From assembly GCA_964393865.1 (NCBI GenBank), contig CAYMUW010000012.1:1392-65391 (forward strand): a stretch of 64,000 nucleotides of DNA, in the 5' to 3' direction. This DNA comes from an uncultured Lachnospiraceae bacterium. GTDB taxonomy: Bacteria; Bacillota; Clostridia; Lachnospirales; Lachnospiraceae. The notes beneath the pieces were generated by a model. That model was given only the letters and a program-made list of their open reading frames with translations, was not told the DNA's origin and searched no databases. Shown here piece by piece: positions 1 to 64,000 of this stretch (within the stretch, counting starts at the first letter, position 1; each line of letters starts with the position of its first letter). The translations under genes and the position numbers were made by a program.

Positions 1-665
1 TGGCAAAATCCCATATGGATAAAAGCCTGAAAAGTGAATGTGGGATGCCTGCATGGATAGTTCCTGTTCAAGCCGGCAGGAGCTGTACTGACATAAAAAT
101 TGCCGAACTTTCGGATGACACCGGGGATAATATATCAGAAAAGAATCCTGACTTTTGCGAGCTTACAGTGACTTACTGGGTATGGAAAAATGTAGTGTGC
201 AGATATAAAGGAGTCTGCCATTACAGGAGAAGAATGCTCCTGAAAGATGAAGACATAACTAATATTTTTCAAGGCAATGTAGACATGATACTTCCTTTAC
301 CTTATATATGCTATCCCAATGCAACAGGCCAATATATGAGATACATATCAAAAGAAGACAGAAAACATCTGGAAACGGCTTTAGCTTATGTGTCACCTGA
401 GAGTGTTGATGTTCTCCATGAGATAGACGGTCAACAGATTTATTATGATTTTAATATGGTTATAGCAAAGAATGATGTTTTTGATGATTATGCAGACTGG
501 ATGTTTAGCATCCTCTTTGAAGCAGAAAAATCATGTGTGCCTGACGGAAAAATACGAGGGGACAGATATGCGGGATATTTGGGAGAGCTTCTGACCACCA
601 TATATATTTTCAAAAACAGGGATAGATTAAAAATTGTTCATGGAGAAAGGGATTGGTTAGTATGA
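1..665 (+). CDS. DUF4422-family glycosyltransferase-like protein (5' end lies outside the window)
   Basis: The frame is open from the window edge, upstream of the first ATG at 15. Motifs [22 protein letters not shown] and HYRRR are typical of DUF4422 proteins from capsule/EPS loci. Confidence 0.75.
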
Positions 666-1564
666 ATGAACAGACTCATTTGGATGCTTTAGAAGCAGAA
701 GCAGTTTACATTATGCGTGAAGTGGCGGCGGAATGCGAAAAACCAGTCATGCTGTATTCCATCGGCAAGGATAGCTCAGTAATGCTGCACCTTGCCATGA
801 AGGCATTTTATCCGGAAAAACCGCCCTTTCCATTCTTACATATTGATACGACGTGGAAATTCCATGAGATGATAGAATTCCGTGACTATACAGCAAAAAA
901 ATATGGGATTGAAATGCTGGTTTATACGAATGAAGAAGGAATCGCCAAGGGAATCAATCCGTTTGACCATGGTGCTGCCTATACGGATATCATGAAAACA
1001 CAGGCTTTGAAACAGGCACTTGCCAAGTATGGGTTTACGGCTGCTTTTGGCGGAGGCAGACGTGATGAGGAAAAATCACGTGCCAAAGAGCGTATTTTTT
1101 CTTTTAGGAATAAGGAGCAGGCATGGGATCCAAAGAATCAGCGCCCGGAGATGTGGAACGAATATAATACGTGTATCCATTTGGGAGAAAGCATTCGAGT
1201 ATTCCCAATCTCAAACTGGACAGAAAAAGATATTTGGCAGTACATAGAGCGCGAAAATATAGAGATTGTTTCTTTGTATTATGCCAGGAAACGCCCGGTG
1301 GTATACCGTGATGGAAATATCATTATGCCAGATGATGACCGCATGCCAATCCGTGAGGGTGAAGAAATAGTCATGAAGAAAGTCCGCTTCAGAACCTTAG
1401 GTTGTTATCCTCTGACGGGCGCTATTGAGTCGGAAGCTGATACCTTACCGAAAATCATTGCGGAAACGTTGGGAGCCGTATCCTCGGAAAGAAGCAGCCG
1501 GGTAATTGACAGTGATGGAGGCGCCGCAAGCATGGAAAAACGAAAGAGGGAGGGGTATTTTTAA
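662..1564 (+). CDS. cysD: sulfate adenylyltransferase subunit 2 (CysD)
   Basis: Full-length CysD-like sequence with the PP-loop-type motif [13 protein letters not shown]. The ATG at 662 overlaps the upstream stop (ATGA) and follows the RBS GGAGAAAGGGA. The ORF track starts at a TTG at 653. Confidence 0.95.
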
Positions 1565-3396
1565 TGGATGGGCTGTTGAAATTCATTACCTGCGGAAGTG
1601 TTGATGACGGAAAATCAACGCTGATTGGACATATGCTTTACGATGCTAAGCTTTTGTATGCGGATCAGGAAAAGACTTTGGAATTGGACAGCAGGGTAGG
1701 GAGCAGGGGCGGTGCGATTGATTATTCCCTTTTGTTGGATGGGTTGATGGCGGAAAGGGAACAGGGCATTACAATTGATGTCGCATACAGATATTTTACG
1801 ACTAGAAACAGGAGCTTTATTGTAGCAGACACGCCGGGACATGAGCAATATACTAGAAATATGGCCGTTGGCGCTTCTTTTGCCGATTTGGCAGTTATTC
1901 TCGTGGATGCCCTTCATGGCATACTGACACAAACGAGACGGCACTGCAGGATTTGTGCGATGATGGGGATAAAGTATTTTGTCTTTGCCGTGAATAAGAT
2001 GGATTTGGCAGATTATGAGAAGAATGTTTTTGCAAAGATAGAGAAGGATATTGAAAAGCTGTCAACTGAACTGAAACTGCATTCTGTTACCTGTATCCCG
2101 GTTTCTGCAGTCATGGGAGACAACGTTACGAACCGCTCGCAAAATATGGACTGGTATCATGGAAAGTCATTATTGGATTATCTGGAAACAATAAATGTCA
2201 GGGAGGAAACTGCAGAGGAAGGCTTTGTCATGCCAGTACAGAGGGTTTGCAGACCGGATCGTACATTTAGAGGTTTTCAGGGTCAAGTCGCATGCGGTGT
2301 GCTTGCAGCAGGAGAAACAGTTACTGTGCTGCCGAGCGGGGAGAAAGCTAAAGTTAAGTCTGTCTATAACACAGATAAACAGGTGGGGCAGATTTGCGCG
2401 GGACAGGCTGTGACGATTGCGCTTGACAGGGAGATTGATGTTTCAAGAGGCTGCGTATTTGTCAAGGATACCTCTGTGAAAAATGCGGATCTGTTTCAAG
2501 CGGGAATCCTGTGGATGGACGATGAGGAGCTTATTGACGGTAAATCTTTTCTGCTAAAAATCGGAACCAAAATGGTACCGGCTGCCGTTATGCATATAAA
2601 ATACAGGTTGGCCATAGATACAGGAGAGCATCTGACAGCATCACATATCCATAAAAATGACATGGCGGTCTGCGATATCGTGACATCCGAAAAAATTCCT
2701 TTTGATGAGTTCGCTAAGCATAGGGAGATAGGGCATTTTATACTGATTGATCGTATAACCGACATGACATCGGCATGCGGAGTTGTCAGGCATGAACTTC
2801 GTCGTTCAGAAAATCTTTTTTATCAGCAGATGGATGTGACCGGGGAACGGCGTGCGGCGATGATGAATCAAAGACCGGTTACATTATGGTTTACGGGATT
2901 ATCCGGAGCCGGCAAATCCACATTGGCAAATGAAGTAGAGAAGGCGTTGTTTCTGCGGGGAAAGCATACGATGTCACTCGATGGAGATAATATCAGAATG
3001 GGTCTTAACAAGAATTTAGGATTTACGCAGGAGGACAGAATAGAAAATATCCGGCGTATTGCCGAAGTGGCGAAGCTGATGAATGATGCCGGACTGATTG
3101 TTATGACATCGTTTATTTCGCCGTATCTGAGCGACCGGGAAAATGCGAGAAAAATTATAGGAAGTGGGAACTTTGTTGAAATCTATGTGTCAACGCCTCT
3201 CGCAGAATGCGAGAGGCGCGATGTGAAAGGACTGTACAGAAAAGCAAGGAATGGCGCCATTCCTAATTTTACAGGAATTGGAAGCCGATATGAGGAGCCG
3301 GAGAATGCGGATATCGTGGTTGACACGAGCAACATAACAATAGAAGCTGCCACTGCTTATATTTTAGAGCAGCTTGACAGGATGGAACTGCTATAA
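1564..3396 (+). CDS. cysNC: bifunctional sulfate adenylyltransferase subunit 1 / adenylylsulfate kinase (CysN-CysC fusion)
   Basis: N-terminal GTPase motifs GSVDDGKST, DTPGHEQY and NKMD. C-terminal APS-kinase P-loop GLSGAGKST. The start overlaps the cysD stop (TAATG). Confidence 0.95.
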   Translation: MDGLLKFITCGSVDDGKSTLIGHMLYDAKLLYADQEKTLELDSRVGSRGGAIDYSLLLDGLMAEREQGITIDVAYRYFTTRNRSFIVADTPGHEQYTRNMAVGASFADLAVILVDALHGILTQTRRHCRICAMMGIKYFVFAVNKMDLADYEKNVFAKIEKDIEKLSTELKLHSVTCIPVSAVMGDNVTNRSQNMDWYHGKSLLDYLETINVREETAEEGFVMPVQRVCRPDRTFRGFQGQVACGVLAAGETVTVLPSGEKAKVKSVYNTDKQVGQICAGQAVTIALDREIDVSRGCVFVKDTSVKNADLFQAGILWMDDEELIDGKSFLLKIGTKMVPAAVMHIKYRLAIDTGEHLTASHIHKNDMAVCDIVTSEKIPFDEFAKHREIGHFILIDRITDMTSACGVVRHELRRSENLFYQQMDVTGERRAAMMNQRPVTLWFTGLSGAGKSTLANEVEKALFLRGKHTMSLDGDNIRMGLNKNLGFTQEDRIENIRRIAEVAKLMNDAGLIVMTSFISPYLSDRENARKIIGSGNFVEIYVSTPLAECERRDVKGLYRKARNGAIPNFTGIGSRYEEPENADIVVDTSNITIEAATAYILEQLDRMELL

Positions 3397-4718
3397 TGGG
3401 GAAAAAGGCAAGATTTCTGATATCCATGTTTAAAATAGGAATGATAGGATTCGGCGGCGGCAATGCATTGATTCCGATAATTGAAAAAACGGTTGTAGAG
3501 GAGCAGAACCTTGTATCCAAAACAGAGTATGATGCGGATGTAATGATTGCAAGTATTACTCCTGGGGCACTTCCGGTTGAGATTGCGGGCGGAACTGGAC
3601 GGCGGTTGTTTGGGAGAGGTTATCTTATTGGCGGGGCTGTCGCAATGGCACTGCCGGGTGTCATATTGATGGTGGCGCTTGACGCTGCTATGACTTCGGT
3701 AAATGGGAATGTGTTGAAGCAGATCAATTTCCTGACAATCGGAATCTATGCATTTATCTGCTGTCTGCTGTCGGATTACATCGTGGGAACGGCGCATGAG
3801 AAACGGCAGGAATCTGCACTGCCGGCATGCATGACAGTAATAGGGCTTGTCATAGCTGCCACATGTGGGAAAAATATATATAGGCTGTTAGGGCGTGATA
3901 TACAGCATATCATAACGCTGAATACGATACAGGTATTTGCCGTGGCTTTTGCTGTGACGGCAGCAGTGGAAGGGGTGCGGTATCTTTTAGGATTTGGAAA
4001 GCAGCAGACATATACTATGGAAACCGGTTCCCTAAATTGGCAGACAGCGAAGAAAACAGTGGGGGAATTGCTGTCATGCCTTGCTTTTATGGTACTGCTT
4101 TCCATCCCTGCCCTGATTGTTTCAGAAGAAACGGTTTCGTTTATGGGGCGCGCATTCTTTTCTTCCCTGATTTCTTTCGGCGGAGGTGATGCATATCTTA
4201 CTGTTGCGGATGGGATGTTCGTGCACAAGGGCATGATATCGGAAGATGAATTCTACAGTGTGATTGTACCGCTGGTCAATACTCTGCCAGGTTCTATCTT
4301 GTGTAAGACGTTAAGCGGAATTGGATATTATATAGGATACGGCAGCGGCGGCTCGGTCATAAACGGAACTGCAGTAGCGTTATCCGGTTTTGCAGTCAGT
4401 ATATCGGCATCATGCAGCGTGTTTGCCGTGGCAGCAGGATTATACGAGGGATTGCAGAAAAGCAGGATATTCCGGGTTTTTCATAAGTGGATTAAACCGA
4501 TTGTATCGGGACTTTTGGTTAACGTGATGCTTTCTTTGTTGGTGCAGGTTCGCAGGATTGGCAGTTCCTGTGGAAATTCATTTGGTATATTCATATGTTT
4601 TGTGTTTATCCTGACGGCAAATATGATTCTGTATTACATAGTAAAGTTAAAGAATGAATGGATTATTTTATTTTCTGTTATGACTGCATTTGTTCTATGC
4701 AATGCGGTAGGGGTGTAA
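3396..4718 (+). CDS. chromate-transporter (CHR/ChrA) family membrane protein, two-domain form
   Basis: The CHR signature is duplicated: GFGGGNALIPIIEK in the N half and FGGGDAYLTVADG in the C half. There are many hydrophobic segments. The start overlaps the cysNC stop (TAATG). Confidence 0.8.
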   Translation: MGKKARFLISMFKIGMIGFGGGNALIPIIEKTVVEEQNLVSKTEYDADVMIASITPGALPVEIAGGTGRRLFGRGYLIGGAVAMALPGVILMVALDAAMTSVNGNVLKQINFLTIGIYAFICCLLSDYIVGTAHEKRQESALPACMTVIGLVIAATCGKNIYRLLGRDIQHIITLNTIQVFAVAFAVTAAVEGVRYLLGFGKQQTYTMETGSLNWQTAKKTVGELLSCLAFMVLLSIPALIVSEETVSFMGRAFFSSLISFGGGDAYLTVADGMFVHKGMISEDEFYSVIVPLVNTLPGSILCKTLSGIGYYIGYGSGGSVINGTAVALSGFAVSISASCSVFAVAAGLYEGLQKSRIFRVFHKWIKPIVSGLLVNVMLSLLVQVRRIGSSCGNSFGIFICFVFILTANMILYYIVKLKNEWIILFSVMTAFVLCNAVGV

Positions 4719-4720
4719 GT

Positions 4721-5500
4721 ATGTGGGAAAAAGAATTGGAAACTGCAAAGGAATGTGCCGTCCGTGCCGGCATAGCGGTAATGGACATCTATATCGGACA
4801 GGATGGTTTGGATGTTCAGTATAAAGATGATGACTCCCCACTGACTGCAGCAGATAGGGCATCTAATCAAATTATTGTGGAAACCCTGAAAAAGATGTTC
4901 CCCCTGTATGCTGTTTTATCGGAGGAAGAGAAGGATTCAAGGGAGCGTCTCAGTAATGATTTCTGCTTTGTTGTTGATCCGTTAGACGGTACAAAGGAAT
5001 TTATCAAAAGGAACGGACAGTTTACGGTCAATATTGCGTTAAGTTACCGGCATAAGTCGGTGATGGGTGTAATCTATGTCCCGGCAAGGGGAGAGTTATT
5101 TTATGCTGCACAGGGCAGAGGGGCATTCTTAAAGACACAGGGAAGCGCTGCTCCTGTCAGACTGAAAGTATCTGACAGATTTGGGGATTTACGCTGTGTC
5201 ATGAGCAGCTCTCATAACTGCCAGGAGATGGAAAATCTGATAAAAAAGCATCATTTAAAGAATTTCATCAAAATGGGAAGCTCACTCAAAGGCTGTATCA
5301 TTGCGAAAGGAGAAGCTGAAATCTATTACCGATACAACCCAACAATGGAGTGGGACACGGCGGCAATGCAGTGTATTGTGGAAGAGGCAGGGGGCATTTT
5401 ACGGCAGATGGATGATAGTGAGATGACGTATAATAGGGAAAATCCGTTGAATGATAAAGGATTCTATGTGATTAACAGGAAAGAGAACAGGATTAGATAA
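4721..5500 (+). CDS. cysQ: 3'(2'),5'-bisphosphate nucleotidase (CysQ, inositol monophosphatase fold)
   Basis: Motifs LSEEE, VVDPLDGTKEFI and EWDTAAMQCIVEEAGG. The ATG at 4721 (MWEKELE) lies 2 nt after the upstream stop. The longer track ORF from 4658 overlaps the transporter. Confidence 0.85.
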   Translation: MWEKELETAKECAVRAGIAVMDIYIGQDGLDVQYKDDDSPLTAADRASNQIIVETLKKMFPLYAVLSEEEKDSRERLSNDFCFVVDPLDGTKEFIKRNGQFTVNIALSYRHKSVMGVIYVPARGELFYAAQGRGAFLKTQGSAAPVRLKVSDRFGDLRCVMSSSHNCQEMENLIKKHHLKNFIKMGSSLKGCIIAKGEAEIYYRYNPTMEWDTAAMQCIVEEAGGILRQMDDSEMTYNRENPLNDKGFYVINRKENRIR

Positions 5501-5516
5501 CAAGGGAGGGAAACAG

Positions 5517-8500
5517 ATGAATTTTAAGCTGGTATCAGTTATTATACCTGTTTATAATGTAGAGGCTTATATTGAAAAATGTATAATGAGTATTGTAAGC
5601 CAGACATACAAGAATCTTGAAATAATTTTTGTTAATGACGGTTCTGAGCAAGAGGAGGAATCCATTATCAAGCAATATATGGAAAGAGATTCCAGGATTC
5701 ATTATATCAAGAAAAATGCAAACGAAGGCTTGTTTCGCGCAAGAGTAACGGGGGTGAAGGCCTCACATGGAGATTATATTCAATTTGTAGACAGCGATGA
5801 CTATATTAATGAGGATTTTATACGTCTTTTGGTGAGAAAAGCAGAAGAAGAGGACAGTGATATCACATTTGCACGAACTGTCACATGCACTCCGCGTGGA
5901 AGTGAAAGTATCTATGTGTTCCAAAATATGGAATTATATCAATTGCCTCTTGAAGGATTGGAACTGAAAAAGGCATATTATGGTCAGCATGGTTTTGCAT
6001 ATATTTTTCATACAATCTGGAATAAGCTTTATAAGAGGGAACTATGGATGCAGGCATTGCCGTATTTTGAAAAATTGGGAACGCCGATTGTTATGACGGA
6101 AGATATAGCATTTTCATCAATACTTTTTTATTTCGCTCATAAAGCTTCATGTACAGAAAACGCCGTGTATTTTTATTGTAAGCATACGGATGCCTCAACG
6201 GATTCTAAAGTCATTACTTTAAACCAGTATAAAAAAAGGATTGGAAATGTATGCACTGTTTTTGATTTCCTGCAGGATTTTTTTTCGGACAAAGAAAAGT
6301 GGATCCAAGATTGTATGGCGGATTTTAGGAGATATTATGGGCGTATGTGGCACCGGATTGCCGAGGAGATGGATGAGGCGGAACGGAGTCAGGCATTAGT
6401 GTTATGTAAACGATTAGCGGATGTTGAGTTGGACGATAAGAGTTCTGCCATGGATGATAATTATTTTTGTTATATGGAGATTCCTTACAGTAAATGCCTG
6501 GATGAGATTAAAAAACGTATTTACGAGGGAAGCGAGAGCGTAATCAGCTTTGATGTCTTTGACACGGTGGTTGCTCGTCCCTTTTTCCATCCGACAGACT
6601 TATTTGCTTTTTTGGATAAAAAGTTTGAAGAAATCTATTCTTCAAATATCTCGTTTCAGACAATCAGAACGGAAGGAGAAGAGGGATGCAGAAAGCAGTT
6701 GTGTGACGAGAAGCGCGAGGATGTCACACTGGAAGAAATCTATCAGTATATCAGTGAAATGTATGATATTCCATGGGAAAAAGCCCATAAACTTATGGAA
6801 TATGAAGAAGCATTAGAAATTGAGTTTAATTTCAGGAGAAACACGGGGTATGAATTATATTCACTTGCTTTAGACGCAGGGAAAAAAGTTATTTTCACAT
6901 CGGATATGTATCTTCCTAAGTCCTGCATTGCCAAAATATTGCATAAAAACGGATATACACGGTATGAAGCCGTCTATGTATCCTCTGAATATAAAAAATT
7001 GAAATATACCTCAAGCTTATATAGAGCAGTGCTTTCGGAAATGCACGTAAAACCGGAGGATATCCTTCATATTGGAGATAATCAGGATGCGGATGTAAAT
7101 GGCGCTGAAAAAATAGGAATATCGACAGTTTATATTCCAAAGTCTATGGATGCGTTTTGTGGTAATACGAAAAAGATTACAAATCATCATCGCTTTACGA
7201 TGGGAAAGGACATCGGAGGCAGCTATAGAGGAATGAAGAGCTTTGAAAAAAATATTGCTTATGGAGCAACCATTGCTCTTGCGTCAATAAAATATTTTGA
7301 TAACTCCTATTGTGGTTTCAATGACTTTACTGATTTTAACGTGGATGGTTATTTTGCAGGTTATTACCTGCTGGGAACAAGCCTGCTCGGACAGATTGCA
7401 TGGTTGGAAAATATTGTAAATGAAAAAGGGATTAAAAGGATTATATTTACATCTAGAGACGGCTATCTGCTTATGGAAGCATATAGGCGTTATTTAAAGA
7501 TATGTAAGAAAGAGAAAGAAGTTCTATATTTTTATGTATCTAGAAGGAGCATGATGCCTTGGATTTTGAAAGATAAATTAGATTTTATGTCACTGCCCAT
7601 TGTTTATCAAAAGTATTCACCTGACAGTGTTGAGGAGCTGCTGAGCTTCTGTATATCACACGAAAGTGATGAGGAATGGGAAGATGTTCTTAACACGAAT
7701 GATATCATACGTACTCGTGAATTTGCCTCCATTGTGGAATATCACAAGTTTATGAATTTATTTTTGGCATATAGATATAGCAGTTCAGAGCATATGAAAG
7801 CAAAAAAAACAGTATCACAATATTGCAGTGTGATACATAACGATGACGGCATCTATGACTTGGGTTATAGTGCCTCCATACATAAAGCAATCTGCGATGC
7901 GAGTGGTCGGAAACCTACAGCGCTTTTCATGCATTCGGATGCCGAGAAACATCTGAAAAATGAGCGCATTGGTGGATTTGAGATTGTAAGTATGATGGAT
8001 ACGATTCCTAATGCTAACGGACTTTTGAGAGAATTTTTCTTTTCGGATACGGGAGGAAGTTGTATCGGCTATGAACAAAATGGACAGACAACCCCAATCA
8101 TAGAAAACGAAGATAAAAATTATTCGGATCTGTTTCCAATCCGAATGATGCAGATGGGAGCCTTAAAAATGGTTGATGATTTTTATCATATTTTTAAGGA
8201 TTATCTTCCGTATATGGAAATCAGGACGGAAGAAATGCTGCTGCCTTTTGAAAGTTTTCTGGCATTTCCTGCGGTCATTGATACGAAGATGTTTGCAGCA
8301 TCTTATTTTGAGGACAAGGTATATGGAAAAATCAGTCAGATAAACGTTAGGGATTTTTGGATGCAGCTATTGATTAACCAGCCGGGATATCAGAAAAATG
8401 ACATTATCCATTATTTTGATGAACTGTTAAAAAAATACCATAAGAAAAAACTGGCTTTTTTTGGAACCGGTAAAATGTGCGAAGCAATGTTTGAAACAAA

Positions 8501-8717
8501 TCCTGATATACCTGTGGAGATTTATTTGGATAACGATATAAGAAAAACAGGACAGAAATATAGAGGCAGGAAGATTTATTTACCCAAAGATTATCCGAAT
8601 TTGAAAGAATTATATATTGTTGTTGTCATTGCTTTTTACAAAGAAGTAGAAGAACAGTTAAGGGATATGGGATTGGTGAAATACGAAGATTATCTCAATT
8701 ATTTGGAATTGTTTTAA
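5517..8717 (+). CDS. 1066-aa multidomain protein: GT2 glycosyltransferase + HAD-like hydrolase + unassigned region + C-terminal Rossmann-like module
   Basis: N-terminal GT2 motifs VSVIIPVYNVEAYIEKC..FVNDGS and DSDD. HAD-type DxDxT motif (FDVFDTVV) and HIGDNQDAD. C-terminal FFGTG..LDNDIRKTGQKYRG. RBS GGGAGGGAAACAG precedes the ATG. Confidence 0.8.
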   Translation: MNFKLVSVIIPVYNVEAYIEKCIMSIVSQTYKNLEIIFVNDGSEQEEESIIKQYMERDSRIHYIKKNANEGLFRARVTGVKASHGDYIQFVDSDDYINEDFIRLLVRKAEEEDSDITFARTVTCTPRGSESIYVFQNMELYQLPLEGLELKKAYYGQHGFAYIFHTIWNKLYKRELWMQALPYFEKLGTPIVMTEDIAFSSILFYFAHKASCTENAVYFYCKHTDASTDSKVITLNQYKKRIGNVCTVFDFLQDFFSDKEKWIQDCMADFRRYYGRMWHRIAEEMDEAERSQALVLCKRLADVELDDKSSAMDDNYFCYMEIPYSKCLDEIKKRIYEGSESVISFDVFDTVVARPFFHPTDLFAFLDKKFEEIYSSNISFQTIRTEGEEGCRKQLCDEKREDVTLEEIYQYISEMYDIPWEKAHKLMEYEEALEIEFNFRRNTGYELYSLALDAGKKVIFTSDMYLPKSCIAKILHKNGYTRYEAVYVSSEYKKLKYTSSLYRAVLSEMHVKPEDILHIGDNQDADVNGAEKIGISTVYIPKSMDAFCGNTKKITNHHRFTMGKDIGGSYRGMKSFEKNIAYGATIALASIKYFDNSYCGFNDFTDFNVDGYFAGYYLLGTSLLGQIAWLENIVNEKGIKRIIFTSRDGYLLMEAYRRYLKICKKEKEVLYFYVSRRSMMPWILKDKLDFMSLPIVYQKYSPDSVEELLSFCISHESDEEWEDVLNTNDIIRTREFASIVEYHKFMNLFLAYRYSSSEHMKAKKTVSQYCSVIHNDDGIYDLGYSASIHKAICDASGRKPTALFMHSDAEKHLKNERIGGFEIVSMMDTIPNANGLLREFFFSDTGGSCIGYEQNGQTTPIIENEDKNYSDLFPIRMMQMGALKMVDDFYHIFKDYLPYMEIRTEEMLLPFESFLAFPAVIDTKMFAASYFEDKVYGKISQINVRDFWMQLLINQPGYQKNDIIHYFDELLKKYHKKKLAFFGTGKMCEAMFETNPDIPVEIYLDNDIRKTGQKYRGRKIYLPKDYPNLKELYIVVVIAFYKEVEEQLRDMGLVKYEDYLNYLELF

Positions 8718-8732
8718 ATGCGGAGGAAGTTT

Positions 8733-10092
8733 ATGAGCCATAAGTTGATTGTACATATTGGAATGCCCAAAACGGGAACCACTGCTATTCAGGATTTTTT
8801 GTTTGATAATTCGGAAAAGCTGAAAAAGTACGGATATTGTTATCCGGATCTGATTAGTGAACTGAGAGATAGGGAATATGACATAAAGTGCAGACAGGAA
8901 GGGTTGACTAAAAATGGCGTTGTTCTTTCTTTATTCAGAAGCTGGGAAGACCATTCTGACATTAATAAAGTCAATGAAAAAGCATGGTATTTATTTAAGG
9001 AATTATTGGAAAAGCATCTTGCTGTATGTAATGTGATTATTTCGGATGAAGATTTATGGTGTCAAGGGAATAATTATGCGATATTAAGGCGCTTAAAAGA
9101 GATATGTAATGATATGAAAATCATATGCTACATAAGACGGCAGGATTTGGAAGCAGAAGCTTTGTGGAATCAGGTGGTCAAAAGATACGGATATTGTAAT
9201 ACACCGTTTCCTGAAAGTAAAAGCAGATGGCTGGACGGCAGAGCCATGAAATATCAGGAATTGCTGGAAAATTTTGAAAAAATCGCTGGCTTTGAAAAAT
9301 TGCATGTCCGTGTGTATGAAAAACAACAGTTGTATGGCATCAACGGAGATATTGTAGAGGATTTTTTACATATTCTTGGTATTGAAAAAGGCTGTGAAGA
9401 ATGGATAGAGCGAAAAAAATCAAATGAGCGGTTGAACGGCAGTATGCTAAATATAAAAATGAACATGAACAAGAGTTTATCAAAAGAGAATTGGTTTTCA
9501 GCAATTGTGGAAGAACAGTTTATGAACGTGATTGCCAAGCATTGCAGCTTTGGAGAGGAGCTTATGGAGGGTTATTTTACCTTGGAAGAAAGGCAGCAAG
9601 TGATAGAACGATTTCAAGACGAAAACAGGATAATCGCTAAAAGGTTTTTGGGAAGATTGGATGGAAGACTGTTTTATGATGAAGTGAAGGATATGCCGCT
9701 GCATTCTGATGAGATTTCAAGTGCAGACATGGTGGAAGTATTTACCGCAATGATTCTGGAGTTGAATGAAAAGATATGGAAGCTGTACTCAAAAGGGTAT
9801 GCTGGTATGATAGGTTCCAGGAAATGCACTTTATTTGGAGCGGGGGGGGCAATGCAGAAAGTTTTGCTCTATATATAGTGAGTTACCGATTGACTTGGTT
9901 GTTGACAATGACAGGAGTAAAACAGGGACAAAAATATACGGTCACAGTGTAAAACACTTTGATGAAATAGCAGATTGGAACGAGCGTTTTATTATTATTA
10001 CATGTTACGCGTATAAAGATATTTCAGAGCAACTGCAGGGTGTTGGAATGCGGGAGAACACGGATTTTATTGTTTTTTTCGATGCTGAATAA
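8733..10092 (+). pseudogene. sulfotransferase-like protein interrupted by a frameshift in a G8 tract (frames 8733-9878 and 9835-10092)
   Basis: PAPS-binding-like motifs IVHIGMPKTGTT and IRRQDLEAEALWNQ. The protein is collinear with the intact paralogue at 10104-11468. The reading frame is restored by deleting one G at 9842-9849. Confidence 0.75.
9842..9849 (+). repeat. G8 homopolymer at the frameshift point
   Basis: Read directly: gga gcGGGGGGGGc aat. The stop follows 8 codons later in the current frame. Confidence 0.95.
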
Positions 10093-10103
10093 GGAGGCAA
10101 TCT

Positions 10104-11468
10104 ATGCAAAACAGAATAATAGTACATATTGGAATGCCGAAGACAGGTACTAGTTCCATTCAGAATTTTTTATTTGATAATGCCGAGAAATTAAGACAAT
10201 ATGGGTATTGTTATCCTGATTTTTTGAAAGAGATGAATGAGGCGGGATATGTTATGGCGGCAAGACCAGTGGAACGGAGCAAAAATGGGCTTGCTGCGAT
10301 TATATTGAGAGAATGGGAAGTTCAGACTGATTGTAAAAATAAATTCGCAGAAGCATGGAATTCCCTTGAAACAAAAATAGTTTCATATCTGAAACGGTAT
10401 CATGTAATTATTTCATGTGAAGAAATTTGGATTAGGAAAAATTGTTTTGAATTACTTAGCTGGTTAAAACATATAACCCCTAATATCTGCGTGGTTGTGT
10501 ATTTGAGAAGACAGGATCTGGCAATGGAAGCTATGTGGAATCAAGACATAAAAAGATATAGATATTTGGGGAAAACGCTAGCGCAATGTCTGGAAGGTCC
10601 GGAAAAGGAGTGGATGGAGGAAAGAGTATTAGGATATCTCGAAAAACTAACAAAAGTACAGGATATTGTTTCGATGGATAACATGATTGTACGTATATAT
10701 GAATCACAGCAGATGTATCAAATGTCTGGCGATGTGATTGATGATTTTTTATATACATTGGGAATCCCGATAAGTGACGGTGAATGGATTAAACGCAATC
10801 CATCCAATGAAAGATTGAATGGCAGTTTGCTGAATATCAAGAAGACAATGAATGAATGTTTAGCAGGAAGAGAATGGTTCTCGGGAATCATAGAAGAATA
10901 TGTATTAAAAGCTGCTTCTGAACTAAACTTTCCCAATGAAAAAGAAGCATATTTTTCATTGGAAGAAAGAAAAAGATTTATTGAAAGTTATGCGGAAGAA
11001 AACAGTGAGATTGCGAAAAAATTTTTGAAACGTTCTGACGGAAGACTGTTTTATGATGAAGTAAAAGATCTTTCGTTACATACGGATACAATCTTATTGG
11101 AAGATATCATTAAGTTGTTTACTTACATCGCATTGGAACAGGAAAAAAAAATTTATGAAAAAACCAAATTTTGTATTCCTGATTTTTTGCTGAAAGGCAG
11201 AAAACTGACATTGTTCGGGGCAGGGTATCAATGTAAAAAATTTCTCGCTCAGAATAACTTATCGGTAGACCTGATTGTAGATAACAATCGAAGTAAATCA
11301 GGAACAGAGATATATGGCTGTAAAGTCAAGCATTTTGATGAAGTAACAGATTGGAGTCAAAGATTTGTGGTAATTACATGTGTTGCATGTTTGGAAATGA
11401 TAGAACAATTAAGAGCATTGGGTATGCAGTACAATCTGGATTTTGTTGTATTTGAAGATAATGTATAA
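10104..11468 (+). CDS. sulfotransferase-like protein with C-terminal Rossmann-like module (intact paralogue)
   Basis: Motifs IVHIGMPKTGTS (5'-PSB-like) and YLRRQDLAMEAMWNQ (3'-PB-like). C-terminal LFGAGYQC..VDNNRSKSGTEIYG. RBS AAGGAGG. The gene sits next to the PAPS synthesis genes. Confidence 0.75.
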   Translation: MQNRIIVHIGMPKTGTSSIQNFLFDNAEKLRQYGYCYPDFLKEMNEAGYVMAARPVERSKNGLAAIILREWEVQTDCKNKFAEAWNSLETKIVSYLKRYHVIISCEEIWIRKNCFELLSWLKHITPNICVVVYLRRQDLAMEAMWNQDIKRYRYLGKTLAQCLEGPEKEWMEERVLGYLEKLTKVQDIVSMDNMIVRIYESQQMYQMSGDVIDDFLYTLGIPISDGEWIKRNPSNERLNGSLLNIKKTMNECLAGREWFSGIIEEYVLKAASELNFPNEKEAYFSLEERKRFIESYAEENSEIAKKFLKRSDGRLFYDEVKDLSLHTDTILLEDIIKLFTYIALEQEKKIYEKTKFCIPDFLLKGRKLTLFGAGYQCKKFLAQNNLSVDLIVDNNRSKSGTEIYGCKVKHFDEVTDWSQRFVVITCVACLEMIEQLRALGMQYNLDFVVFEDNV

Positions 11469-11482
11469 GAAATAAAACATAT

Positions 11483-12535
11483 ATGCTATGGGGAAAGATT
11501 ATGCAGATCAATAGTTATGAGTTAAAGCCTATACTGGCAACAATTATAAAGGCTGATGAAAGGATGTTTTACGCAGCTTCAAAGGGAGTCCGTATCGTTG
11601 AATGGAATTCTATTGGAATCAACATACTTTATGCCGAGGAAACTGATAATCTGTGGGGAGCGTTCCATTTTTCGGCTGTATTTCATGAGAGTATTTTTTT
11701 CTTTCCACGTAATTATGATTATGTTATAAAATATGACATTATCCAAAAACAAACAGAAAAAATTGCTGTTCCAGGGAAACAAAACGAAGAATTTATGCTT
11801 CCGTATATCAATAATGATGCTTTTATGATGATAGGACTGAGCAGCGGCAATGTGTACAAATGGGTTGATGAATGTGCATTTGAAAAGGTATCGCAGCTGG
11901 ATTGGGGATGTGAACAGTGGAAACTTAATAAACAAGGCGCACGAATTGAAAATATACTCTTTTGGAACACAGATAAAGAAATTGCAATTTTAGACAAAGA
12001 GAATCTGATGATTAAGAGGATAGTCATTTCAACTGATGAAATTTTGTATGCGGCTGGAGATGAGAGGCATTTATTTTGGGTATCGGAGTCGGGAGATGTA
12101 TATTCCCAGTATGATAAGTTCGGAGATTTTAACTACTTGTTTCATTTGGAATTTCCTGTTTCTGATTTAGCGCGTTTTATATATCGTGAGCATAGCCTAT
12201 ATCTTTTGCCCCACACCGGTAATCAGATTTATGTGATAAAGGAAAATTCGGAAGCATCGGTTGTAAACCTAGAGTTGGATTTAAAGGATAAAAATGTGAA
12301 TTGGGCAGTTTGTGAAGACGGTTTCATCGGAGTGGCAGAGAATATTGATAAACCATGGAATGGGGAGTTGACCTTTTTTACTTATAATCCGTCCGGTCAT
12401 ATAGTATTGAAACTTCCTTTTGAAGAGGCTGCAATGAAATACTTGTTCCATAAGAATATAAAAAACGGGATTTTGATTCGAGAAGGAGAAAATAACGATT
12501 TAAAGACATATTTAAAACTTGTAAAAGGGAGCTGA
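11483..12535 (+). CDS. hypothetical soluble protein (no motif recognised)
   Basis: Long ORF in the operon orientation with low-GC codon usage like its neighbours. An alternative start is the ATG at 11501 after GGGGAAAG. No TM segment or signal peptide is seen. Confidence 0.6.
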   Translation: MLWGKIMQINSYELKPILATIIKADERMFYAASKGVRIVEWNSIGINILYAEETDNLWGAFHFSAVFHESIFFFPRNYDYVIKYDIIQKQTEKIAVPGKQNEEFMLPYINNDAFMMIGLSSGNVYKWVDECAFEKVSQLDWGCEQWKLNKQGARIENILFWNTDKEIAILDKENLMIKRIVISTDEILYAAGDERHLFWVSESGDVYSQYDKFGDFNYLFHLEFPVSDLARFIYREHSLYLLPHTGNQIYVIKENSEASVVNLELDLKDKNVNWAVCEDGFIGVAENIDKPWNGELTFFTYNPSGHIVLKLPFEEAAMKYLFHKNIKNGILIREGENNDLKTYLKLVKGS

Positions 12536-12630
12536 CATTATGATGCGAGATTCATGTTTATCACATGTTGAATGGTTTGGCAATGAAAAAGAAACAGTTT
12601 TATGTGCAGTGATTGTATTAAGGGAGAAAA

Positions 12631-13827
12631 ATGATTAGTATTATTGTTCCAATCTATAATGTGGAATCTTATCTGTATCAGTGTATGGACAGTATTATCA
12701 AACAGACTTATCAGGATATTGAAATTATTTTGGTGGATGACGGTTCCCTTGACGGTGGAGGAAAGATCTGCGATGCCTATGCCGGGCGCGATTGCAGAAT
12801 CAAAGTGATCCATAAAGAAAACGGGGGTCTTGTCAGTGCGCGAAAGGCCGGATTATCTGTGGCGGAAGGAGAATGGATCGGCTATGTGGACGGCGATGAC
12901 TGGATTGAGCCGGATATGTATGAGAAATTGATGATTAAGGCTTTGGAATATGATGCTGATATTGCTATGTGCGGCAGATATGAAGATACAGGGGATATAT
13001 CAAAACCTGTATATCATGGCTTCCCCGAAGGATATTATGACAGGAATAAGCTGCTGACAGAGATTTATCCCAAAATGATGGTGGGAAGGGATTTTTTTGA
13101 ATGGGGGATTTTCCCCGGTGTATGGGATAAGCTTTTCAAGAGGGAAATAATAGAGGATTTCCAGATGCAGGTAGATGAGAGGATTATGATGGGTGAGGAT
13201 GCAGCCTGCGTGTATCCGTGTATGCTGTCGGCCAAAAGAGTGTATATATTGCACGAATGCCTCTACCATTACAGGCAGTCAACGGATTCTATGATAAAAA
13301 GGAAGGAGGATACCGCAGTTGAAAGAGAACGCTTTGAAATACTGTATACCTCTGTATTGCAGCAGTTGGATAGGCTGAAGGGCGTATACAGTCTAACAAA
13401 CCAGTGGAAAAAATATATGCTTTTTCTTATGCTTCCAAGGGCTGACAGTTTATATGACGGGGTTGAAAACCTGGATTATCTCTTTCCGTTTCCCGGCGTA
13501 TCAAAGGGCGAAAAAATCTTGTTGTACGGAGCCGGAACATATGGGCAAAGATTGTACCAATGGTTAAAGGAGTCTTCGTTTTGCAGCGTAATCATGTGGG
13601 CTGACAGGAATTATAAGGAAATCCAAAAGCATGGATTGGACGTGCGCAGTCCGGAGGAAATCAGGAATGCGGATTTTGACCATATCGTAATTGCTATCAT
13701 CAATGCAGGAGTGAGGAAAGCAGTCAAAAGAGAGCTTGCGGAAATCTATGGGGAGAACAAAGTGGAGGGCATTGATGAGAAACTGATCATGAGTGAGGAT
13801 ACAGAAAGGAAATTCCGCATGAGATAG
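12631..13827 (+). CDS. GT2 glycosyltransferase with C-terminal Rossmann-like module
   Basis: Motifs ISIIVPIYNVESYLYQC..LVDDGS and DGDD. C-terminal LLYGAGTYGQ..WADRNYKEIQKHGLDV. RBS GGGAG. Confidence 0.85.
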   Translation: MISIIVPIYNVESYLYQCMDSIIKQTYQDIEIILVDDGSLDGGGKICDAYAGRDCRIKVIHKENGGLVSARKAGLSVAEGEWIGYVDGDDWIEPDMYEKLMIKALEYDADIAMCGRYEDTGDISKPVYHGFPEGYYDRNKLLTEIYPKMMVGRDFFEWGIFPGVWDKLFKREIIEDFQMQVDERIMMGEDAACVYPCMLSAKRVYILHECLYHYRQSTDSMIKRKEDTAVERERFEILYTSVLQQLDRLKGVYSLTNQWKKYMLFLMLPRADSLYDGVENLDYLFPFPGVSKGEKILLYGAGTYGQRLYQWLKESSFCSVIMWADRNYKEIQKHGLDVRSPEEIRNADFDHIVIAIINAGVRKAVKRELAEIYGENKVEGIDEKLIMSEDTERKFRMR

Positions 13828-13973
13828 ATGGAAAATCAAATGAAAGAAATAGAAAAAATGCTGATTATGGACGAGTCTGGCTAATTGGGAAAAAGTATTT
13901 TATTTAAGCGGTGTTAATTCCGATGTTGGAAAACCTGAAAATAAAAGGCTGCCAGACAGGAGGCAGGAAGAAA

Positions 13974-14960
13974 ATGGAAAAAATACTGATCACGGGCGCG
14001 TCCGGCTACATCGGCTCCATGCTCGTAAAGCATATCCTGAGTGAGGACAGCGGCGCAGAGATTACAGCGCCGCTGAGGAGGACTGCCGGGACAAGGCTTC
14101 CGGCATCGGACAGGCTTCGCATTATAAAGATGGACCTATCGGAAAAATCCGCATTGGACAGTCTCGCGCCGGACTGTTCCTATATCATTCACTGCGCATG
14201 TGCCACGAAATCGTCAGAGATGGCTGCGCATCCCGTGGAAACGGCGGCGGGCATTTTAAGCATCACGGAGAATGTCCTGTATTATGCCAAAAGGTGTCGG
14301 GAATCCGGAGCTTTAAAATCTATGGTCTACCTTTCGTCGATGGAGGTTTATGGAAACATCGATTGTTCTGACGGACACCGGGCAGCGGAGGACGAGATGG
14401 GCTATATAAACCCGCTTGCCGCCCGGAGCTGCTACCCACTGGGAAAACGCATGGCGGAGAACCTGTGCTATTCCTATTTTAAGGAGTATGGCGTCCCGGT
14501 GAAGATAGCCCGTCTTGCGCAGACCTTCGGGCACGGCGTCCTGCTGGATGACAGCCGCGTGTTCGCGCAGTTTGCAAGGGCGGCGGCGGAAGGGCGGGAT
14601 ATCGTCCTGCACACGGAAGGAAAGTCCATGGGGAACTACTGCGGCATAGATGACGCCGTAAAAGGCATCCTGACGATCCTGCGGCGCGGAGCTGACGGCG
14701 AGGCCTACAACGTGGTGAACGAGACGAACACCATGAGCATCCGTGAGATGGCGGAGCTTGTGGCGGAAAAGCTTGCGAAAGGTCAGATCAAAGTGGTCTG
14801 TGACATCCCCAAGGATAACGTGTATGGCTATGCGCCCGACACGGGGCTGCGGCTTTCGGGCAGGAAGCTGATGGGGCTTGGATGGATGCCGGCGCAGGAT
14901 CTTGCGGAGATGTACCGGGATGCGGCGGAGGATATGGCAGCTCAAGGAGCAGCGCCTTGA
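13974..14960 (+). CDS. NAD-dependent epimerase/dehydratase (SDR family)
   Basis: Motifs ILITGASGYIGS (GxxGxxG) and YPLGK (YxxxK). RBS AGGAGG. GC is visibly about 60% against about 30-38% in the upstream locus. Confidence 0.85.
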   Translation: MEKILITGASGYIGSMLVKHILSEDSGAEITAPLRRTAGTRLPASDRLRIIKMDLSEKSALDSLAPDCSYIIHCACATKSSEMAAHPVETAAGILSITENVLYYAKRCRESGALKSMVYLSSMEVYGNIDCSDGHRAAEDEMGYINPLAARSCYPLGKRMAENLCYSYFKEYGVPVKIARLAQTFGHGVLLDDSRVFAQFARAAAEGRDIVLHTEGKSMGNYCGIDDAVKGILTILRRGADGEAYNVVNETNTMSIREMAELVAEKLAKGQIKVVCDIPKDNVYGYAPDTGLRLSGRKLMGLGWMPAQDLAEMYRDAAEDMAAQGAAP

Positions 14961-14980
14961 GTGGGAAGGTGAGCCGTGAA

Positions 14981-16429
14981 TTATGAGCGGTAAGTTTCCA
15001 TGCCTGGTTTAAGAGCCGCGTCCTGTCCTTTTGCGGCAGGATGTCCGAGATACTGTTCCATATTAGCCATTTTCTGTTTAAGAGATCTGGCTTCCTGCTC
15101 GGCTGATCTGCATGTTTTCTCAAGAGCGGTCTTACGGGTCAGCATCGCTTCATAGTCAGCACGGATCTCATCCGAATCGACAGATTTCGGGTCAAGCCCT
15201 ATCTTTTGGAGCATACGCTCAGCGCCGTCATACAGGATCAGCTGGGTTTCGTGCATCCGAAGGTATCTGTCCGGATCTTTTGATCTATTATATTTCTCCT
15301 GATACGGTTTATTGTCCCTGTACTGCTCTGCATAGAGGAGCAGTTCTGAGATTTTTTTCATTTCATGCTCCAGTTCCACAAGCCCGGTGCGGGCAGATCT
15401 TGCCCCTGCGGTCTTTTCATCTATCTGCTCATGGAGCTCAGCCAGGCTATCTGCGGCGGCGTAACTGGAAGCGGCAGTTTTGAGGTTCTTAATAGCTGCC
15501 CAGTGCTGCAGTCCGGGGCTGCTTTTGAATTTCTCGCTGGTGGTGTCGATAAGCGTTCTGCTCGCACTGGTGCGGGTGATGATGTCCTTCTTTGGAACCT
15601 TGATCCGTGATTTCTGTTTAGGAGCCTCTGTAGTAACAGGCTCCTGACAGTCCTGTTTTACATTCTGCCATTTCTCCGGATTCTCAATCCTGTCTTTGAT
15701 ATCCTCTTTGGTATATCCTAATCCAAAATTGCGTAAGCTGCCGCGCACCGAACGCTCCTGTCCTGGGGCAAGGAACTTTATATATTTCGCATGAGGATCA
15801 CCGATTTTTTCTCCGGTGATTTTGTAGCCTTTTTCTCTGATCAGGCGCAGGAACTCTTCATAGGATTCAGAGAGTTTGATGCATTCATCAATATCTGCCT
15901 GCAGCCGCTTTTTCCATGAGATGCCTTCCTGTTCGGCTTTCCACTCCACATATTTTTTGCCTTTTCTGCCGCTCGGCTCAATGATGGAAAGGTTGTGTTC
16001 CTTGCATAATTCATCACTGAGCTGCCGGATGTGGTAATAGCTTTTCTTGCAGGCGTTATATTTTTTGTGGTCGATATTATCGGCGGCGCAGAAAATGATG
16101 TGGTTATGAGGGTGGCCTTTATCCACGTGGGTTGCTACAACATAGGAGTATTTTCCTTCCAGCAATCTGTCGGCAAGCTCAATTCCGATTCTGTGTGCTT
16201 CTTCGTAAGAAACCTCACCTTTTGCAAAAGACTGGATCAGGTGATATGCCAGATTTTTATCGGAGGACTTCGTTCTGCAAAGAGCGTAATCAAAGTCATG
16301 CCTGGCAGTATCGGGATGACAGCCAAAAGAATCAACAAGCAGTTGCTGCTCGGTTTTATCAGGGTTACAAATATAATTTACAGCTTTTGTAACGGTACTT
16401 TTGATAGCATGGATTCGTGTGTATGCCAT
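14981..16429 (-). CDS. relaxase/mobilisation nuclease (MobA/VirD2 family)
   Basis: N-terminus MAYTRIHAIKS..YICNPDKT, HLIQSF, and the histidine triad HVDKGHPHNHIIF. Confidence 0.9.
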   Translation of the reverse strand: MAYTRIHAIKSTVTKAVNYICNPDKTEQQLLVDSFGCHPDTARHDFDYALCRTKSSDKNLAYHLIQSFAKGEVSYEEAHRIGIELADRLLEGKYSYVVATHVDKGHPHNHIIFCAADNIDHKKYNACKKSYYHIRQLSDELCKEHNLSIIEPSGRKGKKYVEWKAEQEGISWKKRLQADIDECIKLSESYEEFLRLIREKGYKITGEKIGDPHAKYIKFLAPGQERSVRGSLRNFGLGYTKEDIKDRIENPEKWQNVKQDCQEPVTTEAPKQKSRIKVPKKDIITRTSASRTLIDTTSEKFKSSPGLQHWAAIKNLKTAASSYAAADSLAELHEQIDEKTAGARSARTGLVELEHEMKKISELLLYAEQYRDNKPYQEKYNRSKDPDRYLRMHETQLILYDGAERMLQKIGLDPKSVDSDEIRADYEAMLTRKTALEKTCRSAEQEARSLKQKMANMEQYLGHPAAKGQDAALKPGMETYRS

Positions 16430-16722
16430 ATCTTATCCATCAGCTCCTTTATCTCATTTAGGTCTTCTTCGTAAATATTCCCGGTTTTCATAATCCGCGT
16501 TCTTATCATGTTTATGTTTCTTCCGAGTGCGGCGATCTGATAGTTGTATTCTTTCAGACCGCTATAGTCGATGTCGTAGGTATAACCGTACAGGATCAGG
16601 TGACGGATATACTCGGATATATTTCGCATTTTGGATGCCTTGAACTTTTCATCCAGGACATATTTTTCATCTTCACTGAGATATACCTGTATGGGGATTT
16701 TGCGTTCCCGCTCTTTACTCAT
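16378..16722 (-). CDS. mobC: relaxosome accessory protein MobC
   Basis: RHH-like N-terminus (IQVYLSEDEKYVLDEK) and GRNINMIRTRI typical of the MobC family. It lies immediately upstream of, and overlaps, the relaxase. Confidence 0.85.
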   Translation of the reverse strand: MSKERERKIPIQVYLSEDEKYVLDEKFKASKMRNISEYIRHLILYGYTYDIDYSGLKEYNYQIAALGRNINMIRTRIMKTGNIYEEDLNEIKELMDKIWHTHESMLSKVPLQKL

Positions 16723-16829
16723 GATGAGACACTTCCTTTCAATATTGCCGTTTCCGGCGAATTATCTTTTTGGCAGAAATGCTTCGGTTTCCGTAGAGGT
16801 AAAAAGATGTAGTTCTGCATTAACGGGGG

Positions 16830-17160
16830 TCAGGGGGGAGTATCCCCTTGCAAGCTCATTTGCGCGTAACTTCGAGGCAGGCGGACATGCTCGCATGGAC
16901 ATCTGCCGAGAAGCGCGGCATCGGGCAGTTTATTGCCCGATGCGCCATTTTTCCGGCAGGAGAAATGGTCAGCAAATGTGGATGTGTCATGACACATCCA
17001 ATGCTTGGTATTCTTCTTGCAAATCCGTCAGGATTTGCGGGTTCAGACTGCCATAGGGCAGGCGGCTTTGAACCCATAACGCCGTATCCGGCGATTGTTC
17101 TTATGCTTTTGTACTGTGGGGAAAATAACGGTAAAATAAAAAACTGCCACAGTACGGGCG
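16830..17160. other. candidate oriT / structured DNA region upstream of mobC
   Basis: Noncoding stretch with clustered inverted repeats at 16918-16943, 16979-17000 (perfect 22-nt palindrome), 17019-17038 and 17111-17119/17147-17155. Confidence 0.4.
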
Positions 17161-17357
17161 CACGGGCAGCGCCGGTAATCGTAGCAGTTTTGGTGTTTTC
17201 TTGAAGTAACTCAAATTTTATCAGATGAACCGGTGATGGTCAATGTGTTTAATAGAAAATCGTCCACAAGTTGGGGGCGATTTTCGGTCGAAAAAATTCA
17301 ACTCAATCTGGGGTAAAATTGACGAGCGCTGCATAGAATATAGGAAACAGATTTTTC

Positions 17358-17387
17358 TTGACTAGGGTCTATATCACGGTATATACT
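17358..17387 (+). promoter_or_regulatory. putative sigma-A promoter of vapBC
   Basis: TTGACT (17358-17363), 18-nt spacer, TATACT (17382-17387), about 25 nt upstream of the vapB ATG. Confidence 0.45.
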
Positions 17388-17411
17388 ATAAATGAAAGGA
17401 AGGTGATCATT

Positions 17412-17642
17412 ATGATGACTGCAAAGGTTTTTGAAAATGGAAGAAGTCAGGCAATCAGACTTCCTAAGGAATGTCGTTTCACATCAGATGAGGTGATGGT
17501 GAATAAGATTGGTGATATTGTGATCCTGCTTCCCAAGCAGAATAAATGGGATTCTTTTATGAGAGCGATAGATATGTTCTCTGATGATTTTATGGCTGAT
17601 GGAAGATCAACAGATATTTGTCAGGAGCGTGAAGCACTATGA
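17412..17642 (+). CDS. vapB: VapB-type antitoxin (AbrB/MazE/SpoVT fold)
   Basis: FENGRSQAIRLPKECRF motif. RBS GAAAGGAAGGTGA precedes the ATG at 17412. The stop overlaps the vapC start. Confidence 0.8.
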   Translation: MMTAKVFENGRSQAIRLPKECRFTSDEVMVNKIGDIVILLPKQNKWDSFMRAIDMFSDDFMADGRSTDICQEREAL

Positions 17643-18040
17643 GATATATGCTTGATACAAACATCTGCATCTATGCGATCAAGCATAAGCCGGAGAAGGT
17701 GTTTCAGAAATTACAGGAAGTTGATCCTGAAGACGTATGTGTATCTTCGGTCACATATGCAGAACTTGTGCATGGTGTAGAAAAAAGTGCCGCCGTAGAA
17801 AAAAACAGGCTGGCACTTTCCATGCTTCTCGCAAATATAGAGATTTTGAATTTCGATGTAGATGCGGCGGACTGTTACGGAAAGATCCGGGCAGGTCTTG
17901 AAAAGAAAGGTATGCCGATTGGCCCCCTTGATATGATGATCGCAGGTCATGCGATGTCAATGGGGTACACTGTGGTAACGAACAATGTAAAAGAGTTCTC
18001 CAGAATCCCGGATCTGAAAATAGAGAACTGGACTGAGTGA
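17639..18040 (+). CDS. vapC: VapC-type PIN-domain toxin
   Basis: MLDTNICIY (first acidic PIN residue), typical length of 133 aa, 4-nt overlap with vapB. Confidence 0.9.
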   Translation: MRYMLDTNICIYAIKHKPEKVFQKLQEVDPEDVCVSSVTYAELVHGVEKSAAVEKNRLALSMLLANIEILNFDVDAADCYGKIRAGLEKKGMPIGPLDMMIAGHAMSMGYTVVTNNVKEFSRIPDLKIENWTE

Positions 18041-18050
18041 TTATAATTTA

Positions 18051-18668
18051 TCATAGTTCGCTCAGTTGCATTTCATAATAAAATCGGAAAGTAGAGTCTG
18101 GAAAGCTTCTTATATATTTGTCTATTGATTCCCTGGTAATTTGATTCGCCAGGGAATATTTTTTTATTATTTTTCTGGCTTCGTCGTTGGAGCAGTCCAA
18201 ATAACGATCCAAGTTTTTAAGTAAATCAAGAATCTGAAGAACCTTTACATTATCATTATCTATCTTCACATAAGGACGGCGGACAATAAATATCTGCTCA
18301 CCTATGATTATTTCCCGAACGATAGCTGCCATATTATTGCTGACAATCTCCTTTTTCATAGGAACCTGCTGGGAAATGCCTATGAGGTTTGCGAAGGTGC
18401 TGCCGGAATAATACCCGTCTGTCCTTCCGTGACGGGAAATATATTTATACCTTGCAACGGTTTCCGGGCTTGGTCCGGCCGAGGAACTGAATCTTGTCCG
18501 TTTCGGGATGTAGTAGATCCCTTTTTCATACCTGACGATTTTTCCGGCATCCGCAAGTGTTTTGATCTGCTGGCGGAAGTTATCCCTTTTCATTCCCTCT
18601 ATATGAATATCATCGAGGAAAATCGGTTCCGCATTTTTGTAATGGTCCTTCAAATATTCAAAAAGCAT
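18051..18668 (-). CDS. AbiEi-like / DUF6088-like transcriptional regulator (orphan; no AbiEii partner)
   Basis: N-terminal pattern EPIFLDDI..LADAGKIVRYEKGIYYIPK resembles the winged-helix N-domain of AbiEi antitoxins. The family call comes from memory of that motif only. Confidence 0.55.
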   Translation of the reverse strand: MLFEYLKDHYKNAEPIFLDDIHIEGMKRDNFRQQIKTLADAGKIVRYEKGIYYIPKRTRFSSSAGPSPETVARYKYISRHGRTDGYYSGSTFANLIGISQQVPMKKEIVSNNMAAIVREIIIGEQIFIVRRPYVKIDNDNVKVLQILDLLKNLDRYLDCSNDEARKIIKKYSLANQITRESIDKYIRSFPDSTFRFYYEMQLSEL

Positions 18669-18911
18669 AGCCTGCTCCTTATAAAATCACGAAATATAAT
18701 ATATAATATTATACAAAATGAATTATAAAGAAGAAAAATGAAAATGTCAATAGGAAAAATGAAAATCAGCCAAGACCCATCGGGATAAGACAGGGGATGA
18801 AGCCGTAAAAATATTAAAAAATTCTTTTTCATCCGCTACGTTTCGTGGCACCCGGACACAGTTAATAAATGTAAGGATGTTTAGAAGGTTCCGCACGGAA
18901 AGGAAGGGACT

Positions 18912-19490
18912 TTGAAACAGAATGCAAATGAGCAGGATGAAATAGTTGCCGAGTTCAAGAGTTTTATGTATCGGGCTATTGTGAACTGCGCACATAATGT
19001 TACCAGAAAGATAAAACGCGATGAGGAGATCAATGGGGGCATACCGTTGGAGACATTGGATGAGAAACGCTTCGGAGAGTACATAAAGACAGAAGACGGG
19101 CATGGTATGGAGGCTGGGATACAGATTGAATTTTCTGATCTTAGGATCAGGCTGAATGATGACCTGATCGGGGCTTTGCTCGCAGGACTCACTGAGAGGG
19201 AAGTACAATCCTTGATACTGCACGAAGCGTTTGATTATGACTATGCCCAGATTGGGAAGATGCTAGGCATCTCGCCGGACAGGGCAAAGGCATATAAGTA
19301 TCAGGGGTTCGTTGGGATAATCCCATATTATCCGGCAGGATGCCGTATTACCGATTTTCCCGGTTTTTACGGATTTCACACTATCAAGCATTATTCCGCA
19401 TTACCTCACACCGATTCGTTGCAAAAGTGTTGCAATCTGCATTTATTTGTTGCAATTCTCACAAGCTTAAAAACAAAGACTCTTTCCTAA
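18912..19490 (+). CDS. small sigma-70-like factor of conjugative-element type; native 3' end apparently replaced after about 19310
   Basis: Region-4-like segment LTEREVQSLILHEAFDYDYAQIGKMLGISPDRAKAYKYQG, then unrelated read-through sequence into the integrase 3' flank. TTG start. Confidence 0.5.
   Translation: MKQNANEQDEIVAEFKSFMYRAIVNCAHNVTRKIKRDEEINGGIPLETLDEKRFGEYIKTEDGHGMEAGIQIEFSDLRIRLNDDLIGALLAGLTEREVQSLILHEAFDYDYAQIGKMLGISPDRAKAYKYQGFVGIIPYYPAGCRITDFPGFYGFHTIKHYSALPHTDSLQKCCNLHLFVAILTSLKTKTLS
19418..19456 (+). repeat. three direct GTTGCAA(T) repeats just outside the integrase 3' end
   Basis: Copies start at 19418, 19429 and 19449, spaced 11 and 20 nt apart. They may be arm-type recombinase sites. 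Confidence 0.5.
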
Positions 19491-20391
19491 AATATATCCA
19501 TGTTCTTTGAAAGCTTGTCTAATGCTTCTCTCTTTTTTGCCTCAGTGACCTCGGCATATATATCAAGGGTCGTTGTTATGTCCTTATGACCCATGACCTC
19601 CTGTATCACCTTGACGTTTGTTTCTGTCTCGCAGAAGCGTGTACAAAACGTATGTCTTGTATAATGGCACGAAAACATCGGGAGCAGTAAAGGTTTTCGA
19701 TGTTCTTTCTTCGCCAGTATGATCTCCTCGCCATTGTAATCGCTTACGATTCTCTTAATGGCATCGTTGATTGACTGTTGGTTGATCACATTTCCAAACC
19801 GGTTTTTAAATATGAAGCCGTCCATGCCATTTATAACCGTCTTGTTAAATCCGGTCTTCTTATGCTCGTCATATACTGTCCTGAATGCATCGCCTACTTC
19901 CGGAAGCATGGGGATCATACGACTCCCAGCCTCTGTCTTTGGATATGAAATCCCAAGTTTCGACTTTCTCCTGCCATCAACCATCTCGGTAAAATATACA
20001 AGCCCATGATTTATGCTGATGGATCTCTCTTCAAGGTCGATGTCCTGCCAGCGGAGGCCTGCCACTTCTCCAATCCTGCAGCCCGTTCCAAAGAGCACCG
20101 TAAAGAGCGGAAGCCAATGTCCATATACCGGATGCTCTTTCAGAAACCCAAGAAAGGCTCTCTGCTGCTCCTTTGTAAGCGCATGCCGTACCGACTTGTT
20201 CTTACCAGATTTCTTTTTAATCTCTGCCATAACTCCATCAGGTCAGTCGCATACAGGTATTTGCGCTTTCCAAATGGATCTGTGTAAGTGTAAACGTACC
20301 TCATATCCTGAGACCGCTGACTCTCACCACGCAGTAAGACTCTGCCTTTGTTGTCTTTTCTTGCCTTTGCCATATTCCCTCCTTTCCACAC
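19487..20391 (-). pseudogene. int: Tn916-type tyrosine integrase, frameshifted and apparently lacking the core-binding domain
   Basis: ORF 20140-20391 encodes the N-terminal DNA-binding domain (RKDNKGRVLLRGESQR..YVYTYTDPFGKRKYLYATDL). ORF 19487-20230 encodes the catalytic domain (GTGCRIGE..HYTRHTF..GHKDITTTLDIYAEV). The two are in different frames, and only about 10 aa lie where about 130 aa are expected. Confidence 0.75.
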
Positions 20392-20420
20392 GGATCAGAG
20401 GAAAGAGACTTGTACACTTG

Positions 20421-20597
20421 CTACTTTCCAGGCTGTTTCTTCATAAGCTCTTCTACACCTTTAAGCAGCGTTTCTGTTATGGTCATATCGTGCTCTTCGG
20501 CATACTCCTTGATGACTTTGTATTCGTCATTCGTAACCCGAACACCGAGAGACTTTTCCCTTGGATCATCTGCCTTTGGTCTCCCCATCTTCGCCAT
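20421..20597 (-). CDS. 58-aa ribbon-helix-helix-type protein (below the ORF-track length cutoff)
   Basis: My own translation: MAKMGRPKADDPREKSLGVRVTNDEYKVIKEYAEEHDMTITETLLKGVEELMKKQPGK. RBS AAGGGGG lies upstream. The gene sits between the Xis-like gene and int. Confidence 0.6.
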   Translation of the reverse strand: MAKMGRPKADDPREKSLGVRVTNDEYKVIKEYAEEHDMTITETLLKGVEELMKKQPGK

Positions 20598-20678
20598 TCG
20601 GAGTACCCCCTTTCTCTTGTCTCTTCCCTATTATAGTTTTTGTGGAACGCAAAGTCAAGGACTTTTTGTTAAACACAA

Positions 20679-20906
20679 TCACATCCCTGATTTTGATCCC
20701 GGAGGAAGTCTGTAGGGCTGAAGGTAGTCGTTGAAAATGACCGTGTTCACGAGATTCATCTTTCCAACTTTATGAATTGCACCTGCCTTGTCAGCAAGAA
20801 TTTCAAACTCTCTCTGGCTCATGCCAAAGATCTTGCATCCCACATTATAACGGACATAAAGAGGAATTGTTCCTCCTATCGCTTCAATCAGCTCAATCTT
20901 CTCCAT
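20679..20906 (-). CDS. excisionase-like HTH protein
   Basis: Small ORF upstream of RHH/int in the same orientation. The segment FGMSQREFEILADKAGAIHKVGK looks like an HTH. Confidence 0.5.
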   Translation of the reverse strand: MEKIELIEAIGGTIPLYVRYNVGCKIFGMSQREFEILADKAGAIHKVGKMNLVNTVIFNDYLQPYRLPPGSKSGM

Positions 20907-21638
20907 ATCGTCTGCTCCCTTCGCTATATTTTGCCATCATAAACCAGCCAATAAAAACGCACCTGCCGCTGTGCTAATCTGCCCGACTGCAGATACGCTT
21001 TTATCAGCCGATTTAAGCATTCTTAGTCAGAGCCGTATAATTCATTAACCGCCTTTTGGATTTAGTGGGTTAAAGCATTATAAATACACTTCAGACCCTT
21101 TTGCAAGTCTTTTTTCAGGTACACACCCAAGCGGTCAGATAATACATCTCTGAATCTCTTTTTGCCTTGGAAACGCTTATATGCGTTAATATGGCATTAC
21201 TCATTTTTATAAAAATACTTTGCAGTGATCCTGGGTACAGATCACATTGGAATTCCACCAGCTTCTCCAGCCCCTGTCTTAAGGGAAGTAACTTTAACTA
21301 AGGAACGCATCATCGCCATGGGATCCCCAATCCCTTTTTCAGCAACATAGACGGCGCTCCGCAGCCCATAAAGAAATCCGCTTTTCTCTCTTAAAAAGGT
21401 CTGCATCATGGCGTACTTGCTGTCCGGCTTAACGCTCCGGTTGTTCTGCAAAGCACAACAATATTCAGTTTTCAAAGTTCAATGCCGCCATTATGGCGGT
21501 GATCCCGTACGCCGGACTTGTCAGCCCGAAAAGCCTATAAGAGACACCATGCCTGCTAAAACATATAACTCTTATGGATTTTATGAGAATGACAAATATA
21601 AAATAAACGTAAGAATGCCAAAAAGCCCTGTCCACTGT

Positions 21639-21857
21639 TTAGTATTTTAATCTGAATTTAGGAATGATCCTTATCAGTCTGATCAAGACTTCCTGCCTGC
21701 AGTCCTTCAGGCTCTCTTCCGAAAGCCACGGCGCCATGCCCCGAAGAACTCCTTCCACCTGTGGGCTGAAATATTCGAGGATACATCCCACAGCCGCCAT
21801 ATTCCCCTGTTTTGCTGACACAATCATGTCATAATCAATCCTTATCTTTTCTGCCAT
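21639..21857 (-). CDS. conjugative-transposon-type HTH/sigma-like regulator (Tn916 orf8-like)
   Basis: Pattern DYDMIVSAKQGNMAAVGCILEYFSP is typical of small regulators of Tn916-like elements. Its promoter region is missing because it abuts the pyruvyl transferase gene. Confidence 0.5.
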   Translation of the reverse strand: MAEKIRIDYDMIVSAKQGNMAAVGCILEYFSPQVEGVLRGMAPWLSEESLKDCRQEVLIRLIRIIPKFRLKY

Positions 21858-23106
21858 GCTTTTCCGCCCTCATCTTTGCTTTTTTCAATTCCCGGCGGTT
21901 AAAAACCTGTATCGGGAAATGGGAATTGCGGATGAGGATATCATACCGGTTCCAAGATATGATCTTTCCAATTACAACGGTGAAGAATGCGTCTGTGTTG
22001 TGAACGGCGCAAGTATTTATGAGGAACTGGCATATGATTCTCATTTTATGCCGCCTTCTCCTAAAGTACATGCAGTTCCCATGTCGCTTTATATACGTAG
22101 AAAGCTGCCTCATGACGAACTTACCTGGTACCAAACCTGTGGCGGAGTGGGCTGCAGGGATTTATATACAGTACAGTATTTAGAAAGCCTGGGCGTGGAT
22201 GCTTACTTATCCGGCTGCCTGACGCTCACTTTTCCTAAGAGAACAGATGAACAGGAGAAAAATGCGGACTGCATATATCTGATAGATGTACCTTTAGAAC
22301 TGCTGGATATGTGCCCCCCCGAGATTAGAAATCATGGAATCGAACTGACGAATATCGTGAGGATAAATATTCCGGAGAATGCGAACAGAATGAGTGTTGA
22401 AGATACACTTGCATATCACAGAAAAGGGGAAGAACGTATTGCGCTATTGCGGGATACAGCAAGACTTGTCGTAACATCGAGACTGCATATTGCCGCACCC
22501 TGCCTTGCTATGGGGATACCTGTTATTCTTGCCGGTAATCATCTGGGGGACAGGTATAGATTTATTGACCGTTTTATTCCGGCCTATACCAGAGCAAATT
22601 ATGGTGAAATTGATTATGCCCCTTCGCAAATCGATTTCGAGAAAGAAAAGGCTTTGATAAAGCAGTTATTTTTTGACAAGGTGAGAGCTGCTGCAGACAG
22701 AGTAGCGCTTGAAAAAATGTGGGATGAAAAAAAGCCATTTTTCTGTCCTGATTATCGTACGGAAACGGAGGCAGCAGTAAATAAAATTTCATTCCCACAA
22801 AAGGAATTTCAATATGCAGTGTGGGGAATTTGTCTGCCCGCTGCCTTTCAGCTGGAGGAAGCAATGAAGAAACAGGTTCCCGGCGGAAAACTGATTGCAG
22901 GGATAGATATGGCTGTTACGGGAAACTATTGTGGAGTGCCCATTGTGAAACCGGAAGAAATCGAAAGGATGGAGAAAGATACAATTATAATAGTGGCTGC
23001 TCCCGCAGCCCATAAGACGGCAAAAGAACTGCTTTTAAAATTGGAAAGGCCGTTTGTGCTGCTTAATGGATCGGATGCAGAGTGGTACGGATTTAAGATG
23101 CATTAA
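21856..23106 (+). CDS. polysaccharide pyruvyl transferase, 5'-truncated (about 25 N-terminal residues and the promoter missing), with C-terminal Rossmann-like module
   Basis: Motifs GCRDLYT..YLSGCLTLTFPKR and VVTSRLHIAAPCLAMGIPVIL. Homology appears to start at about AVKNLYREMG, directly at the island junction. Confidence 0.7.
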   Translation: MLFRPHLCFFQFPAVKNLYREMGIADEDIIPVPRYDLSNYNGEECVCVVNGASIYEELAYDSHFMPPSPKVHAVPMSLYIRRKLPHDELTWYQTCGGVGCRDLYTVQYLESLGVDAYLSGCLTLTFPKRTDEQEKNADCIYLIDVPLELLDMCPPEIRNHGIELTNIVRINIPENANRMSVEDTLAYHRKGEERIALLRDTARLVVTSRLHIAAPCLAMGIPVILAGNHLGDRYRFIDRFIPAYTRANYGEIDYAPSQIDFEKEKALIKQLFFDKVRAAADRVALEKMWDEKKPFFCPDYRTETEAAVNKISFPQKEFQYAVWGICLPAAFQLEEAMKKQVPGGKLIAGIDMAVTGNYCGVPIVKPEEIERMEKDTIIIVAAPAAHKTAKELLLKLERPFVLLNGSDAEWYGFKMH

Positions 23107-23115
23107 GAAGAATGG

Positions 23116-23144
23116 AGAGTTGGTTTTAAGCCAACTCTTTATTT
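23116..23144 (+). terminator. rho-independent terminator after the pyruvyl transferase
   Basis: AGAGTTGG-tttTaag-CCAACTCT followed by TTATTT. Confidence 0.6.
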
Positions 23145-23215
23145 GTCTGCAATAATTTAACACAGTTATGGGCATGATGTAAAATAGGCATTACCGAATG
23201 AAAGGTGGAAATGAA

Positions 23216-25117
23216 ATGAGTGAACAAAAGGAATTTAAACCGTTTATTTCGGCAGATAAAAATATACCGGAATTTACGGTGACCTCGATAATAATCGGTA
23301 TTATACTTGCTGTTTTGTTCGGAGGAGCCAATGCGTATCTTGGCCTCCGGGTAGGGATGACGGTATCGGCTTCCATACCGGCGGCTGTTATTTCTATGGG
23401 GATTATCCGGGTTATTTTAAGAAAAGATTCCATTTTGGAAAACAATATGGTGCAGACCATAGGGTCTGCCGGCGAATCGTTGGCAGCGGGAGCGATTTTC
23501 ACCATGCCGGTGTTATTTATGTGGGCGGCAGAAGGCAGCACGGAGATGCCGTCCCTTGCGGAAATTGCATTGATTACTTTATGCGGCGGTGTGCTGGGTG
23601 TACTGTTTATGGTTCCTTTGCGTACTGCGTTGATTGTGAAGGAGCACGGAACACTTCCTTATCCCGAGGGAACAGCCTGTGCGGAGGTGCTTCTTGCAGG
23701 CGAGGAAGGAGGCTCTCAGGCAGGAACGGTGTTTGCCGGACTTGGGGTTGCTGCGGTCTACAAGTTTATTGCCGACGGATTAGGGCTCTTTCCAAGTGAG
23801 GTTGATTTTGAGTTTAAGAGCTATAAGGGGGCGGGCTTTGGCGTGGATGTGCTTCCGGCTCTGGCAGGTGTGGGCTTTATTTGTGGGCCCAAGATTGCTT
23901 CTTACATGCTTGCGGGCGGCATTGCTGCATGGTTTGCCATTATGCCGCTTATTGTATTGTTTGGCGGAAATGCCGTTGTTTATCCTGCGGCGGTTCCGGT
24001 TAATACCCTGGGGACATGGGATATTTGGGGAAGCTATATCAGATATATAGGAGCGGGAGCTGTGCTTGCAGGCGGCATAATCAGTTTAATCAAGTCTTTC
24101 CCGCTGATTGTCAGAACCTTCCGTGATGCTGTTAAAGGCTTTAGCTTTAAAACTGCGGGAGGGGAGAGAACGGCAAGAGATCTGCCTATGGCATTTGTTG
24201 TTCTCGGCATCGGAGCGGTTGCAATTTTTATGTGGCTGTTTCCGGCAATTCCGGTCAGCTTTCTTGGAGCTGTCATCATTATAGTATTTGGGTTTTTCTT
24301 TGCAACGGTTTCCTCCAGAATGGTTGGACTGGTGGGAAGCAGTAATAATCCAGTTTCCGGCATGGCGATTGCTACGCTGCTGATTGCAACTATTATTCTC
24401 AAGGAGACCGGAAGCATCGGAATGGGCGGTATGATAGCGGCTATTGCTATTGGTTCAATCATTTGTATTGTTGCGGCTATGGCAGGTGATACCTCTCAGG
24501 ATTTGAAAACAGGATATATTGTAGGTGCAACGCCTGCAAGGCAGCAGATCGGTGAGCTTGTGGGAGTGTTGGTTTCCGCGATTGCCATCGGCGGCGTTTT
24601 ATATTTACTGAATGCGGCATGGGGATATGGTTCATCGGAGCTTCCCGCACCGCAGGCAACCCTGATGAAAATGGTGGTAGAGGGTGTTATGGGCGGCAGT
24701 CTTCCATGGACACTGGTTTTTGCAGGCGTGTGCATTGCGCTTGTAATAGAAATTCTGGGCATACCGGTACTTCCTTTTGCAGTGGGGCTTTACCTTCCAA
24801 TTCATTTGAGCGCGCCTATTATGGCGGGAGGCCTTGTCAGGTTATATATAAATAAAAAGCAAAATGTCAGCGGGGAAGAAAGGAAAAACAAAGTTGACAA
24901 TGGCATCCTTTATTCTTCCGGATTAATTGCAGGTGAAGGGCTTGTAGGTATTCTCCTGGCGGTATTTGCAATAGTAAGCTTCGGAGAAAAGAGTCTTGCG
25001 GAAAGGATTGATGTGTCAGGGACGTTCAATCTTGGAAATGCGGGCGGGCTGATTCTATTTGCTTTTCTTATTGGCTCTATGGTATGCTTTATAAACAGGA
25101 AAGGAAAGAAGCAGTAG
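23216..25117 (+). CDS. OPT-family oligopeptide transporter
   Basis: Polytopic membrane protein. The N-terminus FTVTSIIIGIILAVLFGGANAYLGLRVGMTVSASIPAAV is characteristic of bacterial OPT proteins. RBS AAAGGTGGA precedes the ATG at 23216. Confidence 0.9.
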   Translation: MSEQKEFKPFISADKNIPEFTVTSIIIGIILAVLFGGANAYLGLRVGMTVSASIPAAVISMGIIRVILRKDSILENNMVQTIGSAGESLAAGAIFTMPVLFMWAAEGSTEMPSLAEIALITLCGGVLGVLFMVPLRTALIVKEHGTLPYPEGTACAEVLLAGEEGGSQAGTVFAGLGVAAVYKFIADGLGLFPSEVDFEFKSYKGAGFGVDVLPALAGVGFICGPKIASYMLAGGIAAWFAIMPLIVLFGGNAVVYPAAVPVNTLGTWDIWGSYIRYIGAGAVLAGGIISLIKSFPLIVRTFRDAVKGFSFKTAGGERTARDLPMAFVVLGIGAVAIFMWLFPAIPVSFLGAVIIIVFGFFFATVSSRMVGLVGSSNNPVSGMAIATLLIATIILKETGSIGMGGMIAAIAIGSIICIVAAMAGDTSQDLKTGYIVGATPARQQIGELVGVLVSAIAIGGVLYLLNAAWGYGSSELPAPQATLMKMVVEGVMGGSLPWTLVFAGVCIALVIEILGIPVLPFAVGLYLPIHLSAPIMAGGLVRLYINKKQNVSGEERKNKVDNGILYSSGLIAGEGLVGILLAVFAIVSFGEKSLAERIDVSGTFNLGNAGGLILFAFLIGSMVCFINRKGKKQ

Positions 25118-25121
25118 CAAA

Positions 25122-25484
25122 ATGGGAAAGAAATACCGGAACGGGAACAAGGATAATTATCTGGATTATATTCCCAGACATAATGCGCTGTTTCCATATC
25201 GAAAAAAGGAAAACGGAAGAATAGAGGTAGAAGTGCTCAACAGAGGATTTTACAACCGGATTGCCCAGATTTTTTTCAGAAGACCAAAGCGCAGTTTCAT
25301 TGAGTTGGATGAATTAGGAGGTTTTGTCTGGGAGCAGATTGACGGCAGCAAAAGCATATATGATATTTGCATGCTGATCAGACAGCGGTTTGGGGAGGAG
25401 GCGGAGCCTTTGTTTGAACGTGCGGTTGTCTTTTTTCAGATGCTGAGGGAGAATTCCTTCATTGTGTTTGTGAATAAACTGTAA
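25122..25484 (+). CDS. PqqD-family (RRE-like) small protein
   Basis: LDELGGFVWEQIDGSKSIYDICMLIRQRFGEEAEP..FFQMLRENSFI matches the PqqD winged-helix pattern. The start is 4 nt after the OPT stop. Confidence 0.7.
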   Translation: MGKKYRNGNKDNYLDYIPRHNALFPYRKKENGRIEVEVLNRGFYNRIAQIFFRRPKRSFIELDELGGFVWEQIDGSKSIYDICMLIRQRFGEEAEPLFERAVVFFQMLRENSFIVFVNKL

Positions 25485-25510
25485 GTATATTAAGGATAAG
25501 GAGGACGGCT

Positions 25511-26605
25511 ATGTACTATAAGCAATATGGAGATACCGATATGAAGGTATCGGCGATTGGTTTTGGATGCATGAGATATGATGACGAGGATGTAAAGGCG
25601 GGAAGATTGGAAAAGTGTGCGGAAGTTGCCTTGTATGCCCATGAAAAAGGCATCAATTACTTTGATACCGCTCCGTTTTATTGCGATGACAAAAGCGAGA
25701 TTATTACGGGAATGGCGCTTTCACAGCTGCCCAGAAGCAGTTATTACGTTTCTTCCAAGGCAAATCTGGGGACCCTGAACGGAGAGGCTACCAGAGATGC
25801 TTTCCGCAGGCGGTTGGAGCTTACCTTATCCAGATTGAAGGTTGATTATCTGGATTTTTATCATATCTGGTGTATCAAGGATATGGAAAGCTTTGATAAG
25901 CACTGTGAGCTCCTTTATGGCTTTTATGAGGAGGCAAAGACGGAAGGCCTGATCAGAAATATTGTCTTTTCCTCTCACATGCAGGGACAGGAGCTGGAAC
26001 AGGCGGTTGCAACGAACCGTTTTAAGGGTATGCTGATCGGTTACAATGCGTTAAACTACAGATTTCGTCAAAGCGGAATTGCTGCCGCACATGCGAATGG
26101 AATGGGTGTGGTTGTAATGAACCCGCTGGGAGGCGGACTGATACCGCAAAATCCGGAAAAGTTTAAATATTTGACGGAAGGAACCGATTTAACCGTACCA
26201 CAGGCGGCACTGCGATTTGTGGCGTCTCATAAGGAAATTACCATTACTCTTGCCGGCTGTACGCATAAGGAGCATGTTGACGATGCATGCAGAGCCGTGG
26301 AGAATTTGAAAGAGAAGCCTGCCCGGGAGATTTATGCGGAATATGAGAATACAGGGGAAGCTATCAATGATCTTTGTACAGGATGCGGTTACTGCAATCA
26401 TTGTCCCATGGAAATTCCTATCCCCAAATATATGGATGCGTATAACATGAAGCTTTTAGGGAACAGCATTCAGGACAGATTAAATAATCACTGGAGCATT
26501 TCAAAGGATAAGGCTGCAGCCTGTGTCAGATGCGGTAAATGCGAAGGACTTTGTACCCAGCATCTGCCCATTATGGATAGGCTGAAAGAAATAGCAGCAT
26601 TGTAA
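25511..26605 (+). CDS. aldo/keto reductase fused to a 2x[4Fe-4S]-type cysteine domain
   Basis: AKR N-terminus (VSAIGFGCMRY, INYFDTAPFY). C-terminal clusters CTGCGYCNHCP and CVRCGKCEGLC. Confidence 0.85.
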   Translation: MYYKQYGDTDMKVSAIGFGCMRYDDEDVKAGRLEKCAEVALYAHEKGINYFDTAPFYCDDKSEIITGMALSQLPRSSYYVSSKANLGTLNGEATRDAFRRRLELTLSRLKVDYLDFYHIWCIKDMESFDKHCELLYGFYEEAKTEGLIRNIVFSSHMQGQELEQAVATNRFKGMLIGYNALNYRFRQSGIAAAHANGMGVVVMNPLGGGLIPQNPEKFKYLTEGTDLTVPQAALRFVASHKEITITLAGCTHKEHVDDACRAVENLKEKPAREIYAEYENTGEAINDLCTGCGYCNHCPMEIPIPKYMDAYNMKLLGNSIQDRLNNHWSISKDKAAACVRCGKCEGLCTQHLPIMDRLKEIAAL

Positions 26606-26634
26606 TACATAGATATGGTGAGGGACATAAATCA

Positions 26635-27207
26635 ATGGAAGGTATTTTTTTACAGACGCAGGGCGTAGAGCTTGGTATTTTATATGCGCTGCAGGGTTTG
26701 CACAGCAGCTGGCTTGATCCTGTTATGATCTTTTTTACTACCCTGGGGGACAATGGAATTATCTGGATATTGATTGCACTTTTCTGTATTTCCTTTAAAA
26801 AGAGCAGAAAATGCGGGGTATTAATGCTGATTACGCTGCTTCTCTGCCTGATAGTAGGGAATGAATTTATCAAAAATCTGGTGGCGAGACCCCGGCCTTT
26901 TCAATTGCTTGAAGGAGAGTTTTCTTTGATTATTCCTCCTCCGTCAGAGTATTCCTTTCCTTCCGGTCATACCATGCATGGCTTTGGCGCTGCAACCATG
27001 ATTTTCTTACATAATAGGAAGGCAGGGATAGCGGCGCTTTTGGGAGCGGCGGTCATTGCGTTTAGCAGGATGTATCTGTTTGTACATTTTCCTACCGATA
27101 TCATAGGGGGACTGATCATTGGTGTTTTTGCAGCAGTGCTTGTGTACATAGCTGCGGACAAAGTATTGGCGGGGAAAGAGAAATTTGACAACATAATGCC
27201 TTTGTGA
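26635..27207 (+). CDS. PAP2-family phosphatase (undecaprenyl-diphosphatase-like)
   Basis: Motifs KNLVARPRP, PSGHT and SRMYLFVHFPTD, plus TM segments. Confidence 0.85.
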   Translation: MEGIFLQTQGVELGILYALQGLHSSWLDPVMIFFTTLGDNGIIWILIALFCISFKKSRKCGVLMLITLLLCLIVGNEFIKNLVARPRPFQLLEGEFSLIIPPPSEYSFPSGHTMHGFGAATMIFLHNRKAGIAALLGAAVIAFSRMYLFVHFPTDIIGGLIIGVFAAVLVYIAADKVLAGKEKFDNIMPL

Positions 27208-27230
27208 TAGGCTAATACTAATTATAGTTT

Positions 27231-27535
27231 AAAAGCGATGACGAAGAGAGTAGGTACAGGAAAGCTTTACAGAGAAGGTTCTCAGGCAGCAAGGAACTGC
27301 AGGTTGAGAGGAACCGGGCGGCAATGCACCGAAGATGGCTTCCGAGCAGTGCACCGACCCGTTTTAACGGTTAGATTGCAACAGGTTCCGCCTGTTACAG
27401 CGGCAGGGTATAATTCCTATGATAAATGGAGTGATTGTACCCGTTGAGATTTTCTTTGTGAGAAGGAAATGAAAAGAAGTGGTACCACGGTTTAACAGCT
27501 GTCTTCTGTCATAAATGATAGGAGGCAGCTTTTTT
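27231..27535 (+). promoter_or_regulatory. T-box riboswitch leader, Met specifier (AUG at 27335-27337)
   Basis: Stem I start AAAGCGATGACGAAGAGAGTAGG, AGAGA box, specifier loop GAAGATGG, T-box AAGAAGTGGTACCACGG (27473-27490), terminator at 27498-27535. Lies upstream of metG. Confidence 0.85.
27498..27535 (+). terminator. T-box terminator hairpin
   Basis: GCTGTCTTCT..AGGAGGCAGC (10 bp including two G-U pairs) followed by TTTTTT. Confidence 0.7.
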
Positions 27536-27580
27536 GGTTCATTAGCACGCCAAAGCAGCTTAGAAAGGAGTTTTAGGAAT

Positions 27581-29554
27581 ATGAGTAAGGGAAAATATTA
27601 CATTACAACGGCTATTGCCTACACCTCAGGCAAGCCCCACATTGGCAACAGCTACGAAATTATCCTGGCGGACAGCATTGCCAGATTTAAAAGAAAGGAT
27701 GGCTATGATGTTTATTTTCAAACGGGAACGGATGAGCATGGCCAGAAAATTGAGTTAAAGGCACAGGAGGCAGGTGTTACGCCCAAGGAGTATGTGGATA
27801 AGGTGGCGGAAACCATCAAAGGACTGTGGGATTTGATGGATACCTCTTATGATCATTTTATCAGGACAACAGATGATTACCATGAAAAGCAGGTTCAGAA
27901 GATTTTTAAGAAGCTGTATGATCAGGGAGATATTTATAAAGGTGCTTATGAAGGTCTTTACTGTACACCCTGCGAATCCTTCTGGACAGAGTCGCAGCTT
28001 GTGGATGGAAAATGCCCCGATTGCGGAAGAGAGGTAAAGCCTGCCAAGGAAGAAGCATACTTTTTCAAAATGAGTAAGTATGCGGATAAGCTGATTGAGC
28101 ATATTAATACCCATCCGGAATTTATACAGCCTGTATCCCGCAAGAACGAGATGATGAACAATTTCCTGCTTCCGGGTCTTCAGGATCTTTGCGTTTCCAG
28201 AACCTCCTTTAAATGGGGAATTCCGGTAGATTTTGATGATAAGCATGTGGTTTATGTATGGCTGGACGCCTTAACAAACTATATTACCGGAATTGGCTAT
28301 GACAGCGACGGAAACAGTACGGAGCAGTATCATAAGCTCTGGCCCGCAGACCTTCATTTAATAGGAAAGGATATTATCAGATTCCATACCATTTACTGGC
28401 CCATCTTCTTAATGGCATTAGGTGAACCTTTGCCAAAGCAGGTATTTGGTCATCCCTGGCTTTTGCAGGGCGACGGCAAGATGAGCAAGTCCAAAGGAAA
28501 TGTGATTTATGCTGATGATCTGGTGGATTTCTTCGGCGTGGATGCGGTTCGTTATTTTGTGCTTCACGAGATGCCCTTTGACAATGACGGAACGATTTCC
28601 TGGGAGCTTTTGGTGGAAAGAATTAATTCCGATCTTGCCAATACGCTGGGAAATCTGGTGAACAGAACCATTTCCATGAGCAATAAATATTTTGGCGGTG
28701 TGGTTGCCGATAAGGGTGTGTGTGAAGCAGTGGATGAGGACCTGAAGGCAGTGGTAACAGGCACCTATGCAAAGATAAGCGCCAAAATGGATGAGCTTCG
28801 TGTGGCGGATGCTTTAACGGAAATATTTGCCTTGTTTAAACGCTGCAATAAATATATTGATGAGACCGAGCCCTGGGTGCTTGCCAAGGATGAAGCCAGG
28901 AAAGACAGACTTTCCACCGTGCTTTATAACCTGGTAGAAAGCATTGTAACCGGCGCATCCTTACTTGAGCCCTTTATGCCTTCTACGGCGCAGAAGATTG
29001 CCCACCAGCTGAATGCAAAGCTTCGCAGCTTTGAGGAGTGCGGCACCTTTGGCAGCTATCCTTCCGAAAACAAAGTGACGGATAAGCCTGAAATTCTGTT
29101 TGCAAGACTGGATGCCAAGGAGGTTGTGGAAAAGGCGGAGGCAATGTTTGCCCAGAGAAAGGCTGCCGCCGGGGAAGCAAGCGGTGATGCCGGAGAAGAG
29201 GCGGAAGTGATTGATATAGAGCCTAAGGAAGAAATTACTTATGATCTGTTTGATAAGCTGCAGTTTCAGGTAGGAGAAATTATTGCCTGTGAGGAGGTAT
29301 CGAAGTCCAAGAAGCTTCTTTGTTCCAAGGTTCGGATCGGCAGTCAGGTAAAGCAGATTGTTTCCGGTATTAAACAGCACTATAGTGCGCAGGAAATGGT
29401 CGGTAAGAAGGTTATGGTATTAGTGAACCTAAAGCCCGCAACGCTGGCAGGAGTGGTTTCCGAGGGAATGCTTCTGTGTGCGGAGGACAGTGAAGGAAAC
29501 CTGGCGCTTCTTACACCGGAGAAGGATATGCCTGCAGGAGCGGAAATCTGTTAG
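27581..29554 (+). CDS. metG: methionine--tRNA ligase with C-terminal tRNA-binding (Trbp111-like) domain
   Basis: Class I HIGN motif (KPHIGNSYE), KMSKS, and zinc knuckle CTPCE..CPDCG. RBS GAAAGGAG precedes the ATG at 27581. The track ORF start at 27515 lies inside the T-box terminator. Confidence 0.95.
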   Translation: MSKGKYYITTAIAYTSGKPHIGNSYEIILADSIARFKRKDGYDVYFQTGTDEHGQKIELKAQEAGVTPKEYVDKVAETIKGLWDLMDTSYDHFIRTTDDYHEKQVQKIFKKLYDQGDIYKGAYEGLYCTPCESFWTESQLVDGKCPDCGREVKPAKEEAYFFKMSKYADKLIEHINTHPEFIQPVSRKNEMMNNFLLPGLQDLCVSRTSFKWGIPVDFDDKHVVYVWLDALTNYITGIGYDSDGNSTEQYHKLWPADLHLIGKDIIRFHTIYWPIFLMALGEPLPKQVFGHPWLLQGDGKMSKSKGNVIYADDLVDFFGVDAVRYFVLHEMPFDNDGTISWELLVERINSDLANTLGNLVNRTISMSNKYFGGVVADKGVCEAVDEDLKAVVTGTYAKISAKMDELRVADALTEIFALFKRCNKYIDETEPWVLAKDEARKDRLSTVLYNLVESIVTGASLLEPFMPSTAQKIAHQLNAKLRSFEECGTFGSYPSENKVTDKPEILFARLDAKEVVEKAEAMFAQRKAAAGEASGDAGEEAEVIDIEPKEEITYDLFDKLQFQVGEIIACEEVSKSKKLLCSKVRIGSQVKQIVSGIKQHYSAQEMVGKKVMVLVNLKPATLAGVVSEGMLLCAEDSEGNLALLTPEKDMPAGAEIC

Positions 29555-29578
29555 GCTTTAAGAGGGACGGAGGTTACA

Positions 29579-30523
29579 ATGGTAAAAAAGGAAGAATTTA
29601 CTTTTGATTCCAGAGACGGAAAGACAAAGCTTCATGCAGTCAGATGGGTGCCGGAGGGCAAGGTTGTCTGTATTATACAGATTGTTCATGGCATGGCCGA
29701 ATATGTCGAGCGATATGAAGCACTGGCACAGTATCTTGGAGAGAAGGGGATACTGGTAACAGGAGACGATCATCTGGGACATGGAAAAAGTGTTGCCAAG
29801 GACGGTATATACGGGTATTTCTGTGAGCAGGACCCGGCTACCGTCGTGGTGCGGGATGTGCATAGACTGAAGAAGATGACGCAGGAAGACTATCCTGGTG
29901 TTCCCTATGTAATACTGGGACACAGCATGGGTTCCTTTATTCTTCGCAATTACCTGTTTCGCTATGGAACCGGAATTGAAGGGGCGGTTATCTGCGGAAC
30001 CGGTTCCAAGTCAAAGGCACTGGTAACGGCAAGCAGGATGATTGCCGCCGTTCAGGGAGTGATTTTTGGGGATGCCCATGCATCTAAGCTGATTGACAGA
30101 CTGGCGTTTGGTTCCAGTAATAAGAAAATTGCAGATGCGAAAACCGCCTTTGACTGGCTGTGCACAGATGAGAAAGTGGTGGACGCATATATCAAAGATG
30201 AGCTGTGCGGCTTCACCTTTACGGTAAACGGATTTAAAACCCTGTTTCAGCTTTTGAACCGTCTGAATAAGGCGGAGAACATAAACAAAATGCCTAAAGA
30301 TCTGCCTGTGCTTTTCCTGTCGGGCGATATGGACCCGGTGGGAGACTACGGAGAGGGAGTGAAAAAGGCATATGAGGATTTCAGGAAGGCAGGTATGAAG
30401 CGTGTCTCCATGAAGCTTTATCCGGGAGGAAGGCATGAACTGCTTAATGAAACGAATAAGCAGCAGGTTTATGAGGAGCTTTATCCGTGGATTATGGAGC
30501 GGGTCAGGGAATATCAGCTATAG
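29579..30523 (+). CDS. alpha/beta hydrolase (lysophospholipase/monoacylglycerol-lipase-like)
   Basis: HGMAEY, nucleophile elbow GHSMGS, C-terminal GGRHE. Confidence 0.8.
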   Translation: MVKKEEFTFDSRDGKTKLHAVRWVPEGKVVCIIQIVHGMAEYVERYEALAQYLGEKGILVTGDDHLGHGKSVAKDGIYGYFCEQDPATVVVRDVHRLKKMTQEDYPGVPYVILGHSMGSFILRNYLFRYGTGIEGAVICGTGSKSKALVTASRMIAAVQGVIFGDAHASKLIDRLAFGSSNKKIADAKTAFDWLCTDEKVVDAYIKDELCGFTFTVNGFKTLFQLLNRLNKAENINKMPKDLPVLFLSGDMDPVGDYGEGVKKAYEDFRKAGMKRVSMKLYPGGRHELLNETNKQQVYEELYPWIMERVREYQL

Positions 30524-30548
30524 GCAGTTCGAAAGGTGGATTATAATA

Positions 30549-31058
30549 ATGAAAAAAAAGATTATGATACTGTTGGCGTTATTGTTGGCGTTGGGATTCT
30601 ATCCGATATCGGCGGAGGCATCTGAGACAGATGCTTCCGGTATCATAGACCAGATTAAGCAGCAGCTTACAGATGTTTTTGAAAATGTGGATCAGGAAAC
30701 AGCCGGAGAAATATTTTCCTTTTTGAAGGAGCAGGCAGCGGAGGGAAATATTACTGCTGACGGCGATCTTCAGGGCGTAATCAAGGAGGGCGAAGAGAAA
30801 TTCGGCGTGGAGATTGACGAGGCGGATGCCCGCAAGCTTGTGGAAACCATGGAGAAACTGGAAAATATGGGCTTTTCTGCAGAATATGTGATAGATAAGG
30901 CGGAAACACTGTATGACGAGTATGGGACAGAATTTGCGGATCACGCCGATGAACTGGTTAAGGGAGCGGTGAAGAATGCCGCAGAGAACGTGGCCGGAAG
31001 TTTCTGGCAGAATTTGAAAAATTCGATTAAAAATTTCTTTCAAAACCTGTTTAAATAA
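30549..31058 (+). CDS. secreted acidic protein of unknown function
   Basis: Signal peptide MKKKIMILLALLLALGFYPISAEA. The ATG at 30549 is preferred over the upstream in-frame extension that overlaps the hydrolase. Confidence 0.6.
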   Translation: MKKKIMILLALLLALGFYPISAEASETDASGIIDQIKQQLTDVFENVDQETAGEIFSFLKEQAAEGNITADGDLQGVIKEGEEKFGVEIDEADARKLVETMEKLENMGFSAEYVIDKAETLYDEYGTEFADHADELVKGAVKNAAENVAGSFWQNLKNSIKNFFQNLFK

Positions 31059-31146
31059 TCGAAGGAGATAAGAATAAAAAACCGATATCCCAGCAAATAA
31101 TAAATATAGCATGTGTAAATCACGTTTGTGAAACGGAGGATGATAT

Positions 31147-32139
31147 ATGAAAATTGCATTTTACGGAACAAAACCATATGATAAGATTTGGTTTGAACCT
31201 TTGGGAAAGGAGTATGGCTTTGATATTCATTTTATTGAGTCGGCATGTAATCAGGAAACCATATTTATGGCAAAAGGTTACGATGCAATCTGTATTTTTG
31301 TGAATGATTATGTGAATGCGGAAATGATAGATGCGCTCTATGAAATGAATGTCAAAGCTATTTTACTTCGCAGCGCAGGCTTTAATAATGTGGATGTGAA
31401 AGCAGCTGAGGATAAAATTATTATACTGCGTGTTCCCAGTTATTCACCTGAGGCGGTGGCGGAATTTTCCATGGCGCTTCTGCTTACGGTAAATCGCCTT
31501 ACGCACAAGGCTTACAACAGAACGAGAGATTTCAATATGAGTCTCAATGGACTTATGGGAATTGATTTGTATGAGAAAACGGCAGGAGTAGTTGGAACAG
31601 GCAAAATCGGTCAGGCGATGATCCGTATTTTAAACGGATTTCAGATGCATGTGCTGTGTTATGATCCGTATCCGGTTGAAGGACTTGATGCGGAGTATGT
31701 ATCTTTAGAGGAGCTTTTCAGGTGTTCCGACATTATTTCACTTCACTGTCCTCTTACATCGGACACCAGGTATATGATTAATAAGGATTCCATTGCGCTG
31801 ATGAAGCAGGGTGTTTACCTGATTAATACATCAAGAGGCGGACTGATTGATACGGAAGCGTTAATTAATGCCATGCTGGAGGGAAAGTTTGGCGGTGTGG
31901 GATTGGATGTATATGAGGAAGAGGAAGGCGTATTTTATGAGGACCGCTCCGGAGAGATTATAACAGACGACAATCTGGCGCGGCTTATGACATTTCCCAA
32001 TGTGCTGGTTACCTCCCATATGGGCTTTTTTACGAAGGAAGCGATGCAGGCAATTGCCCTTACCACATTGGAGAATGCTTATGCATTGGAAAACGGGCTG
32101 CCGTTAGTGAATCAGGTAGGGAAAGAAATGGCTCCTTAA
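31147..32139 (+). CDS. ldhA: D-lactate dehydrogenase (D-2-hydroxyacid dehydrogenase family)
   Basis: Collinear with E. coli LdhA from the N-terminus (MKIAFYGTKPYDK..ICIFVND..LRSAGFNNVD). NAD motif GVVGTGKIG. Confidence 0.85.
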   Translation: MKIAFYGTKPYDKIWFEPLGKEYGFDIHFIESACNQETIFMAKGYDAICIFVNDYVNAEMIDALYEMNVKAILLRSAGFNNVDVKAAEDKIIILRVPSYSPEAVAEFSMALLLTVNRLTHKAYNRTRDFNMSLNGLMGIDLYEKTAGVVGTGKIGQAMIRILNGFQMHVLCYDPYPVEGLDAEYVSLEELFRCSDIISLHCPLTSDTRYMINKDSIALMKQGVYLINTSRGGLIDTEALINAMLEGKFGGVGLDVYEEEEGVFYEDRSGEIITDDNLARLMTFPNVLVTSHMGFFTKEAMQAIALTTLENAYALENGLPLVNQVGKEMAP

Positions 32140-32231
32140 TATCTATGTAAAGCAGTAAAGAGCACCTGCTGATTGCAAAAACGTATACGATCTGATATAA
32201 TTATTACTTAATAGTGATAAGAGGAAGGACG

Positions 32232-32708
32232 ATGGAAAAGTCATTATTGTACAGAATTGAATTTGCCCGGCAGGATGATTGGGAAGATGCCATGGGACTG
32301 GCATGGAAGACCTTTCTGGAATTTGAAGCCAAGGACTATTCACCGGAAGGTGTCAGAAGCTTTGAGGATTTCATTACCGATACAGGTCTTAAGGAGATGT
32401 TCCGCATGGGCACTTATCAGATGATGACGGCATGGGATGGCATACGCATGGTGGGTATGATTACGCTTCGAAATCAGATGCACATTTCACTGCTTTTTGT
32501 AGATAAAGAGTATCATCGCAGAGGAATAGGCAGAGTACTCATTGAGAAAATGGCCGGCTATGTGCGAAATGAGATTGGGAAGGAACGGATGACAGTAAAT
32601 TCATCGCCTTACGGGGTACCCTTTTATCATCAGGTGGGATTTCGGGATTTAGGATCAGAGCGATGTCAGGATGGTATCAGATATACTCCAATGGAGTACC
32701 TGTTATAG
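32232..32708 (+). CDS. GNAT-family N-acetyltransferase
   Basis: Acetyl-CoA motif LFVDKEYHRRGIGRVL. The ATG at 32232 follows AGAGGAAGGA. Confidence 0.75.
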   Translation: MEKSLLYRIEFARQDDWEDAMGLAWKTFLEFEAKDYSPEGVRSFEDFITDTGLKEMFRMGTYQMMTAWDGIRMVGMITLRNQMHISLLFVDKEYHRRGIGRVLIEKMAGYVRNEIGKERMTVNSSPYGVPFYHQVGFRDLGSERCQDGIRYTPMEYLL

Positions 32709-32714
32709 AAATGG

Positions 32715-33977
32715 GTGGGGCTTATGGAATACATTCACAGTAAGAATATTTTTCTACTTATGCGAGATACTCTGAAGGTGATAGACCGGCGGCCAATGGA
32801 TCATGGTTCAAGAGTGTCATATTATTTGTATAAGATGCTGGAATGCAGAGGCGGCTATGAAAAATTTGAGCTGGCGGATTTTGTATTTATGGCCTCCCTT
32901 CATGATATTGGGGCATACAGGACGGACAACTTGAAGGATTTGATTGGTTATGAATGCAGGGAGCCTATGCCTCATGCTACATATGGATATCTTGTATTTA
33001 AGCATCTGTCACCCCTGCGGGAACTGGCCAAAGTCATTCTTTATCATCATACGGATTATTTGCAGCTTGAAAAGATAAGCTATGAGTATAAGGATATTGC
33101 GGCTTTTTTAAGTCTGGCGGAGAAGGTTGATATCTTCTCGGGTGCAATGAAGGAAGCCTTCGATATGAGTTTGTTTCATAAGCAATCCGGCACGGTAGTC
33201 AGCCCGGAGGCGATAGAGCTTTTTGAAAAGGCAATACAGACTTACGATATATTAAATAAGGTCAACAGCGGTGATTACAAGGCGGAGCTGTATGATATCA
33301 TCGATTATATGATATTTAATAATGAGGACAAAAAGAAATGCCTGGAAATGCTGATGTATTGTCAGGGATTTAGAAGTGAGAAATCGGTGGTTGATACAGT
33401 GACCTGTATTTGCATTTCCGAAATTCTCGGGCAGAAGATGCGTTTATCGGAATTGGAACTGGAACAGCTGTATTACGGCAGTCTCCTCCATGATATCGGT
33501 ATGTTGGCAATCCCCCGGGAGATTATTGAAGCGCCGAGAAAGCTGACGCCGGATGAATATGACAAGGTGAAAATGCATGTGCATCTGGGAGAAAAAATGT
33601 TGAATAACCGCATGGCGGAGGAAGTGGTGAAAATCGTGGCGGCGCATCATGAGCGCTGTGACGGCAGCGGCTATCCTAGAGGGCTTCGCGGGATTCAGAT
33701 GAACCATACGCAGGAAATCTTACAGCTGGCAGATACGGTTACGGCTCTTCTGGGACAGAGAGCCTACAGAGCTTCTTATGAGAAGGAGGACGTGATCTCC
33801 CTAATCAGCACGGAGGCGGCCGCAGGCAAATATAACAAAACAGTTGTTAAAATCTTTTTGAATGCCTATGATGAGATCATGGCAAAAGTAAAAAAGCGTT
33901 CCGATGAAATTATGGTTACATACAGAAAGCTAAATCTGCAGTATAAGCAGGTATCAGGAAGACTGAAGGAAGAGTAA
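32715..33977 (+). CDS. tandem HD-domain protein; C-terminal canonical HD-GYP c-di-GMP phosphodiesterase
   Basis: First HD region SLHDIGAY..LYHHTDY (no GYP). Second region LHDIGMLAIP..HHERCDGSGYPRGL. The start is either GTG at 32715 or ATG at 32724. Confidence 0.85.
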   Translation: MGLMEYIHSKNIFLLMRDTLKVIDRRPMDHGSRVSYYLYKMLECRGGYEKFELADFVFMASLHDIGAYRTDNLKDLIGYECREPMPHATYGYLVFKHLSPLRELAKVILYHHTDYLQLEKISYEYKDIAAFLSLAEKVDIFSGAMKEAFDMSLFHKQSGTVVSPEAIELFEKAIQTYDILNKVNSGDYKAELYDIIDYMIFNNEDKKKCLEMLMYCQGFRSEKSVVDTVTCICISEILGQKMRLSELELEQLYYGSLLHDIGMLAIPREIIEAPRKLTPDEYDKVKMHVHLGEKMLNNRMAEEVVKIVAAHHERCDGSGYPRGLRGIQMNHTQEILQLADTVTALLGQRAYRASYEKEDVISLISTEAAAGKYNKTVVKIFLNAYDEIMAKVKKRSDEIMVTYRKLNLQYKQVSGRLKEE

Positions 33978-34001
33978 ATTTCTAACAAAAGGAAGAGAAC
34001 A

Positions 34002-34736
34002 ATGGGAAGATTATTTAATTTGGACAGTCCGTTAATGAGCGGCTTAAGTAAGATGGCGGACTTGATTTGGCTGAACATTTTAGCATTTATCTGCTGTATA
34101 CCGATCTTTACGATCGGTGCAACGTTGACCGCCCTGAATTATGTGGCGCTTAAGATTGTGAGAAATGAAGAGGGTTACGTTACTAAGTCATTTTTTAAAT
34201 CCTTTAAGCAGAATTTTAAACAGGCCACGATCATTTGGCTGATTATGCTGTTGGTGGTGGTTATTATTGTGGTAGATATTTTGATATTCAGCTATTCCAA
34301 TATAGTATTTCCCTCATGGATCAAGGTGGCGTTGATTGCAATCGGAATATTGGCGTTTTTTGCCACAATGCATGTATTTCCTGTATTGGCAAGATTTGAG
34401 AATACCATTGCAAATACCTTTAAAAATTCCTTTTATATTGGAATTTTAAGTCTGCCCAAAACAATTGTGATGATGGTTTGCTGGATTATTCCTGTAGTGA
34501 TTTCCATTTATTTTCTGCAGGCATTTCCTATTGTCATTGCTTTTGGAATTTCAGGACCGGTATTTATAAGTGCGCTGCTTTATAATAAAACCTTCAAGCG
34601 TTTTGAGCCTGAAGAGGAGGCTGAGGGTGACAGGGAATGGACTGTTCCTGTAGATGATGAGCAGGAACCCGAAGAGCAGAATGAGAAGGAAGCTTCGGAG
34701 CAGAAGGAACAGAAACCTGAAGAGCAGAATGAATAA
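34002..34736 (+). CDS. DUF624 (YesL-like) membrane protein with acidic low-complexity tail
   Basis: N-terminal pattern LSKMADLIWLNILAFICCIPIFTIGA. About 6 hydrophobic segments. E/Q/K-rich C-terminus. Confidence 0.7.
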   Translation: MGRLFNLDSPLMSGLSKMADLIWLNILAFICCIPIFTIGATLTALNYVALKIVRNEEGYVTKSFFKSFKQNFKQATIIWLIMLLVVVIIVVDILIFSYSNIVFPSWIKVALIAIGILAFFATMHVFPVLARFENTIANTFKNSFYIGILSLPKTIVMMVCWIIPVVISIYFLQAFPIVIAFGISGPVFISALLYNKTFKRFEPEEEAEGDREWTVPVDDEQEPEEQNEKEASEQKEQKPEEQNE

Positions 34737-34848
34737 AATTGGAAGAGAAGGATAAACAGGAGCTTAGGAAAGGGAGGTTCCGGAGCGGAACGGGAAAGAG
34801 GAGTAAGTGACAGAGACTGGTTAGGTTGCATAATACGGAGAGTTGGGG

Positions 34849-36321
34849 ATGAAAGCAAATGTTAAAGCGGTAATTTTACGTTGGGTGTTTCCGCTGATAG
34901 GGGTGCTGTTGTTGGCACTGTTTATTTTTTTAGGTGCTACCGGTAAAGAAAAGAAAAATGCGGAAGAAGTTATTGAGAATGAGATATTTCATGTGGTAGA
35001 AAAGCATGCCGCTATGATCAGGACTGAGCTTTTGGATATTCAAAACGCAGGGGAACTTATTTTATCGCTTATTGAGAGGGAAAATGCAACAACACCGAAG
35101 AGTTTATCACGGTATTTACAGGCTGTTATCGACAAGACAGAAGCGAATGCCGCGGTTTATGTTGCCGGGAATGGCTTGGCGGTTAATCAGGATGGGGAAA
35201 AGGTTAAGCTGACAGACAGAAGCTGGTTTCAGGAAGACCTTTTAGAGGCAGATGAACCCCTGTATCTTTTGCTGGGTGAGGATGAAACAGAGGCGGAAGA
35301 GGCCATTTTGATTATGGTTCCCGGTTCGGATGGTGCAGGTGCGGTATACATATGGTATTCGGTAGAAAATTTAAAAAATCTGATGGTTATGAATGAGGAT
35401 TTCGACCGTCCCGTCATCGGGATGCTGCTGGATGCGGATGGAAATATCCTTGTACGTACCGGTATTACCAGTGACTTTACGACGGAGATGAACCTGTGGG
35501 CCAATCTGAATGAAGCAGGAGATGAAGTTGCTGCTGCTAAAGCAGAAATCCAAAACGGAAGCTCAGGGGCATTAAGGGCATCAGCGGACAATGAAAGCCG
35601 CACTCTGGTTTATGTACCTTTATCCATTGGAGAATGGCAGCTTATGGCAGGTCTGGATCAGGCGTATGTTGACCGGAGAGAAAAGAACTTGTGGGGAAAC
35701 ACAAGCAAGGTACTTGGTTTGGTGCTTACAGGCGTAGTGATATTTGCGATTTTCTTTGTAATCACTAACATTTCCGGCAGAATGAAAAACGAGAAAAACA
35801 GTCAGGCATTGAAGGAAAAGGCTGATACGGACTTACTTACAGGTCTTAACAATAAGCTTGCCACGGAGCGCAAGATCAAGGAGTATATGGAAGAAGCGCC
35901 CGATTCACTGGCGATGATGTTTTTGCTTGACATAGACAATTTTAAAAAGATTAACGATACCATGGGGCATGCCTTTGGAGATGAGGTATTAAGAACACTT
36001 GGAAAGAAAATAAGCGCCAACTTCCGTGTGACTGATATTATCGGGAGAACGGGAGGCGATGAGTTCACCATTTTCTTAAAGGCGCTTAAGAATGATTCCA
36101 ATACCCTGAATGAGGCAAATAAGCTGATAAACTTTTTCCAGCATTTTCAGGTTGGAGAGTATGTGAAATACTCTGCTACGGCAAGTATCGGAGCGGCGGT
36201 TTTTCCGGCAGACGGAAAGGACTTTGAAACACTATATAAGGCAGCGGATCAGGCTCTCTATAAGGCTAAGAAACGGGGCAAAAACCAATTGGCATTTTAT
36301 GATGACAGAGACAGGAAATAA
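34849..36321 (+). CDS. membrane-anchored sensor diguanylate cyclase (GGDEF)
   Basis: Two TM segments flank an extracytoplasmic domain of about 250 aa. GGDEF domain with RTGGDEF. Confidence 0.85.
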   Translation: MKANVKAVILRWVFPLIGVLLLALFIFLGATGKEKKNAEEVIENEIFHVVEKHAAMIRTELLDIQNAGELILSLIERENATTPKSLSRYLQAVIDKTEANAAVYVAGNGLAVNQDGEKVKLTDRSWFQEDLLEADEPLYLLLGEDETEAEEAILIMVPGSDGAGAVYIWYSVENLKNLMVMNEDFDRPVIGMLLDADGNILVRTGITSDFTTEMNLWANLNEAGDEVAAAKAEIQNGSSGALRASADNESRTLVYVPLSIGEWQLMAGLDQAYVDRREKNLWGNTSKVLGLVLTGVVIFAIFFVITNISGRMKNEKNSQALKEKADTDLLTGLNNKLATERKIKEYMEEAPDSLAMMFLLDIDNFKKINDTMGHAFGDEVLRTLGKKISANFRVTDIIGRTGGDEFTIFLKALKNDSNTLNEANKLINFFQHFQVGEYVKYSATASIGAAVFPADGKDFETLYKAADQALYKAKKRGKNQLAFYDDRDRK

Positions 36322-36518
36322 ATATACAAAGTGTCCAGAGGTTTAAGGGTTTTATTGGTCAAGTTGTCTAAGAAAAATAAAAAAATGAATCTTTATAAGC
36401 ATTTTTTACAACGGAGAATAAAATCTTTGTTGAATAGTTGCATAGTCAAAGACACTATTCTCATGTATACTAAACACAGACTTGATCGTGTATCAAATAT
36501 TTTAAGGAGGCAAATGAA

Positions 36519-37628
36519 ATGGCAAGTTTATCTTTAAAAAATATCTGCAAGGTATATCCTAACGGATTTGAAGCAGTAAAGAATTTCAATCTTGAAATTC
36601 AGGATCAGGAGTTTATCATCTTCGTAGGTCCTTCCGGATGTGGTAAGTCTACAACCCTTCGTATGATCGCAGGTCTGGAGGATATTTCTTCCGGTGAATT
36701 GATGATTGGCGATAGAGTAGTTAATGATGTAGAACCTAAGGACAGAGATATCGCGATGGTATTCCAGAACTACGCTCTGTATCCTCATATGTCAGTATAT
36801 GATAACATGGCTTTCGGTCTTAAGTTAAGAAAAGTACCGAAGGATGAAATTGATAAGATGGTTAAGGAAGCAGCTAAGATCCTTGATCTGACAGCTCTTC
36901 TTGATCGTAAGCCCAAGGCTTTGTCAGGTGGTCAGAGACAGCGTGTTGCTATGGGTCGTGCAATCGTTCGTAATCCTAAGGTATTCCTTATGGATGAGCC
37001 TCTTTCAAACTTGGATGCTAAGCTCCGTGTACAGATGCGTGTTGAGATTTCCAAGCTGCATCAGAGACTGGGTACAACCATCATCTATGTAACACATGAC
37101 CAGACAGAGGCTATGACATTAGGTGACAGAATCGTTGTTATGAAGGACGGTGTTATTCAGCAGGTAGATACACCTCAGAACCTGTATGAGAAGCCCTGCA
37201 ACCTGTTCGTAGCAGGATTCATGGGATCACCTCAGATGAACTTCCTTGATGCAGTTGTTGAAGTAAGCGGTGAGACAGCAAGCCTGAAGATTGCCGGAAA
37301 CAGCATTCCTCTTCCTCCTGCTAAGTCCAAGAAGCTTATTGATGGCGGTTACGACGGAAAGACAGTTACATTCGGTATTCGTCCTGAAGATGTATATGAT
37401 TCAGAAATGTTTATCGAGACATCCAAGTGTGTATTCGAGTCAACCATTAAGGTTTACGAATTACTTGGTGCAGAAGTTTACTTATACTTTGATCTGGCTG
37501 AGTTCCCGATTACAGCAAGAGTTGACTCTCGTACAACAGCAAGACCTGGCGATACAGTTAAGTTTGCATTTGATGTTGAGAAGATTCACGTATTTGATAA
37601 GGAAACAGAGCAGACTATTACAAACTAG
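36519..37628 (+). CDS. msmX: sugar ABC transporter ATP-binding protein (MsmX/MalK/UgpC type), stand-alone
   Basis: Walker A GPSGCGKST, signature LSGGQRQR, Walker B FLMDEPLSNLD, C-terminal TOBE-like region. RBS AAGGAGG. Confidence 0.9.
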   Translation: MASLSLKNICKVYPNGFEAVKNFNLEIQDQEFIIFVGPSGCGKSTTLRMIAGLEDISSGELMIGDRVVNDVEPKDRDIAMVFQNYALYPHMSVYDNMAFGLKLRKVPKDEIDKMVKEAAKILDLTALLDRKPKALSGGQRQRVAMGRAIVRNPKVFLMDEPLSNLDAKLRVQMRVEISKLHQRLGTTIIYVTHDQTEAMTLGDRIVVMKDGVIQQVDTPQNLYEKPCNLFVAGFMGSPQMNFLDAVVEVSGETASLKIAGNSIPLPPAKSKKLIDGGYDGKTVTFGIRPEDVYDSEMFIETSKCVFESTIKVYELLGAEVYLYFDLAEFPITARVDSRTTARPGDTVKFAFDVEKIHVFDKETEQTITN

Positions 37629-37643
37629 TTTAAAGATTGATGA

Positions 37644-37668
37644 GGGGATGCGGATGCATCCCCTTTTT
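37644..37668 (+). terminator. rho-independent terminator after msmX
   Basis: GGGGATGC-ggat-GCATCCCC followed by TTTTT. Confidence 0.8.
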
Positions 37669-37901
37669 GATTCATAGGAAAGACCTTGATGCAATAATGT
37701 GTGAAAGTAATTACCTTTCCTATGAAATAAAAAGCACTCCGTGCAGGATGCGCACGCCAAATCAGCGGTGGATGTTGCTGATGCAACGCTTTGGTGGCGC
37801 GAGAGTTCGCAAACGAACTCTTTGATTTGTAATAGGAAAAAACATGCATAAGAATAAATTTTTTGGTATAATATTCGTGTACTTCGAAAGGACGTGAAAG
37901 A

Positions 37902-38987
37902 ATGATATCTACGCAGGTTTTGACAAATTGTATTGAAGATCTACGAGCTATAACCAGGGTTAATTTGGCTGTTTTTGATTTGGACGGTGCAGAAGTGGCA
38001 TCTACCTTTGAATGCAAAGAGCTTTCGGGTGGACTTGTTAAAGCTTTTGCTGAGTCACCGGCAGACAGCCAGGTAATCGGCACCGATCATCTGCTGAAAA
38101 TCGTAGATGAGGGGGAGTTTGTATATATTTTAGTTGCAAGAGGCTCCGGTGATGATGCATATATGGTAGGCAGAATTGCGGCCAGCCAGATACAGCAGCT
38201 GTTGACTGCATATAAGGAACGCTTCGACCGCAATAATTTCTTCCAAAATCTGCTGATGGATAATCTTTTGCTGGTAGATGTATATAATCGTGCCAAAAAG
38301 CTGCATCTGGAAGTTATGGTTCCAAGAGTGGTTTATATAATAGAAACACAGTCTGAGAAGGACAGTACCGCAGCGGAACTGTTAAAGAGCATGTTCTCAT
38401 CTCAGTCAGGTGATTTTGTTACGGCGGTGGATGAAAATAACGTTATTCTGATTAAGTCACTGAATCCTGATGACGGGAATGAGCAGATGGAACAGACTGC
38501 ACAGACCATTGTTGATATGATGAGTACGGAAGCTATGCTGAATGTAAGGGTTGCTTATGGAACGATTGTTCAGGAACTGAAGGATGTGTCTAAGTCTTAC
38601 AAGGAAGCCATGATGGCGCTTGATGTGGGAAAGATTTTTTATGTGGAAAAGAAGGTCAATGCATATGGCAGCCTGGGCATCGGACGACTGATTTATCAGC
38701 TCCCGGTTAATCTCTGCCGGATTTTTATCAGTGAGATATTTGGGGACAATGATCCCGGTGAATTCGATGAGGAAATTGTCACTACCGTAAATAAATTCTT
38801 TGACAATAACCTGAATGTGTCGGAGACCTCGAGACAGCTTTTTGTTCACAGAAATACACTGGTATATCGAATTGAGAAGCTGGAAAAGAGTACCGGACTT
38901 GATGTTCGTACCTTTGATGACGCATTAACCTTTAAGATTGCCATGATGGTATATAATTATATGAAATATTTGGATCATAACAATTAA
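37902..38987 (+). CDS. PucR/CdaR-family transcriptional regulator
   Basis: C-terminal PucR HTH: NLNVSETSRQLFVHRNTLVYRIEKLEKSTGLD. Extended -10 TGgTATAAT at 37864-37872. Confidence 0.8.
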   Translation: MISTQVLTNCIEDLRAITRVNLAVFDLDGAEVASTFECKELSGGLVKAFAESPADSQVIGTDHLLKIVDEGEFVYILVARGSGDDAYMVGRIAASQIQQLLTAYKERFDRNNFFQNLLMDNLLLVDVYNRAKKLHLEVMVPRVVYIIETQSEKDSTAAELLKSMFSSQSGDFVTAVDENNVILIKSLNPDDGNEQMEQTAQTIVDMMSTEAMLNVRVAYGTIVQELKDVSKSYKEAMMALDVGKIFYVEKKVNAYGSLGIGRLIYQLPVNLCRIFISEIFGDNDPGEFDEEIVTTVNKFFDNNLNVSETSRQLFVHRNTLVYRIEKLEKSTGLDVRTFDDALTFKIAMMVYNYMKYLDHNN

Positions 38988-39063
38988 GCATTGTTTTTGC
39001 ATTGTTTAAAGTACTAAGCAGCCTTATTCCCGAATACAATAGAATTGTCAGGGGGGAATCAGG

Positions 39064-39858
39064 TTGCTTTTGTATGAGAAGAAAATTTTGTATTTGACAC
39101 TGTATCGGAGCGGGAACAGGGAATGCGGAGGCGGCTTTGTCAAATTTATTGAGAAAGCAGGCGGGCTTCGTATGGATATACAGATAAAAAAAGATTGCTG
39201 CAGAGAGGAAGGAAGATATCTTCTCTGTTTTCTTGCCGGGGAAAATCTGCTGTCTTTAGGGGAATTATCGGTACAAGCCGGTGGGATTAGTGCCAGCCGC
39301 TACTTTAAAACGGATGAGGAGAAAGTATATATTCAGGGAAGGGCTTACGAGAAAAAGGACATTTACGGAGTGAAGATTGAAGTCAGTGAGGAATGCTGTC
39401 TTGCCGGTTATTGGAAGAAAAAATCGGAACCAAAGCAGGAGGAGCGGCCTTTGGTAACGGCGGCTGAAATGGAGGAGGAGAAATTCACTGAGATATGCAC
39501 CTTTGATAATAAATGGGAACAGCTTTTGCATGATTATCCTCAGATACATCCCTTTGGGGATGAAAGAACCTTTATTTCCATTGAGCCCCGGGATTTTATT
39601 GTTCTTAGCGCTTCTTATCAGAAGCTTGTCAATAACAGCTTTTTGCTGCACGGGTTTTACAATTACCGTTATTTGATCTTAGGGCCTGACAGGGAATTGG
39701 GGGACGATAGCGGGGAATGCTTTTATCTGGGAGTTCCCGGTACCTTTTTTGAGAGGGAGAAGATGGTAGCGGTGATGTTTGGTTTTGAGGGATTTGAGTG
39801 TGACGGGCCTGTAGAGGTAGGGAGATTTGGATATTATTTGCGAAGAGTTGAGCTGTAG
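39064..39858 (+). CDS. conserved hypothetical protein (possibly DUF6128-like)
   Basis: Long ORF with a TTG start. The N-terminal pattern Y..Y..G....GGGFVK.E resembles a Lachnospiraceae hypothetical family as I recall it. No catalytic motif is seen. Confidence 0.5.
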   Translation: MLLYEKKILYLTLYRSGNRECGGGFVKFIEKAGGLRMDIQIKKDCCREEGRYLLCFLAGENLLSLGELSVQAGGISASRYFKTDEEKVYIQGRAYEKKDIYGVKIEVSEECCLAGYWKKKSEPKQEERPLVTAAEMEEEKFTEICTFDNKWEQLLHDYPQIHPFGDERTFISIEPRDFIVLSASYQKLVNNSFLLHGFYNYRYLILGPDRELGDDSGECFYLGVPGTFFEREKMVAVMFGFEGFECDGPVEVGRFGYYLRRVEL

Positions 39859-39920
39859 GCTTGCGATATGTTTTTCAAAAGGTTATAATGTTGGCAAGGG
39901 GATAGGAAGGACTACACAGG

Positions 39921-41852
39921 ATGAAAATAGCGGTATTGATGGCTGGAATACGTTTTGACAGTCAGCGAAGAATTATTAATGGAATAATGGAAAAGGCTGT
40001 TTTGGACGGAACAGATATTTACATATTTACCTGTGACGCGTGGACATACTCTACATCCTATTACAACAAAGGCGAAGCGGCAATTTTAAAGCTGCCTGAT
40101 TTTCAGGATTACGACGGAATCATCCTGCATGGAGATACCATTAATGACAAGGATATCATGAAGTGTGTGGTCAGTGCTATTCAGCGTTCAGGCGTACCTT
40201 GTGTTAGTTTAAATCTTAGATTTGGCGGGATGCATTATATAGGCATGGAAAATGCCAATGGTATTACCAAGATTGTTAATCATCTAATTAAGGAGCATGG
40301 GGCAAGGAGACTTGCATTTATTTCAGGGCCCAAGGAAAATGTGGATGCTACCGGGCGACTGAAGGCATTCAGGCAGGCCATGGCGGATAATGACATGACT
40401 GTCTACAAGGAGCGGATATATTATGGGGATTATCACCCGGAAAGCGGGAAGGATGCAATCGCCTATTTTAGTGAGTCCCAGCTGGAATTTCCGGATGCGG
40501 TGATAGCGGCCAACGATGAGATGGCGCTTGGCGCTTTTTATGAGCTTTTGCAGAGAGGCTATGAGGTTCCCGGGGATGTGCTTCTTACCGGCTATGACCA
40601 TGCGTTTTCGGGAAAGCATCATTATCCGAAGATTACCAGCGTGAAACGCCCGGAGCTTGAGCTGGGCAGGCGTGCTTATGCGATGCTGATGGATTGCATA
40701 GATGGCAAAGAGCCTGAGGAAGAGGAACTTTTATGTACACCGGTGTTTACGGAAAGCTGCGGCTGTGAGGATAAGATTGGAGAGGACAGTACCAGTATCA
40801 GAAAGCGTTATGTGAAAGAAAAGCTTCATGTTACCACCTATTCTGAAATTATTAAATCATCTTCGGCGGATTTCACCGGAGCAATGACTTATGAAAATAT
40901 TTTGGACAAGATTCGTAAGTATGTGAAGATGATGGAGATTGAGGAATTTTATCTTTGCATGTGTGTCAGGGAGGAGTCCTTTGGGGGAGAAGTGATGTCC
41001 AGGATTAACACGGAGGGCAATATGCCGGACATTACCTCTTATTCTTCGGAAATCACGCTCCCGATTGTATACAGAAACGGAGTATTTTCCCAGCATGGCA
41101 GATTTAGTTCCAGAGAGCTTCTTCCTAAGGAATACACGGAGGGTAAAGAGGGAAGCTTTTATACAATCATTCCCGTACATTATCAGGAAAGATGTTACGG
41201 ATACTGTGTTTTGGGCAACAGCAGATTGATGATGGACAGTGAATTGTTTCATATGTTTATCATGAATATTAATAATGCTCTTGAAAATATCAGAAAGCAA
41301 AATATGCTGAATTCCATGATAGAGTGTCTGAACAGAATGTGGGTGTATGATAAGCTGACCGGTATTTTTAACAGAGCCGGTTTCTTTAAATTTGCGCCTA
41401 ATATTATTAATGAGGCCAGACGAAAAGGGAATGACTTATTTGTATTTTTCCTGGATTTGGATGGACTTAAGTCCATAAACGACAAATACGGACATGACGA
41501 GGGGGATGCGTTCATTAAGGCAATGGCCAATGTGCTGAGCAAGGTTCACCGTCATGGGGAGCTTTTGATGCGTTACGGCGGTGATGAATTTGTGGTTCTC
41601 TCTCAGGGTTTTACTCATGAGGATGCCGAAAACTATATGGATCAGGTTAAGATTGGAATTGATCAATACAATGCATCATCCAATCACCCTTATATATTGG
41701 AGGCAAGTATGGGCTACTCCATCATGGCTCCTGAAGAAAATCTGGATTTGGAAGCATTTATCGAGACGGCCGATCAGGAGATGTATAAGTCCAAAAATGA
41801 GAAGAAAAGAAAACGTGAAGCGGCAGAAAAAGAGGAGAAGAATAAGAATTAA
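39921..41852 (+). CDS. cytoplasmic LacI-type sugar-binding domain fused to a GGDEF diguanylate cyclase
   Basis: No signal peptide or TM segment. Periplasmic-binding-fold pattern RRLAFISGPKENVDATGRLKAFRQAM..ANDEMALGA. C-terminal RYGGDEF. Confidence 0.85.
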   Translation: MKIAVLMAGIRFDSQRRIINGIMEKAVLDGTDIYIFTCDAWTYSTSYYNKGEAAILKLPDFQDYDGIILHGDTINDKDIMKCVVSAIQRSGVPCVSLNLRFGGMHYIGMENANGITKIVNHLIKEHGARRLAFISGPKENVDATGRLKAFRQAMADNDMTVYKERIYYGDYHPESGKDAIAYFSESQLEFPDAVIAANDEMALGAFYELLQRGYEVPGDVLLTGYDHAFSGKHHYPKITSVKRPELELGRRAYAMLMDCIDGKEPEEEELLCTPVFTESCGCEDKIGEDSTSIRKRYVKEKLHVTTYSEIIKSSSADFTGAMTYENILDKIRKYVKMMEIEEFYLCMCVREESFGGEVMSRINTEGNMPDITSYSSEITLPIVYRNGVFSQHGRFSSRELLPKEYTEGKEGSFYTIIPVHYQERCYGYCVLGNSRLMMDSELFHMFIMNINNALENIRKQNMLNSMIECLNRMWVYDKLTGIFNRAGFFKFAPNIINEARRKGNDLFVFFLDLDGLKSINDKYGHDEGDAFIKAMANVLSKVHRHGELLMRYGGDEFVVLSQGFTHEDAENYMDQVKIGIDQYNASSNHPYILEASMGYSIMAPEENLDLEAFIETADQEMYKSKNEKKRKREAAEKEEKNKN

Positions 41853-41854
41853 AC

Positions 41855-42100
41855 CCTGCTCTTCATCCTCAGGGAAACTGCCATGCGTTACCTGTACAGC
41901 CAGCTAAGATCAGGCGCCCTTACGGCACATGGAAAATTCCGCTTAGTGCTGCTTTGTTCCCAACCTGACACGGTTCGCGGGTTTCCATTGCGTAAGACCC
42001 AATCGTCAAGCGCCGCTTATACAGGGCAGCCATGACAGCTTCCCTGAATACAAAGCTGCACGGTTTATCTTGAAATATGACAGCATATGCTGCGCACATC
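41855..42100 (-). ncRNA. ffs: signal recognition particle RNA, large Bacillus-type (scRNA) with Alu-like domain; ends approximate
   Basis: The minus strand reads CTTGACGATTGGGTCTTACGCAATGGAAACCCGCGAACCGTGTCAGGTTGGGAACAAAGCAGCACTAAGCGG..CATGTGCCGTAAGGGCGCCTG. This is collinear with B. subtilis scRNA as I recall it (GTTGACGTTTGGGTCCTGCGCAATGGGAATTCATGAACCATGTCAGGTCCGGAAGGAAGCAGCATTAAGTG..CATGTGCCGCAGGGTTGCCTG). Confidence 0.85.
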
Positions 42101-42107
42101 TTCTTGT

Positions 42108-42136
42108 AGTATAGGGGCTTTTGAATGGTTTGTCAA
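42108..42136 (-). promoter_or_regulatory. near-consensus sigma-A promoter for the SRP RNA
   Basis: Minus strand: TTGACA, 17 nt, TATACT. Confidence 0.6.
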
Positions 42137-42163
42137 CCAAAAAGGCTGAACTGATCTATTGAT

Positions 42164-42895
42164 ATGGGAGGAAAGAATTTGCTGATAGTCGGATTAAATA
42201 AGACCACGCTGCTTGATTATCCGGGGCGTGTTGCCGCTACCGTTTTTATGGGCGGCTGTAATTTCAGGTGTCCTTTTTGTTATAACAGGGAATTGGTTCT
42301 TGAGCCAACAGCCGGAGCTTCCTACTCGGAGGAGGAGGTTCTGGCTTTTTTAAAAAAAAGAAAAAATATCTTAAAGGGTGTATGCATCACCGGAGGAGAG
42401 CCTGTGCTGCATGCTGATCTTCCTGATTTTATCAGCAGAATCAGGCAGCTTGGGTATCCGGTCAAGCTGGATACCAATGGTTATAAGCCGGAGATTTTAA
42501 AAAAGCTTTTGGACGGGAAATGCCTTGATTATGTGGCGATGGATATCAAAAACTGCCCGGAAAAATATGCTCTTACGGCAGGAATGGATGATGAGGGACA
42601 CAGGTTTGATTTGGGGAAGATCAGGGAATCGGTTTCCATGCTGATCGATGGAGATGTTGACAGCGAATTTCGTACTACAGTGGTGAAGGAGCTTCACACG
42701 GTAGAGGATATGGTCAAAATAGGGGAATGGATTCAGGGATGCTCGAAATACTATTTGCAGAGGTTTACAGATAGCGGAAGTACCATTTGTGAGGGATATC
42801 ATGAACCGGATGTGGAGACTATGAAAGAAATGGTACAGGCCATAGAAGGAATACCGGAGATGGAAGGAAAGGTATTTTTGCGGGGCGTGGATTGA
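42164..42895 (+). CDS. nrdG: anaerobic ribonucleoside-triphosphate reductase activating protein-like radical SAM enzyme
   Basis: LLDYPGRVAATVFMGGCNFRCPFCYN (CxxxCxxC) and GVCITGGEP. No nrdD is adjacent. Confidence 0.8.
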   Translation: MGGKNLLIVGLNKTTLLDYPGRVAATVFMGGCNFRCPFCYNRELVLEPTAGASYSEEEVLAFLKKRKNILKGVCITGGEPVLHADLPDFISRIRQLGYPVKLDTNGYKPEILKKLLDGKCLDYVAMDIKNCPEKYALTAGMDDEGHRFDLGKIRESVSMLIDGDVDSEFRTTVVKELHTVEDMVKIGEWIQGCSKYYLQRFTDSGSTICEGYHEPDVETMKEMVQAIEGIPEMEGKVFLRGVD

Positions 42896-42926
42896 CTGCC
42901 TGAGGCGGTGAAAGGAAATACGTGCT

Positions 42927-43430
42927 ATGACAGAGTGTGAGAAGTACATGAAGGAAGCAATCAGGCAGGCTAAGAAAGCCTATGCTCTGGGGGAAGTGCC
43001 TATTGGCTGCGTGATTGTATATGAGGGAAAAATTATAGGGCGGGGTTATAACCGAAGGAATACAGATAAAAATACATTGGCGCATGCAGAGATTACGGCC
43101 ATCAATAAGGCCAGCAAAAAAATCGGTGACTGGCGGTTGGAGGGATGTACCCTGTATGTGACGCTGGAGCCCTGTCAGATGTGTGCCGGCGCTATTGTGC
43201 AGGCCAGAATTGACGAGGTGGTAATGGGCAGCATGAATCCCAAGGCAGGCTGCGGCGGTTCCATTCTGAATATTTTGGAAATGCCGGAGTTTAATCATCA
43301 GGTGAAGGTGACAAGAGGCGTGCTTGAGGAGGAGTGTACACAGCTGCTGACCCGGTTTTTTAAGGAGCTGCGGGTCAGGAACAAGCTGGAAAAGGAAGAG
43401 CGAAGGCTAAGAGCAGAGGGTGAACTGTAA
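42927..43430 (+). CDS. tadA: tRNA adenosine(34) deaminase
   Basis: HAEITAI and LEPCQMCAGA zinc motifs; typical length. Confidence 0.92.
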   Translation: MTECEKYMKEAIRQAKKAYALGEVPIGCVIVYEGKIIGRGYNRRNTDKNTLAHAEITAINKASKKIGDWRLEGCTLYVTLEPCQMCAGAIVQARIDEVVMGSMNPKAGCGGSILNILEMPEFNHQVKVTRGVLEEECTQLLTRFFKELRVRNKLEKEERRLRAEGEL

Positions 43431-43523
43431 ATAGGACAAATTTTTTATTGTATCTGGCAAAAAATTATGCTATACTACAATTGTTCTATTTAGAAATATT
43501 CTAATAAGAACGGAGAAGAAAAA

Positions 43524-43964
43524 TTGGAAACAAAGGGCGGTTTTTACATCACACAGATTAAGCAGCTTCAGGATCGTATTTTTGAAAAAATGCTGTTGGA
43601 GAATGGAATAGAAATCAGCGGCGGACAGGGAAGGATTTTATTTGTATTGTGGAAAAAGGATCATCTTACAATCAGTGAAATCAGCAGGGAGACCTCCCTT
43701 GCTAAAAATACGGTGTCCATAGTAGTGGACGGAATGGTGAATAAGGGAATTTTGGACAGGCGTATTAACCCTGAAAACAGGCGTCAGACGATTATATCCC
43801 TTACAGAGTATGCCAAATCCATGCAGAGCCGGTATGAGGCTGTCTCACAGCAGATGAATGTTCTTTTCTATGAGGGATTTACGCAGGAAGAGCAGAAGGT
43901 TTTTGACGATTATCTGGAAAGAGTGCGGAATACGCTGCTGAGGGCTGAGGATGAGAGGAAGTAA
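43524..43964 (+). CDS. MarR-family transcriptional regulator
   Basis: Winged-helix pattern LTISEISRETSLAKNTVSIVVDGMVNKGILDRRINPENRRQ. TTG start after GGAG. Confidence 0.85.
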   Translation: METKGGFYITQIKQLQDRIFEKMLLENGIEISGGQGRILFVLWKKDHLTISEISRETSLAKNTVSIVVDGMVNKGILDRRINPENRRQTIISLTEYAKSMQSRYEAVSQQMNVLFYEGFTQEEQKVFDDYLERVRNTLLRAEDERK

Positions 43965-44117
43965 AAGCTAAGCCGTGCACAGGAGATACCATGTATTACA
44001 GGGAAGGCGTAACAGATCCGGATTATTGTGTATTAAAATTCACAGCATTAAAGGGAAGACACTATTGCAGCTTAAAAACGGAAAGCTTTGCTATGGAAGA
44101 ACTGGAGGGGTAAGGCC

Positions 44118-44684
44118 ATGAAAGAGGTTAAAAGAAAATCAATGGGAAGCGAGCATTCATTATGCGTACAGCCGACATTTTTAATCGGTACATATGATGA
44201 AAGCGGTATAGCAAATTTTACCCCCATAACCTGGGTGAGTGTCACTTGTCAGGAGGAAGGGCATTATTTGCTTGTGATCAGTATGTATGGTTCCAAAAAG
44301 ACGAAGGATAATATCGGTAAAACCAGGAAATTATCAGTTAATCTTGTCAGCACTGACATGCTGCAGCTGGTAGATTATTTCGGAAGCGTTTCGGGAAGAG
44401 GCGGAGAAAAGGACGGTGTGGATTACGGGTACAGTGAAGGCGAGGTTGTGTCGGTTCCTGCGTTGAATGAGAGTAAATGGGTATATGAGTGTGAAGTGGT
44501 AAAAATAGTTCAGACCGGGGAATCGGATACATACTTTTGCGATATTAAGAATGTGCAGGTGGATGCGGGTATTGATATTTCAAAAGGGCTGGATTTAACC
44601 CAATTTGATCCGGTAGTATACTCGGGACACTATCATTCTGTGGGAAAGCATTTAGGGAAAATCGGTGATTTTTTACACCGATGA
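44118..44684 (+). CDS. flavin reductase-like domain protein
   Basis: TFLIGTYDESGIANFTPITWVS is typical of the flavin reductase-like FMN-binding fold. The ATG at 44118 follows GGAGGGG. Confidence 0.7.
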   Translation: MKEVKRKSMGSEHSLCVQPTFLIGTYDESGIANFTPITWVSVTCQEEGHYLLVISMYGSKKTKDNIGKTRKLSVNLVSTDMLQLVDYFGSVSGRGGEKDGVDYGYSEGEVVSVPALNESKWVYECEVVKIVQTGESDTYFCDIKNVQVDAGIDISKGLDLTQFDPVVYSGHYHSVGKHLGKIGDFLHR

Positions 44685-46082
44685 TCCCTCATCAACAATA
44701 TTTTGCAGCCACACGCCGCTTTTTACCATGAAAGATCCAATCGTTACCTTTATGATTTCCGTGAATTGAACAAGAAAAAATACGGTAATGATAGGCAGCG
44801 AAGTATGGTTGGCAAGGATATAGGCAAATGGGATCATTACGACCCATGTATATACGCTGTCAAATATAAAGGTAATGCCGGTTTTGCCGCCGGAACGCAG
44901 GGTGAAATAGGAGCAGTGTGAAAAAGCACACAGCGGCATAACAAGCGCCGAAATTAAGATAAAAGTCCGGGCAAGCTCCTTGATACTTTCCTCCGTATTG
45001 TAGATAGAAGGAAAGAACCTTCCGACTACCACCATAATGGCGGAAACAACAGCGCAGCAGCCTACGCTGAGAAAGATCATCTTGTTATCAGCGTCTCTTG
45101 CTTCTTCAAGCTTGCCTGCCCCAAGACGCTGTCCAACCACGATTGAGATACAGCTTCCCAGCTGGATATAAACGATGTTGAACAGGTTGGTAATGGTAGA
45201 GGAAATATTTTGCGCAGCCACCACCTCAAGGCCCCGTACGGCATAGCACTGGACGATCACAGCCATGCCGGAAGCCCAAAGCATCTCATTCAACATCAGA
45301 GGAGTTCCCTTGATAAAAATTCCCTTGAAAATATTTCCAGGTATACGGAAGCTTTTGAAGGCCCCTACAATGTAGGGGTTTTTGTCTGCATGCATGTGAG
45401 TCCATGCCACTACGATAATACATTCCACAAAACGGGCAATTACCGTAGCAATAGCAGCGCCGGAAACGCCCATGGCGGGTATAACGCCTACAATACCGAA
45501 AATCAGTATATAATCCAAAATAAGATTGGTAATTACGGCAACAATACCTGCCAGCATGGGAACAAAGGTCTGACCGGTTTCACGGATGGAACTGATGTAG
45601 GTCTGGCTTAAGGCAAAGGGAATAAGTCCTGCCATCATGATGGCAAGATATTCTTTACCATATTTCAGGGCAAGGGTAATATCGCCTACACTTCCGCTGT
45701 CGCTTAAGTACAGGGAGATCAGCTGAGTGCTGCAAAAACCGAACAGGCACAGTGCCAGTCCTGCAATCAGCGCACTGGCGTACAGCTTAAAGCGGAAGGC
45801 ATATTTCTGTCCTTCGTAGTCCTTTTTTCCGAAAAATTGAGTGCCGAAAATTCCGGCGCCGGAAACGCCGCCGAAGATGCAGATATTAAAAACAAACATC
45901 AGCTGGTTGACAATAGCAACGCCTGACATTTGTTCCGTACCAATCTGCCCCACCATAATGTTATCCAGAAAGCTGACAAAGCTTGTGATGGCATTTTGAA
46001 CAATCATGGGAACAGCCAGATAAAGCACATATTTATAAAATTGTTTGTCTCCAATGAATTTGGATTTAAAAGTTTTCCACAT
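44673..46082 (-). CDS. MATE-family efflux transporter
   Basis: 12-TM profile. N-terminal pattern LAVPMIVQNAITSFVSFLDNIMVGQIG. Confidence 0.9.
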   Translation of the reverse strand: MWKTFKSKFIGDKQFYKYVLYLAVPMIVQNAITSFVSFLDNIMVGQIGTEQMSGVAIVNQLMFVFNICIFGGVSGAGIFGTQFFGKKDYEGQKYAFRFKLYASALIAGLALCLFGFCSTQLISLYLSDSGSVGDITLALKYGKEYLAIMMAGLIPFALSQTYISSIRETGQTFVPMLAGIVAVITNLILDYILIFGIVGVIPAMGVSGAAIATVIARFVECIIVVAWTHMHADKNPYIVGAFKSFRIPGNIFKGIFIKGTPLMLNEMLWASGMAVIVQCYAVRGLEVVAAQNISSTITNLFNIVYIQLGSCISIVVGQRLGAGKLEEARDADNKMIFLSVGCCAVVSAIMVVVGRFFPSIYNTEESIKELARTFILISALVMPLCAFSHCSYFTLRSGGKTGITFIFDSVYTWVVMIPFAYILANHTSLPIITVFFLVQFTEIIKVTIGSFMVKSGVWLQNIVDEGSSV

Positions 46083-46287
46083 AGTATAAATCTCCTAAAG
46101 GCATAGAAAATGCGCTATTGCGCTTTTGTTGGTCAGAATATTGTAATCAATTCATATGGGAAAGTCAATTCAGAAATGGAAATAGTTTGACCTAGAAAGG
46201 CATTGGCATAAAGATTTTTTCGTGATAGCATAAAATTAAATTAGCAGGGATAATGGACAGCCTATTTTTACAGGGAGAAAAAGCATT

Positions 46288-47391
46288 ATGATTATTCGAA
46301 ACGGACTGGTATTTGAGCCGGAGGGCGGGTTTACCGCAAGAGAAATTTATGTGGATCAAAATCACAGAATCTGCGAAAGTCCTCTTCCCGGAGATCATGA
46401 GATTATAGATGCGGCAGGTCAGTATGTGATTCCCGGGCTTGTGGATATTCATATTCACGGGGCAGTAGGAGCGGATTTTTCAGACGGAGATGCGGAAGGG
46501 CTCTTCAGGATCGCCCGATATTTGAAAGCACAGGGCGTTACATCCTTTTGCCCTGCCTCCATGACCTTGCCGGAGGAACAATTGGTAAAAAGTTTTCGCA
46601 CGTTGGAGAGGCTGCCAAAGGCAGATGAGCTGGCACGACCTGTAGGGATTAACATGGAGGGGCCTTTTCTGGCTGAGGCGAAAAAGGGAGCGCAAAAGGG
46701 CACCTATCTGACGGAGCCGGATATTGATATGTTCCGTCGCCTGCAGGATGCTTCCGGCGGCAGAATTCATCTGGTCACCATCGCTCCGGAGCTTGCGGGG
46801 GCAACGGAATTTATCAGGGAATTAAAGAATGAAGTAATCGTTTCCTTAGGTCATACATCAGCGGATTACGATCAGGCGGCAGCAGGATTTGAGGCAGGTG
46901 CAAGTCATGTGACCCACCTCTTTAACGCCATGGAGCCCTTTTTACATCGTAATCCGGGACTGATCGGCGCCGCAGCGGAGAGGGAGGATGTTTATGCAGA
47001 ACTGATTTGTGACGGCATTCATGTACATCCTTCTGCGGTGCGGGGAGCTTTTGCGCTGTTTGGTGCAGACCGGATGATTCTTATCAGTGACGCCATGCGG
47101 GCAGCAGGGATGGAGGATGGCAGCTATGAGCTTGGGGGACAGCCGGTGAAGAAAAAGGGCGCCTATGCAACTCTTGCTGACGGTACGCTGGCAGGGTCAG
47201 TGACCAATCTGGCAGATGGCCTGCGCAATGCTGTGAAGTTTGGCATTTCCCTTACGGATGCGATTAAGGCTGTGACCGTCAATCCTGCAAGGAGTATTGG
47301 ATTGGAAGGACAGATTGGGCAGCTGCGGCCGGGAGCGGAGGCAGATATTATTTTGATGGACAGAGATATGAATTTCAGAAAGATAATATAA
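46288..47391 (+). CDS. nagA: N-acetylglucosamine-6-phosphate deacetylase
   Basis: GLVDIHIHGAVGADF, HLFNAM, and a DxxR region (ISDAMRAAG). Confidence 0.92.
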   Translation: MIIRNGLVFEPEGGFTAREIYVDQNHRICESPLPGDHEIIDAAGQYVIPGLVDIHIHGAVGADFSDGDAEGLFRIARYLKAQGVTSFCPASMTLPEEQLVKSFRTLERLPKADELARPVGINMEGPFLAEAKKGAQKGTYLTEPDIDMFRRLQDASGGRIHLVTIAPELAGATEFIRELKNEVIVSLGHTSADYDQAAAGFEAGASHVTHLFNAMEPFLHRNPGLIGAAAEREDVYAELICDGIHVHPSAVRGAFALFGADRMILISDAMRAAGMEDGSYELGGQPVKKKGAYATLADGTLAGSVTNLADGLRNAVKFGISLTDAIKAVTVNPARSIGLEGQIGQLRPGAEADIILMDRDMNFRKII

Positions 47392-47426
47392 ACGATGGAA
47401 CAGCTGATCTCAAGGACAGCGTAGAA

Positions 47427-48259
47427 ATGGAGGTTACAATGTATTTATTACCGCAGCCTGATAAAATAGGAACGCAGGAAGGACAGTTCCGACTGCACTA
47501 TAATACCCGTATTATCGGTGCAGCTATGCCGACAGATATGGTTTTGGACATCTATGAGCATGCAAAACTTCTGCTTGATCTGGTGCCTTCCCTGGCAAGC
47601 TTCGGGCATATGTATGAGGTGTTGTCCACCAGGACCTATGCACATTTGTGTGAACTGGAAAACTCCGATAAGGAAGAATATTCCCTGATCGGCAGAATGG
47701 AGCACCATACGCTAAATGTTTCCAGTGAAGAGAGCTTTGCCATGCCATCTGCCTGAATTGGGAGTACTCACCGCAGGTAACAGAAGATCATGTGAAAGGC
47801 GTGTTAAATACGGAATGGGGTGATCTGGCAGATACGGAGTGTGTCAGCTGGTGGCATGCGGTACAGTATAAGGAAAACATGTTGTCTGCCCCTGAGGAGT
47901 GGAAGCCGGATGGCTTAATGGATGTGAAAAAATCAGAGGAACAATTGCAGAGAAATGAAGAGCTTTTGAAACGGTTATATGAAAAGCTTGGCAGGATGCC
48001 TGAGAGCAGAAGAGCGGATGTGTGCGCCTATATTCTTTTGGGAGAGGGACAAAGACTGTTGACCGATATGGTCAAAACTCTGTGCGATTTTCATGCAGGT
48101 CTTCCGTTGTCCTATGATGCCAAAGAGCTTGCGGCAGAGTTGGAGAATTGGCTTATGGAATATAAGAAGCTTTGGAGAAGTGCGGCAAAGGAAAGTGAAC
48201 TGTACCGGATTGTGGAGATTATTTCCTGGTATGCGGACAGACTAAGGGAAATGGCATAA
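47427..48259 (+). pseudogene. remnant of a GH20-like beta-N-acetylhexosaminidase (N- and C-terminal pieces; catalytic core missing)
   Basis: ORF 47427-47756 begins LLPQPDKIGTQEGQFRL, like GH20 N-domains. ORF 47792-48259 contains GVLNTEWGD. The pieces lie in separate frames, total about 260 aa where 550 aa or more are expected, and no HxGGDE-type catalytic motif is present. Confidence 0.45.
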
Positions 48260-48369
48260 TCTGGACATTTGCTGTTTTATTCATTATAATGTGAAAAGGA
48301 ATGAAGCTGTTTGAAAGCATTAAAATGGCAGCAAGGAACAACGTAGGCGATAGAAAGGTATGGAATGGC

Positions 48370-49473
48370 ATGGAAGTTGTATTAAAAAACCTGACAAAAA
48401 AATTTCCCAGTCGTGACAGGAAAAATCATGAGGATGTGATTGCTGTCAATGATTTTACTTTTGAGATACCGGATGGTAAGCTGATAGGTCTTTTGGGGCC
48501 TTCCGGATGCGGTAAAAGCACGACGCTTAATCTGATAAGCGGTCTGTTAAAGCCTACCAGTGGGAAAATATTTTTCGGGGAGGATGACGTTACCGATCTG
48601 CCGCCGGAAAACAGAGGAATCGGTCTGGTATTCCAGAATTATGCGCTTTATCCGCATCTGACGGTGAAGCAGAATATCTTATTTCCCCTGCAAAATCTGA
48701 AAGGCAAGGATAAGCTGTCCAAGCAGGAAATGATTGAAAAGGCATATGCAGCAGCAAAGCTGGTTCAGATAGAGGAACTGATGGACCGCAAGCCCGGAGA
48801 ATTGTCCGGTGGACAGCAGCAGCGTGTGGCCATTGCCCGTGCCTTGGTGAAAATGCCCCGTGTGCTCCTTTTGGATGAGCCTCTTTCCAATCTGGACGCC
48901 CGCTTAAGACTCCAGACCAGAGAGGAAATCAGGAGAATTCAGAGAGAAACCAAAATCACCACTATCTTTGTAACCCATGACCAGGAAGAAGCAATGAGTA
49001 TTTCCGATATGATCGTTGTTATGAAGGAGGGGCTTGTCCAGCAGATCGGCAAGCCGCAGGATGTCTACGATAATCCCACCAATTTGTTTGTGGCAAAGTT
49101 TTTGGGGACTCCGCCAATTAATGTTTTTGACGGGCAGGTTAAAAATAATAAGCTGTACATAGGAGAAGATGCTGTTTTAGACATTAAGGACACCGCAGAT
49201 CAGCAGGTTTATGTGGGCGTCAGGCCGGAAGGCTTTACTTTGCAGGAGGATGGACCGCTTTGCTGTAATTTTAGCGGTGTGGAAATAATGGGACGGGATA
49301 TCAGCGTGGTTTCCACCAACAAAGCTTCCTTAAATCCTACAGTCCGTGCAATTATCGGAACGGAATATAAAGTAAATACGCAGGAGCCTCAGGTAAGATT
49401 TAACCTGAAGCCCTCCAAGGTGTTTATTTTCAGCAAAGAGACCGAAGAGAGAATTCCTTTTGAGGTTCGCTGA
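48370..49473 (+). CDS. sugar ABC transporter ATP-binding protein (MalK/UgpC type)
   Basis: GPSGCGKST, LSGGQQQR, LLLDEPLSNLD. The start at 48370 (MEVVLKNL) is preferred; the track start at 48301 is possible. Confidence 0.9.
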   Translation: MEVVLKNLTKKFPSRDRKNHEDVIAVNDFTFEIPDGKLIGLLGPSGCGKSTTLNLISGLLKPTSGKIFFGEDDVTDLPPENRGIGLVFQNYALYPHLTVKQNILFPLQNLKGKDKLSKQEMIEKAYAAAKLVQIEELMDRKPGELSGGQQQRVAIARALVKMPRVLLLDEPLSNLDARLRLQTREEIRRIQRETKITTIFVTHDQEEAMSISDMIVVMKEGLVQQIGKPQDVYDNPTNLFVAKFLGTPPINVFDGQVKNNKLYIGEDAVLDIKDTADQQVYVGVRPEGFTLQEDGPLCCNFSGVEIMGRDISVVSTNKASLNPTVRAIIGTEYKVNTQEPQVRFNLKPSKVFIFSKETEERIPFEVR

Positions 49474-49496
49474 GTGGGGCAGATGGGAGAACTGAT

Positions 49497-50402
49497 ATGA
49501 TTAAGAAGAAATTACGTGACAGTGGTCTGAAGGGTTGGCTATACCTTTTACCGGCAATTCTTTTTCTGGGATTTTTTATGATATATCCGTTGATAGATGT
49601 TTTCGTCTATTCTTTTGAGGAAGCATACAATTCTGCATCCCAGACCTATATGGGCGTGGGATTATATAATTATTCCTATGTTTTGCATGATCCCTATTTT
49701 TTGCAGGCAGTTAAGAACACGTTTATATTGGTTATTATTACGGTACCGCTGTCTACGGCGATTGCGCTGCTGATTTCCGTAGGTTTGAGCTCTATCAGAC
49801 CTCTTAGAAATCTGTTCCAGACCATTTATTTTCTGCCCTATGTAACCAATACGCTGGCGGTAGGTCTGGTGTTTATGATTTTATTTAAAAAGACGGCATA
49901 CTCGGATGGACTGATTAATCTGCTGATTAACTGGTTCGGCGGAAACTCGGTGGATTTTATTGACGGGCCTTATTGGGCTAAAATGTTTGTGTTGTGCTTT
50001 TACACGATCTGGGTTGTTCTGCCGTTTAAAATTCTGATTCTGACCAGCGCTTTGTCCTCGGTGAATCAGGAATATTATAAGGCGGCAAAAGTTGATGGCA
50101 CATCGCAGTTCAGAACCTTTATGCGTATTACGCTTCCTATGATTTCACCCATGATTTTCTACTTGATTATCACAGGATTTATCGGCGCTTTTAAGGCATA
50201 CAGCGATGCAGTTGCCTTGTTTGGCACCGATTTAAATGCGGTGGAAATGAATACGATTGTGGGCTATGTATATGATATGCTGTACGGTGACAGCGGCGGT
50301 TATCCGTCATATGCATCTGCGGCGGCGATTATCCTGTTTGCTATCGTGCTGACAATCACATGTATTAACCTGCTAATCAGTAAAAAGAACATTCATTATT
50401 AA
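49497..50402 (+). CDS. sugar ABC transporter permease (MalF/UgpA-like)
   Basis: 6-TM profile with an EAA-type loop (YYKAAKVDGTSQFRTFMRITLP). Confidence 0.9.
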   Translation: MIKKKLRDSGLKGWLYLLPAILFLGFFMIYPLIDVFVYSFEEAYNSASQTYMGVGLYNYSYVLHDPYFLQAVKNTFILVIITVPLSTAIALLISVGLSSIRPLRNLFQTIYFLPYVTNTLAVGLVFMILFKKTAYSDGLINLLINWFGGNSVDFIDGPYWAKMFVLCFYTIWVVLPFKILILTSALSSVNQEYYKAAKVDGTSQFRTFMRITLPMISPMIFYLIITGFIGAFKAYSDAVALFGTDLNAVEMNTIVGYVYDMLYGDSGGYPSYASAAAIILFAIVLTITCINLLISKKNIHY

Positions 50403-50425
50403 GGCTGAAGGCATGGAGGATTAAG

Positions 50426-51301
50426 ATGGAAAAGATGATTGATTACAGTAAGATCGAAAAAAATGCCAAAGCCCGCAAAACAGTTATCAATGTAATTACC
50501 TATGTGCTTTTGATCTTTTGGGCTGTTATTGTACTGTTTCCCTTTTATTGGATGCTTCTTACATCCATAAAGAGCTATAGTTCATATAATTCGGAATATA
50601 TTCCAAAGTTTTTTACATTATCGCCGACTTTGCAGAACTATGTGGACGCATTTACCACCGTACCGCTTGGAAGATATTTTACCAATACGGTTATTTTTAC
50701 CGTTGCAACCACTGCTATCATGCTGGTGGTGATTACGCTTGCGGCCTTTGCCTTTGCCAGGCTTGAATTTAAAGGGAAAAATATTGCCTTTGTCATTTTT
50801 CTGTCGCTGATGATGATTCCCAATGAATTGGTGGTTATTACGAATTTTGTGACGGTGACAAATTTAAATATGCGCAATACCTTTGCAGGGCTGATTTTAC
50901 CGTCCGTTACCTCAGTTTTCTATATTTATCTGCTGAAAGAAAATTTTGAGCAGATACCGGACAGCCTGTATTATGCGGCGAAGGTTGACGGTACCTCCGA
51001 TTTGAAATATTTATTAAAGGTAATGATACCCATTTCAAAGCCTACCCTTATTACAATCACTATTTTGAAGGTGATTGAATGCTGGAATTCCTATGTATGG
51101 CCGCGCTTGATTACAGATGACGAGAATTATTATCTTGTCTCAAACGGAATTCAGGAAATCAGAGAAAACGGTTTCGGCCGTGAGAATATTCCGGCAATGA
51201 TGGCGGCGGTAGTGGTCATTTCGGTTCCTTTGATTGTTTTGTTTTTGATCTTTCGCAACAAGGTAATGGAGGGTGTGTCAAGAGGAGGAACAAAGGGATG
51301 A
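50426..51301 (+). CDS. sugar ABC transporter permease (MalG/UgpE-like)
   Basis: 6-TM profile with an EAA-type loop (LYYAAKVDGTSDLKYLLKVMIP). Confidence 0.9.
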   Translation: MEKMIDYSKIEKNAKARKTVINVITYVLLIFWAVIVLFPFYWMLLTSIKSYSSYNSEYIPKFFTLSPTLQNYVDAFTTVPLGRYFTNTVIFTVATTAIMLVVITLAAFAFARLEFKGKNIAFVIFLSLMMIPNELVVITNFVTVTNLNMRNTFAGLILPSVTSVFYIYLLKENFEQIPDSLYYAAKVDGTSDLKYLLKVMIPISKPTLITITILKVIECWNSYVWPRLITDDENYYLVSNGIQEIRENGFGRENIPAMMAAVVVISVPLIVLFLIFRNKVMEGVSRGGTKG

Positions 51302-52929
51302 GCAAAGCATGGTTCAGGAGCAAAATTCGCATTTTTCTTTTAACCGCATTGGCGGCCGGCAGTTCTCTGATGTTGACTGCCTGTCACGGCTCTAAAGGTA
51401 TGGAGGCATTTGAGATTCCTGAGGAATTTGATCTTTCAAGAGAATATGAGATTACATTTTGGGCGAAGAATGATACCAACAAAACGCAGACTGCTATTTA
51501 TGAGCAGGCAATTGCGGATTTTGAAGATTTATATCCGAATATTACAGTGAATCTGCGTTTGTATACGGACTACGGTAAAATCTACAATGATGTGATAACG
51601 AATATTTCAACGAACACTACGCCTAACGTCTGCATTACTTACCCCGACCATATTGCAACCTATTTGACCGGAACAAATCTGGTTGTTCCCCTTGAAGAGC
51701 TGTTTGCGGATGAAAAATACGGGCTGGGCGGAAGCAAAGTCAGATTTGACGCGCCTTCCACAGATGAAATTATCCCGCAGTTTTTGGATGAATGCTTATT
51801 TGCCGGTCATTATTATGCAGTTCCTTATATGCGCTCAACGGAAGCCTGCTATATCAATAAAACTTATGTGGAGGCTCTGGGATACACCCTGCCGGACGCG
51901 CTTACCTGGGATTTTGTCTGGGAGGTTTCCGAGGCAGCCATGGCGCAGGATGCCCGGGGAAACTTTCTGGTAAACGGCCAGAAGGTGATGATTCCCTTTA
52001 TTTATAAGTCCACCGACAACATGATGATTCAGATGCTTAGGCAAAAGGACGCCGGGTATTCTACTGACGAGGGGGAAATTCTGCTCTTTAATGACACTAC
52101 GCGAGAGCTGTTGTTTACGATAGCGGAGCATGCGGAGAGCGGAGCCTTCTCTACCTTTAAAATTTCAAGCTATCCTGCTAATTTTCTGAATGCCGGGCAG
52201 TGTATCTTTGCAATAGATTCCACTGCCGGAGCAACCTGGATGGGAACAAATGCGCCGCTTTTGGATATCAGTGAGGATAAGGTCGTAGAATTTGAAACGG
52301 TGGTTATGCCCATCCCTCAGTTTGATACCGAGAATCCGCAGATGATTTCCCAGGGACCTTCCGTCTGCATATTTAATAAAGAGGATTCTCAGGAGGTTTT
52401 GGCTTCCTGGCTGTTTACTCAGTATCTGCTGAGCAATGATGTGCAGATTGCCTATTCGGAAACGGAAGGATATGTGCCCGTTACATCCAAGGCGCAGGAG
52501 TCAGTCGAATATCAGGATTATTTGTCCAGATGCGGCGAGGATAATAATACTTATTATGATGTGAAAATCAAAGCGGCAGGGCTGTTGCTGGACAATGTTG
52601 ACAACACCTTTGTGACGCCGGTGTTCGGCGGGTCGGCATCCCTTCGTGACGGAGCCGGACAGCTTATTGAAAATACCGTAAAATCTGTCAGAAGAGGGCA
52701 GGAGGTTGACGACAGTTATATAGATAAGCTTTATGATGACATCACCTCCTTATACCGTCTGGATCAGATTGGGGGGCAGAGCGCGCAGGCGGCTTTGGGC
52801 AAAGCGGATTTGGGAAAGCTCCCGAAAACAGCAGTAATCCTTTTATCGGCGTTAGCGGCCGCATGGGTCTTGATTATTCTGTATGTTGTTTTTCAGATGG
52901 TAAAAAAGAAGACAAATAAGCAGAAATAG
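51298..52929 (+). CDS. extracellular solute-binding lipoprotein with an additional C-terminal TM anchor
   Basis: Lipobox LMLTAC. Large SBP body. C-terminal AVILLSALAAAWVLIILYVVFQMV followed by KKKTNKQK. The start overlaps the permease stop. Confidence 0.8.
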   Translation: MSKAWFRSKIRIFLLTALAAGSSLMLTACHGSKGMEAFEIPEEFDLSREYEITFWAKNDTNKTQTAIYEQAIADFEDLYPNITVNLRLYTDYGKIYNDVITNISTNTTPNVCITYPDHIATYLTGTNLVVPLEELFADEKYGLGGSKVRFDAPSTDEIIPQFLDECLFAGHYYAVPYMRSTEACYINKTYVEALGYTLPDALTWDFVWEVSEAAMAQDARGNFLVNGQKVMIPFIYKSTDNMMIQMLRQKDAGYSTDEGEILLFNDTTRELLFTIAEHAESGAFSTFKISSYPANFLNAGQCIFAIDSTAGATWMGTNAPLLDISEDKVVEFETVVMPIPQFDTENPQMISQGPSVCIFNKEDSQEVLASWLFTQYLLSNDVQIAYSETEGYVPVTSKAQESVEYQDYLSRCGEDNNTYYDVKIKAAGLLLDNVDNTFVTPVFGGSASLRDGAGQLIENTVKSVRRGQEVDDSYIDKLYDDITSLYRLDQIGGQSAQAALGKADLGKLPKTAVILLSALAAAWVLIILYVVFQMVKKKTNKQK

Positions 52930-53045
52930 GCAGTACTGCTATTGATTTATTAAAATTTTCATGTATAATTATCTAGATGTTTAAAAGTTTTTATCAGTTA
53001 CATATCTGATGGTAAAGCCGTAAAAGCGGCAGAAGGAGAGGAAGA

Positions 53046-53783
53046 ATGAAAAAGTTTACATCGTTACTGTTGATTTTGACACTGGTACTTGCATGTGTCG
53101 GCTGCGGTTCTAAGGGATCTGACGATACGGATACCAAGTCAGAAGGAGTTATGACCTATGAAGAGTATGTTGCCGCTGATCTTGACACAGAGGTTGTAGT
53201 TGAGACTTATGTACAGGCAAAGCAGTCCTGGTGGGACAATCAGGCTACCGTTTATACACAGGATAAGGACGGCGCTTATTTCCTGTATAATATGGCATGC
53301 TCTGAGGAGGATTATGCGAAGCTGACTACAGGAACTAAGATCAAGGTTACCGGATACAAATCTGAGTGGGCCGGTGAGGTTGAGATTATTGATGCAACAT
53401 TTGAAATTGAAGATGGAAGCTATATTGCAGAGGCAGAGGATGTTACTTCAATTCTTGCTTCTGATGATCTGATCAATCACCAGAATAAATTCGTATCCTT
53501 TAAGGGTATGACCATTGAGGCAATTCAGGATGCAGATGGCAATGATGCAGCTTTCCTGTATGCATGGGACGGTTCAGGTCAGGATGGAGACGATTTGTAT
53601 TTTAATGTTTCCTTTGAAGGAAATACTTATACATTTACCGTTGAGTCTTATCTGTGTGATAACACCACTGAGGTTTACAATGCTGTAAAGGCTTTAAATG
53701 TTGGCGATACAGTTGATATGGAAGGCTTCCTTTACTGGTACGAGGGCGTTAATCCTCACATCACTTCTATAACAGTAAAATAA
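53046..53783 (+). CDS. lipoprotein of unknown function
   Basis: Signal peptide and lipobox LVLACVGCGS. RBS GGAGAGGAAG. Confidence 0.7.
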   Translation: MKKFTSLLLILTLVLACVGCGSKGSDDTDTKSEGVMTYEEYVAADLDTEVVVETYVQAKQSWWDNQATVYTQDKDGAYFLYNMACSEEDYAKLTTGTKIKVTGYKSEWAGEVEIIDATFEIEDGSYIAEAEDVTSILASDDLINHQNKFVSFKGMTIEAIQDADGNDAAFLYAWDGSGQDGDDLYFNVSFEGNTYTFTVESYLCDNTTEVYNAVKALNVGDTVDMEGFLYWYEGVNPHITSITVK

Positions 53784-53799
53784 TTGAACCCCAAATAAT

Positions 53800-53839
53800 G
53801 CCCTGAATGTCAGATATCATCTGATGTTCAGGGCATTTT
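53800..53839. terminator. bidirectional hairpin terminator between convergent genes
   Basis: GCCCTGAATGTCAGAT-atc-ATCTGATGTTCAGGGC followed by ATTTT. Confidence 0.7.
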
Positions 53840-53877
53840 GGTGTAATAAGAAAGCGCCGGAAAACCAGCGTGTGGTG

Positions 53878-54699
53878 TTAGGTGGTAGGCTTTCTTAAGG
53901 GGCAATTGGACATACTGATTCGGTTTTTCAAAACATTCAGTCCGCAGTCGTCTAAATAATCCTGCAGGATCGGAAGGGACTGGGTGGAGGTGGGACCTAT
54001 GATGATTTCGCCGACCAAATCGGACAGATGCAAGTTCAGCTTGCCGCACATTCTGTTTAAATCCAAAGGATAATATTTCTTAATTCTTTCCATGGATACG
54101 TGATATTTAGGCTCCACGGCAAATTCATTGGAAATGAAAGGGGAAACTACCAATCGAAACTCCCTTTCACTGGAAAAGGAAGGATGCTTAAAGGCAGCTG
54201 ACTGTACCCAGGCTTCATTCATAAGCTCCTGCAGCCCGGGCATATTTTCGGAAAATCTCTTTGCGTCCTTGATCAGTTGATAAAATTCATTTACAAGGCG
54301 GTGCTCCCGCATGTCTTCCTGATAATACACTTCCTGAAGAGAAACAGCTCCGCCTGTCATTTTCTGCATCAGATCCTCATGAAATGCAATACATACCCCC
54401 TGACCGAGGTGGCCGTATCTGTCCCACTGGGCAGCATCATCCCTGTACTTTGAAAAGCAGGCAGCATAGGCGGAATAATGAAATTCCTCTGCCAATTCCT
54501 TACGGAAAAAGGCTTCTGCCTTGCGCAGCTTTTCATGCTCGTCATCCAGATCTAATTTTTCGATAACTGCCTTACAGATGCCGTTCATAAACAGTCTCAT
54601 TTCAGAAGCGTCATTCATATTTAAAATATTGTTAAGTCTCAGCTCTGCACACCGGATAATTCCGTCAAAGGCGGCGAAGTCCGTATAATGATACAGCAT
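53878..54699 (-). CDS. DUF2971-family protein
   Basis: N-terminal LYHYTDFAAFDGII..LRLNNILNMNDASE and later FKHPSFSSEREFRLV fit the DUF2971 pattern. The RBS GGAGG lies inside the last codons of the NUDIX gene. Confidence 0.7.
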   Translation of the reverse strand: MLYHYTDFAAFDGIIRCAELRLNNILNMNDASEMRLFMNGICKAVIEKLDLDDEHEKLRKAEAFFRKELAEEFHYSAYAACFSKYRDDAAQWDRYGHLGQGVCIAFHEDLMQKMTGGAVSLQEVYYQEDMREHRLVNEFYQLIKDAKRFSENMPGLQELMNEAWVQSAAFKHPSFSSEREFRLVVSPFISNEFAVEPKYHVSMERIKKYYPLDLNRMCGKLNLHLSDLVGEIIIGPTSTQSLPILQDYLDDCGLNVLKNRISMSNCPLRKPTT

Positions 54700-54702
54700 A
54701 CA

Positions 54703-55356
54703 TTACCTCCATAAATCAGATACAAAATACATAAGGGCGGCCCAGGTATAAACAGAATAAAAGATGCCGTCCTGATCCTTTCCTGTCTTTAGAATTTCTT
54801 TTGCCTCCTTTACGGAAAGAAGCTGAAAGCCGTCAAAGCATTCACTTCCCACAGCTCCCTTTTGGGAAAGAGATGACAGATTATCCAGTTTCACAACCGC
54901 ACAGACAAGCGAATTACTTTCATCAGTCATCCCTGGTGAGGAAAAAAGCAGGGGATTGATGACGGACAGGGAGTCCTTTTCGCTCAACACAATACCGGTT
55001 TCCTCTGTAATTTCTCTTCTGGCAGCGGAAAGAATGGGATCGCCGCCTGTTTCGTCATCCGGATCCAATAGGCCGGCAGGAGGGCTTAACAGGAAATGCC
55101 CTGTGGGATAACGGTATTCTCTGACCATTAACAGCTTCGGCTCATCATCCTTAACTTGAAGGATTACCACGCATGTCACGGCATCCGGGAGCATTTCGGA
55201 AAATTCCTGATCGGATTTGGCTGCCACGATCTGCTCTAAAGGTCTTCTGGTTGCATCGTAGTAATGCTTTCCTTCCTCGTACTGCAGATCAAAAACCCTT
55301 ATAAATTTTGATTCAAACAGTAATTGTATATTTTCTTTGTTGATATTTGGTTTCAT
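54703..55356 (-). CDS. NUDIX hydrolase (ADP-ribose pyrophosphatase-like)
   Basis: NUDIX box AGLLD..AARREITEETGI. N-terminal beta domain like NudF-type enzymes. Confidence 0.85.
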   Translation of the reverse strand: MKPNINKENIQLLFESKFIRVFDLQYEEGKHYYDATRRPLEQIVAAKSDQEFSEMLPDAVTCVVILQVKDDEPKLLMVREYRYPTGHFLLSPPAGLLDPDDETGGDPILSAARREITEETGIVLSEKDSLSVINPLLFSSPGMTDESNSLVCAVVKLDNLSSLSQKGAVGSECFDGFQLLSVKEAKEILKTGKDQDGIFYSVYTWAALMYFVSDLWR

Positions 55357-55698
55357 ATTCTATTCCTTTCGCTTGATTATTATTGTAGTATGAATTTGGG
55401 GAATTGGCAATTTCATATTTTAATAGTGTGGCGGTAGTGATAAAATCCTGTCTTTGACAGTGTTTTGACGTAAAAAGTCCCGGAGACCGCACTGGCTTTG
55501 AGGGGATTTTTATGTGGTTAAGCTGTCAAACTCCCGGTATTCTGCCTATTACTTTCCGACAATAAGTTTACCCCATCATTGGCAATTTGTTAGTTGAAAT
55601 ATATTTTCAATCGTGCTATTATCAACTTAAGTTAGAAAAAATTAATAAATTTTCTCAAAAATTAATTTTTTTAGTTGCGGAAGGAAATTAACTTAAGG

Positions 55699-56205
55699 AT
55701 GAAATATACCTGTGAAACTGCAATAAATCGTCTGCTGAAAAGCTATGCAGTTTATTATAATATTACTATGTTCAATGATGAACGGACTCCAATCACAGCC
55801 CGCTGTGATTTTTTTGAGCATTCACAAAAATACATAGTATCCAAAAAGGCTGAATTGTGGTCGGCGAACGGCGAAGAATTTCTTTATATATTAAACATTC
55901 CTCATCTTACAAAAGAGCTTTTTGAAAAATGGAGGGACTATGTGTACGAGGATGGCATGAAGCTGCTTCATGTAGGGCCGGGACATATGTACTCGTTTAT
56001 CACGCCGGTATTTGTCTGTGAAACTTGCGATGAAGATGCAAGAAAGGCATTAAAAAAATGCCGAATTTACAAAAGTTTTCATTTTTCGCTTCATGGCTGG
56101 ATGGATTATCATGTGGCAGTCGTTGATTTAAGCAAAGGACGGGTCGATGCTAACCGAAGCGGCCATCAGACGGCGAAAATTTTGAAAAAGGTGCTATTTT
56201 CATAA
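55699..56205 (+). CDS. hypothetical cytoplasmic protein upstream of cstA
   Basis: ORF with no recognised motif. The ATG at 55699 is preferred over the TTG at 55675. A promoter-like TTGAAA-17-TATTAT lies at 55594-55622. Confidence 0.55.
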   Translation: MKYTCETAINRLLKSYAVYYNITMFNDERTPITARCDFFEHSQKYIVSKKAELWSANGEEFLYILNIPHLTKELFEKWRDYVYEDGMKLLHVGPGHMYSFITPVFVCETCDEDARKALKKCRIYKSFHFSLHGWMDYHVAVVDLSKGRVDANRSGHQTAKILKKVLFS

Positions 56206-56224
56206 AAAGAAGGGAGAGAGTTGT

Positions 56225-57955
56225 ATGAATTCACTAGTACTTTTGCTTGTTGCCATAGCTCTGTTGCTTTGTGGTTACATCTTCTACGGTAGATGGCTCT
56301 GCAAGCAGTGGGGTGTAGGTGAGAGCAAAGAGGAAACACCGGCTCATACCATGGAGGACGGTGTGGATTATGTTCCTGCAAAGGCGCCGGTTTTAATGGG
56401 ACATCATTTTTCTTCAATAGCCGGAGCCGGACCGATCACAGGACCGATTCAGGCAGCTATTTTCGGATGGCTTCCCTGTGCGCTCTGGATTATTGTAGGA
56501 GGTATTTTCTTTGGCGGCGTACATGACTTTGGTGCATTGATTGCATCCTTACGTCACAACGGACAGTCAATCGGAGAGATTATATCCGCAAATATGAGTC
56601 GTCGGGCAAAGAGATTGTTTTTGACATTTGCTTATTTGACCCTGATTTTGGTTATTGCGGCATTTGCTTCTATCGTTGCAACTACCTTTGGTGCAACATT
56701 AGATGCAAACGGAGTGGTTGATAAGGTGGCTTCCGCATCCAATGCATCCGTTGCAATGGTATCGCTGCTCTTTATTGTGGTAGCAATCATTTTTGGATTT
56801 GCTGTATACCGCAGGAACGCACCGATGCTGGTATCGACGGTACTGGGCATTTTGGCAATTGTTATCTGTATGGCGGTAGGTATGAAGTTCCACCCGATTT
56901 ATCTGACATCAAACCAATGGATGATTTTTGTGGGAATTTATATTGCCGTTGCTTCTGTGACACCGGTTTGGATTTTGCTTCAGCCTCGTGATTACTTAAG
57001 CTCTTTCTTATTATATGTTATGTTGGCGGTTGCTGTTGTAGGCGTTATTATTGCGCATCCAGCTATGGATTCGCTTCCGGCATTTACCGGGTTTGCAGTA
57101 CCCAATGAAAAGGGCGCTGTGAAATATTTGTTCCCCGCATTATTTACGATGATTGCCTGTGGTGCCATTTCCGGTTTCCATTCATTGGTATCATCCGGTA
57201 CAACATCCAAGCAGCTGGATAAAGAAACTGATGCAAAGCCCATTGCTTACGGCGGTATGCTGCTTGAATGCGTACTTGCAATACTGACTATTTGTGCGAT
57301 CAACTATGCAACTAAGATCGGTACTGTAGCAAGTGCTACTGATAAATTTGCAGGTGGTATTGCCGGTATGGTATACAGTGTTATTGGCGGAAATATCAGT
57401 GCAGAAGCAGTCCAGTCTTCTATTCTTTACACTTTATTAGTACTTACCTATTCTGCATTTTGTCTGACTTCACTGGATACTGCCACTCGTTTGGCGCGTT
57501 TCATGTTCCAGGAATTCTGGCTTGAGCCCGGGCAGACAGCAAAGGATGTTAAAAAGGGATGGAAAAAGGTTCTTGTAAATCCTTATTTTGCTACGATCTT
57601 AACAGTTATTCTCGGTGTACTTTTAGGTCTTAACGGATATGGTAAAATCTGGGATCTGTTTGGCGCTGCGAACCAGCTTCTTGCAGGTATTGGTCTGCTG
57701 GCAGTTGCAACATGGCTTGGCAATATAGGTAAGAACAATAAGATGTTCCTGATTCCCATGGCATTCATGATCGTGGTAACCATCTGCTCACTGGCACTTA
57801 CAGTAAAGGGTCAGATTAGTGTTATTTCTGCAGGTGGTGCCGATTGGGGACCTTATGCACAGGTAATCCTTGGTGTTCTTTTGATTGTACTTGCAATTGT
57901 ACTGGTTATTGAAGGGGTTAAGACCCTTGCGGGCCAAAAGAAAAAGACAGCTTAA
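56225..57955 (+). CDS. cstA: carbon starvation protein A family transporter
   Basis: HHFSSIAGAGPITGPIQAA and GGVHDF motifs; about 16 TM segments. Confidence 0.92.
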   Translation: MNSLVLLLVAIALLLCGYIFYGRWLCKQWGVGESKEETPAHTMEDGVDYVPAKAPVLMGHHFSSIAGAGPITGPIQAAIFGWLPCALWIIVGGIFFGGVHDFGALIASLRHNGQSIGEIISANMSRRAKRLFLTFAYLTLILVIAAFASIVATTFGATLDANGVVDKVASASNASVAMVSLLFIVVAIIFGFAVYRRNAPMLVSTVLGILAIVICMAVGMKFHPIYLTSNQWMIFVGIYIAVASVTPVWILLQPRDYLSSFLLYVMLAVAVVGVIIAHPAMDSLPAFTGFAVPNEKGAVKYLFPALFTMIACGAISGFHSLVSSGTTSKQLDKETDAKPIAYGGMLLECVLAILTICAINYATKIGTVASATDKFAGGIAGMVYSVIGGNISAEAVQSSILYTLLVLTYSAFCLTSLDTATRLARFMFQEFWLEPGQTAKDVKKGWKKVLVNPYFATILTVILGVLLGLNGYGKIWDLFGAANQLLAGIGLLAVATWLGNIGKNNKMFLIPMAFMIVVTICSLALTVKGQISVISAGGADWGPYAQVILGVLLIVLAIVLVIEGVKTLAGQKKKTA

Positions 57956-58004
57956 AGCTTACATATGTTCTTTGAAAGAATTTGAATTATGAAATGATAA
58001 TAAA

Positions 58005-58042
58005 AAGAACACCGATAGACTAAAATCTATTGGTGTTCTTTT
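58005..58042. terminator. bidirectional terminator between cstA and tRNA-Ser
   Basis: AAGAACACCGATAGA-ctaaaa-TCTATTGGTGTTCTT flanked by an A-run and a T-run. Confidence 0.75.
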
Positions 58043-58050
58043 AATATAAG

Positions 58051-58136
58051 CGGAGACGGAGGGATTCGAACCCTCGTGCCCCGGAGGGCAAACGCATTTC
58101 GAGTGCGCCCCGTTATGACCGCTTCGATACGTCTCC
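58051..58136 (-). tRNA. tRNA-Ser (anticodon CGA), long variable arm, no encoded CCA
   Basis: Reverse complement: GGAGACG..GCGCA-CUCGAAA-UGCGU..variable arm UUGCCCUCCGGGGCAC..GAGGG-UUCGAAU-CCCUC-CGUCUCC-G. Confidence 0.95.
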
Positions 58137-58349
58137 GAATACTTTCCTATTATACTGTTTTCAAATTTACAAGTCAATCGTTTAATGCGAGATGTATTAT
58201 GGCGGCGGCTTGGACGGAAGGTTGAACTGCTGCAGGTATAGATGAAAATTCAGAGTAAAAGGTTGTAGATAACTTTTAAATTAGGTATAATAAAATGGTA
58301 TTTGAGTAAAAACGAAGCTTATTACATTGAAGCAAGGAGGAAAGTGAAA

Positions 58350-59423
58350 GTGAAGAGAATTGGTATGTTAACCAGCGGTGGTGACTGTCAGGCCTTAAAC
58401 GCAGCAATGAGAGGCGTAGTTAAGTGTCTTGTAAACAGCAAAGAAGATGTTGAAATTTATGGCTTTCTGGATGGGTATAAAGGCCTGATTTACGGAAATT
58501 TCCGTATGCTTACCGGCAGTGATTTTTCCGGCATTCTTACAAAGGGCGGTACTATTCTCGGAAGTTCCCGGACTCCTTTTAAGACAATTCAGGACCCCGA
58601 TGAAAACGGACTTGACAAGGTTGAGGCAATGAAACAGAATTACTACAAGCTTCGTCTGGACTGTCTGGTTATTCTGGGCGGAAACGGCACCCATAAGACG
58701 GCCAATCTTTTGAGAGAAGAGGGATTGAATGTCATTACCCTTCCCAAGACCATTGACAATGATCTGTGGGGAACGGATATGACCTTTGGTTTCCAGAGCG
58801 CAGTGAATATTGCCACGGATGCCATTGACTGCATTCATACTACGGCTGCTTCCCATGGAAGAGTATTTATTGTGGAGGTTATGGGACATAAGGTTGGCTG
58901 GCTTACTTTGAATGCCGGTATGGCAGGCGGCGCCGACATTATCTTAATTCCCGAGATTCCCTATGATATTAAGAAAGTAGTGGAGAAAATTGAGGAACGC
59001 AATAATAATGGCAGCAAATTTACCATTCTTGCTGTGGCAGAGGGAGCAATTTCCAAAGAGGATGCCAAGCTGTCCAAAAAGGAATATAAGGAAAAGATGA
59101 AGAATTATAAATTTCCTTCCGTTTCCTATGAGCTGGCACAGCAGATACAGGAAATGACAGGACATGAGGTAAGGGTTACGGTTCCCGGACATACGCAAAG
59201 AGGCGGAAGTCCCTGTCCTTACGACAGAGTTTTTGCAAGCCGTCTGGGTGCAGAGGCAGGCCGACTGATTCTGAAAGGAGAATATGGCTTTATGGTTGGC
59301 TACCGAAACCGTGAAGTAGTTAAGGTTCCTTTAGAGGAAGTTGCAGGAAAGCTGAAGATGATTTCGCCCGATGCTTCTATTGTAAAGGAAGCAAAATTAC
59401 TGGGAATTAGTTTTGGTGATTAA
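58350..59423 (+). CDS. pfkA: 6-phosphofructokinase (PFK-A family, atypical GGNG variant)
   Basis: GMLTSGGDCQALNAAMRG, PKTIDNDL, EVMGH. A GTG start at 58350 lies 9 nt after AGGAGG. The phosphoryl-donor specificity is not clear from the motifs. Confidence 0.85.
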   Translation: MKRIGMLTSGGDCQALNAAMRGVVKCLVNSKEDVEIYGFLDGYKGLIYGNFRMLTGSDFSGILTKGGTILGSSRTPFKTIQDPDENGLDKVEAMKQNYYKLRLDCLVILGGNGTHKTANLLREEGLNVITLPKTIDNDLWGTDMTFGFQSAVNIATDAIDCIHTTAASHGRVFIVEVMGHKVGWLTLNAGMAGGADIILIPEIPYDIKKVVEKIEERNNNGSKFTILAVAEGAISKEDAKLSKKEYKEKMKNYKFPSVSYELAQQIQEMTGHEVRVTVPGHTQRGGSPCPYDRVFASRLGAEAGRLILKGEYGFMVGYRNREVVKVPLEEVAGKLKMISPDASIVKEAKLLGISFGD

Positions 59424-59462
59424 CTAGGTGCGTGAACAGCACCATGGAAGGATAGATTTAAC

Positions 59463-61040
59463 ATGTCATATACAGCCCTTTACAGGAAATTCCGACCTGC
59501 TGCATTTGAAGATGTGAAGGGACAGGATCATATTGTTACAACGCTGAGAAATCAGATTAAGTCGGAGAGGATTGGCCATGCTTATCTTTTCTGTGGGACA
59601 AGAGGAACAGGAAAGACCTCCATTGCCAAAATCTTTGCAAAGGCGGTCAACTGTGAAAACCCAAGGGAAGGAAGTCCCTGTGGGGAATGTGCAATCTGCA
59701 AAGCGATTGCAGCCGGAGCCAGTATGAATGTGATTGAGATTGATGCTGCATCTAACAACGGTGTTGACAATATTCGTGAGATTGTGGATGAGGTGTCATA
59801 TTCTCCGGCGGAGGGCAAATATAAGGTTTATATTATTGATGAGGTTCATATGTTATCAATAGGAGCGTTTAATGCGCTCCTTAAAACCCTGGAGGAGCCG
59901 CCCTCCTATGTGATTTTTATTCTGGCAACCACGGAGGTACATAAGATACCTATTACCATCCTTTCCAGATGTCAGAGGTATGACTTTAAGCGAATTACCA
60001 TTGATACTATAGCTGACCGTTTGAAGGAACTGACGGCCAAAGAGCAGGTTCAGATAGAGGATAAGGCTGTCAGATATATTGCTAAGACGGCGGACGGCTC
60101 TATGAGAGATGCCTTAAGTCTTTTGGATCAGTGCATTGCCTTTCATTTCGGACAGGAGCTTACTTATGATAAGGTGCTTGATGTGCTGGGGGCAGTGGAT
60201 ACGGAGGTATTCAGCAGACTGCTTCGGATTGTTCTCGACGGAAATGTAACAGGCGCAATCGGCCTTTTGGAGGAGATTGTGATGCAGGGCCGTGAGCTGA
60301 CGCAGTTTATTGCAGATTTCACATGGTATTTGAGAAATCTCCTTTTGGTTAAGACGGCTGATGGGATTGAAGATATTATCGATGTGTCAACAGAAAATCT
60401 GGCACGCTTGAAGGAAGAGGCACAGATGGCGGACAATGACGTGATCATGCGTTATATTCGTGTGCTGTCAGAGCTGTCGGGACAGATTCGTTATGCCACC
60501 CAGAAGAGAATTTTAGTAGAAATGGGACTGATTAAGCTGTGCAGACCCGCCATGGAGACGGATACACAGTCTCTTACGGACCGGATCAGACAGATAGAAG
60601 ATAAGCTGGAGAAAGGTGTTTTTACGGCTGCACCGGTGACGGGAAACGTTATAAATGCGGCAACAGCTCAGGAACCCATCGTACAGGCGCCGCTTCCGGC
60701 TGCAATTCCGGCAGATGTGGAGCAGGCGGTAAGTAAATGGGGAGCTATTGTGGGTCAGGCGCCTATGCCCATGAAAGCGTATTTAAAGACGGCATACCCC
60801 AGCCTTGCCGGGGACGGAAGTATGCTGGTGGTGGTGGAGGATGGTCTTCCATCCGATTATTTTAAGGATGCTTCCCGGTGTAAAGAATTGGAACAAATGA
60901 TTTCCGGCTTGGCAGGGAAGGAAATTAAGGTTACAATACAAGGAGCCCAGCAGGGGCGCAATCCAAGAGATACTTACCCTGATTTGACGCAGGTGGTCAG
61001 TCAGGTAATTAATATGGAAATAGAAGAAATGGAGGACTGA
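59463..61040 (+). CDS. dnaX: DNA polymerase III subunit gamma/tau
   Basis: GTRGTGKTS Walker A, zinc module [31 protein letters not shown]. Confidence 0.95.
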
Positions 61041-61041
61041 C

Positions 61042-61392
61042 ATGGCAAAACGTGGAGGATTTCCGGGAGGTATGCCCGGCAATATGAACAATCTGATGAA
61101 GCAGGCTCAGAGAATGCAGCGCCAGATGGAGGAGAATCAAAAGGAACTGGAGACTAAGGAGTTTACTGCGAAAGCCGGTGGCGGTGCAGTTGAGGTTACT
61201 GTCACAGGTAAAAAGGAAGTAACCAAGGTAAAGCTTTCTCAGGAGGTTGTAGATCCTGATGATATCGAAATGTTAGAGGATCTGGTGATGGCAGCCACCA
61301 ATGAAGCGCTTCGCATGGCAGAGGAAGCAAGTTCAGAGGCAATGAATAAAATGGCCGGTGGTTTAGGACTGGGAGGAGGCCTTCCCTTCTAA
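61042..61392 (+). CDS. ybaB: YbaB/EbfC nucleoid-associated protein
   Basis: [26 protein letters not shown] pattern; conserved dnaX-ybaB-recR order. Confidence 0.92.
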
Positions 61393-61988
61393 TGGATCTG
61401 TACAGCGGTCATATCAACAAATTAATAAACGAGTTGGCGGCGCTTCCCGGGATCGGCTCCAAGTCGGCGCAAAGGCTGGCTTTTCATTTGATTAATATGC
61501 CGAAGGACAAGGTTAACCGGCTTGCAAAGACCATTTTGGAAGCAAAGGAAAATGTCCGCTATTGCAAGGAATGTTTTACCCTGACAGACACCGATGTGTG
61601 TCCGGTTTGTGCAAATGAGAAACGTGACCATAGCACCATCATGGTTGTGGAAAATACCCGAGATCTTGCAGCGTATGAAAAAACGGGAAAGTACGAGGGT
61701 GTTTATCATGTGCTTCACGGCGCAATTTCTCCTATGCTGGGGATAGGACCTTCGGACATCCGGCTGAAAGAACTGATTGCCCGGCTTGAGGGAAATGTGT
61801 CGGAGGTGATTATTGCTACAAACTCCAGCCTGGAGGGAGAGACTACGGCCATGTACATCAGCAAGCTGATTAAGCCTACAGGGATTAAAGTGACGAGAAT
61901 TGCCAGCGGCGTACCGGTAGGAGGAGATCTTGAGTATATAGATGAGGTAACTCTTTTGCGCGCGTTGGAGGGCAGAACAGAAATATAA
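61392..61988 (+). CDS. recR: recombination protein RecR
   Basis: [16 protein letters not shown] HhH motif, zinc finger CKECFTL..CPVC, Toprim region. Confidence 0.95.
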
Positions 61989-62014
61989 GATTTTAATTAT
62001 TAAAATATGACGGG

Positions 62015-63058
62015 GTGTATAAAATGAAAAAAGAATTATTTGGAAAGACAAGTGAAGGAAAAGAAGTTTACAGATACTGGATTGAAAATTCTAAGGGGAT
62101 GAAGGCTGGTGTCATTAATTATGGTGCGATCCTTGTGAACCTGATTGTTCCAGATCGAAACGGAAAAGCAGATGATGTGGTGCTGGGGTATGATACGTTG
62201 GAGCCTTATCTTACCAATGGAAGCTTTTTCGGAGCAACGGTAGGTCCTAATGCCAATCGTATAGGCGGAGCTACTTTTGAGATTGACGGGGTCAGATATC
62301 AGCTGGATGTCAATGACGGAGTGAACAATCTACATAGCCATATGGAAAAAGGATATCATAAATGGCTCTGGAACGTGGCTGAGGAAAAGGATGGCGTTGC
62401 CTTTTCCATTGAGGATAAGGACGGAAACATGGGATTTCCGGGGAATAAGAAAATCAGCGTAACCTATACCGTGACGGAGGATAATGAATTAAAAATCCAT
62501 TATCAGGCCAGCAGTGATAAAAACACCATTATCAACATGACAAACCATTCTTACTTTAATCTGGCCGGACATGGCAGCGGAAAGGTTTATGACCATGTGC
62601 TTACATTGAATGCATCTTCCTATACACCTATTGTACCCGGAGCGATTCCCACCGGCGAGATTGCCGATGTATCAGGAACACCCTTTGACTTCCGGTCAGG
62701 CAAGAGGGTAGGCCAGGAGATTGATGCGGATAATGAGCAGCTGAAAATGACAAAGGGTTACGATCATAACTGGGTAATTGACGGAGCCGACGGTTCTTTG
62801 CGAAAATTTGCCAGTGTTACCGAACCGGTATCGGGACGTACAATGGAAGCGTATACTGATCTGCCGGGCGTACAGTTTTACGCAGGAAACAGCATATCGG
62901 AGCATGTTGGAAAGGATGGCGTAACCTATGGGGGCAGAAGCGGTCTTTGCCTGGAAACCCAATATTATCCTGATACGGCAAATAAACCGCAGTTTCCTTC
63001 CGTAGTTTTCGGACCTGACAGGAAGTATGACAGCGTTACGATCTATAAGTTTATTTAA
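62015..63058 (+). CDS. galM: aldose 1-epimerase (galactose mutarotase)
   Basis: NNLHS, MTNHSYFNL, and a C-terminal E-containing GLCLETQ motif. An alternative start is at 62024. Confidence 0.88.
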   Translation: MYKMKKELFGKTSEGKEVYRYWIENSKGMKAGVINYGAILVNLIVPDRNGKADDVVLGYDTLEPYLTNGSFFGATVGPNANRIGGATFEIDGVRYQLDVNDGVNNLHSHMEKGYHKWLWNVAEEKDGVAFSIEDKDGNMGFPGNKKISVTYTVTEDNELKIHYQASSDKNTIINMTNHSYFNLAGHGSGKVYDHVLTLNASSYTPIVPGAIPTGEIADVSGTPFDFRSGKRVGQEIDADNEQLKMTKGYDHNWVIDGADGSLRKFASVTEPVSGRTMEAYTDLPGVQFYAGNSISEHVGKDGVTYGGRSGLCLETQYYPDTANKPQFPSVVFGPDRKYDSVTIYKFI

Positions 63059-63080
63059 GAGAAAGTAATTTGGAATATGG

Positions 63081-63109
63081 GAAGATATGAGAATGCCTCA
63101 TATCTTTTT
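63081..63109 (+). terminator. rho-independent terminator after galM
   Basis: GAAGATATGAG-aatgc-CTCATATCTT followed by TTT. Confidence 0.65.
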
Positions 63110-63208
63110 CCATATCATTTTTTGAGTATTATTTGACGACGGATAACAGACCTGTTTCCACTCCGTTTATGTTAGACTGAAAAAAATAACAAAACTGGAG
63201 GGACGGAG

Positions 63209-63826
63209 ATGAAGCTGCCGGAAATTGTGAGGCGGATCGGTCGTGCAGACGGTGAGGTCCGCGTTTATGTAGAAGACTATGTATATACATATTTGGAAGG
63301 ACTTCGAAAGAGAAAAGATATTTTACCCCTTAGGGCGGCTCTTTTCGGACATGTAATTCATAAGGATAATCTGTGTTATTATATGGTTTATGGAGCATGC
63401 TGCGTAGTAGAAGAGCTTGAATATGGTCAAAGTGAGGAACAGATCAGGGAAAGATTTTTTGAAGACCTTAATCTGATCGGATACGTTAATATCAGTAAGG
63501 ACAAGCGTATTATGGCGGAGAAAAGTAATGGCTATTTTGTTTTTTATGAGACGAATGAAGCCATGAAGAGTTATCTGCTTTACTGCTATGAGAGGGAAAA
63601 GCGAAGGAGCAATTTAAGGCAGGGAGCCGGAGAAGCGGTATCTTTCGGAAAATGCTCTTTTGCCCAAAAGAAAGAATTTCTTGTAAATGCTGTAAAACAG
63701 TTACTGTGCGTGATATGTATTCTGCTCCTTGCGACGGCTGTCACTGCAATCGGTGATTATGAGAAAATATACGGATTTGTGGAGATGACAGACAGGGCGG
63801 TGTGGCTGATGGAGGCCGGAAAGTAG
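63209..63826 (+). CDS. hypothetical protein with one C-terminal TM segment
   Basis: ORF with RBS GGAGGGACGGAG. Hydrophobic LLCVICILLLATAVTAI. No motif recognised. Confidence 0.5.
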   Translation: MKLPEIVRRIGRADGEVRVYVEDYVYTYLEGLRKRKDILPLRAALFGHVIHKDNLCYYMVYGACCVVEELEYGQSEEQIRERFFEDLNLIGYVNISKDKRIMAEKSNGYFVFYETNEAMKSYLLYCYEREKRRSNLRQGAGEAVSFGKCSFAQKKEFLVNAVKQLLCVICILLLATAVTAIGDYEKIYGFVEMTDRAVWLMEAGK

Positions 63827-63861
63827 TCATTACAGACGAGGAAAGAGGCATAGTTATCAAG

Positions 63862-64000
63862 ATGGTAAATATACGGGATTATTTAAAGGAAAGAGAAAAA
63901 AGACAGGATTCTTCAAAGAATGTGGGCTATAAAGAGAAAATCCGAAGCCATAAGCTGGCAATTTTCTACAGAATTGTTCTTGCTGTCGTACTTGTTGCCG
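63862..64000 (+). CDS. 5' part of an ORF running off the window (hypothetical membrane protein)
   Basis: My own translation: MVNIRDYLKEREKRQDSSKNVGYKEKIRSHKLAIFYRIVLAVVLVA..., open to the window end. Confidence 0.3.
   Translation, partial: MVNIRDYLKEREKRQDSSKNVGYKEKIRSHKLAIFYRIVLAVVLVA

Follow-up and report, generated by a model that had tools for sequence, protein, structure and literature searches.

The analysis of the window, i.e., the whole stretch of 64,000 nucleotides, indicated that positions 1-13827, together with a 133-aa ORF immediately upstream, are best explained as a single operon which would carry out both glycan synthesis and glycan sulfation in the cytoplasm, a reading to which we give a probability of roughly 60%. 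Since one packed operon joins putative sulfate import and activation, the building of sugar chains and two sulfotransferase-like enzymes, its product is probably a sulfated cell-envelope glycan. To our knowledge, no such glycan has been described to date in gut Clostridia (probably Lachnospiraceae). The central proposal of the earlier note, that the locus produces its own PAPS for sulfation of a glycan, was supported by the predicted fold of the two sulfotransferase-like proteins, by the linkage of their family to cysDNC in about half of 79 related loci and by the tight packing of the genes.

The genes for sulfate activation lie on the forward strand, as do all other genes of the locus, and all Cys enzymes scored above the curated NCBIfam cutoffs. 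They are cysD, encoding the sulfate adenylyltransferase small subunit (653-1564; NF009214, 507.8 bits in comparison to a cutoff of 413), whose start overlaps the end of the preceding DUF4422 gene by 13 nt; a fused cysN-cysC (1564-3396; NF004035, 840.6 bits in comparison to 715), in which Pfam identified GTP_EFTU and APS_kinase domains, the GTPase subunit and the APS kinase together making PAPS; and cysQ, encoding the 3'(2'),5'-bisphosphate nucleotidase which removes PAP (4721-5500, with the start at 4721 taken from the L001 gene call; TIGR01331, 235.6 bits in comparison to 228.8). A CHR-superfamily permease gene with two Chromate_transp domains (3396-4718; PF02417, 105 bits, and TIGR00937, 68 bits, which is under the cutoff of 172) is placed between cysN-cysC and cysQ. 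Homologues of this permease adjoin cysDNC in 11 of 79 related loci and, in a Pfam census, in 7 of 19 neighbourhoods, and we regard it as a candidate sulfate importer. As the earlier note had described, these four genes (653-5500) run directly into the glycan genes, and the assimilatory genes are missing from the window: neither cysH nor sulfite reductase was found among the large ORFs of the 64 kb, and a tblastn search with CysH matched cysD only. The CysH query, sensitive enough to catch the paralogous CysD at 22% identity, also found no cysH within 10 kb in any of the approximately 38 cysDNC-sulfotransferase loci.

The glycan-assembly genes begin with a GT111-like DUF4422 glycosyltransferase (1-665; Pfam PF14393, 154 bits), whose 5' end is cut by the start of the window and whose complete form, as seen in locus L002, has 231 aa; DUF4422 corresponds to the GT111 UDP-Galf-transferase fold of WbbM (PMC12269835). 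After the cys genes follows a multi-enzyme of 1066 aa (5517-8717; GT2 and HAD by Pfam), composed of a GT2 domain (aa 1-330), a CrpP-like HAD phosphatase (approximately aa 340-560), a CriT-like PRPP-dependent ribofuranosyl-5-phosphate transferase (approximately aa 560-980) and a C-terminal Rossmann-like tag, an architecture shared by more than 1,259 homologues. Its residues 342-682 matched Bcs3 (8A0C) with an E-value of 9e-12 by phmmer, and the FDxFDT, SRDG and SR motifs are kept; the domain limits and active-site residues of Bcs3 were those published (PMC10299916). This ribofuranose module had not been mentioned in the earlier note, and a division of 5517-8717 into a DUF4422 protein and a GT2 enzyme was ruled out, the interval being one ORF. 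Beyond the two sulfotransferase-like genes lies an orphan gene for a soluble protein of 344 aa, predicted to be all-beta (11501-12535), with only one homologue in 5.8e9 proteins and an unreliable AF2 model (pLDDT 40). It is a conserved core member of such loci, and its identically placed counterpart in the syntenic locus L087 shares 22% identity with it over the full length (E 5e-27). The last gene encodes a GT2 glycosyltransferase of 398 aa (12631-13827; PF00535, 128 bits) with a C-terminal PglD_N-like Rossmann tag (26.5 bits in comparison to a cutoff of 23.4), which shares 54% identity with the GT2 encoded in L087. The identities to L087 were 56-65% for the three parts of the multi-enzyme and 36% for the DUF4422 protein, and methyltransferases take the place of the sulfotransferases there.

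According to the ORFs and profile searches, the order is the DUF4422 gene, the cys genes, the multi-enzyme, the two sulfotransferase-like genes, the orphan and the GT2; the DUF4422 gene is upstream of cysD and the second GT2 follows the sulfotransferase-like genes, in contrast to the order given before. From the DUF4422 gene to the orphan, neighbours overlap or are at most 32 bp apart (gaps of 2-32 bp), the cys block is translationally coupled to the glycan genes, and 95 bp separate the orphan from the last GT2. The low GC content reported for the glycan genes was confirmed, with 0.37 for 5517-13827; the cys genes have 0.447 and the remainder of the window 0.44. The locus had been expected to extend upstream of position 1, but the 1.27 kb upstream contain nothing but the 133-aa ORF and the last part of an unrelated gene, so that it does not continue in that direction. 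Neither the 64-kb window nor these 1.27 kb yielded a priming transferase, flippase, polymerase, exporter or LCP ligase, in agreement with the earlier observation for the first three, and the CHR permease is the only membrane-protein family found among the locus proteins. Because primer, flippase and exporter are absent, the location of the glycan at the cell surface is put forward here conditionally.

The same absence would be accounted for if the chemistry were identical and the acceptor were an O-glycan attached to protein (flagellin, a pilin or an S-layer protein) and made wholly in the cytoplasm, which would need no lipid carrier, flippase or exporter gene. We consider this unlikely, although it is the leading rival to a wall glycopolymer, the most likely acceptor. 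Long-form homologues occur in extensive islands for the modification of sugar nucleotides (with DegT, formyltransferase, FkbM-type methyltransferase, WbqC and radical SAM genes) resembling known flagellin glycosylation islands, and the homologous locus L089 lies immediately 3' of flaG. However, a flagellin gene was found neither in the window nor within 10 kb in the related loci fetched, no Maf-type transferase was seen, and homologous loci carry genes of the wall-polymer type, i.e., Wzm/Wzt and Bac_transf in L086 and LicD and IspD in L087. A homologue in Clostridium beijerinckii is placed within a polysaccharide locus that includes genes for Wzm/Wzt, Bac_transf and Wzy_C.

The sulfotransferase-like paralogue B (10104-11468) is an intact protein of 454 aa with a sulfotransferase-fold domain and a C-terminal Rossmann-like tag, while paralogue A (8733-10092; ORFs 8718-9878 and 9835-10092) carries a +1 frameshift between the catalytic domain and the tag, at a G8 homopolymer (9842-9849). 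Removal of one G yields a protein of 452 aa which is 45% identical to paralogue B and keeps all family-invariant residues (K, T, G, E, Y, R, D). The G8 run is identical in a Logan assembly and may act as a phase-variation switch or else stem from faulty assembly. The motifs quoted in the earlier note were found exactly as given, with IVHIGMPKTGT[TS] in both paralogues and a second motif that reads IRRQDLEAEALWNQ / LRRQDLAMEAMWNQ. Both the 5'-PSB and the 3'-PB motifs are present in paralogue B. The comparison with PAPS-dependent sulfotransferases which had been proposed as a check came out in favour: the AF2 model of paralogue B (pLDDT 89.9) retrieved TPST1/2-PAP and 3RNL at the top of the Foldseek results, with modest E-values (1e-4) and P-loop kinases close behind, and the family profile matched PDB 3RNL with an E-value of 5e-7, both PAPS-binding motifs being aligned. 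Residues K13-T14-G15, E106, Y133-R135 and D214 are invariant across the 54-member family, which is small and unannotated and falls below every Pfam threshold; no curated sulfotransferase model was reached by the paralogues, Sulfotransfer_3 scoring 16.7 bits in comparison to a cutoff of 27. Based on the model and the motifs, both paralogues are thus predicted to have a sulfotransferase fold with conserved PAPS-binding motifs. Two features had escaped the earlier note, namely the frameshift in paralogue A and a replacement of Ser by Ala at the 3'-phosphate-binding position, where Ala stands in paralogues A and B and in P0002, the relative closest to them, in place of the Ser found in at least 90% of the family. 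Both features, along with the mobile element that interrupts the region, weigh against the main reading.

Across other species, cysD, cysN and cysC lie within 10 kb of the sulfotransferase-like family in 38 to 40 of the 79 related loci, the commonest linked arrangement being a cysD-cysNC-ST operon, and in L012 two tandem sulfotransferases recur independently with cysD-cysNC-cysQ and GT2/GT4 genes. Most of the cysDNC-ST operons in other species, those of other Lachnospiraceae included, have no glycosyltransferase genes close by, so the family is not intrinsically glycan-specific. It is therefore conceivable, but quite improbable, that the window enzymes modify lipids or small molecules (such as hydroxy fatty acids, steroids or glycolipids) like gut SULTs, the glycosyltransferases being separate or loosely connected. 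Such an enzyme is known from gut Clostridia, the PAPS-dependent ErSULT of Eubacterium ramulus (PMC13449962), yet ErSULT has been reported as Stf1-like; the window family, in contrast, matches TPST/3RNL and no Pfam model. In addition, the window sulfotransferase genes sit among glycosyltransferase genes with gaps of 11-32 bp, the C-terminal Rossmann-like (PglD_N / C2185-like) domain is common to these decorating enzymes and to the glycosyltransferases, and every long-form family member is located within a glycan locus.

CysDNC and CysQ serve sulfate assimilation too, and the Ser-to-Ala change, the frameshift, the nearby insertion and the kinases in the Foldseek list could be taken to mean that the cys genes are assimilatory, the paralogues P-loop kinases or inactive relics and their adjacency meaningless, or that the whole locus is decaying, but this is the least probable reading, in view of the lack of cysH in the 64-kb window and within 10 kb in about 38 cysDNC-ST loci, the PKTGT[ST] motif, which differs from Walker A (GxxxxGK[ST]), the family R-x7-S-x-Y-x-Q spacing, which aligns with the 3'-PB motif of 3RNL, the cysDNC linkage kept across dozens of species, the translational coupling, and the natural short forms of the family, which lack the C-terminal domain, so that a truncated paralogue A could remain active.

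Under the preferred reading of a sulfated envelope glycan, sulfate would be taken up, probably via the CHR permease, converted to APS by CysD and CysN and then to PAPS by the fused CysC domain. A short glycan or repeat unit would be assembled by four glycosyl-transfer activities, two of them from the DUF4422 protein (GT111-like) and the 398-aa GT2 and the other two from the GT2 and CriT-like domains within the multi-enzyme, with the ribose 5-phosphate group being taken off by the CrpP-like phosphatase. The combination of CriT-like transfer and CrpP-like removal of the 5-phosphate leads us to expect ribofuranose derived from PRPP in the glycan. Both paralogues would then move sulfate from PAPS to glycan hydroxyl groups, and the inhibitory by-product PAP would be hydrolysed by CysQ. 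Priming and export of the putative wall glycopolymer would depend on genes elsewhere in the genome.

Several known systems resemble parts of this locus. NodP/NodQ of Sinorhizobium meliloti provide dedicated PAPS synthesis for Nod factor sulfation. Similar to the window, a second-purpose activation set of the CysD/CysN-CysC type stands there beside a PAPS-dependent carbohydrate sulfotransferase, NodH. NodH is described as a GlcNAc-6-O sulfotransferase (PMC11625862). It reaches Pfam Sulfotransfer_3, unlike the window family, and its acceptor is a lipochitooligosaccharide signal of a Gram-negative symbiont, whereas in the window, which comes from a gut Firmicute, the genes share a single operon with those for GT2, GT111 and CriT enzymes. 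Clusters for sulfated capsular polysaccharide in Vibrio sp. KMM 8419 and Cobetia marina KMM 1449 (PMC11641403, PMC11766843) are reported to join polysaccharide genes with a sulfotransferase and cysD/cysN/cysQ, as in the window; these clusters are Gram-negative capsule loci with determined capsule structures, while the window glycan is a prediction from genes, and the window differs in its lack of export and priming genes, its sulfotransferase family and its anaerobic gut Clostridium host. Bcs3 of Haemophilus influenzae type b (CroT-CrpP-CriT) is matched by the multi-enzyme over CrpP and the start of CriT, with the nucleophile motif FDxFDT and the PRPP-site motifs SRD and SR kept, but the N-terminal partner is GT2 in place of the TagF-like CroT and the C-terminus is a Rossmann-like tag in place of SH3b; Bcs3 is a capsule polymerase, and the likeness concerns the CrpP/CriT domains, not polymerase function. 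Among commensal gut bacteria, the PAPS-dependent BtSULT (Bacteroides thetaiotaomicron, PMC9417993) and ErSULT are members of annotated Pfam sulfotransferase families with steroids or hydroxy fatty acids as substrates, unlike the window family with its position inside a glycan operon. TPST1/2 and Alicyclobacillus 3RNL, the best structural and profile matches, share only 12-14% identity with TM-scores of 0.27-0.49, and the window family has extra helical insertions besides its C-terminal Rossmann-like domain.

At the downstream edge, the SDR epimerase previously counted in the locus is present on the forward strand as a generic epimerase/dehydratase (13974-14960; PF01370, 131 bits; no NCBIfam equivalog was reached), but its membership is doubtful: its GC content is 0.57 in comparison to 0.37 for the locus, it directly adjoins a relaxase gene, an independent Logan contig stops at position 14041, and the gene is probably outside the glycan locus. 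The inserted island noted earlier is a mobilisable element outside the pathway (14981-20230, reverse strand) with genes for a relaxase, a NikA-like protein, VapBC, a DUF6088 protein and a tyrosine recombinase, and no flanking att-type repeats were found. Beyond it, the expected pyruvyl transferase corresponds to a weak, partial PS_pyruv_trans match (21856-23106, forward strand; 36 bits in comparison to a cutoff of 25), which could have belonged to the glycan locus and been displaced from it; in L088, the homologous multi-enzyme is flanked by two PS_pyruv_trans genes.

The gene order was assigned with Pfam and NCBIfam, and every gene across positions 1-14960 was found on the forward (+) strand. 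The first gene, which encodes a DUF4422 (GT111) protein and candidate glycosyltransferase (1-665; PF14393, 154 bits), has its 5' part cut off at the window start and is followed by cysD (653-1564; NF009214, 507.8 bits against a cutoff of 413), a fused cysN-cysC (1564-3396; NF004035, 840.6 bits against 715), a permease gene with two Chromate_transp domains (3396-4718; PF02417, 105 bits against 28.6) and cysQ (4721-5500; TIGR01331, 235.6 bits against 228.8). These are followed by a single 1066-aa ORF with GT2 and HAD matches (5517-8717, the multi-enzyme), a 386-aa ORF with a sub-threshold Sulfotransfer_3 match (8718-9878, the first part of the frameshifted paralogue A), the 454-aa paralogue B without family match (10104-11468), an orphan gene also without family match (a 350-aa ORF at 11483-12535, called as 344 aa at 11501-12535), a GT2 gene with a PglD_N-like tail (12631-13827; PF00535, 128 bits) and, after this last GT2, an SDR epimerase/dehydratase gene (13974-14960). 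The genes listed by the earlier note were thus real, but their order was wrong, as DUF4422 precedes cysD and the second GT2 follows the sulfotransferase-like genes; in addition, its DUF4422-plus-GT2 stretch turned out to be a single protein of several domains. Up to the orphan, the overlaps between neighbouring genes are 13 or 1 nt and the gaps 2-32 bp, with wider gaps of 95 bp before the last GT2 and 146 bp before the SDR gene. The cys genes have a GC content of 0.447, the stretch 5517-13827 one of 0.37 and the SDR gene one of 0.57, compared with 0.44 for the remaining window, in agreement with the low GC noticed earlier for the glycan genes. The Rfam scan of the locus and upstream sequence returned no riboswitch and no leader, and the promoter and terminator scans gave sites no more numerous than in shuffled sequence and are thus uninformative on the operon limits.

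CysD, CysN-CysC and CysQ all passed curated equivalog or subfamily cutoffs in NCBIfam. By its domains the permease is a member of the CHR superfamily, with a score of 68 bits against the 171.7 bits set for the chromate-efflux equivalog TIGR00937. The large ORFs of the 64-kb window include neither cysH nor a sulfite reductase gene, as had been noticed before, and tblastn with a CysH query likewise detected no true cysH, either there or in any of the related loci. The query was sensitive, since it detected CysD, a paralogue, in every locus at an identity of about 22%; locally at least, the cassette is therefore considered to serve sulfation rather than assimilation.

The two tandem paralogues belong to a family with just 55 relatives in 5.8 billion proteins, none of which carries an informative name. 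The curated sulfotransferase profiles gave 16.7 bits for paralogue A against the Sulfotransfer_3 cutoff of 27 and no match for paralogue B, and NCBIfam gave none. In an alignment of 54 family members, K13, T14 and G15 (of HIGMPKTGT[ST]), E106, Y133, R135 and D214 were invariant, and both window paralogues carry HIGMPKTGT[TS], which contains the 5'-phosphosulfate-binding motif PKxGT[ST] with its conserved Lys. The family consensus YLRRQDxxxxSxYxQxxK has the R-x7-S spacing of the 3'-phosphate-binding motif; its Ser143 is conserved in at least 90% of the family and is Ala in paralogues A and B and in their closest relative, P0002, with R135 retained. The family profile had one significant match to a solved structure, the Alicyclobacillus sulfotransferase 3RNL (E 5e-7), with both motifs aligned. 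The AlphaFold (AF2) model of paralogue B (pLDDT 89.9) was matched best in Foldseek by human TPST1 and TPST2, both with PAP, and by 3RNL (probability 1.00, E 1e-4 to 7e-4), with P-loop kinases ranking next, as the fold predicts, and with modest margins. The profile and structure comparisons with PAPS-dependent sulfotransferases bore out the resemblance first noticed from motifs, and they point to an alpha/beta fold of the sulfotransferase type in the window paralogues, with a PAPS site resembling a P-loop.

The strongest evidence for the function of this family is its genomic linkage to cysD and the fused cysN-cysC (cysDNC). When GTDB was scanned with one genome for each species, 208 relatives were obtained and 79 loci were kept, nearly all from Lachnospiraceae or other Clostridia of mouse, rabbit and human gut. 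The results showed that cysD, cysN and cysC all lie within 10 kb of a family member in 38 to 40 of these 79 loci from other species, typically as a cysD-cysNC-sulfotransferase operon, which indirectly supports the predicted PAPS-dependent sulfuryl transfer by the window paralogues. Of the 79 loci, 11 carry the CHR permease and 5 carry cysQ. When the neighbouring genes of 19 linked loci were classed by Pfam, transport and regulation predominated and glycosyltransferases were few (Chromate_transp 7, ABC permease 7, ABC ATPase 5, together with sulfate-type binding proteins and two-component systems). The locus L012 combines two tandem sulfotransferases with cysD-cysNC-cysQ and GT2/GT4 genes, an independent combination. 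A compact cysD-cysNC-sulfotransferase operon, mostly without adjoining glycosyltransferases, was seen in L014, L016, L029, L033, L079 and about 30 other loci and is thus conserved among many species of Lachnospiraceae and Clostridia, with the sulfotransferase at about 10001, cysD at about 7200 and a CHR permease or ABC importer often alongside; four tandem sulfotransferase copies were seen in L047.

In the multi-enzyme, residues 342-682 align with residues 385-718 of Bcs3, the capsule polymerase of H. influenzae type b (8A0C; phmmer E 9e-12). In Bcs3 the HAD phosphatase CrpP (374-591) is followed by CriT (592-1036), a PRPP-dependent ribofuranosyl-5-phosphate transferase (PMC10299916). The HAD nucleophile motif is conserved (FDVFDT in the multi-enzyme, FDIFDT in Bcs3), as are the PRPP-site residues S678-R679-D680 (SRDG in both) and S707-R708, given a 3-residue numbering offset, with R712 unaligned. 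The multi-enzyme is thus composed of a GT2 domain, CrpP-like and CriT-like parts and a C-terminal tag, with the use of a PRPP donor and 5-dephosphorylation predicted from its sequence, and the CrpP-like and CriT-like parts lead to the prediction of ribofuranose in the product. UDP-Galf is the donor associated with the GT111 (DUF4422) glycosyltransferases; a UDP-galactopyranose mutase gene was not seen in the window. Clostridia proteins with the architecture of the multi-enzyme number more than 1,259 and are, where named, called only HAD-IA family hydrolase; this widespread protein probably acts as a Bcs3-like, ribofuranose-adding multi-enzyme.

Among the related loci, L087 was found to be the closest relative and syntenic with the window, with identities of 56% to 65% for the three parts of the multi-enzyme, 54% for the downstream GT2 and 36% for DUF4422. 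Between the multi-enzyme and the orphan, L087 carries two methyltransferases and a CBS-like protein where the window has the sulfotransferases, and O-methyl groups would be expected on its glycan instead. The orphan itself had no match in Pfam, NCBIfam or PDB and one homologue in 5.8 billion proteins, and was predicted to be all-beta and soluble, its AF2 model being of low confidence (pLDDT 40); distant homologues occupy the equal position in the syntenic loci L087 (22% identity, E 5e-27) and L089. Directly upstream of its glycan genes, at 1610-5322, L087 has AMP-binding, LuxE-like and LuxC-like genes (acyl-protein synthetase, reductase), which hint at an acyl or aldehyde-derived substituent.

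A Rossmann-like C-terminal domain of about 85 aa is common to the multi-enzyme (8457-8717), paralogue A (9856-10092), paralogue B (11184-11468) and the GT2 (13510-13827); it resembles the NAD-binding domain of Rex and may be a docking or nucleotide-binding module. In the related loci, the long-form sulfotransferase homologues lie within large sugar-modification islands in which tandem sulfotransferase pairs recur and many enzymes, methyltransferases included, bear the same C2185-like or PglD_N-like C-terminal domain. For the window proteins the label C2185-like_N was below threshold and PglD_N was reached solely by the 398-aa GT2, and the domain is therefore described here from the mutual alignment and the Rex-like match.

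The reading frame of paralogue A (8733-10092) is broken by a G8 homopolymer at 9842-9849, a +1 shift which separates the catalytic domain from the C-terminal domain; the protein stops early after TLFGAGG and the remainder lies in another frame (ORF 9835-10092). Removal of one G restores a 452-aa protein with 45% identity to paralogue B. The Logan assembly shows the identical G8. Runs of at least 8 G or C are rare across 1.5 Mb of related loci, and one such run per window is within chance (2.1 expected in shuffles), so the significance of the G8 rests solely on its location. Slipped-strand phase switching, a truncation that has become fixed and an error of assembly are the possible explanations. 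Natural short-form family members are without the C-terminal domain, so that truncated paralogue A is predicted to be possibly still catalytically competent. Further long runs were observed in related loci, a G11 at 17849-17859 of L054 and a G9 at 13460-13468 of L005, the latter in frame (Gly-Gly-Gly) within a gene whose product bears the Rossmann-like tag; homopolymer switches may thus be recurrent in these loci.

As no priming, flippase or polymerase gene was visible, the earlier note had expected the locus to continue upstream of the window. The paralogue gene products also occur on a Logan contig of 15.4 kb that is identical in sequence to the window and reaches 1,268 bp further upstream; this stretch brings the DUF4422 gene to its full 231 aa and also contains a 133-aa ORF with a GAG motif of Rossmann type (834-1235 of L002, the locus with the full DUF4422 gene) that aligns weakly with the shared C-terminal domain (17% identity), an interval of about 380 bp and the 3' part of an unrelated gene. 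As the upstream sequence holds this ORF and gene end and none of the genes sought, the expected continuation was not borne out. No priming phosphoglycosyl transferase, flippase or ABC exporter, polymerase or ligase gene was found in 1-64000 or in the 1.27 kb upstream, and the window does not contain a complete surface-polysaccharide locus of the Wzx/Wzy- or ABC-transporter-dependent kind. Such genes are present in homologous loci of other species, for example L086 of Clostridium beijerinckii, where the homologue lies within a polysaccharide locus with Wzm/Wzt (ABC2_membrane/Wzt_C), Bac_transf and Wzy_C.

As carrier of the glycan, either a protein or a wall glycopolymer could serve, the latter with its priming and export encoded elsewhere. 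L087 also carries genes for ribulose-phosphate epimerase, IspD-like and LicD proteins, a set characteristic of teichoic-acid-like polymers, and the context of the homologous loci favours a wall polymer over a protein carrier. A flagellin glycosylation island is suggested by L089, which lies directly downstream of flaG, but this is the only locus with flaG upstream and tblastn for flagellin gave no match in the window or among the loci fetched, so that this reading was demoted to a rival.

The best-supported reading, every functional step of which is a prediction, is that a single operon would take up sulfate, activate it to PAPS and assemble a glycan, probably containing ribofuranose, which one or two sulfotransferases of the new family would O-sulfate, with CysQ clearing the PAP. 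In its most extended form, an unannotated sulfotransferase family, tied firmly to cysD-cysNC across dozens of Lachnospiraceae species of the gut, would constitute a widespread commensal sulfation system, recruited here into a modular glycan assembly line through a C-terminal docking domain that it has in common with the glycosyltransferases and replacing the methyltransferases of the sister loci; its product would be a cell-wall glycopolymer both sulfated and ribofuranose-containing, the first of its kind in a Firmicute, with sulfation by one paralogue switched by G8 slippage. We give this combination a probability of roughly one in five.

Dedicated PAPS synthesis beside a carbohydrate sulfotransferase is a known design, as in NodPQ, the dedicated PAPS-synthesis partner of NodH, and in marine sulfated-capsule clusters. 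The host side of the gut interface is dominated by sulfated glycans such as mucins and glycosaminoglycans. Gut-bacterial PAPS-dependent sulfotransferases are known for small molecules (PMC9417993, PMC13449962), and bacterially made sulfated glycans have been reported from a handful of genera only (PMC11625862). New elements are the sulfotransferase family itself, whose scores fall short of every curated threshold; the regularity with which it is coupled to cysDNC in gut Lachnospiraceae; its placement within a Bcs3-like ribofuranose glycan operon, where it takes the position of methyltransferases; and the host group, as no sulfated glycan from gut Clostridia was found reported in the literature. 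If the operon makes a sulfated glycan, commensal Lachnospiraceae would display host-like anionic epitopes, with consequences for mucus adhesion, Siglec/lectin recognition, phage receptors and antibody targeting. Missed by current profile libraries and tied in about 40 species to PAPS synthesis without a nearby assimilatory branch, the family provides a concrete gene handle on the poorly charted sulfated products of gut Firmicutes.

At the downstream end of the locus, the SDR gene lies amid a region of 0.37 GC and directly beside a relaxase gene, and an independent assembly of the same sample ends inside it, at position 14041; its deviating GC and the adjacent relaxase suggest that it probably arrived separately. 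The mobilisable element genes at 14981-20230 encode a MobA/VirD2 relaxase, a NikA-like protein, VapB/VapC, DUF6088 and a short tyrosine recombinase. A search for att-type direct repeats at the island boundaries yielded nothing convincing, and no match was obtained in the plasmid collection. Beyond this relaxase/integrase island lies a gene for a weak pyruvyl-transferase-like protein (21856-23106), which was plausibly once part of the window locus, as the related locus L088 carries two pyruvyl transferases together with two DUF4422 genes. The remaining window is housekeeping, with metG, dnaX, pfk, c-di-GMP enzymes and sugar ABC transporters. Not connected with the glycan finding as far as can be seen, a c-di-GMP signalling cluster at 32715-41852 encodes an HD-GYP-type HD_5 protein, a PucR-type regulator and two GGDEF proteins which bear Cache or periplasmic-binding sensor domains.

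Follow-up and report, generated by a model that had tools for sequence, protein, structure and literature searches.

A mini-Rossmann module common to enzymes of a Lachnospiraceae locus and its possible role as a shared handle in glycan synthesis

Do enzymes of different catalytic classes encoded in one locus carry the same C-terminal module, and what might such a module do for them? The question was raised by a stretch of 64,000 nucleotides (the window) from an uncultured Lachnospiraceae bacterium, for which the original prediction, made from the letters alone, had proposed a module of about 90 residues appended to five enzymes as a docking, oligomerisation or ligand-sensing handle.

Five copies of one module and their condition in this genome

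The five peptide strings quoted in the original prediction were each found at their positions in the window, all on the forward strand. Module A (8442..8714) is the C-terminal 91 aa of a 1066-aa protein with a GT2, a HAD and an unassigned region (gene 5517-8717), and reads FFGTGKMC ... YLDNDIRKTG (motif string GGCDNDKGG). Module B (9816..10089) is the tail of sulfotransferase-like gene 1 (8718-10092), module C (11196..11465) is the intact C-terminal 90 aa of sulfotransferase-like gene 2 (10104-11468, 454 aa), module D (13507..13824) forms the C-terminal ~106 aa of a GT2 protein (12631-13827, 398 aa), and module E (22792..23103) is the degenerate C-terminal 104 aa of a pyruvyl transferase (21856-23106). 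A search of the window for a sixth copy found none. The sulfotransferase assignment of B and C is supported by the presence in the locus of a PAPS supply cassette (653..5500, forward strand) that encodes CysD, a CysN-CysC fusion, a ChrA-like transporter and a CysQ-like phosphatase (Pfam: PAPS_reduct, 1e-57; GTP_EFTU and APS_kinase, 8e-67; Chromate_transp; Inositol_P, 8e-52), and of 79 related loci about 40 have homologues of CysD and CysNC adjoining a sulfotransferase homologue.

The ~90-aa C-terminal ends of A, B, C and D are homologous, and the claim that they share one module is borne out by both pairwise and profile comparisons. BLASTP of the modules gave 1.6e-16 for A-B, 1.5e-11 for A-C and 2.6e-39 for B-C (55% identity), with weaker values of 1e-3 for C-D and for D-E. 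An HMM trained solely on the C-terminal ends of 19 sulfotransferase homologues from outside the window and run against 484 six-frame segments of the window recovered C, B (4e-26), A (1e-21) and D (8e-6); E ranked next, at the right position, but with a non-significant value of 0.41 in this search. The tail that had been called a degenerate copy proved to be a degenerate relative of the A-D modules when the A-D family was aligned with the E-family tails (A2 vs A6) by hhalign (probability 90%, P=1.6e-6, 70 columns in register). An earlier version of this profile-profile comparison had given P=7e-5. AlphaFold2 predicted a beta-alpha-beta mini-Rossmann fold for both C (pLDDT 95.4; strand-helix-strand-strand-strand-helix-strand) and E (pLDDT 91.8). 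Unrelated folds had been named in advance as an outcome that would speak against the module; the models of C and E instead have the same fold, and both match Rex and 2G6T. Chance similarity, or segments that are integral ends of each catalytic fold, would find support only in the poor pairwise scores of D and E, and is refuted by the leave-out HMM and the profile-profile statistics; it is also countered by the confident independent folds, by homologues with and without the module, and by its free placement elsewhere, and we regard it as extremely improbable.

Two of the copies are damaged in this strain. A +1 frameshift at a G8 homopolymer (9842..9849, forward strand), within the Gly-loop codons, uncouples module B from its enzyme, so that the gene as sequenced consists of a 386-aa ORF (8718-9878) and an 85-aa module ORF (9835-10092). 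A G7 run instead of G8 would place LFGAGGQCRK in frame, and module B can be read only with one base skipped; the Logan assembly contig L080 has the identical G8 run. Gene E is 5'-truncated, its first 30 codons having been replaced by a Tn916-like integrative mobilizable element (14981..21894, unstranded) that encodes a relaxase, a NikA-like protein, a MazE/PIN pair, HTH_16, a Tn916 integrase DNA-binding domain and Phage_integrase; homology to the 98%-identical full-length P0058 starts at 21895. With B out of frame and E truncated, the fusion is intact in this genome only for A, C and D.

Family, structural relatives and distribution of the module

As an autonomous mini-Rossmann domain of ~90 residues, the module belongs to the C2185-like_N family (Pfam PF22674), which was already known from a Pfam model and a crystal structure (2G6T), points absent from the original prediction. 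Precomputed PF22674 matches exist for A ('weak'), for the module ORF of B and for D ('weak'), with E<=1e-3 for the window copies, and among sulfotransferase homologues for the module-bearing ones only; a local Pfam hmmscan of modules A, B and C in isolation gave no match. Pfam attaches no function to PF22674, and a literature search found no paper on the family. The module shares a superfamily with PglD_N, the N-domain of CapD/WbpM/PglF-type dehydratases and Rex, and, judging from the literature, the WbaP DUF appears to belong there as well. Family relatives include the core of Methyltransf_14, and in other proteins matches to Methyltransf_14 and CoA_binding coincide with the module. Foldseek with the model of C found Rex, 3NKL, 2G6T and the N-domains of VioB and PglB, whereas the model of E found Rex (TM ~0.7), the CoA-binding domain of succinyl-CoA synthetase alpha and 2G6T. 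Against PDB sequences, the family profile matched 3NKL (6e-6), Rex (0.02-0.04) and 2G6T (0.14).

The type structure, 2G6T, is Clostridium acetobutylicum CAC2185, a DUF1919-type protein in which the domain lies N-terminal to DUF1919, an architecture that recurs exactly in one tagged ORF of a related locus; the window modules are instead C-terminal, on GT2, sulfotransferase-like and pyruvyl-transferase domains. The proposed resemblance to PglD/NeuD N-domains was confirmed by D, which exceeds the PglD_N (PF17836) gathering score (E=7e-5, 23.7 bits for the whole protein; 1e-5, 26.3 bits for the module; cut-off 23.4), and by the Foldseek matches to VioB and PglB, although A, B, C and E stay below the threshold. 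PglD_N is the N-terminal domain of the sugar N-acetyltransferases PglD, VioB and PerB and of the PglB acetyltransferase domain; it has the fold and the motif GxG ... D-N-x-x-x-K-x-G ... V in register with the module, whereas the window modules are C-terminal, are followed by no left-handed beta-helix acyltransferase domain and lack the trimer-interface active-site context. The resemblance to WbaP/CapD-type domains likewise held, the CapD/WbpM-type 3NKL being matched by the family profile with LFGAG/IYGAG and DNDxxK/DDDrkK aligned. The WbaP DUF (PF13727, CoA_binding_3) and the PglF/CapD/WbpM N-domain are, like the module, accessory mini-Rossmann domains on glycoconjugate enzymes, but they belong to membrane proteins, with a four-helix membrane bundle on one side and the catalytic domain on the other, whereas the window module is terminal on proteins that show no four-helix bundle in Pfam, and no direct PF13727 match was obtained for it. 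The best Foldseek match of C is the NADH-binding domain of Rex (E=6e-5, TM 0.65, 28% identity), with GxG and FDxxxxKxG aligned in the profile matches; the Rossmann domain of Rex is longer than the module, and Rex also has a DNA-binding winged-helix domain and a domain-swapped helix. In Rex the fold is used as a sensor, not an enzyme.

The domain has a wide distribution, with 7,751 clusters at 50% identity, and is found N-terminally, C-terminally or in tandem on GT2, GT1/4, GT6, GT8 and GT32 glycosyltransferases, methyltransferases, radical SAM enzymes, LicD, Capsule_synth, cytidylyltransferase, HAD and other proteins. Among 146 representatives, it was N-terminal, C-terminal, internal, alone or in 2-4 tandem copies, and sulfotransferase homologues are known both with and without it, in agreement with the view of a separable handle rather than a part of the catalytic domain. 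Degeneration of one copy is frequent in the 25 tandem pairs, where 8 first versus 17 second copies retain the full motif. CBS/Bateman pairs and KTN/RCK domains, small nucleotide-binding regulatory domains, show a similar promiscuous fusion to unrelated proteins, often in tandem and often with one degenerate site. They are functional analogues only. The CBS fold is unrelated to the module, and KTN, a complete Rossmann domain, is found on ion channels; neither is known to tag many enzymes of one operon.

A candidate nucleotide site

Conservation in 224 instances is concentrated at G8 (95%), G10 (93%), D30 (90%), N31 (74%) and K35 (69%). In an hhalign comparison with the VioB N-domain (probability 85%, P=6e-6), G8/G10/D30/N31/K35/G37/V45 pair with VioB G8/G10/D32/N33/K37/G39/V47. 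In the VioB-dTDP-sugar crystal, the ribose is held by D32 and K37 and has G8 packed against it, and the thymine is bound by the N33 amide (PMC9271549). The alignment of conserved G8, D30, N31 and K35 with these dTDP-contacting residues lends support to the ligand-sensing half of the original prediction. The motif is complete in A, B and C. It is shifted in D, which has a canonical GAGTYG loop and a displaced Asp after beta2 (MWAD), and mostly lost in E, which retains G8 and D30 but not G10, N31 and K35 and may be only structural.

Because the motif is in register with the dTDP-contacting residues of VioB, we favor, tentatively and at slightly below an even chance, a nucleotide-binding handle, probably sensory, that is common to several enzymes of one glycan pathway. 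By analogy with VioB and dTDP, two elements of the module would hold the nucleoside portion of a bound nucleotide: the Gly-x-Gly turn that follows strand 1 and the Asp-Asn-x-x-x-Lys segment that follows strand 2. Several enzymes of the pathway could then carry a common pocket for one pathway nucleotide, at a guess UMP, UDP, or another NDP or NDP-sugar, and glycosyl transfer, sulfation and other tailoring steps might be adjusted in concert, in line with the proposal made for the UMP-binding WbaP DUF; the module may dimerise as well. That DUF is stabilised by UMP, UDP and UTP, and was proposed to be an allosteric sensor that PglF-like dehydratases also carry (PMC10942596). Against such a handle, modules A, B and C have Cys in place of the third Gly of GxGxxG; G8, G10, D30 and K35 are jointly kept in only 62% of instances, and E-type copies have lost most of the motif; the carrier enzymes use different donors (UDP-sugars, PAPS, PEP, SAM) with no obvious common ligand, and the conserved glycines and buried Asp could be purely structural.

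The same residue-by-residue pairing would also suit a catalytic rather than regulatory role, in which the module grips the nucleoside-diphosphate (or undecaprenyl-diphosphate) end of the acceptor, as PglD_N holds UDP- and dTDP-amino sugars in N-acetyltransferases. The module matches the Methyltransf_14 core of NDP-hexose C-methyltransferases (up to 3e-11), and every partner enzyme acts on activated or carrier-linked sugars. However, close sulfotransferase homologues and many enzymes within tagged loci lack the module, its free position and copy number (up to four) are unusual for an active-site wall, the copy in E has lost the motif, and characterised polysaccharide pyruvyl transferases act on lipid-linked or polymeric acceptors; we consider this substrate anchor unlikely. 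Less probable still is an inert remnant of a Rossmann half-domain that serves folding, solubility or spacing and has neither ligand nor partner. The E-type tail is motif-less yet retained in all homologues inspected (22/22, each about 430 aa), and 38% of instances miss at least one of the four key residues, which fits a relic, but G8, G10 and D30 stay 90-95% conserved despite ~20% overall identity across fusions, and many unrelated enzymes have retained the domain, which also occurs as sets per locus.

Tagged enzymes occur in sets

All nine loci with a module-bearing sulfotransferase homologue contain 2-6 tagged ORFs each, whereas 70 loci (1.2 Mb) with module-less sulfotransferase homologues contain none. 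This all-or-none contrast is weakened by the few GT2 homologues in the module-less loci, which may be another kind of locus. Six further seeds had enough flanking sequence; five lie in loci with 3-8 tagged ORFs, and the locus of the sixth has a single ORF with four module copies.

Such sets are compatible with a handle for docking or oligomerisation, in which the modules would pair mutually or with one common partner and the tagged enzymes of a locus would gather in a single complex at the membrane, the nucleotide-like motif then being structural or secondary. Rex, a Foldseek relative, dimerises, and the common tandem arrays, often with one degenerate copy, resemble pseudo-dimers. The WbaP DUF also mediates dimerisation, forming the dimer interface (PMC10942596; PMC12802240), but the beta-hairpin behind this dimer is not evident in the secondary structure of the module C model. 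Modules of one locus are no more alike than those of different loci (median identity 22% vs 24%), and hence nothing indicates that a common interface has co-adapted; conservation is strongest in the classical ligand crevice; and no conserved hub-protein candidate was found, the unassigned 350-aa ORF of the window having no homologue in the 79 related loci. We think it improbable that docking is the main role. The presence of several tagged enzymes per cluster suggests that the module gives the enzymes of cell-surface glycan synthesis a common handle for control or assembly.

Homology and gene integrity of the five modules

The gene cluster carrying the tagged enzymes lies on the plus strand and includes a gene for a DUF4422 protein. 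Directly upstream of these enzymes is a complete PAPS supply cassette (653-5500, plus strand), consisting of CysD, a CysN-CysC fusion, a ChrA-like transporter and a CysQ-like PAP phosphatase, and this arrangement points to a sulfated surface glycan. The five enzymes, all on the plus strand, are A (5517-8717, 1066 aa), which combines GT2, HAD and ~400 residues without assignment, the sulfotransferase-like proteins B (8718-10092) and C (10104-11468, 454 aa), the GT2 protein D (12631-13827, 398 aa), and the polysaccharide pyruvyl transferase E (21856-23106), which follows a 7-kb Tn916-like mobilizable element. The part of A between HAD and the module, ~425 residues (aa ~551-975, 7167-8441), gave no Pfam match, nor did a 350-aa plus-strand ORF between C and D (11483-12535). 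We considered this ORF as a conserved hub for the modules and rejected it, as homologues were found in 0 of 79 related loci.

The original prediction was that one ~90-aa Rossmann-like module is appended to these five enzymes, and the peptide strings quoted for it were all found in their places. In residues, the modules span aa 976-1066 of A, 365-454 of C, 293-398 of D and 313-416 of E. Pairwise BLASTP of the last 95-110 residues linked A-B (1.6e-16), A-C (1.5e-11), B-C (2.6e-39), C-D (1e-3) and D-E (1e-3). To avoid circularity, we also built a leave-out HMM solely on the C-terminal ends of 19 external C homologues and ran it against all 484 six-frame segments (50 aa or longer) of the whole window. 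It recovered C, B, A (1e-21) and D (8e-6), and E ranked next at the right position, but with a value of 0.41, which is not significant. An HMM of the five copies found no sixth copy in the window. For E, the evidence comes from its own family, which has 296 matches, the 120 listed being mostly ~430 aa: the E-type tail was present in all 22 pyruvyl transferase homologues inspected, and in a profile-profile comparison it matched the A-D family with a probability of 90% (P=1.6e-6) over 70 columns in the expected register. The AlphaFold2 models of modules C (pLDDT 95.4) and E (pLDDT 91.8) both predict alternating strands and helices around a small parallel sheet. Taken together, the BLASTP, leave-out HMM, profile-profile and AlphaFold2 results agree, and therefore the observation of a shared module stands, as four clear copies and one degenerate copy, with the caveats that B is frameshifted and E truncated.

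The frameshift in B is caused by a run of eight G (9842-9849) within the codons of the Gly-rich loop of its own module. As sequenced, B consists of a 386-aa ORF and an 85-aa ORF with the module out of frame, and with seven G instead of eight, LFGAGGQCRK returns to frame. A Logan assembly contig (run SRR10165008) matches over 13.9 kb with 100% identity, the eight-G run included. The run could reflect phase variation, a fixed pseudogene, or a sequencing error shared with this independent-looking contig. Another sulfotransferase-module gene, in a related locus (L001, 5210-6590), has a frameshift ~30 codons before the module, leaving the module as a separate 115-aa ORF; the 90% cluster of this protein (P0019) has the truncated 362-aa form on 116 contigs and intact 469-aa forms on ~20.

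E lacks its first 30 codons. A full-length homologue (P0058), 98% identical to E, has the N-terminus MKYGYLFYQKP...NLGDPIQSF, and the homology of E to it begins only at 21895, directly after the Tn916-like integrative mobilizable element (~14981-21894) that took the place of these codons. The element carries a MobA/VirD2 relaxase, a NikA-like protein, a MazE/PIN toxin-antitoxin pair, DUF6088, a sigma-70 region 4 protein, DUF6462 and HTH_16, and its integrase, of the Tn916 type, is divided between two overlapping ORFs (19487-20230 and 20140-20391). Intact fusions in this genome are thus A, C and D only. The Logan contig of the locus stops at 14041, and the GC content at 14-16 kb is 52.8% compared with ~36% in the glycan genes. 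This GC-rich stretch contains a gene for an NAD-dependent epimerase/dehydratase (13911-14960), which may be part of the inserted element rather than of the glycan locus.

Domain family, structural relatives and host enzymes

The precomputed label on module-bearing proteins is PF22674 ('C2185-like, N-terminal'), a family named after CAC2185 (PDB 2G6T). It is annotated as 'weak' (E<=1e-3) on A, D and the 85-aa ORF of B, and without this mark on 15 module-bearing sulfotransferase homologues and on none of the module-less ones. A local hmmscan of the five isolated modules gave no PF22674 match at E<=10, and the local model matches related proteins at 1e-15 and 2e-18. The sequence profile of the module family reached 2G6T with E=0.14. 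In Foldseek, the models of module C (E=5.6e-3, TM 0.64) and module E (E=9.4e-3, TM 0.61) both matched 2g6t_A, and the two modules are predicted to share the fold of the 2G6T N-terminal domain. Our literature searches found no functional work on PF22674, CAC2185, 2G6T, DUF1919 or HI1244.

A resemblance to the N-terminal domains of PglD/NeuD acyltransferases and WbaP/CapD-type proteins had been proposed from the sequence. D exceeds the gathering cut-off of PglD_N (PF17836; 23.4 bits) with 23.7 bits for the whole protein and 26.3 bits for the module, a score that A, B, C and E do not reach; the isolated modules of these four gave nothing in the local Pfam scan. The family profile matched the N-domain of the CapD/WbpM-type dehydratase 3NKL at 6e-6 and Rex at 0.02-0.04, and Foldseek ranked Rex first (E=6e-5), followed by 3NKL, 2G6T, VioB and the PglB acetyltransferase domain. 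Methyltransf_14 (3e-11) and CoA_binding also matched this stretch in other proteins. The proposed resemblance is therefore correct. In PglD/NeuD, however, the domain precedes a left-handed beta-helix acyltransferase, whereas here the module is C-terminal and Pfam found no Hexapep or LbH domain in the five proteins; therefore these are not enzymes of the PglD/NeuD type, and only the accessory domain is in common.

The Gly-rich loop has the classical GxGxxG form in D (GAGTYG), is GxGxxC in A, B and C, and retains a single Gly in E, while an acidic residue ends strand 2 in 90% of 224 module instances. Compared with a full, Rex-like Rossmann domain, the modelled sheet has fewer strands, about five in ~90 residues. 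The DUF of WbaP differs from the module: it lies between a four-TM bundle and the catalytic domain, whereas the module is terminal and its host proteins have no such bundle in Pfam, and the dimerising beta-hairpin of the DUF is not seen in the secondary structure of the module model. No Pfam scan gave a match to PF13727 (CoA_binding_3, the WbaP-type DUF). The kinship of the two is at superfamily level only, via 3NKL.

The catalytic domain of B and C scored below the Pfam threshold for Sulfotransfer_3 (E=0.01), as did their homologues for Sulfotransfer_1 and _4 (1e-3 to 3e-2). The family has invariant HxGxPKTGT and YLRRQD motifs, and CysD/CysNC genes neighbour the sulfotransferase homologues in ~40 of the 79 related loci. 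When the full sulfotransferase profile was run against PDB sequences, it found only 3NKL, via the module, and no solved relative of the catalytic domain.

A putative nucleotide site

The most conserved residues among the 224 instances, numbered within the module, are G8 (95%), G10 (93%), D30 (90%), N31 (74%) and K35 (69%), with further conservation at D/N32, G37, G42, V/I45, L73 and G77. Aligned by hhalign, the module family matched the N-domain of VioB with a probability of 85% (P=6e-6): LFGAG pairs with IVGAG, and I-D-N-D-x-x-K-x-G-x-x-I-x-G-x-x-V of the module with L-D-N-T-V-E-K-Q-G-T-F-I-R-D-I-P-V of VioB. In the crystal structure of VioB with a dTDP-sugar, Asp32 and Lys37 form hydrogen bonds with the ribose, the Asn33 amide anchors the thymine, and Gly8 packs on the ribose (PMC9271549). 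In this register, the VioB contact residues G8, D32, N33 and K37 correspond exactly to G8, D30, N31 and K35 of the module. A, B and C keep all four equivalents, D retains the glycines and a Lys in a shifted version of the motif whose Asp is displaced, and E keeps only G8 and the Asp, having lost G10, N31 and K35.

3NKL belongs to the class of PglF-like dehydratases, whose N-domain resembles the WbaP DUF in structure (PMC10942596). UMP, UDP and UTP stabilise this DUF, which forms the dimer interface, and the authors of that work proposed that the DUF is an allosteric sensor, perhaps common to several glycoconjugate enzymes, and speculated that such domains coordinate pathway flux (PMC10942596). 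From the residue mapping to VioB and the nucleotide binding of the WbaP DUF, we infer that the module may be a nucleotide-binding handle. It would bind the nucleotide through the VioB-like residues and, in the view we prefer, would act as a sensor. A sensory role is preferred because close homologues can do without the module, because it varies freely in position and copy number, and because the donors of its partner enzymes differ. The original reading, of a docking, oligomerisation or ligand-sensing handle that would assemble a multi-enzyme complex, is partly supported: the structural assignment is upheld, as is the notion of a handle common to the enzymes, and ligand sensing is plausible, as a putative function, from the residue-level homology.

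Distribution of the module and its sets in glycan loci

Homologues of C exist both at ~455 aa with the module and at 340-400 aa, stopping before it, so the module is separable from the catalytic domains rather than integral to each. A word-indexed homology search with a four-sequence module alignment found only two proteins; when 1.84 billion cluster representatives were searched exhaustively with HMMER, 7,751 proteins were found at E<=1e-3, 516 of them at <=1e-10. Among the best 146 of the 7,751, the module is found at either terminus, internally, by itself, or as two to four copies in tandem. Its partners include Radical_SAM/SPASM, GT2, GT1/GT4, GT8, class I methyltransferases, LicD, cytidylyltransferase, Capsule_synth, HAD and a TIM barrel. 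Across 25 tandem pairs, the full motif is kept in 8 first and 17 second copies, a pattern that resembles pseudo-dimers with one putatively working site. One protein (P0178; L083, 84-1949) has four tandem modules before a cytidylyltransferase domain, with D30 replaced by Glu and K35 by Trp or Thr in three of the four copies, and its gene adjoins an ABC-2 type exporter pair. P0195 is another protein with modules in tandem.

We scanned 79 genomic loci with a homologue of C, mostly from Lachnospiraceae, collected with a full-length sulfotransferase alignment as the seed. All nine loci whose C homologue bears the module contain one to five further tagged ORFs, giving two to six per locus and 31 in total; the additional ones encode GT2, GT1, GT32, Caps_synth, radical SAM, FkbM methyltransferase and DUF1919 proteins. 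The 70 loci (1.2 Mb) with a module-less C homologue contain no modules by HMM, and they have few GT2 homologues and may represent a different type of locus. Of seven seeds with other architectures, five gave loci with three to eight tagged ORFs, one a locus with a single four-copy ORF, and one a contig too short to judge.

The median identity of modules is 22.4% within a locus and 23.6% between loci, which gives no support to concerted evolution, or to co-adaptation, among the modules of one locus. The nearest neighbour lies in the same locus for 11 of 36 modules, mostly whole-gene paralogues, and the nearest relatives are usually on the same enzyme type elsewhere. It follows from the equal divergence and these relationships that the fusions are old and that the sets have been maintained, not recently copied. 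In L035 (5329-9142), a related locus, three adjacent ORFs have modules 88-93% identical to each other, and this is the only sign of recent module copying or gene conversion within a locus. The locus-level sets and the tandem pattern fit a pathway-level role, through a common ligand or mutual association alike.

The domain family itself was already known, catalogued as PF22674 and 2G6T without function. Two points are not described in the literature we searched, namely the proposed residue mapping to a nucleotide site and the tagging of many enzymes per glycan locus. The role of accessory mini-Rossmann domains on glycoconjugate enzymes was assigned only recently, and in this locus and ~15 related ones a sister domain occurs, several times per locus, on glycosyltransferases, sulfotransferase-like enzymes, pyruvyl transferases, methyltransferases, radical SAM enzymes and others, with thousands of protein clusters carrying it. 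A bolder reading, which we consider rather unlikely, is that the C2185-like_N modules form a pathway-wide tag that binds one common nucleotide or each other and so couples up to eight otherwise unrelated tailoring enzymes per glycan locus into a single unit that is co-regulated or physically assembled. If true, such a tag would be comparable to the docking domains of PKS/NRPS systems or to a shared allosteric switch, and would reveal a modular logic of surface-polysaccharide assembly in Firmicutes. Should the domain prove to sense a shared nucleotide or to mediate assembly, this would explain how tailoring steps, sulfation and pyruvylation among them, are kept in step with the synthesis of the backbone in gut Firmicutes, and would provide a sequence marker for such pathways and a function for the uncharacterised PF22674.

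Follow-up and report, generated by a model that had tools for sequence, protein, structure and literature searches.

In the window, by which we mean the whole 64-kb stretch of DNA that was analysed, genes of PAPS supply and recycling are followed by glycosyltransferase genes and by two tandem sulfotransferase-like genes, the first of which is broken by a run of eight G residues (here called the G8 gene). The features of this region are as follows.

653-1564, plus strand: cysD-like gene, PAPS supply
1564-3396, plus strand: cysN/cysC fusion, PAPS supply
3396-4718, plus strand: ChrA-family transporter
4658-5500, plus strand: CysQ-like PAP phosphatase of the inositol-monophosphatase family, PAPS recycling
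5517-8717, plus strand: 1066-aa GT2 + HAD-like protein that ends in a C-terminal module like that of the G8 gene; its stop abuts the G8 gene
8733-9878, plus strand: upstream reading frame of the G8 gene, 381 aa, from ATG 8733 to the stop TAG 9876-9878
9842-9849, plus strand: G8 homopolymer; with seven G it reads as the last base of Ala370 (GCG), Gly371 (GGG) and Gly372 (GGG)
9850-10092, plus strand: +1-frame continuation, the rest of the C-terminal mini-Rossmann module; open from 9835, stop at 10090-10092
10104-11468, plus strand: intact tandem paralogue, 454 aa, 45% identical
12631-13827, plus strand: GT2 glycosyltransferase with a related C-terminal PglD_N-like module
14981-20230: relaxase, NikA-like, PIN and integrase genes

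The GC content of the window is 43%, with 37% in the segment 5517-13827 against about 44% in its flanks, and this low-GC sulfated-glycan locus was probably acquired horizontally. According to MetRS, the organism belongs to the Lachnospiraceae near Suilimivivens, and its closest relatives show 96% identity.

The run GGGGGGGG occupies positions 9842-9849 of the plus strand, inside coding sequence, and is the site of the frame break. It is the sole run of at least seven G in the window; the sole C run of such length is the C7 at 22314-22320. The gene begins with ATG 8733, 5 nt behind a strong Shine-Dalgarno sequence (GGAGGAA, 8722-8728), and its product comprises a sulfotransferase-like domain with a PKTGTT P-loop and a YxRRQD motif, a long linker helix and strand beta1 of the C-terminal module. 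The frame reads ...LFGAGGAMQKVLLYI before the TAG at 9876-9878; here the protein passes the glycine loop (...RKCTLFGAGG) and runs into an out-of-frame tail of about 10 residues (AMQKVLLYI). The +1 frame encodes ...QCRKFCSIYSELPIDLVVDNDRSKTGTKIYGHSVKHFDE... and carries the remainder of the module.

The tract lies at codons 370-372 of 452, or 82% into the gene. A change of one unit in its length toggles the intact and the truncated frame: seven or ten G give 452 or 453 aa, eight give 381 aa, and six or nine give 405 or 406 aa. The usual in-silico threshold for slip-prone repeats is a G/C run of about 7-8 or more, and the tract reaches this length criterion for a phase-variable gene of the simple-repeat type. 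The rebuilt (G7) protein aligns with the paralogue at 10104-11468 almost from end to end (residues 1-450 against 1-452, 45% identity, E 1e-144). Most of this had been read from the letters in the initial annotation, which placed a G8 at 9842-9849, a frame from 8733 that stops soon after it and a +1 frame that runs to 10092, and which held that one G fewer would rebuild a gene collinear with the intact paralogue; all of these points were borne out. The two other slip-prone runs that it listed, A9 at 11143-11151 and C7 at 22314-22320, are both present and both in frame.

The assignment to sulfotransferases, also proposed at that stage, has now gained support from fold matches of the paralogue and from the PAPS genes upstream, while its Pfam support is weak. 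Pfam placed Sulfotransfer_3 on the N-terminal PKTGTT P-loop with an E value of 0.01, below the cutoff, and NCBIfam assigned neither sulfotransferase, nor the 85-aa fragment of the +1 frame, to a family. The motif HIGMPKTGTT is invariant across the family alignment and contains the P-loop PKxGT[ST] that binds 5'-phosphosulfate. The AF2 model of the intact paralogue, built with 36 family sequences (pLDDT 89.7, pTM 0.78), has a sulfotransferase fold; its best Foldseek matches in the PDB were human TPST1/2, the bacterial structure 3rnl and the sulfotransferase domain of CurM, with E values of about 3e-4 and modest TM scores. The cysD-like gene, the cysN/cysC fusion and the CysQ-like gene are found directly upstream and in the same orientation. 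Because genes for PAPS supply and PAP removal adjoin it, a glycan sulfotransferase is the best reading of the G8 gene.

A word-indexed protein search with the rebuilt G7 protein returned 35 homologues, and a scan of GTDB genomes confirmed 429 related stretches, which are common in Lachnospiraceae genomes. Most family members do without the C-terminal module: 21 of the 35 database homologues cover just 53-78% of the query and end before it, and it is also missing from most of 78 genomic loci. Judged by these architectures, the module is dispensable within the family.

The position of the tract within the protein can be specified further. In the paralogue model the sulfotransferase fold spans approximately residues 1-330 and is followed by a linker helix (332-355) and by the C-terminal module, which opens with strand beta1 (367-371), a GAG loop (372-374) and a helix (375-383). 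An alignment of 15 family members shows F-G-A-G as invariant or almost so; the following residue, G372 in the G8 gene, is variable. Since the loop follows the first strand of the module and F-G-A-G is this well conserved, the tract encodes the beta1-alphaA glycine loop (FGAGG) of a C-terminal module of about 90 aa. The initial annotation had set it at the domain linker, and both the alignment and the model contradict this.

Modelled alone by AF2 (pLDDT 89.9), the module matched in Foldseek the NAD(H) domain of Rex (TMq 0.61-0.68), the structure 3nkl and the N-domains of the sugar N-acetyltransferases VioB and PglB, and its profile matched 3nkl with an E value of 0.0024. Its Pfam counterpart is C2185-like_N / PglD_N: homologues carry precomputed PF22674 matches, and in the GT2 protein the related module matches PglD_N (E 1e-5). 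Direct Pfam scans of the module from the G8 gene gave no match. The model, a beta-alpha-beta unit some 80-90 aa long whose GxG loop follows strand 1, and the Foldseek matches identify the module as a mini-Rossmann fold. An HMM of the module occurs four times in the window, namely in both sulfotransferases, in the GT2/HAD protein and in the GT2 at 12631-13827, and scores 113 bits in the G8 gene, 117 in the intact paralogue and 56 in the GT2/HAD protein.

The 381-aa product keeps the whole catalytic domain and the linker helix and loses the C-terminal module. That the truncated product would hold the complete sulfotransferase-like domain had been anticipated, and the alignment and the paralogue model agree. 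It had also been suggested that a switch might detach the catalytic domain from its C-terminal module, and here the result differs. Public annotation lists as a gene an 85-aa ORF that starts from TTG 9835. Its ribosome-binding site is unconvincing (AGGA lies 12 nt from the TTG), and it has no promoter signal above background. In the models this ORF is without the GxG loop and without strand beta1 of the Rossmann-like fold, because the frameshift comes after strand 1, and so it could not form a complete module; the module is therefore destroyed by the frameshift, and no foldable piece is detached.

Since the 381-aa product resembles many natural homologues that have no module, to call the G8 state 'OFF' is an assumption. 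A likelier effect of G8 is that whatever the module contributes is lost, which could be binding of a nucleotide or NDP-sugar or assembly with other module-bearing enzymes. A second effect may concern the neighbouring gene. In the G7 state the stop codon precedes the ATG of the paralogue by 11 nt and overlaps its ribosome-binding site, and in the G8 state translation stops 226 nt before that ATG by one count, or 226 nt earlier by another. Because the stop shifts between the two states, a polar or coupling effect of tract state on the downstream paralogue is possible.

The frame beyond the tract is undecayed. It retains all invariant or nearly invariant residues of the family (DND, K, W, T, QL), and the ratio of module identity to N-part identity, measured against other family members, is 0.99, within the 0.97-1.03 of intact homologues. 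Together with the module score of 113 bits, these values argue against an old pseudogene. An undecayed frame fits a maintained switch and a recent lesion equally well.

How unusual, then, is the tract? Dinucleotide-preserving shuffles gave 2.1 G8/C8 runs per 64 kb, with at least one in 78 of 100 shuffles, and the G8 tract alone is within chance expectation. The non-random element is that the longest G run coincides exactly with the only frame break. GGG accounts for 16% of Gly codons and GGGGGG for one of 89 Gly-Gly pairs, and GCG-GGG-GGG is an unusual codon choice for Ala-Gly-Gly. Related Lachnospiraceae loci, 871 kb in total, contained only five G/C runs of at least seven, most of them in or beside sulfotransferase-like or glycan-modifying genes. 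The unusual codons, together with the rarity of such runs and their vicinity to glycan genes, hint at non-random placement of the G8.

Among the related loci, L001 has an in-frame G9 where a C2185-like_N module joins DUF1919, and L074 has an in-frame G8 within a sulfotransferase homologue. In L007 a G7-associated frameshift and a nonsense codon (TAG) were found in a second, different sulfotransferase-like gene. This lesion demonstrates that in such loci G-tract damage does accumulate as ordinary pseudogenisation. As with the G8 gene, a G run in a sulfotransferase-like gene is the site of a frameshift, and the two glycan loci, both from Lachnospiraceae, are homologous. The L007 gene, however, carries the in-frame stop as a second lesion; in the G8 gene the frameshift is the sole lesion and the frame downstream is undecayed.

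The tract appears to be lineage-specific. The FGAG site has no homopolymer run in the long-form homologues examined, including those 55% and 47% identical and the paralogue, and residue 372 varies among homologues (E, Y, H, R, C or Q elsewhere). The long forms compared, namely the paralogue and homologues outside this species, thus do not maintain the tract as orthologues of a contingency gene would.

Among about 15 billion proteins the gene is represented a single time. Queried with the rebuilt G7 protein, the protein collection returned only the truncated 381-aa product, the next relative being 55% identical; exact-cluster look-ups gave single-member clusters only, and look-ups of the contigs that encode the proteins of the window came back empty. 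None of the 429 relatives in the GTDB scan, whose representatives do not include the source genome, was above 54% identity, and two DNA scans of JGI metagenomes, one with exact flanks and the other with degenerate codons and a gap of variable length, gave 0 matches. Neither a G7 allele nor a relative above 55% identity was found in the protein collection, the GTDB representative genomes or the JGI metagenomes. Tract-length polymorphism is not observable in the collections searched, because they hold a single copy of the gene.

The explanation that we prefer, with a confidence a little short of even, is a real, recent hot-spot frameshift that removed the accessory module of a redundant sulfotransferase paralogue and that is incidental. 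Slipped-strand mispairing would have expanded G7 to G8, a genuine gain of one base at a mutational hot spot; the gene concerned is the first of a tandem pair of sulfotransferase-like genes in the low-GC sulfated-glycan locus of a member of the Lachnospiraceae close to Suilimivivens. The G8 allele would then give a 381-aa protein in which the PAPS-dependent catalytic domain and the linker helix are kept and the module is lost. Because the downstream frame is undecayed, the event should be recent or reversible, and reversion to G7 would be expected at an elevated rate because a G8 run is intrinsically hypermutable. While the anatomy of the gene, the fold and the intact frame downstream are shown directly, the reality of the mutation, its recent date and its consequence for function are what we infer.

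An evolved phase-variable (contingency) switch, in which tract length reversibly toggles the long, module-bearing sulfotransferase and so diversifies surface-glycan sulfation, perhaps with a polar effect on the paralogue, is possible, if doubtful. Slipped-strand switching of glycan genes is textbook knowledge, and the classical contingency loci include Neisseria lgt/pgtA, Haemophilus lic/lgtC and Helicobacter futA/B. In these, as in the G8 gene, one repeat unit gained or lost shifts the frame of a glycan-modifying enzyme; in contrast, their tracts are retained as such in different strains and vary in length, while the G8 is known from one genome. Such a switch is favoured by the position of the G8 inside a gene for surface-glycan modification whose downstream frame is undecayed, by the unusual codon choice that makes the tract and by the long G tracts in glycan-modification genes of related loci (G9 in L001, G8 in L074), but the tract is within dinucleotide expectation and is not conserved in homologues, the single copy in collections leaves polymorphism unobservable, and our literature search yielded no case of phase variation driven by repeats in Lachnospiraceae. 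Contingency tracts usually lie near the 5' end, and C-terminal frameshifts are better tolerated (PMC3315296). Here the catalytic domain is complete and the tract lies at codons 370-372, 82% into the gene, against the N-terminal bias of null-type switches (PMC3315296). The truncated product moreover has the natural short-form architecture, so that a subtle phenotype is possible.

Two published systems serve as precedents. In C. jejuni HS:19 the putative sulphotransferase CjjRM3420_1439 carries a poly-G/C tract and belongs to a cysD-cysN-permease-cysC cluster (PMC8743553). As in the G8 gene, the tract lies in a putative sulfotransferase beside PAPS-synthesis genes and glycosyltransferases, and on/off or truncated expression of a glycan-sulfating enzyme is predicted. 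However, the poly-G phasome of C. jejuni spans the genome and has been established by experiment, with tract lengths that vary among strains, whereas our case comprises one genome, one tract, an unrelated sulfotransferase family and a Gram-positive-type Lachnospiraceae host, and its tract removes only a C-terminal accessory module. In A. muciniphila the EPS gene Amuc_1413 has a G9 tract with changes from 9 to 10 G and mixed reads (PMC13055324). Here again a gut commensal has a poly-G run in a surface-polysaccharide gene, with a frameshift that truncates the product. In contrast to the G8 gene, the tract of Amuc_1413 is at codon 55 of 735 and yields a null product, the change from 9 to 10 G arose independently more than once, with mixed reads (87-91%), and 8G or 10G occurs in other genomes (PMC13055324).

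The G8 is thus a legitimate, unproven candidate for a phase-variable tract of a well-known kind. It has the tract length and the frame toggling of a contingency gene, but neither a tract conserved in the homologues compared nor a placement that would be expected to give a null OFF state, and at present the case consists of one frameshift in one genome. We see no positive evidence for an evolved contingency switch and read the G8 as an incidental frameshift in a redundant paralogue.

A more specific form is a contingency switch at the level of domains. Of the two glycan sulfotransferases, one would alternate by slippage between a long isoform, whose mini-Rossmann module would serve nucleotide binding or assembly, and a short isoform that is still catalytic, perhaps with altered translational coupling to the paralogue, and sulfation of the surface polysaccharide would vary in the population. 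We consider this decidedly improbable. If true, it would be the first description of repeat-driven phase variation in Lachnospiraceae and, for a gut Firmicute, of glycan sulfation that can be switched. Should the tract switch, a common lineage of gut Firmicutes would be using the simple-repeat trick of Campylobacter and Neisseria, and variation of a negatively charged, sulfated surface glycan would bear on phage adsorption, immune recognition and interaction with mucus. The practical value of the G8 lies in its being a precise and cheap target (9842-9849) rather than a finding.

The miscounting of a homopolymer by one base is the commonest assembly error, and a sequencing or assembly artefact, with a true sequence of G7 and an intact gene, would accord with the perfectly conserved downstream frame and with the G8 gene being the sole broken gene seen in the window. 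Against this, 90 of the 121 homopolymers of at least six bases in the window, among them an A9, three A8 and a T8, are in frame within intact long ORFs, so that platform-typical homopolymer errors are not evident in the assembly. None of the remaining runs breaks a recognisable gene, and no other split gene was found in the window. A poor assembly with many frameshifts can be rejected, as the window has no other frameshifted gene. The 381-aa and 85-aa products are recorded identically from NCBI and from Logan, both possibly from the same reads. We hold an artefact to be unlikely; with a downstream frame free of decay and 90 homopolymers inside intact ORFs, the balance favours a real slip, recent or reversible, over an error-prone assembly.

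Recoding, by which a functional G8 gene would yield the full-length protein through +1 ribosomal frameshifting or RNA-polymerase slippage on the G run, is very improbable. Transcriptional slippage can arise at homopolymers, the sequence GGG GGG G permits re-pairing of the tRNA in the +1 frame, and an SD-like GGAG stands just upstream of the run. However, all long-form homologues are single ORFs with no frameshift, and recoding is therefore not a conserved feature; no slow codon or stop codon occupies the A site, where the next codon, GCA, is the commonest Ala codon, and no RNA structure was seen downstream (z-score 0.13). A programmed frameshift was rejected for its want of RNA structure and of conservation. 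A functional split gene, whose catalytic part and 85-aa fragment are made separately and reassemble, is scarcely credible in spite of the publicly annotated ORF from TTG 9835, as that ORF has neither strand beta1 and the GxG loop nor support from a ribosome-binding site or promoter, and no homologue is so organised. Even taken together, recoding and a split gene have only a small probability.

Some observations on the neighbourhood of the G8 gene may be added. The A9 of the paralogue (11143-11151) falls in the linker helix (EKKI), and as a special tract it was rejected: it simply encodes the conserved EKKI peptide in AT-rich codons and is shared in frame with P0002. The paralogue pair has 57% identity in the module against 44% in the N-part, which prompted a check for gene conversion between the two modules. 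The DNA is about 65% identical with no long identical stretch, and gene conversion was rejected. The ORF at 11483-12535 showed no significant similarity to the ORF upstream of the L001 homologue. In the literature on Lachnospiraceae we found no report of sulfated polysaccharides; the present locus joins PAPS synthesis to two sulfotransferases and several glycosyltransferases in this family.

The mini-Rossmann module of about 90 amino acids (C2185-like_N / PglD_N-like, with a GxG loop) forms the C-terminal end of four different enzymes in one locus:

8433-8714, module of the GT2/HAD protein
9814-10089, module of the sulfotransferase-like gene interrupted by the G8 tract
11187-11465, module of its intact sulfotransferase paralogue
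13498-13824, module of the GT2

In locus L001, which comes from another Lachnospiraceae MAG, the module lies at the start of a DUF1919 protein. Its presence in the four enzymes suggests a ligand in common or a docking role. The C-terminal modules of the two sulfotransferase paralogues (9810-10095 versus 11187-11471) share 57% amino acid identity, as against 44% for the catalytic parts, and DNA comparison of these same intervals detected no conversion tract. Co-evolution or a common partner is a possible explanation for this higher likeness.

The A9 run at 11143-11151 of the intact paralogue, which the initial annotation had listed as slip-prone, encodes a conserved linker-helix peptide, E-K-K-I. 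The same A9 was found in frame in a 55%-identical homologue from another sample (P0002 of locus L079, residue 343). The run is inherited and tolerated, and comparison of window 11143-11151 with P0002 gave no sign of switching.

Runs of G were detected in three loci that hold homologues of the sulfotransferase family. In L001 a G9 in frame at 9460-9468 (ATG GGG GGG GGA, ...IIMGGGD...) marks the place where the C2185-like_N module meets the DUF1919 domain. The gene that carries it lies downstream, about 2 kb from the sulfotransferase homologue. Locus L007 has, directly upstream of its family homologue, a second, unrelated sulfotransferase-like gene (5318-5990; PGKVASSS, LVRDPVARQIS) with a stop 12 codons past a G7 run. 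This gene is a two-lesion pseudogene, because an in-frame TAG follows even in the frame that G8 would lengthen. In L074, an Anaerolineaceae MAG, one family homologue has a G8 in frame (W-G-G) at 4458-4465, close to its N-terminus, and the second (10493-11224) encodes only 243 amino acids, with a G7 located 150 nt past its stop.

The GC content of the glycan core (5517-13827) is 37%, versus about 44% in the flanks. Downstream of the core lie the following genes:

14981-20230, relaxase, NikA-like protein, PIN toxin, DUF6088, sigma-70 region-4 protein and 246-aa tyrosine recombinase

The glycan locus looks like the cargo of, or a neighbour to, the remnant of a mobilisable element. No close copy of the G8-bearing sulfotransferase gene was found, though MetRS has close relatives at 96% identity, and the locus therefore appears strain-specific.

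A complete PAPS pathway is fused to the glycan locus:

within 653-14960, PAPS pathway: cysD-like gene, cysN/cysC fusion, ChrA-family transporter, CysQ-like phosphatase
within 653-14960, glycan locus: DUF4422 protein, GT2/HAD giant protein, two sulfotransferase-like paralogues, GT2, NAD-dependent epimerase, and a 350-aa ORF without family assignment

This junction implies a sulfated surface polysaccharide in a Lachnospiraceae, of which we found no description in the literature. Within the PAPS operon, the gene of the ChrA family (chromate transporter; 3396-4718) and the CysQ-like gene (4658-5500) share 61 nt, and the ChrA-family product may be the sulfate importer of the pathway.
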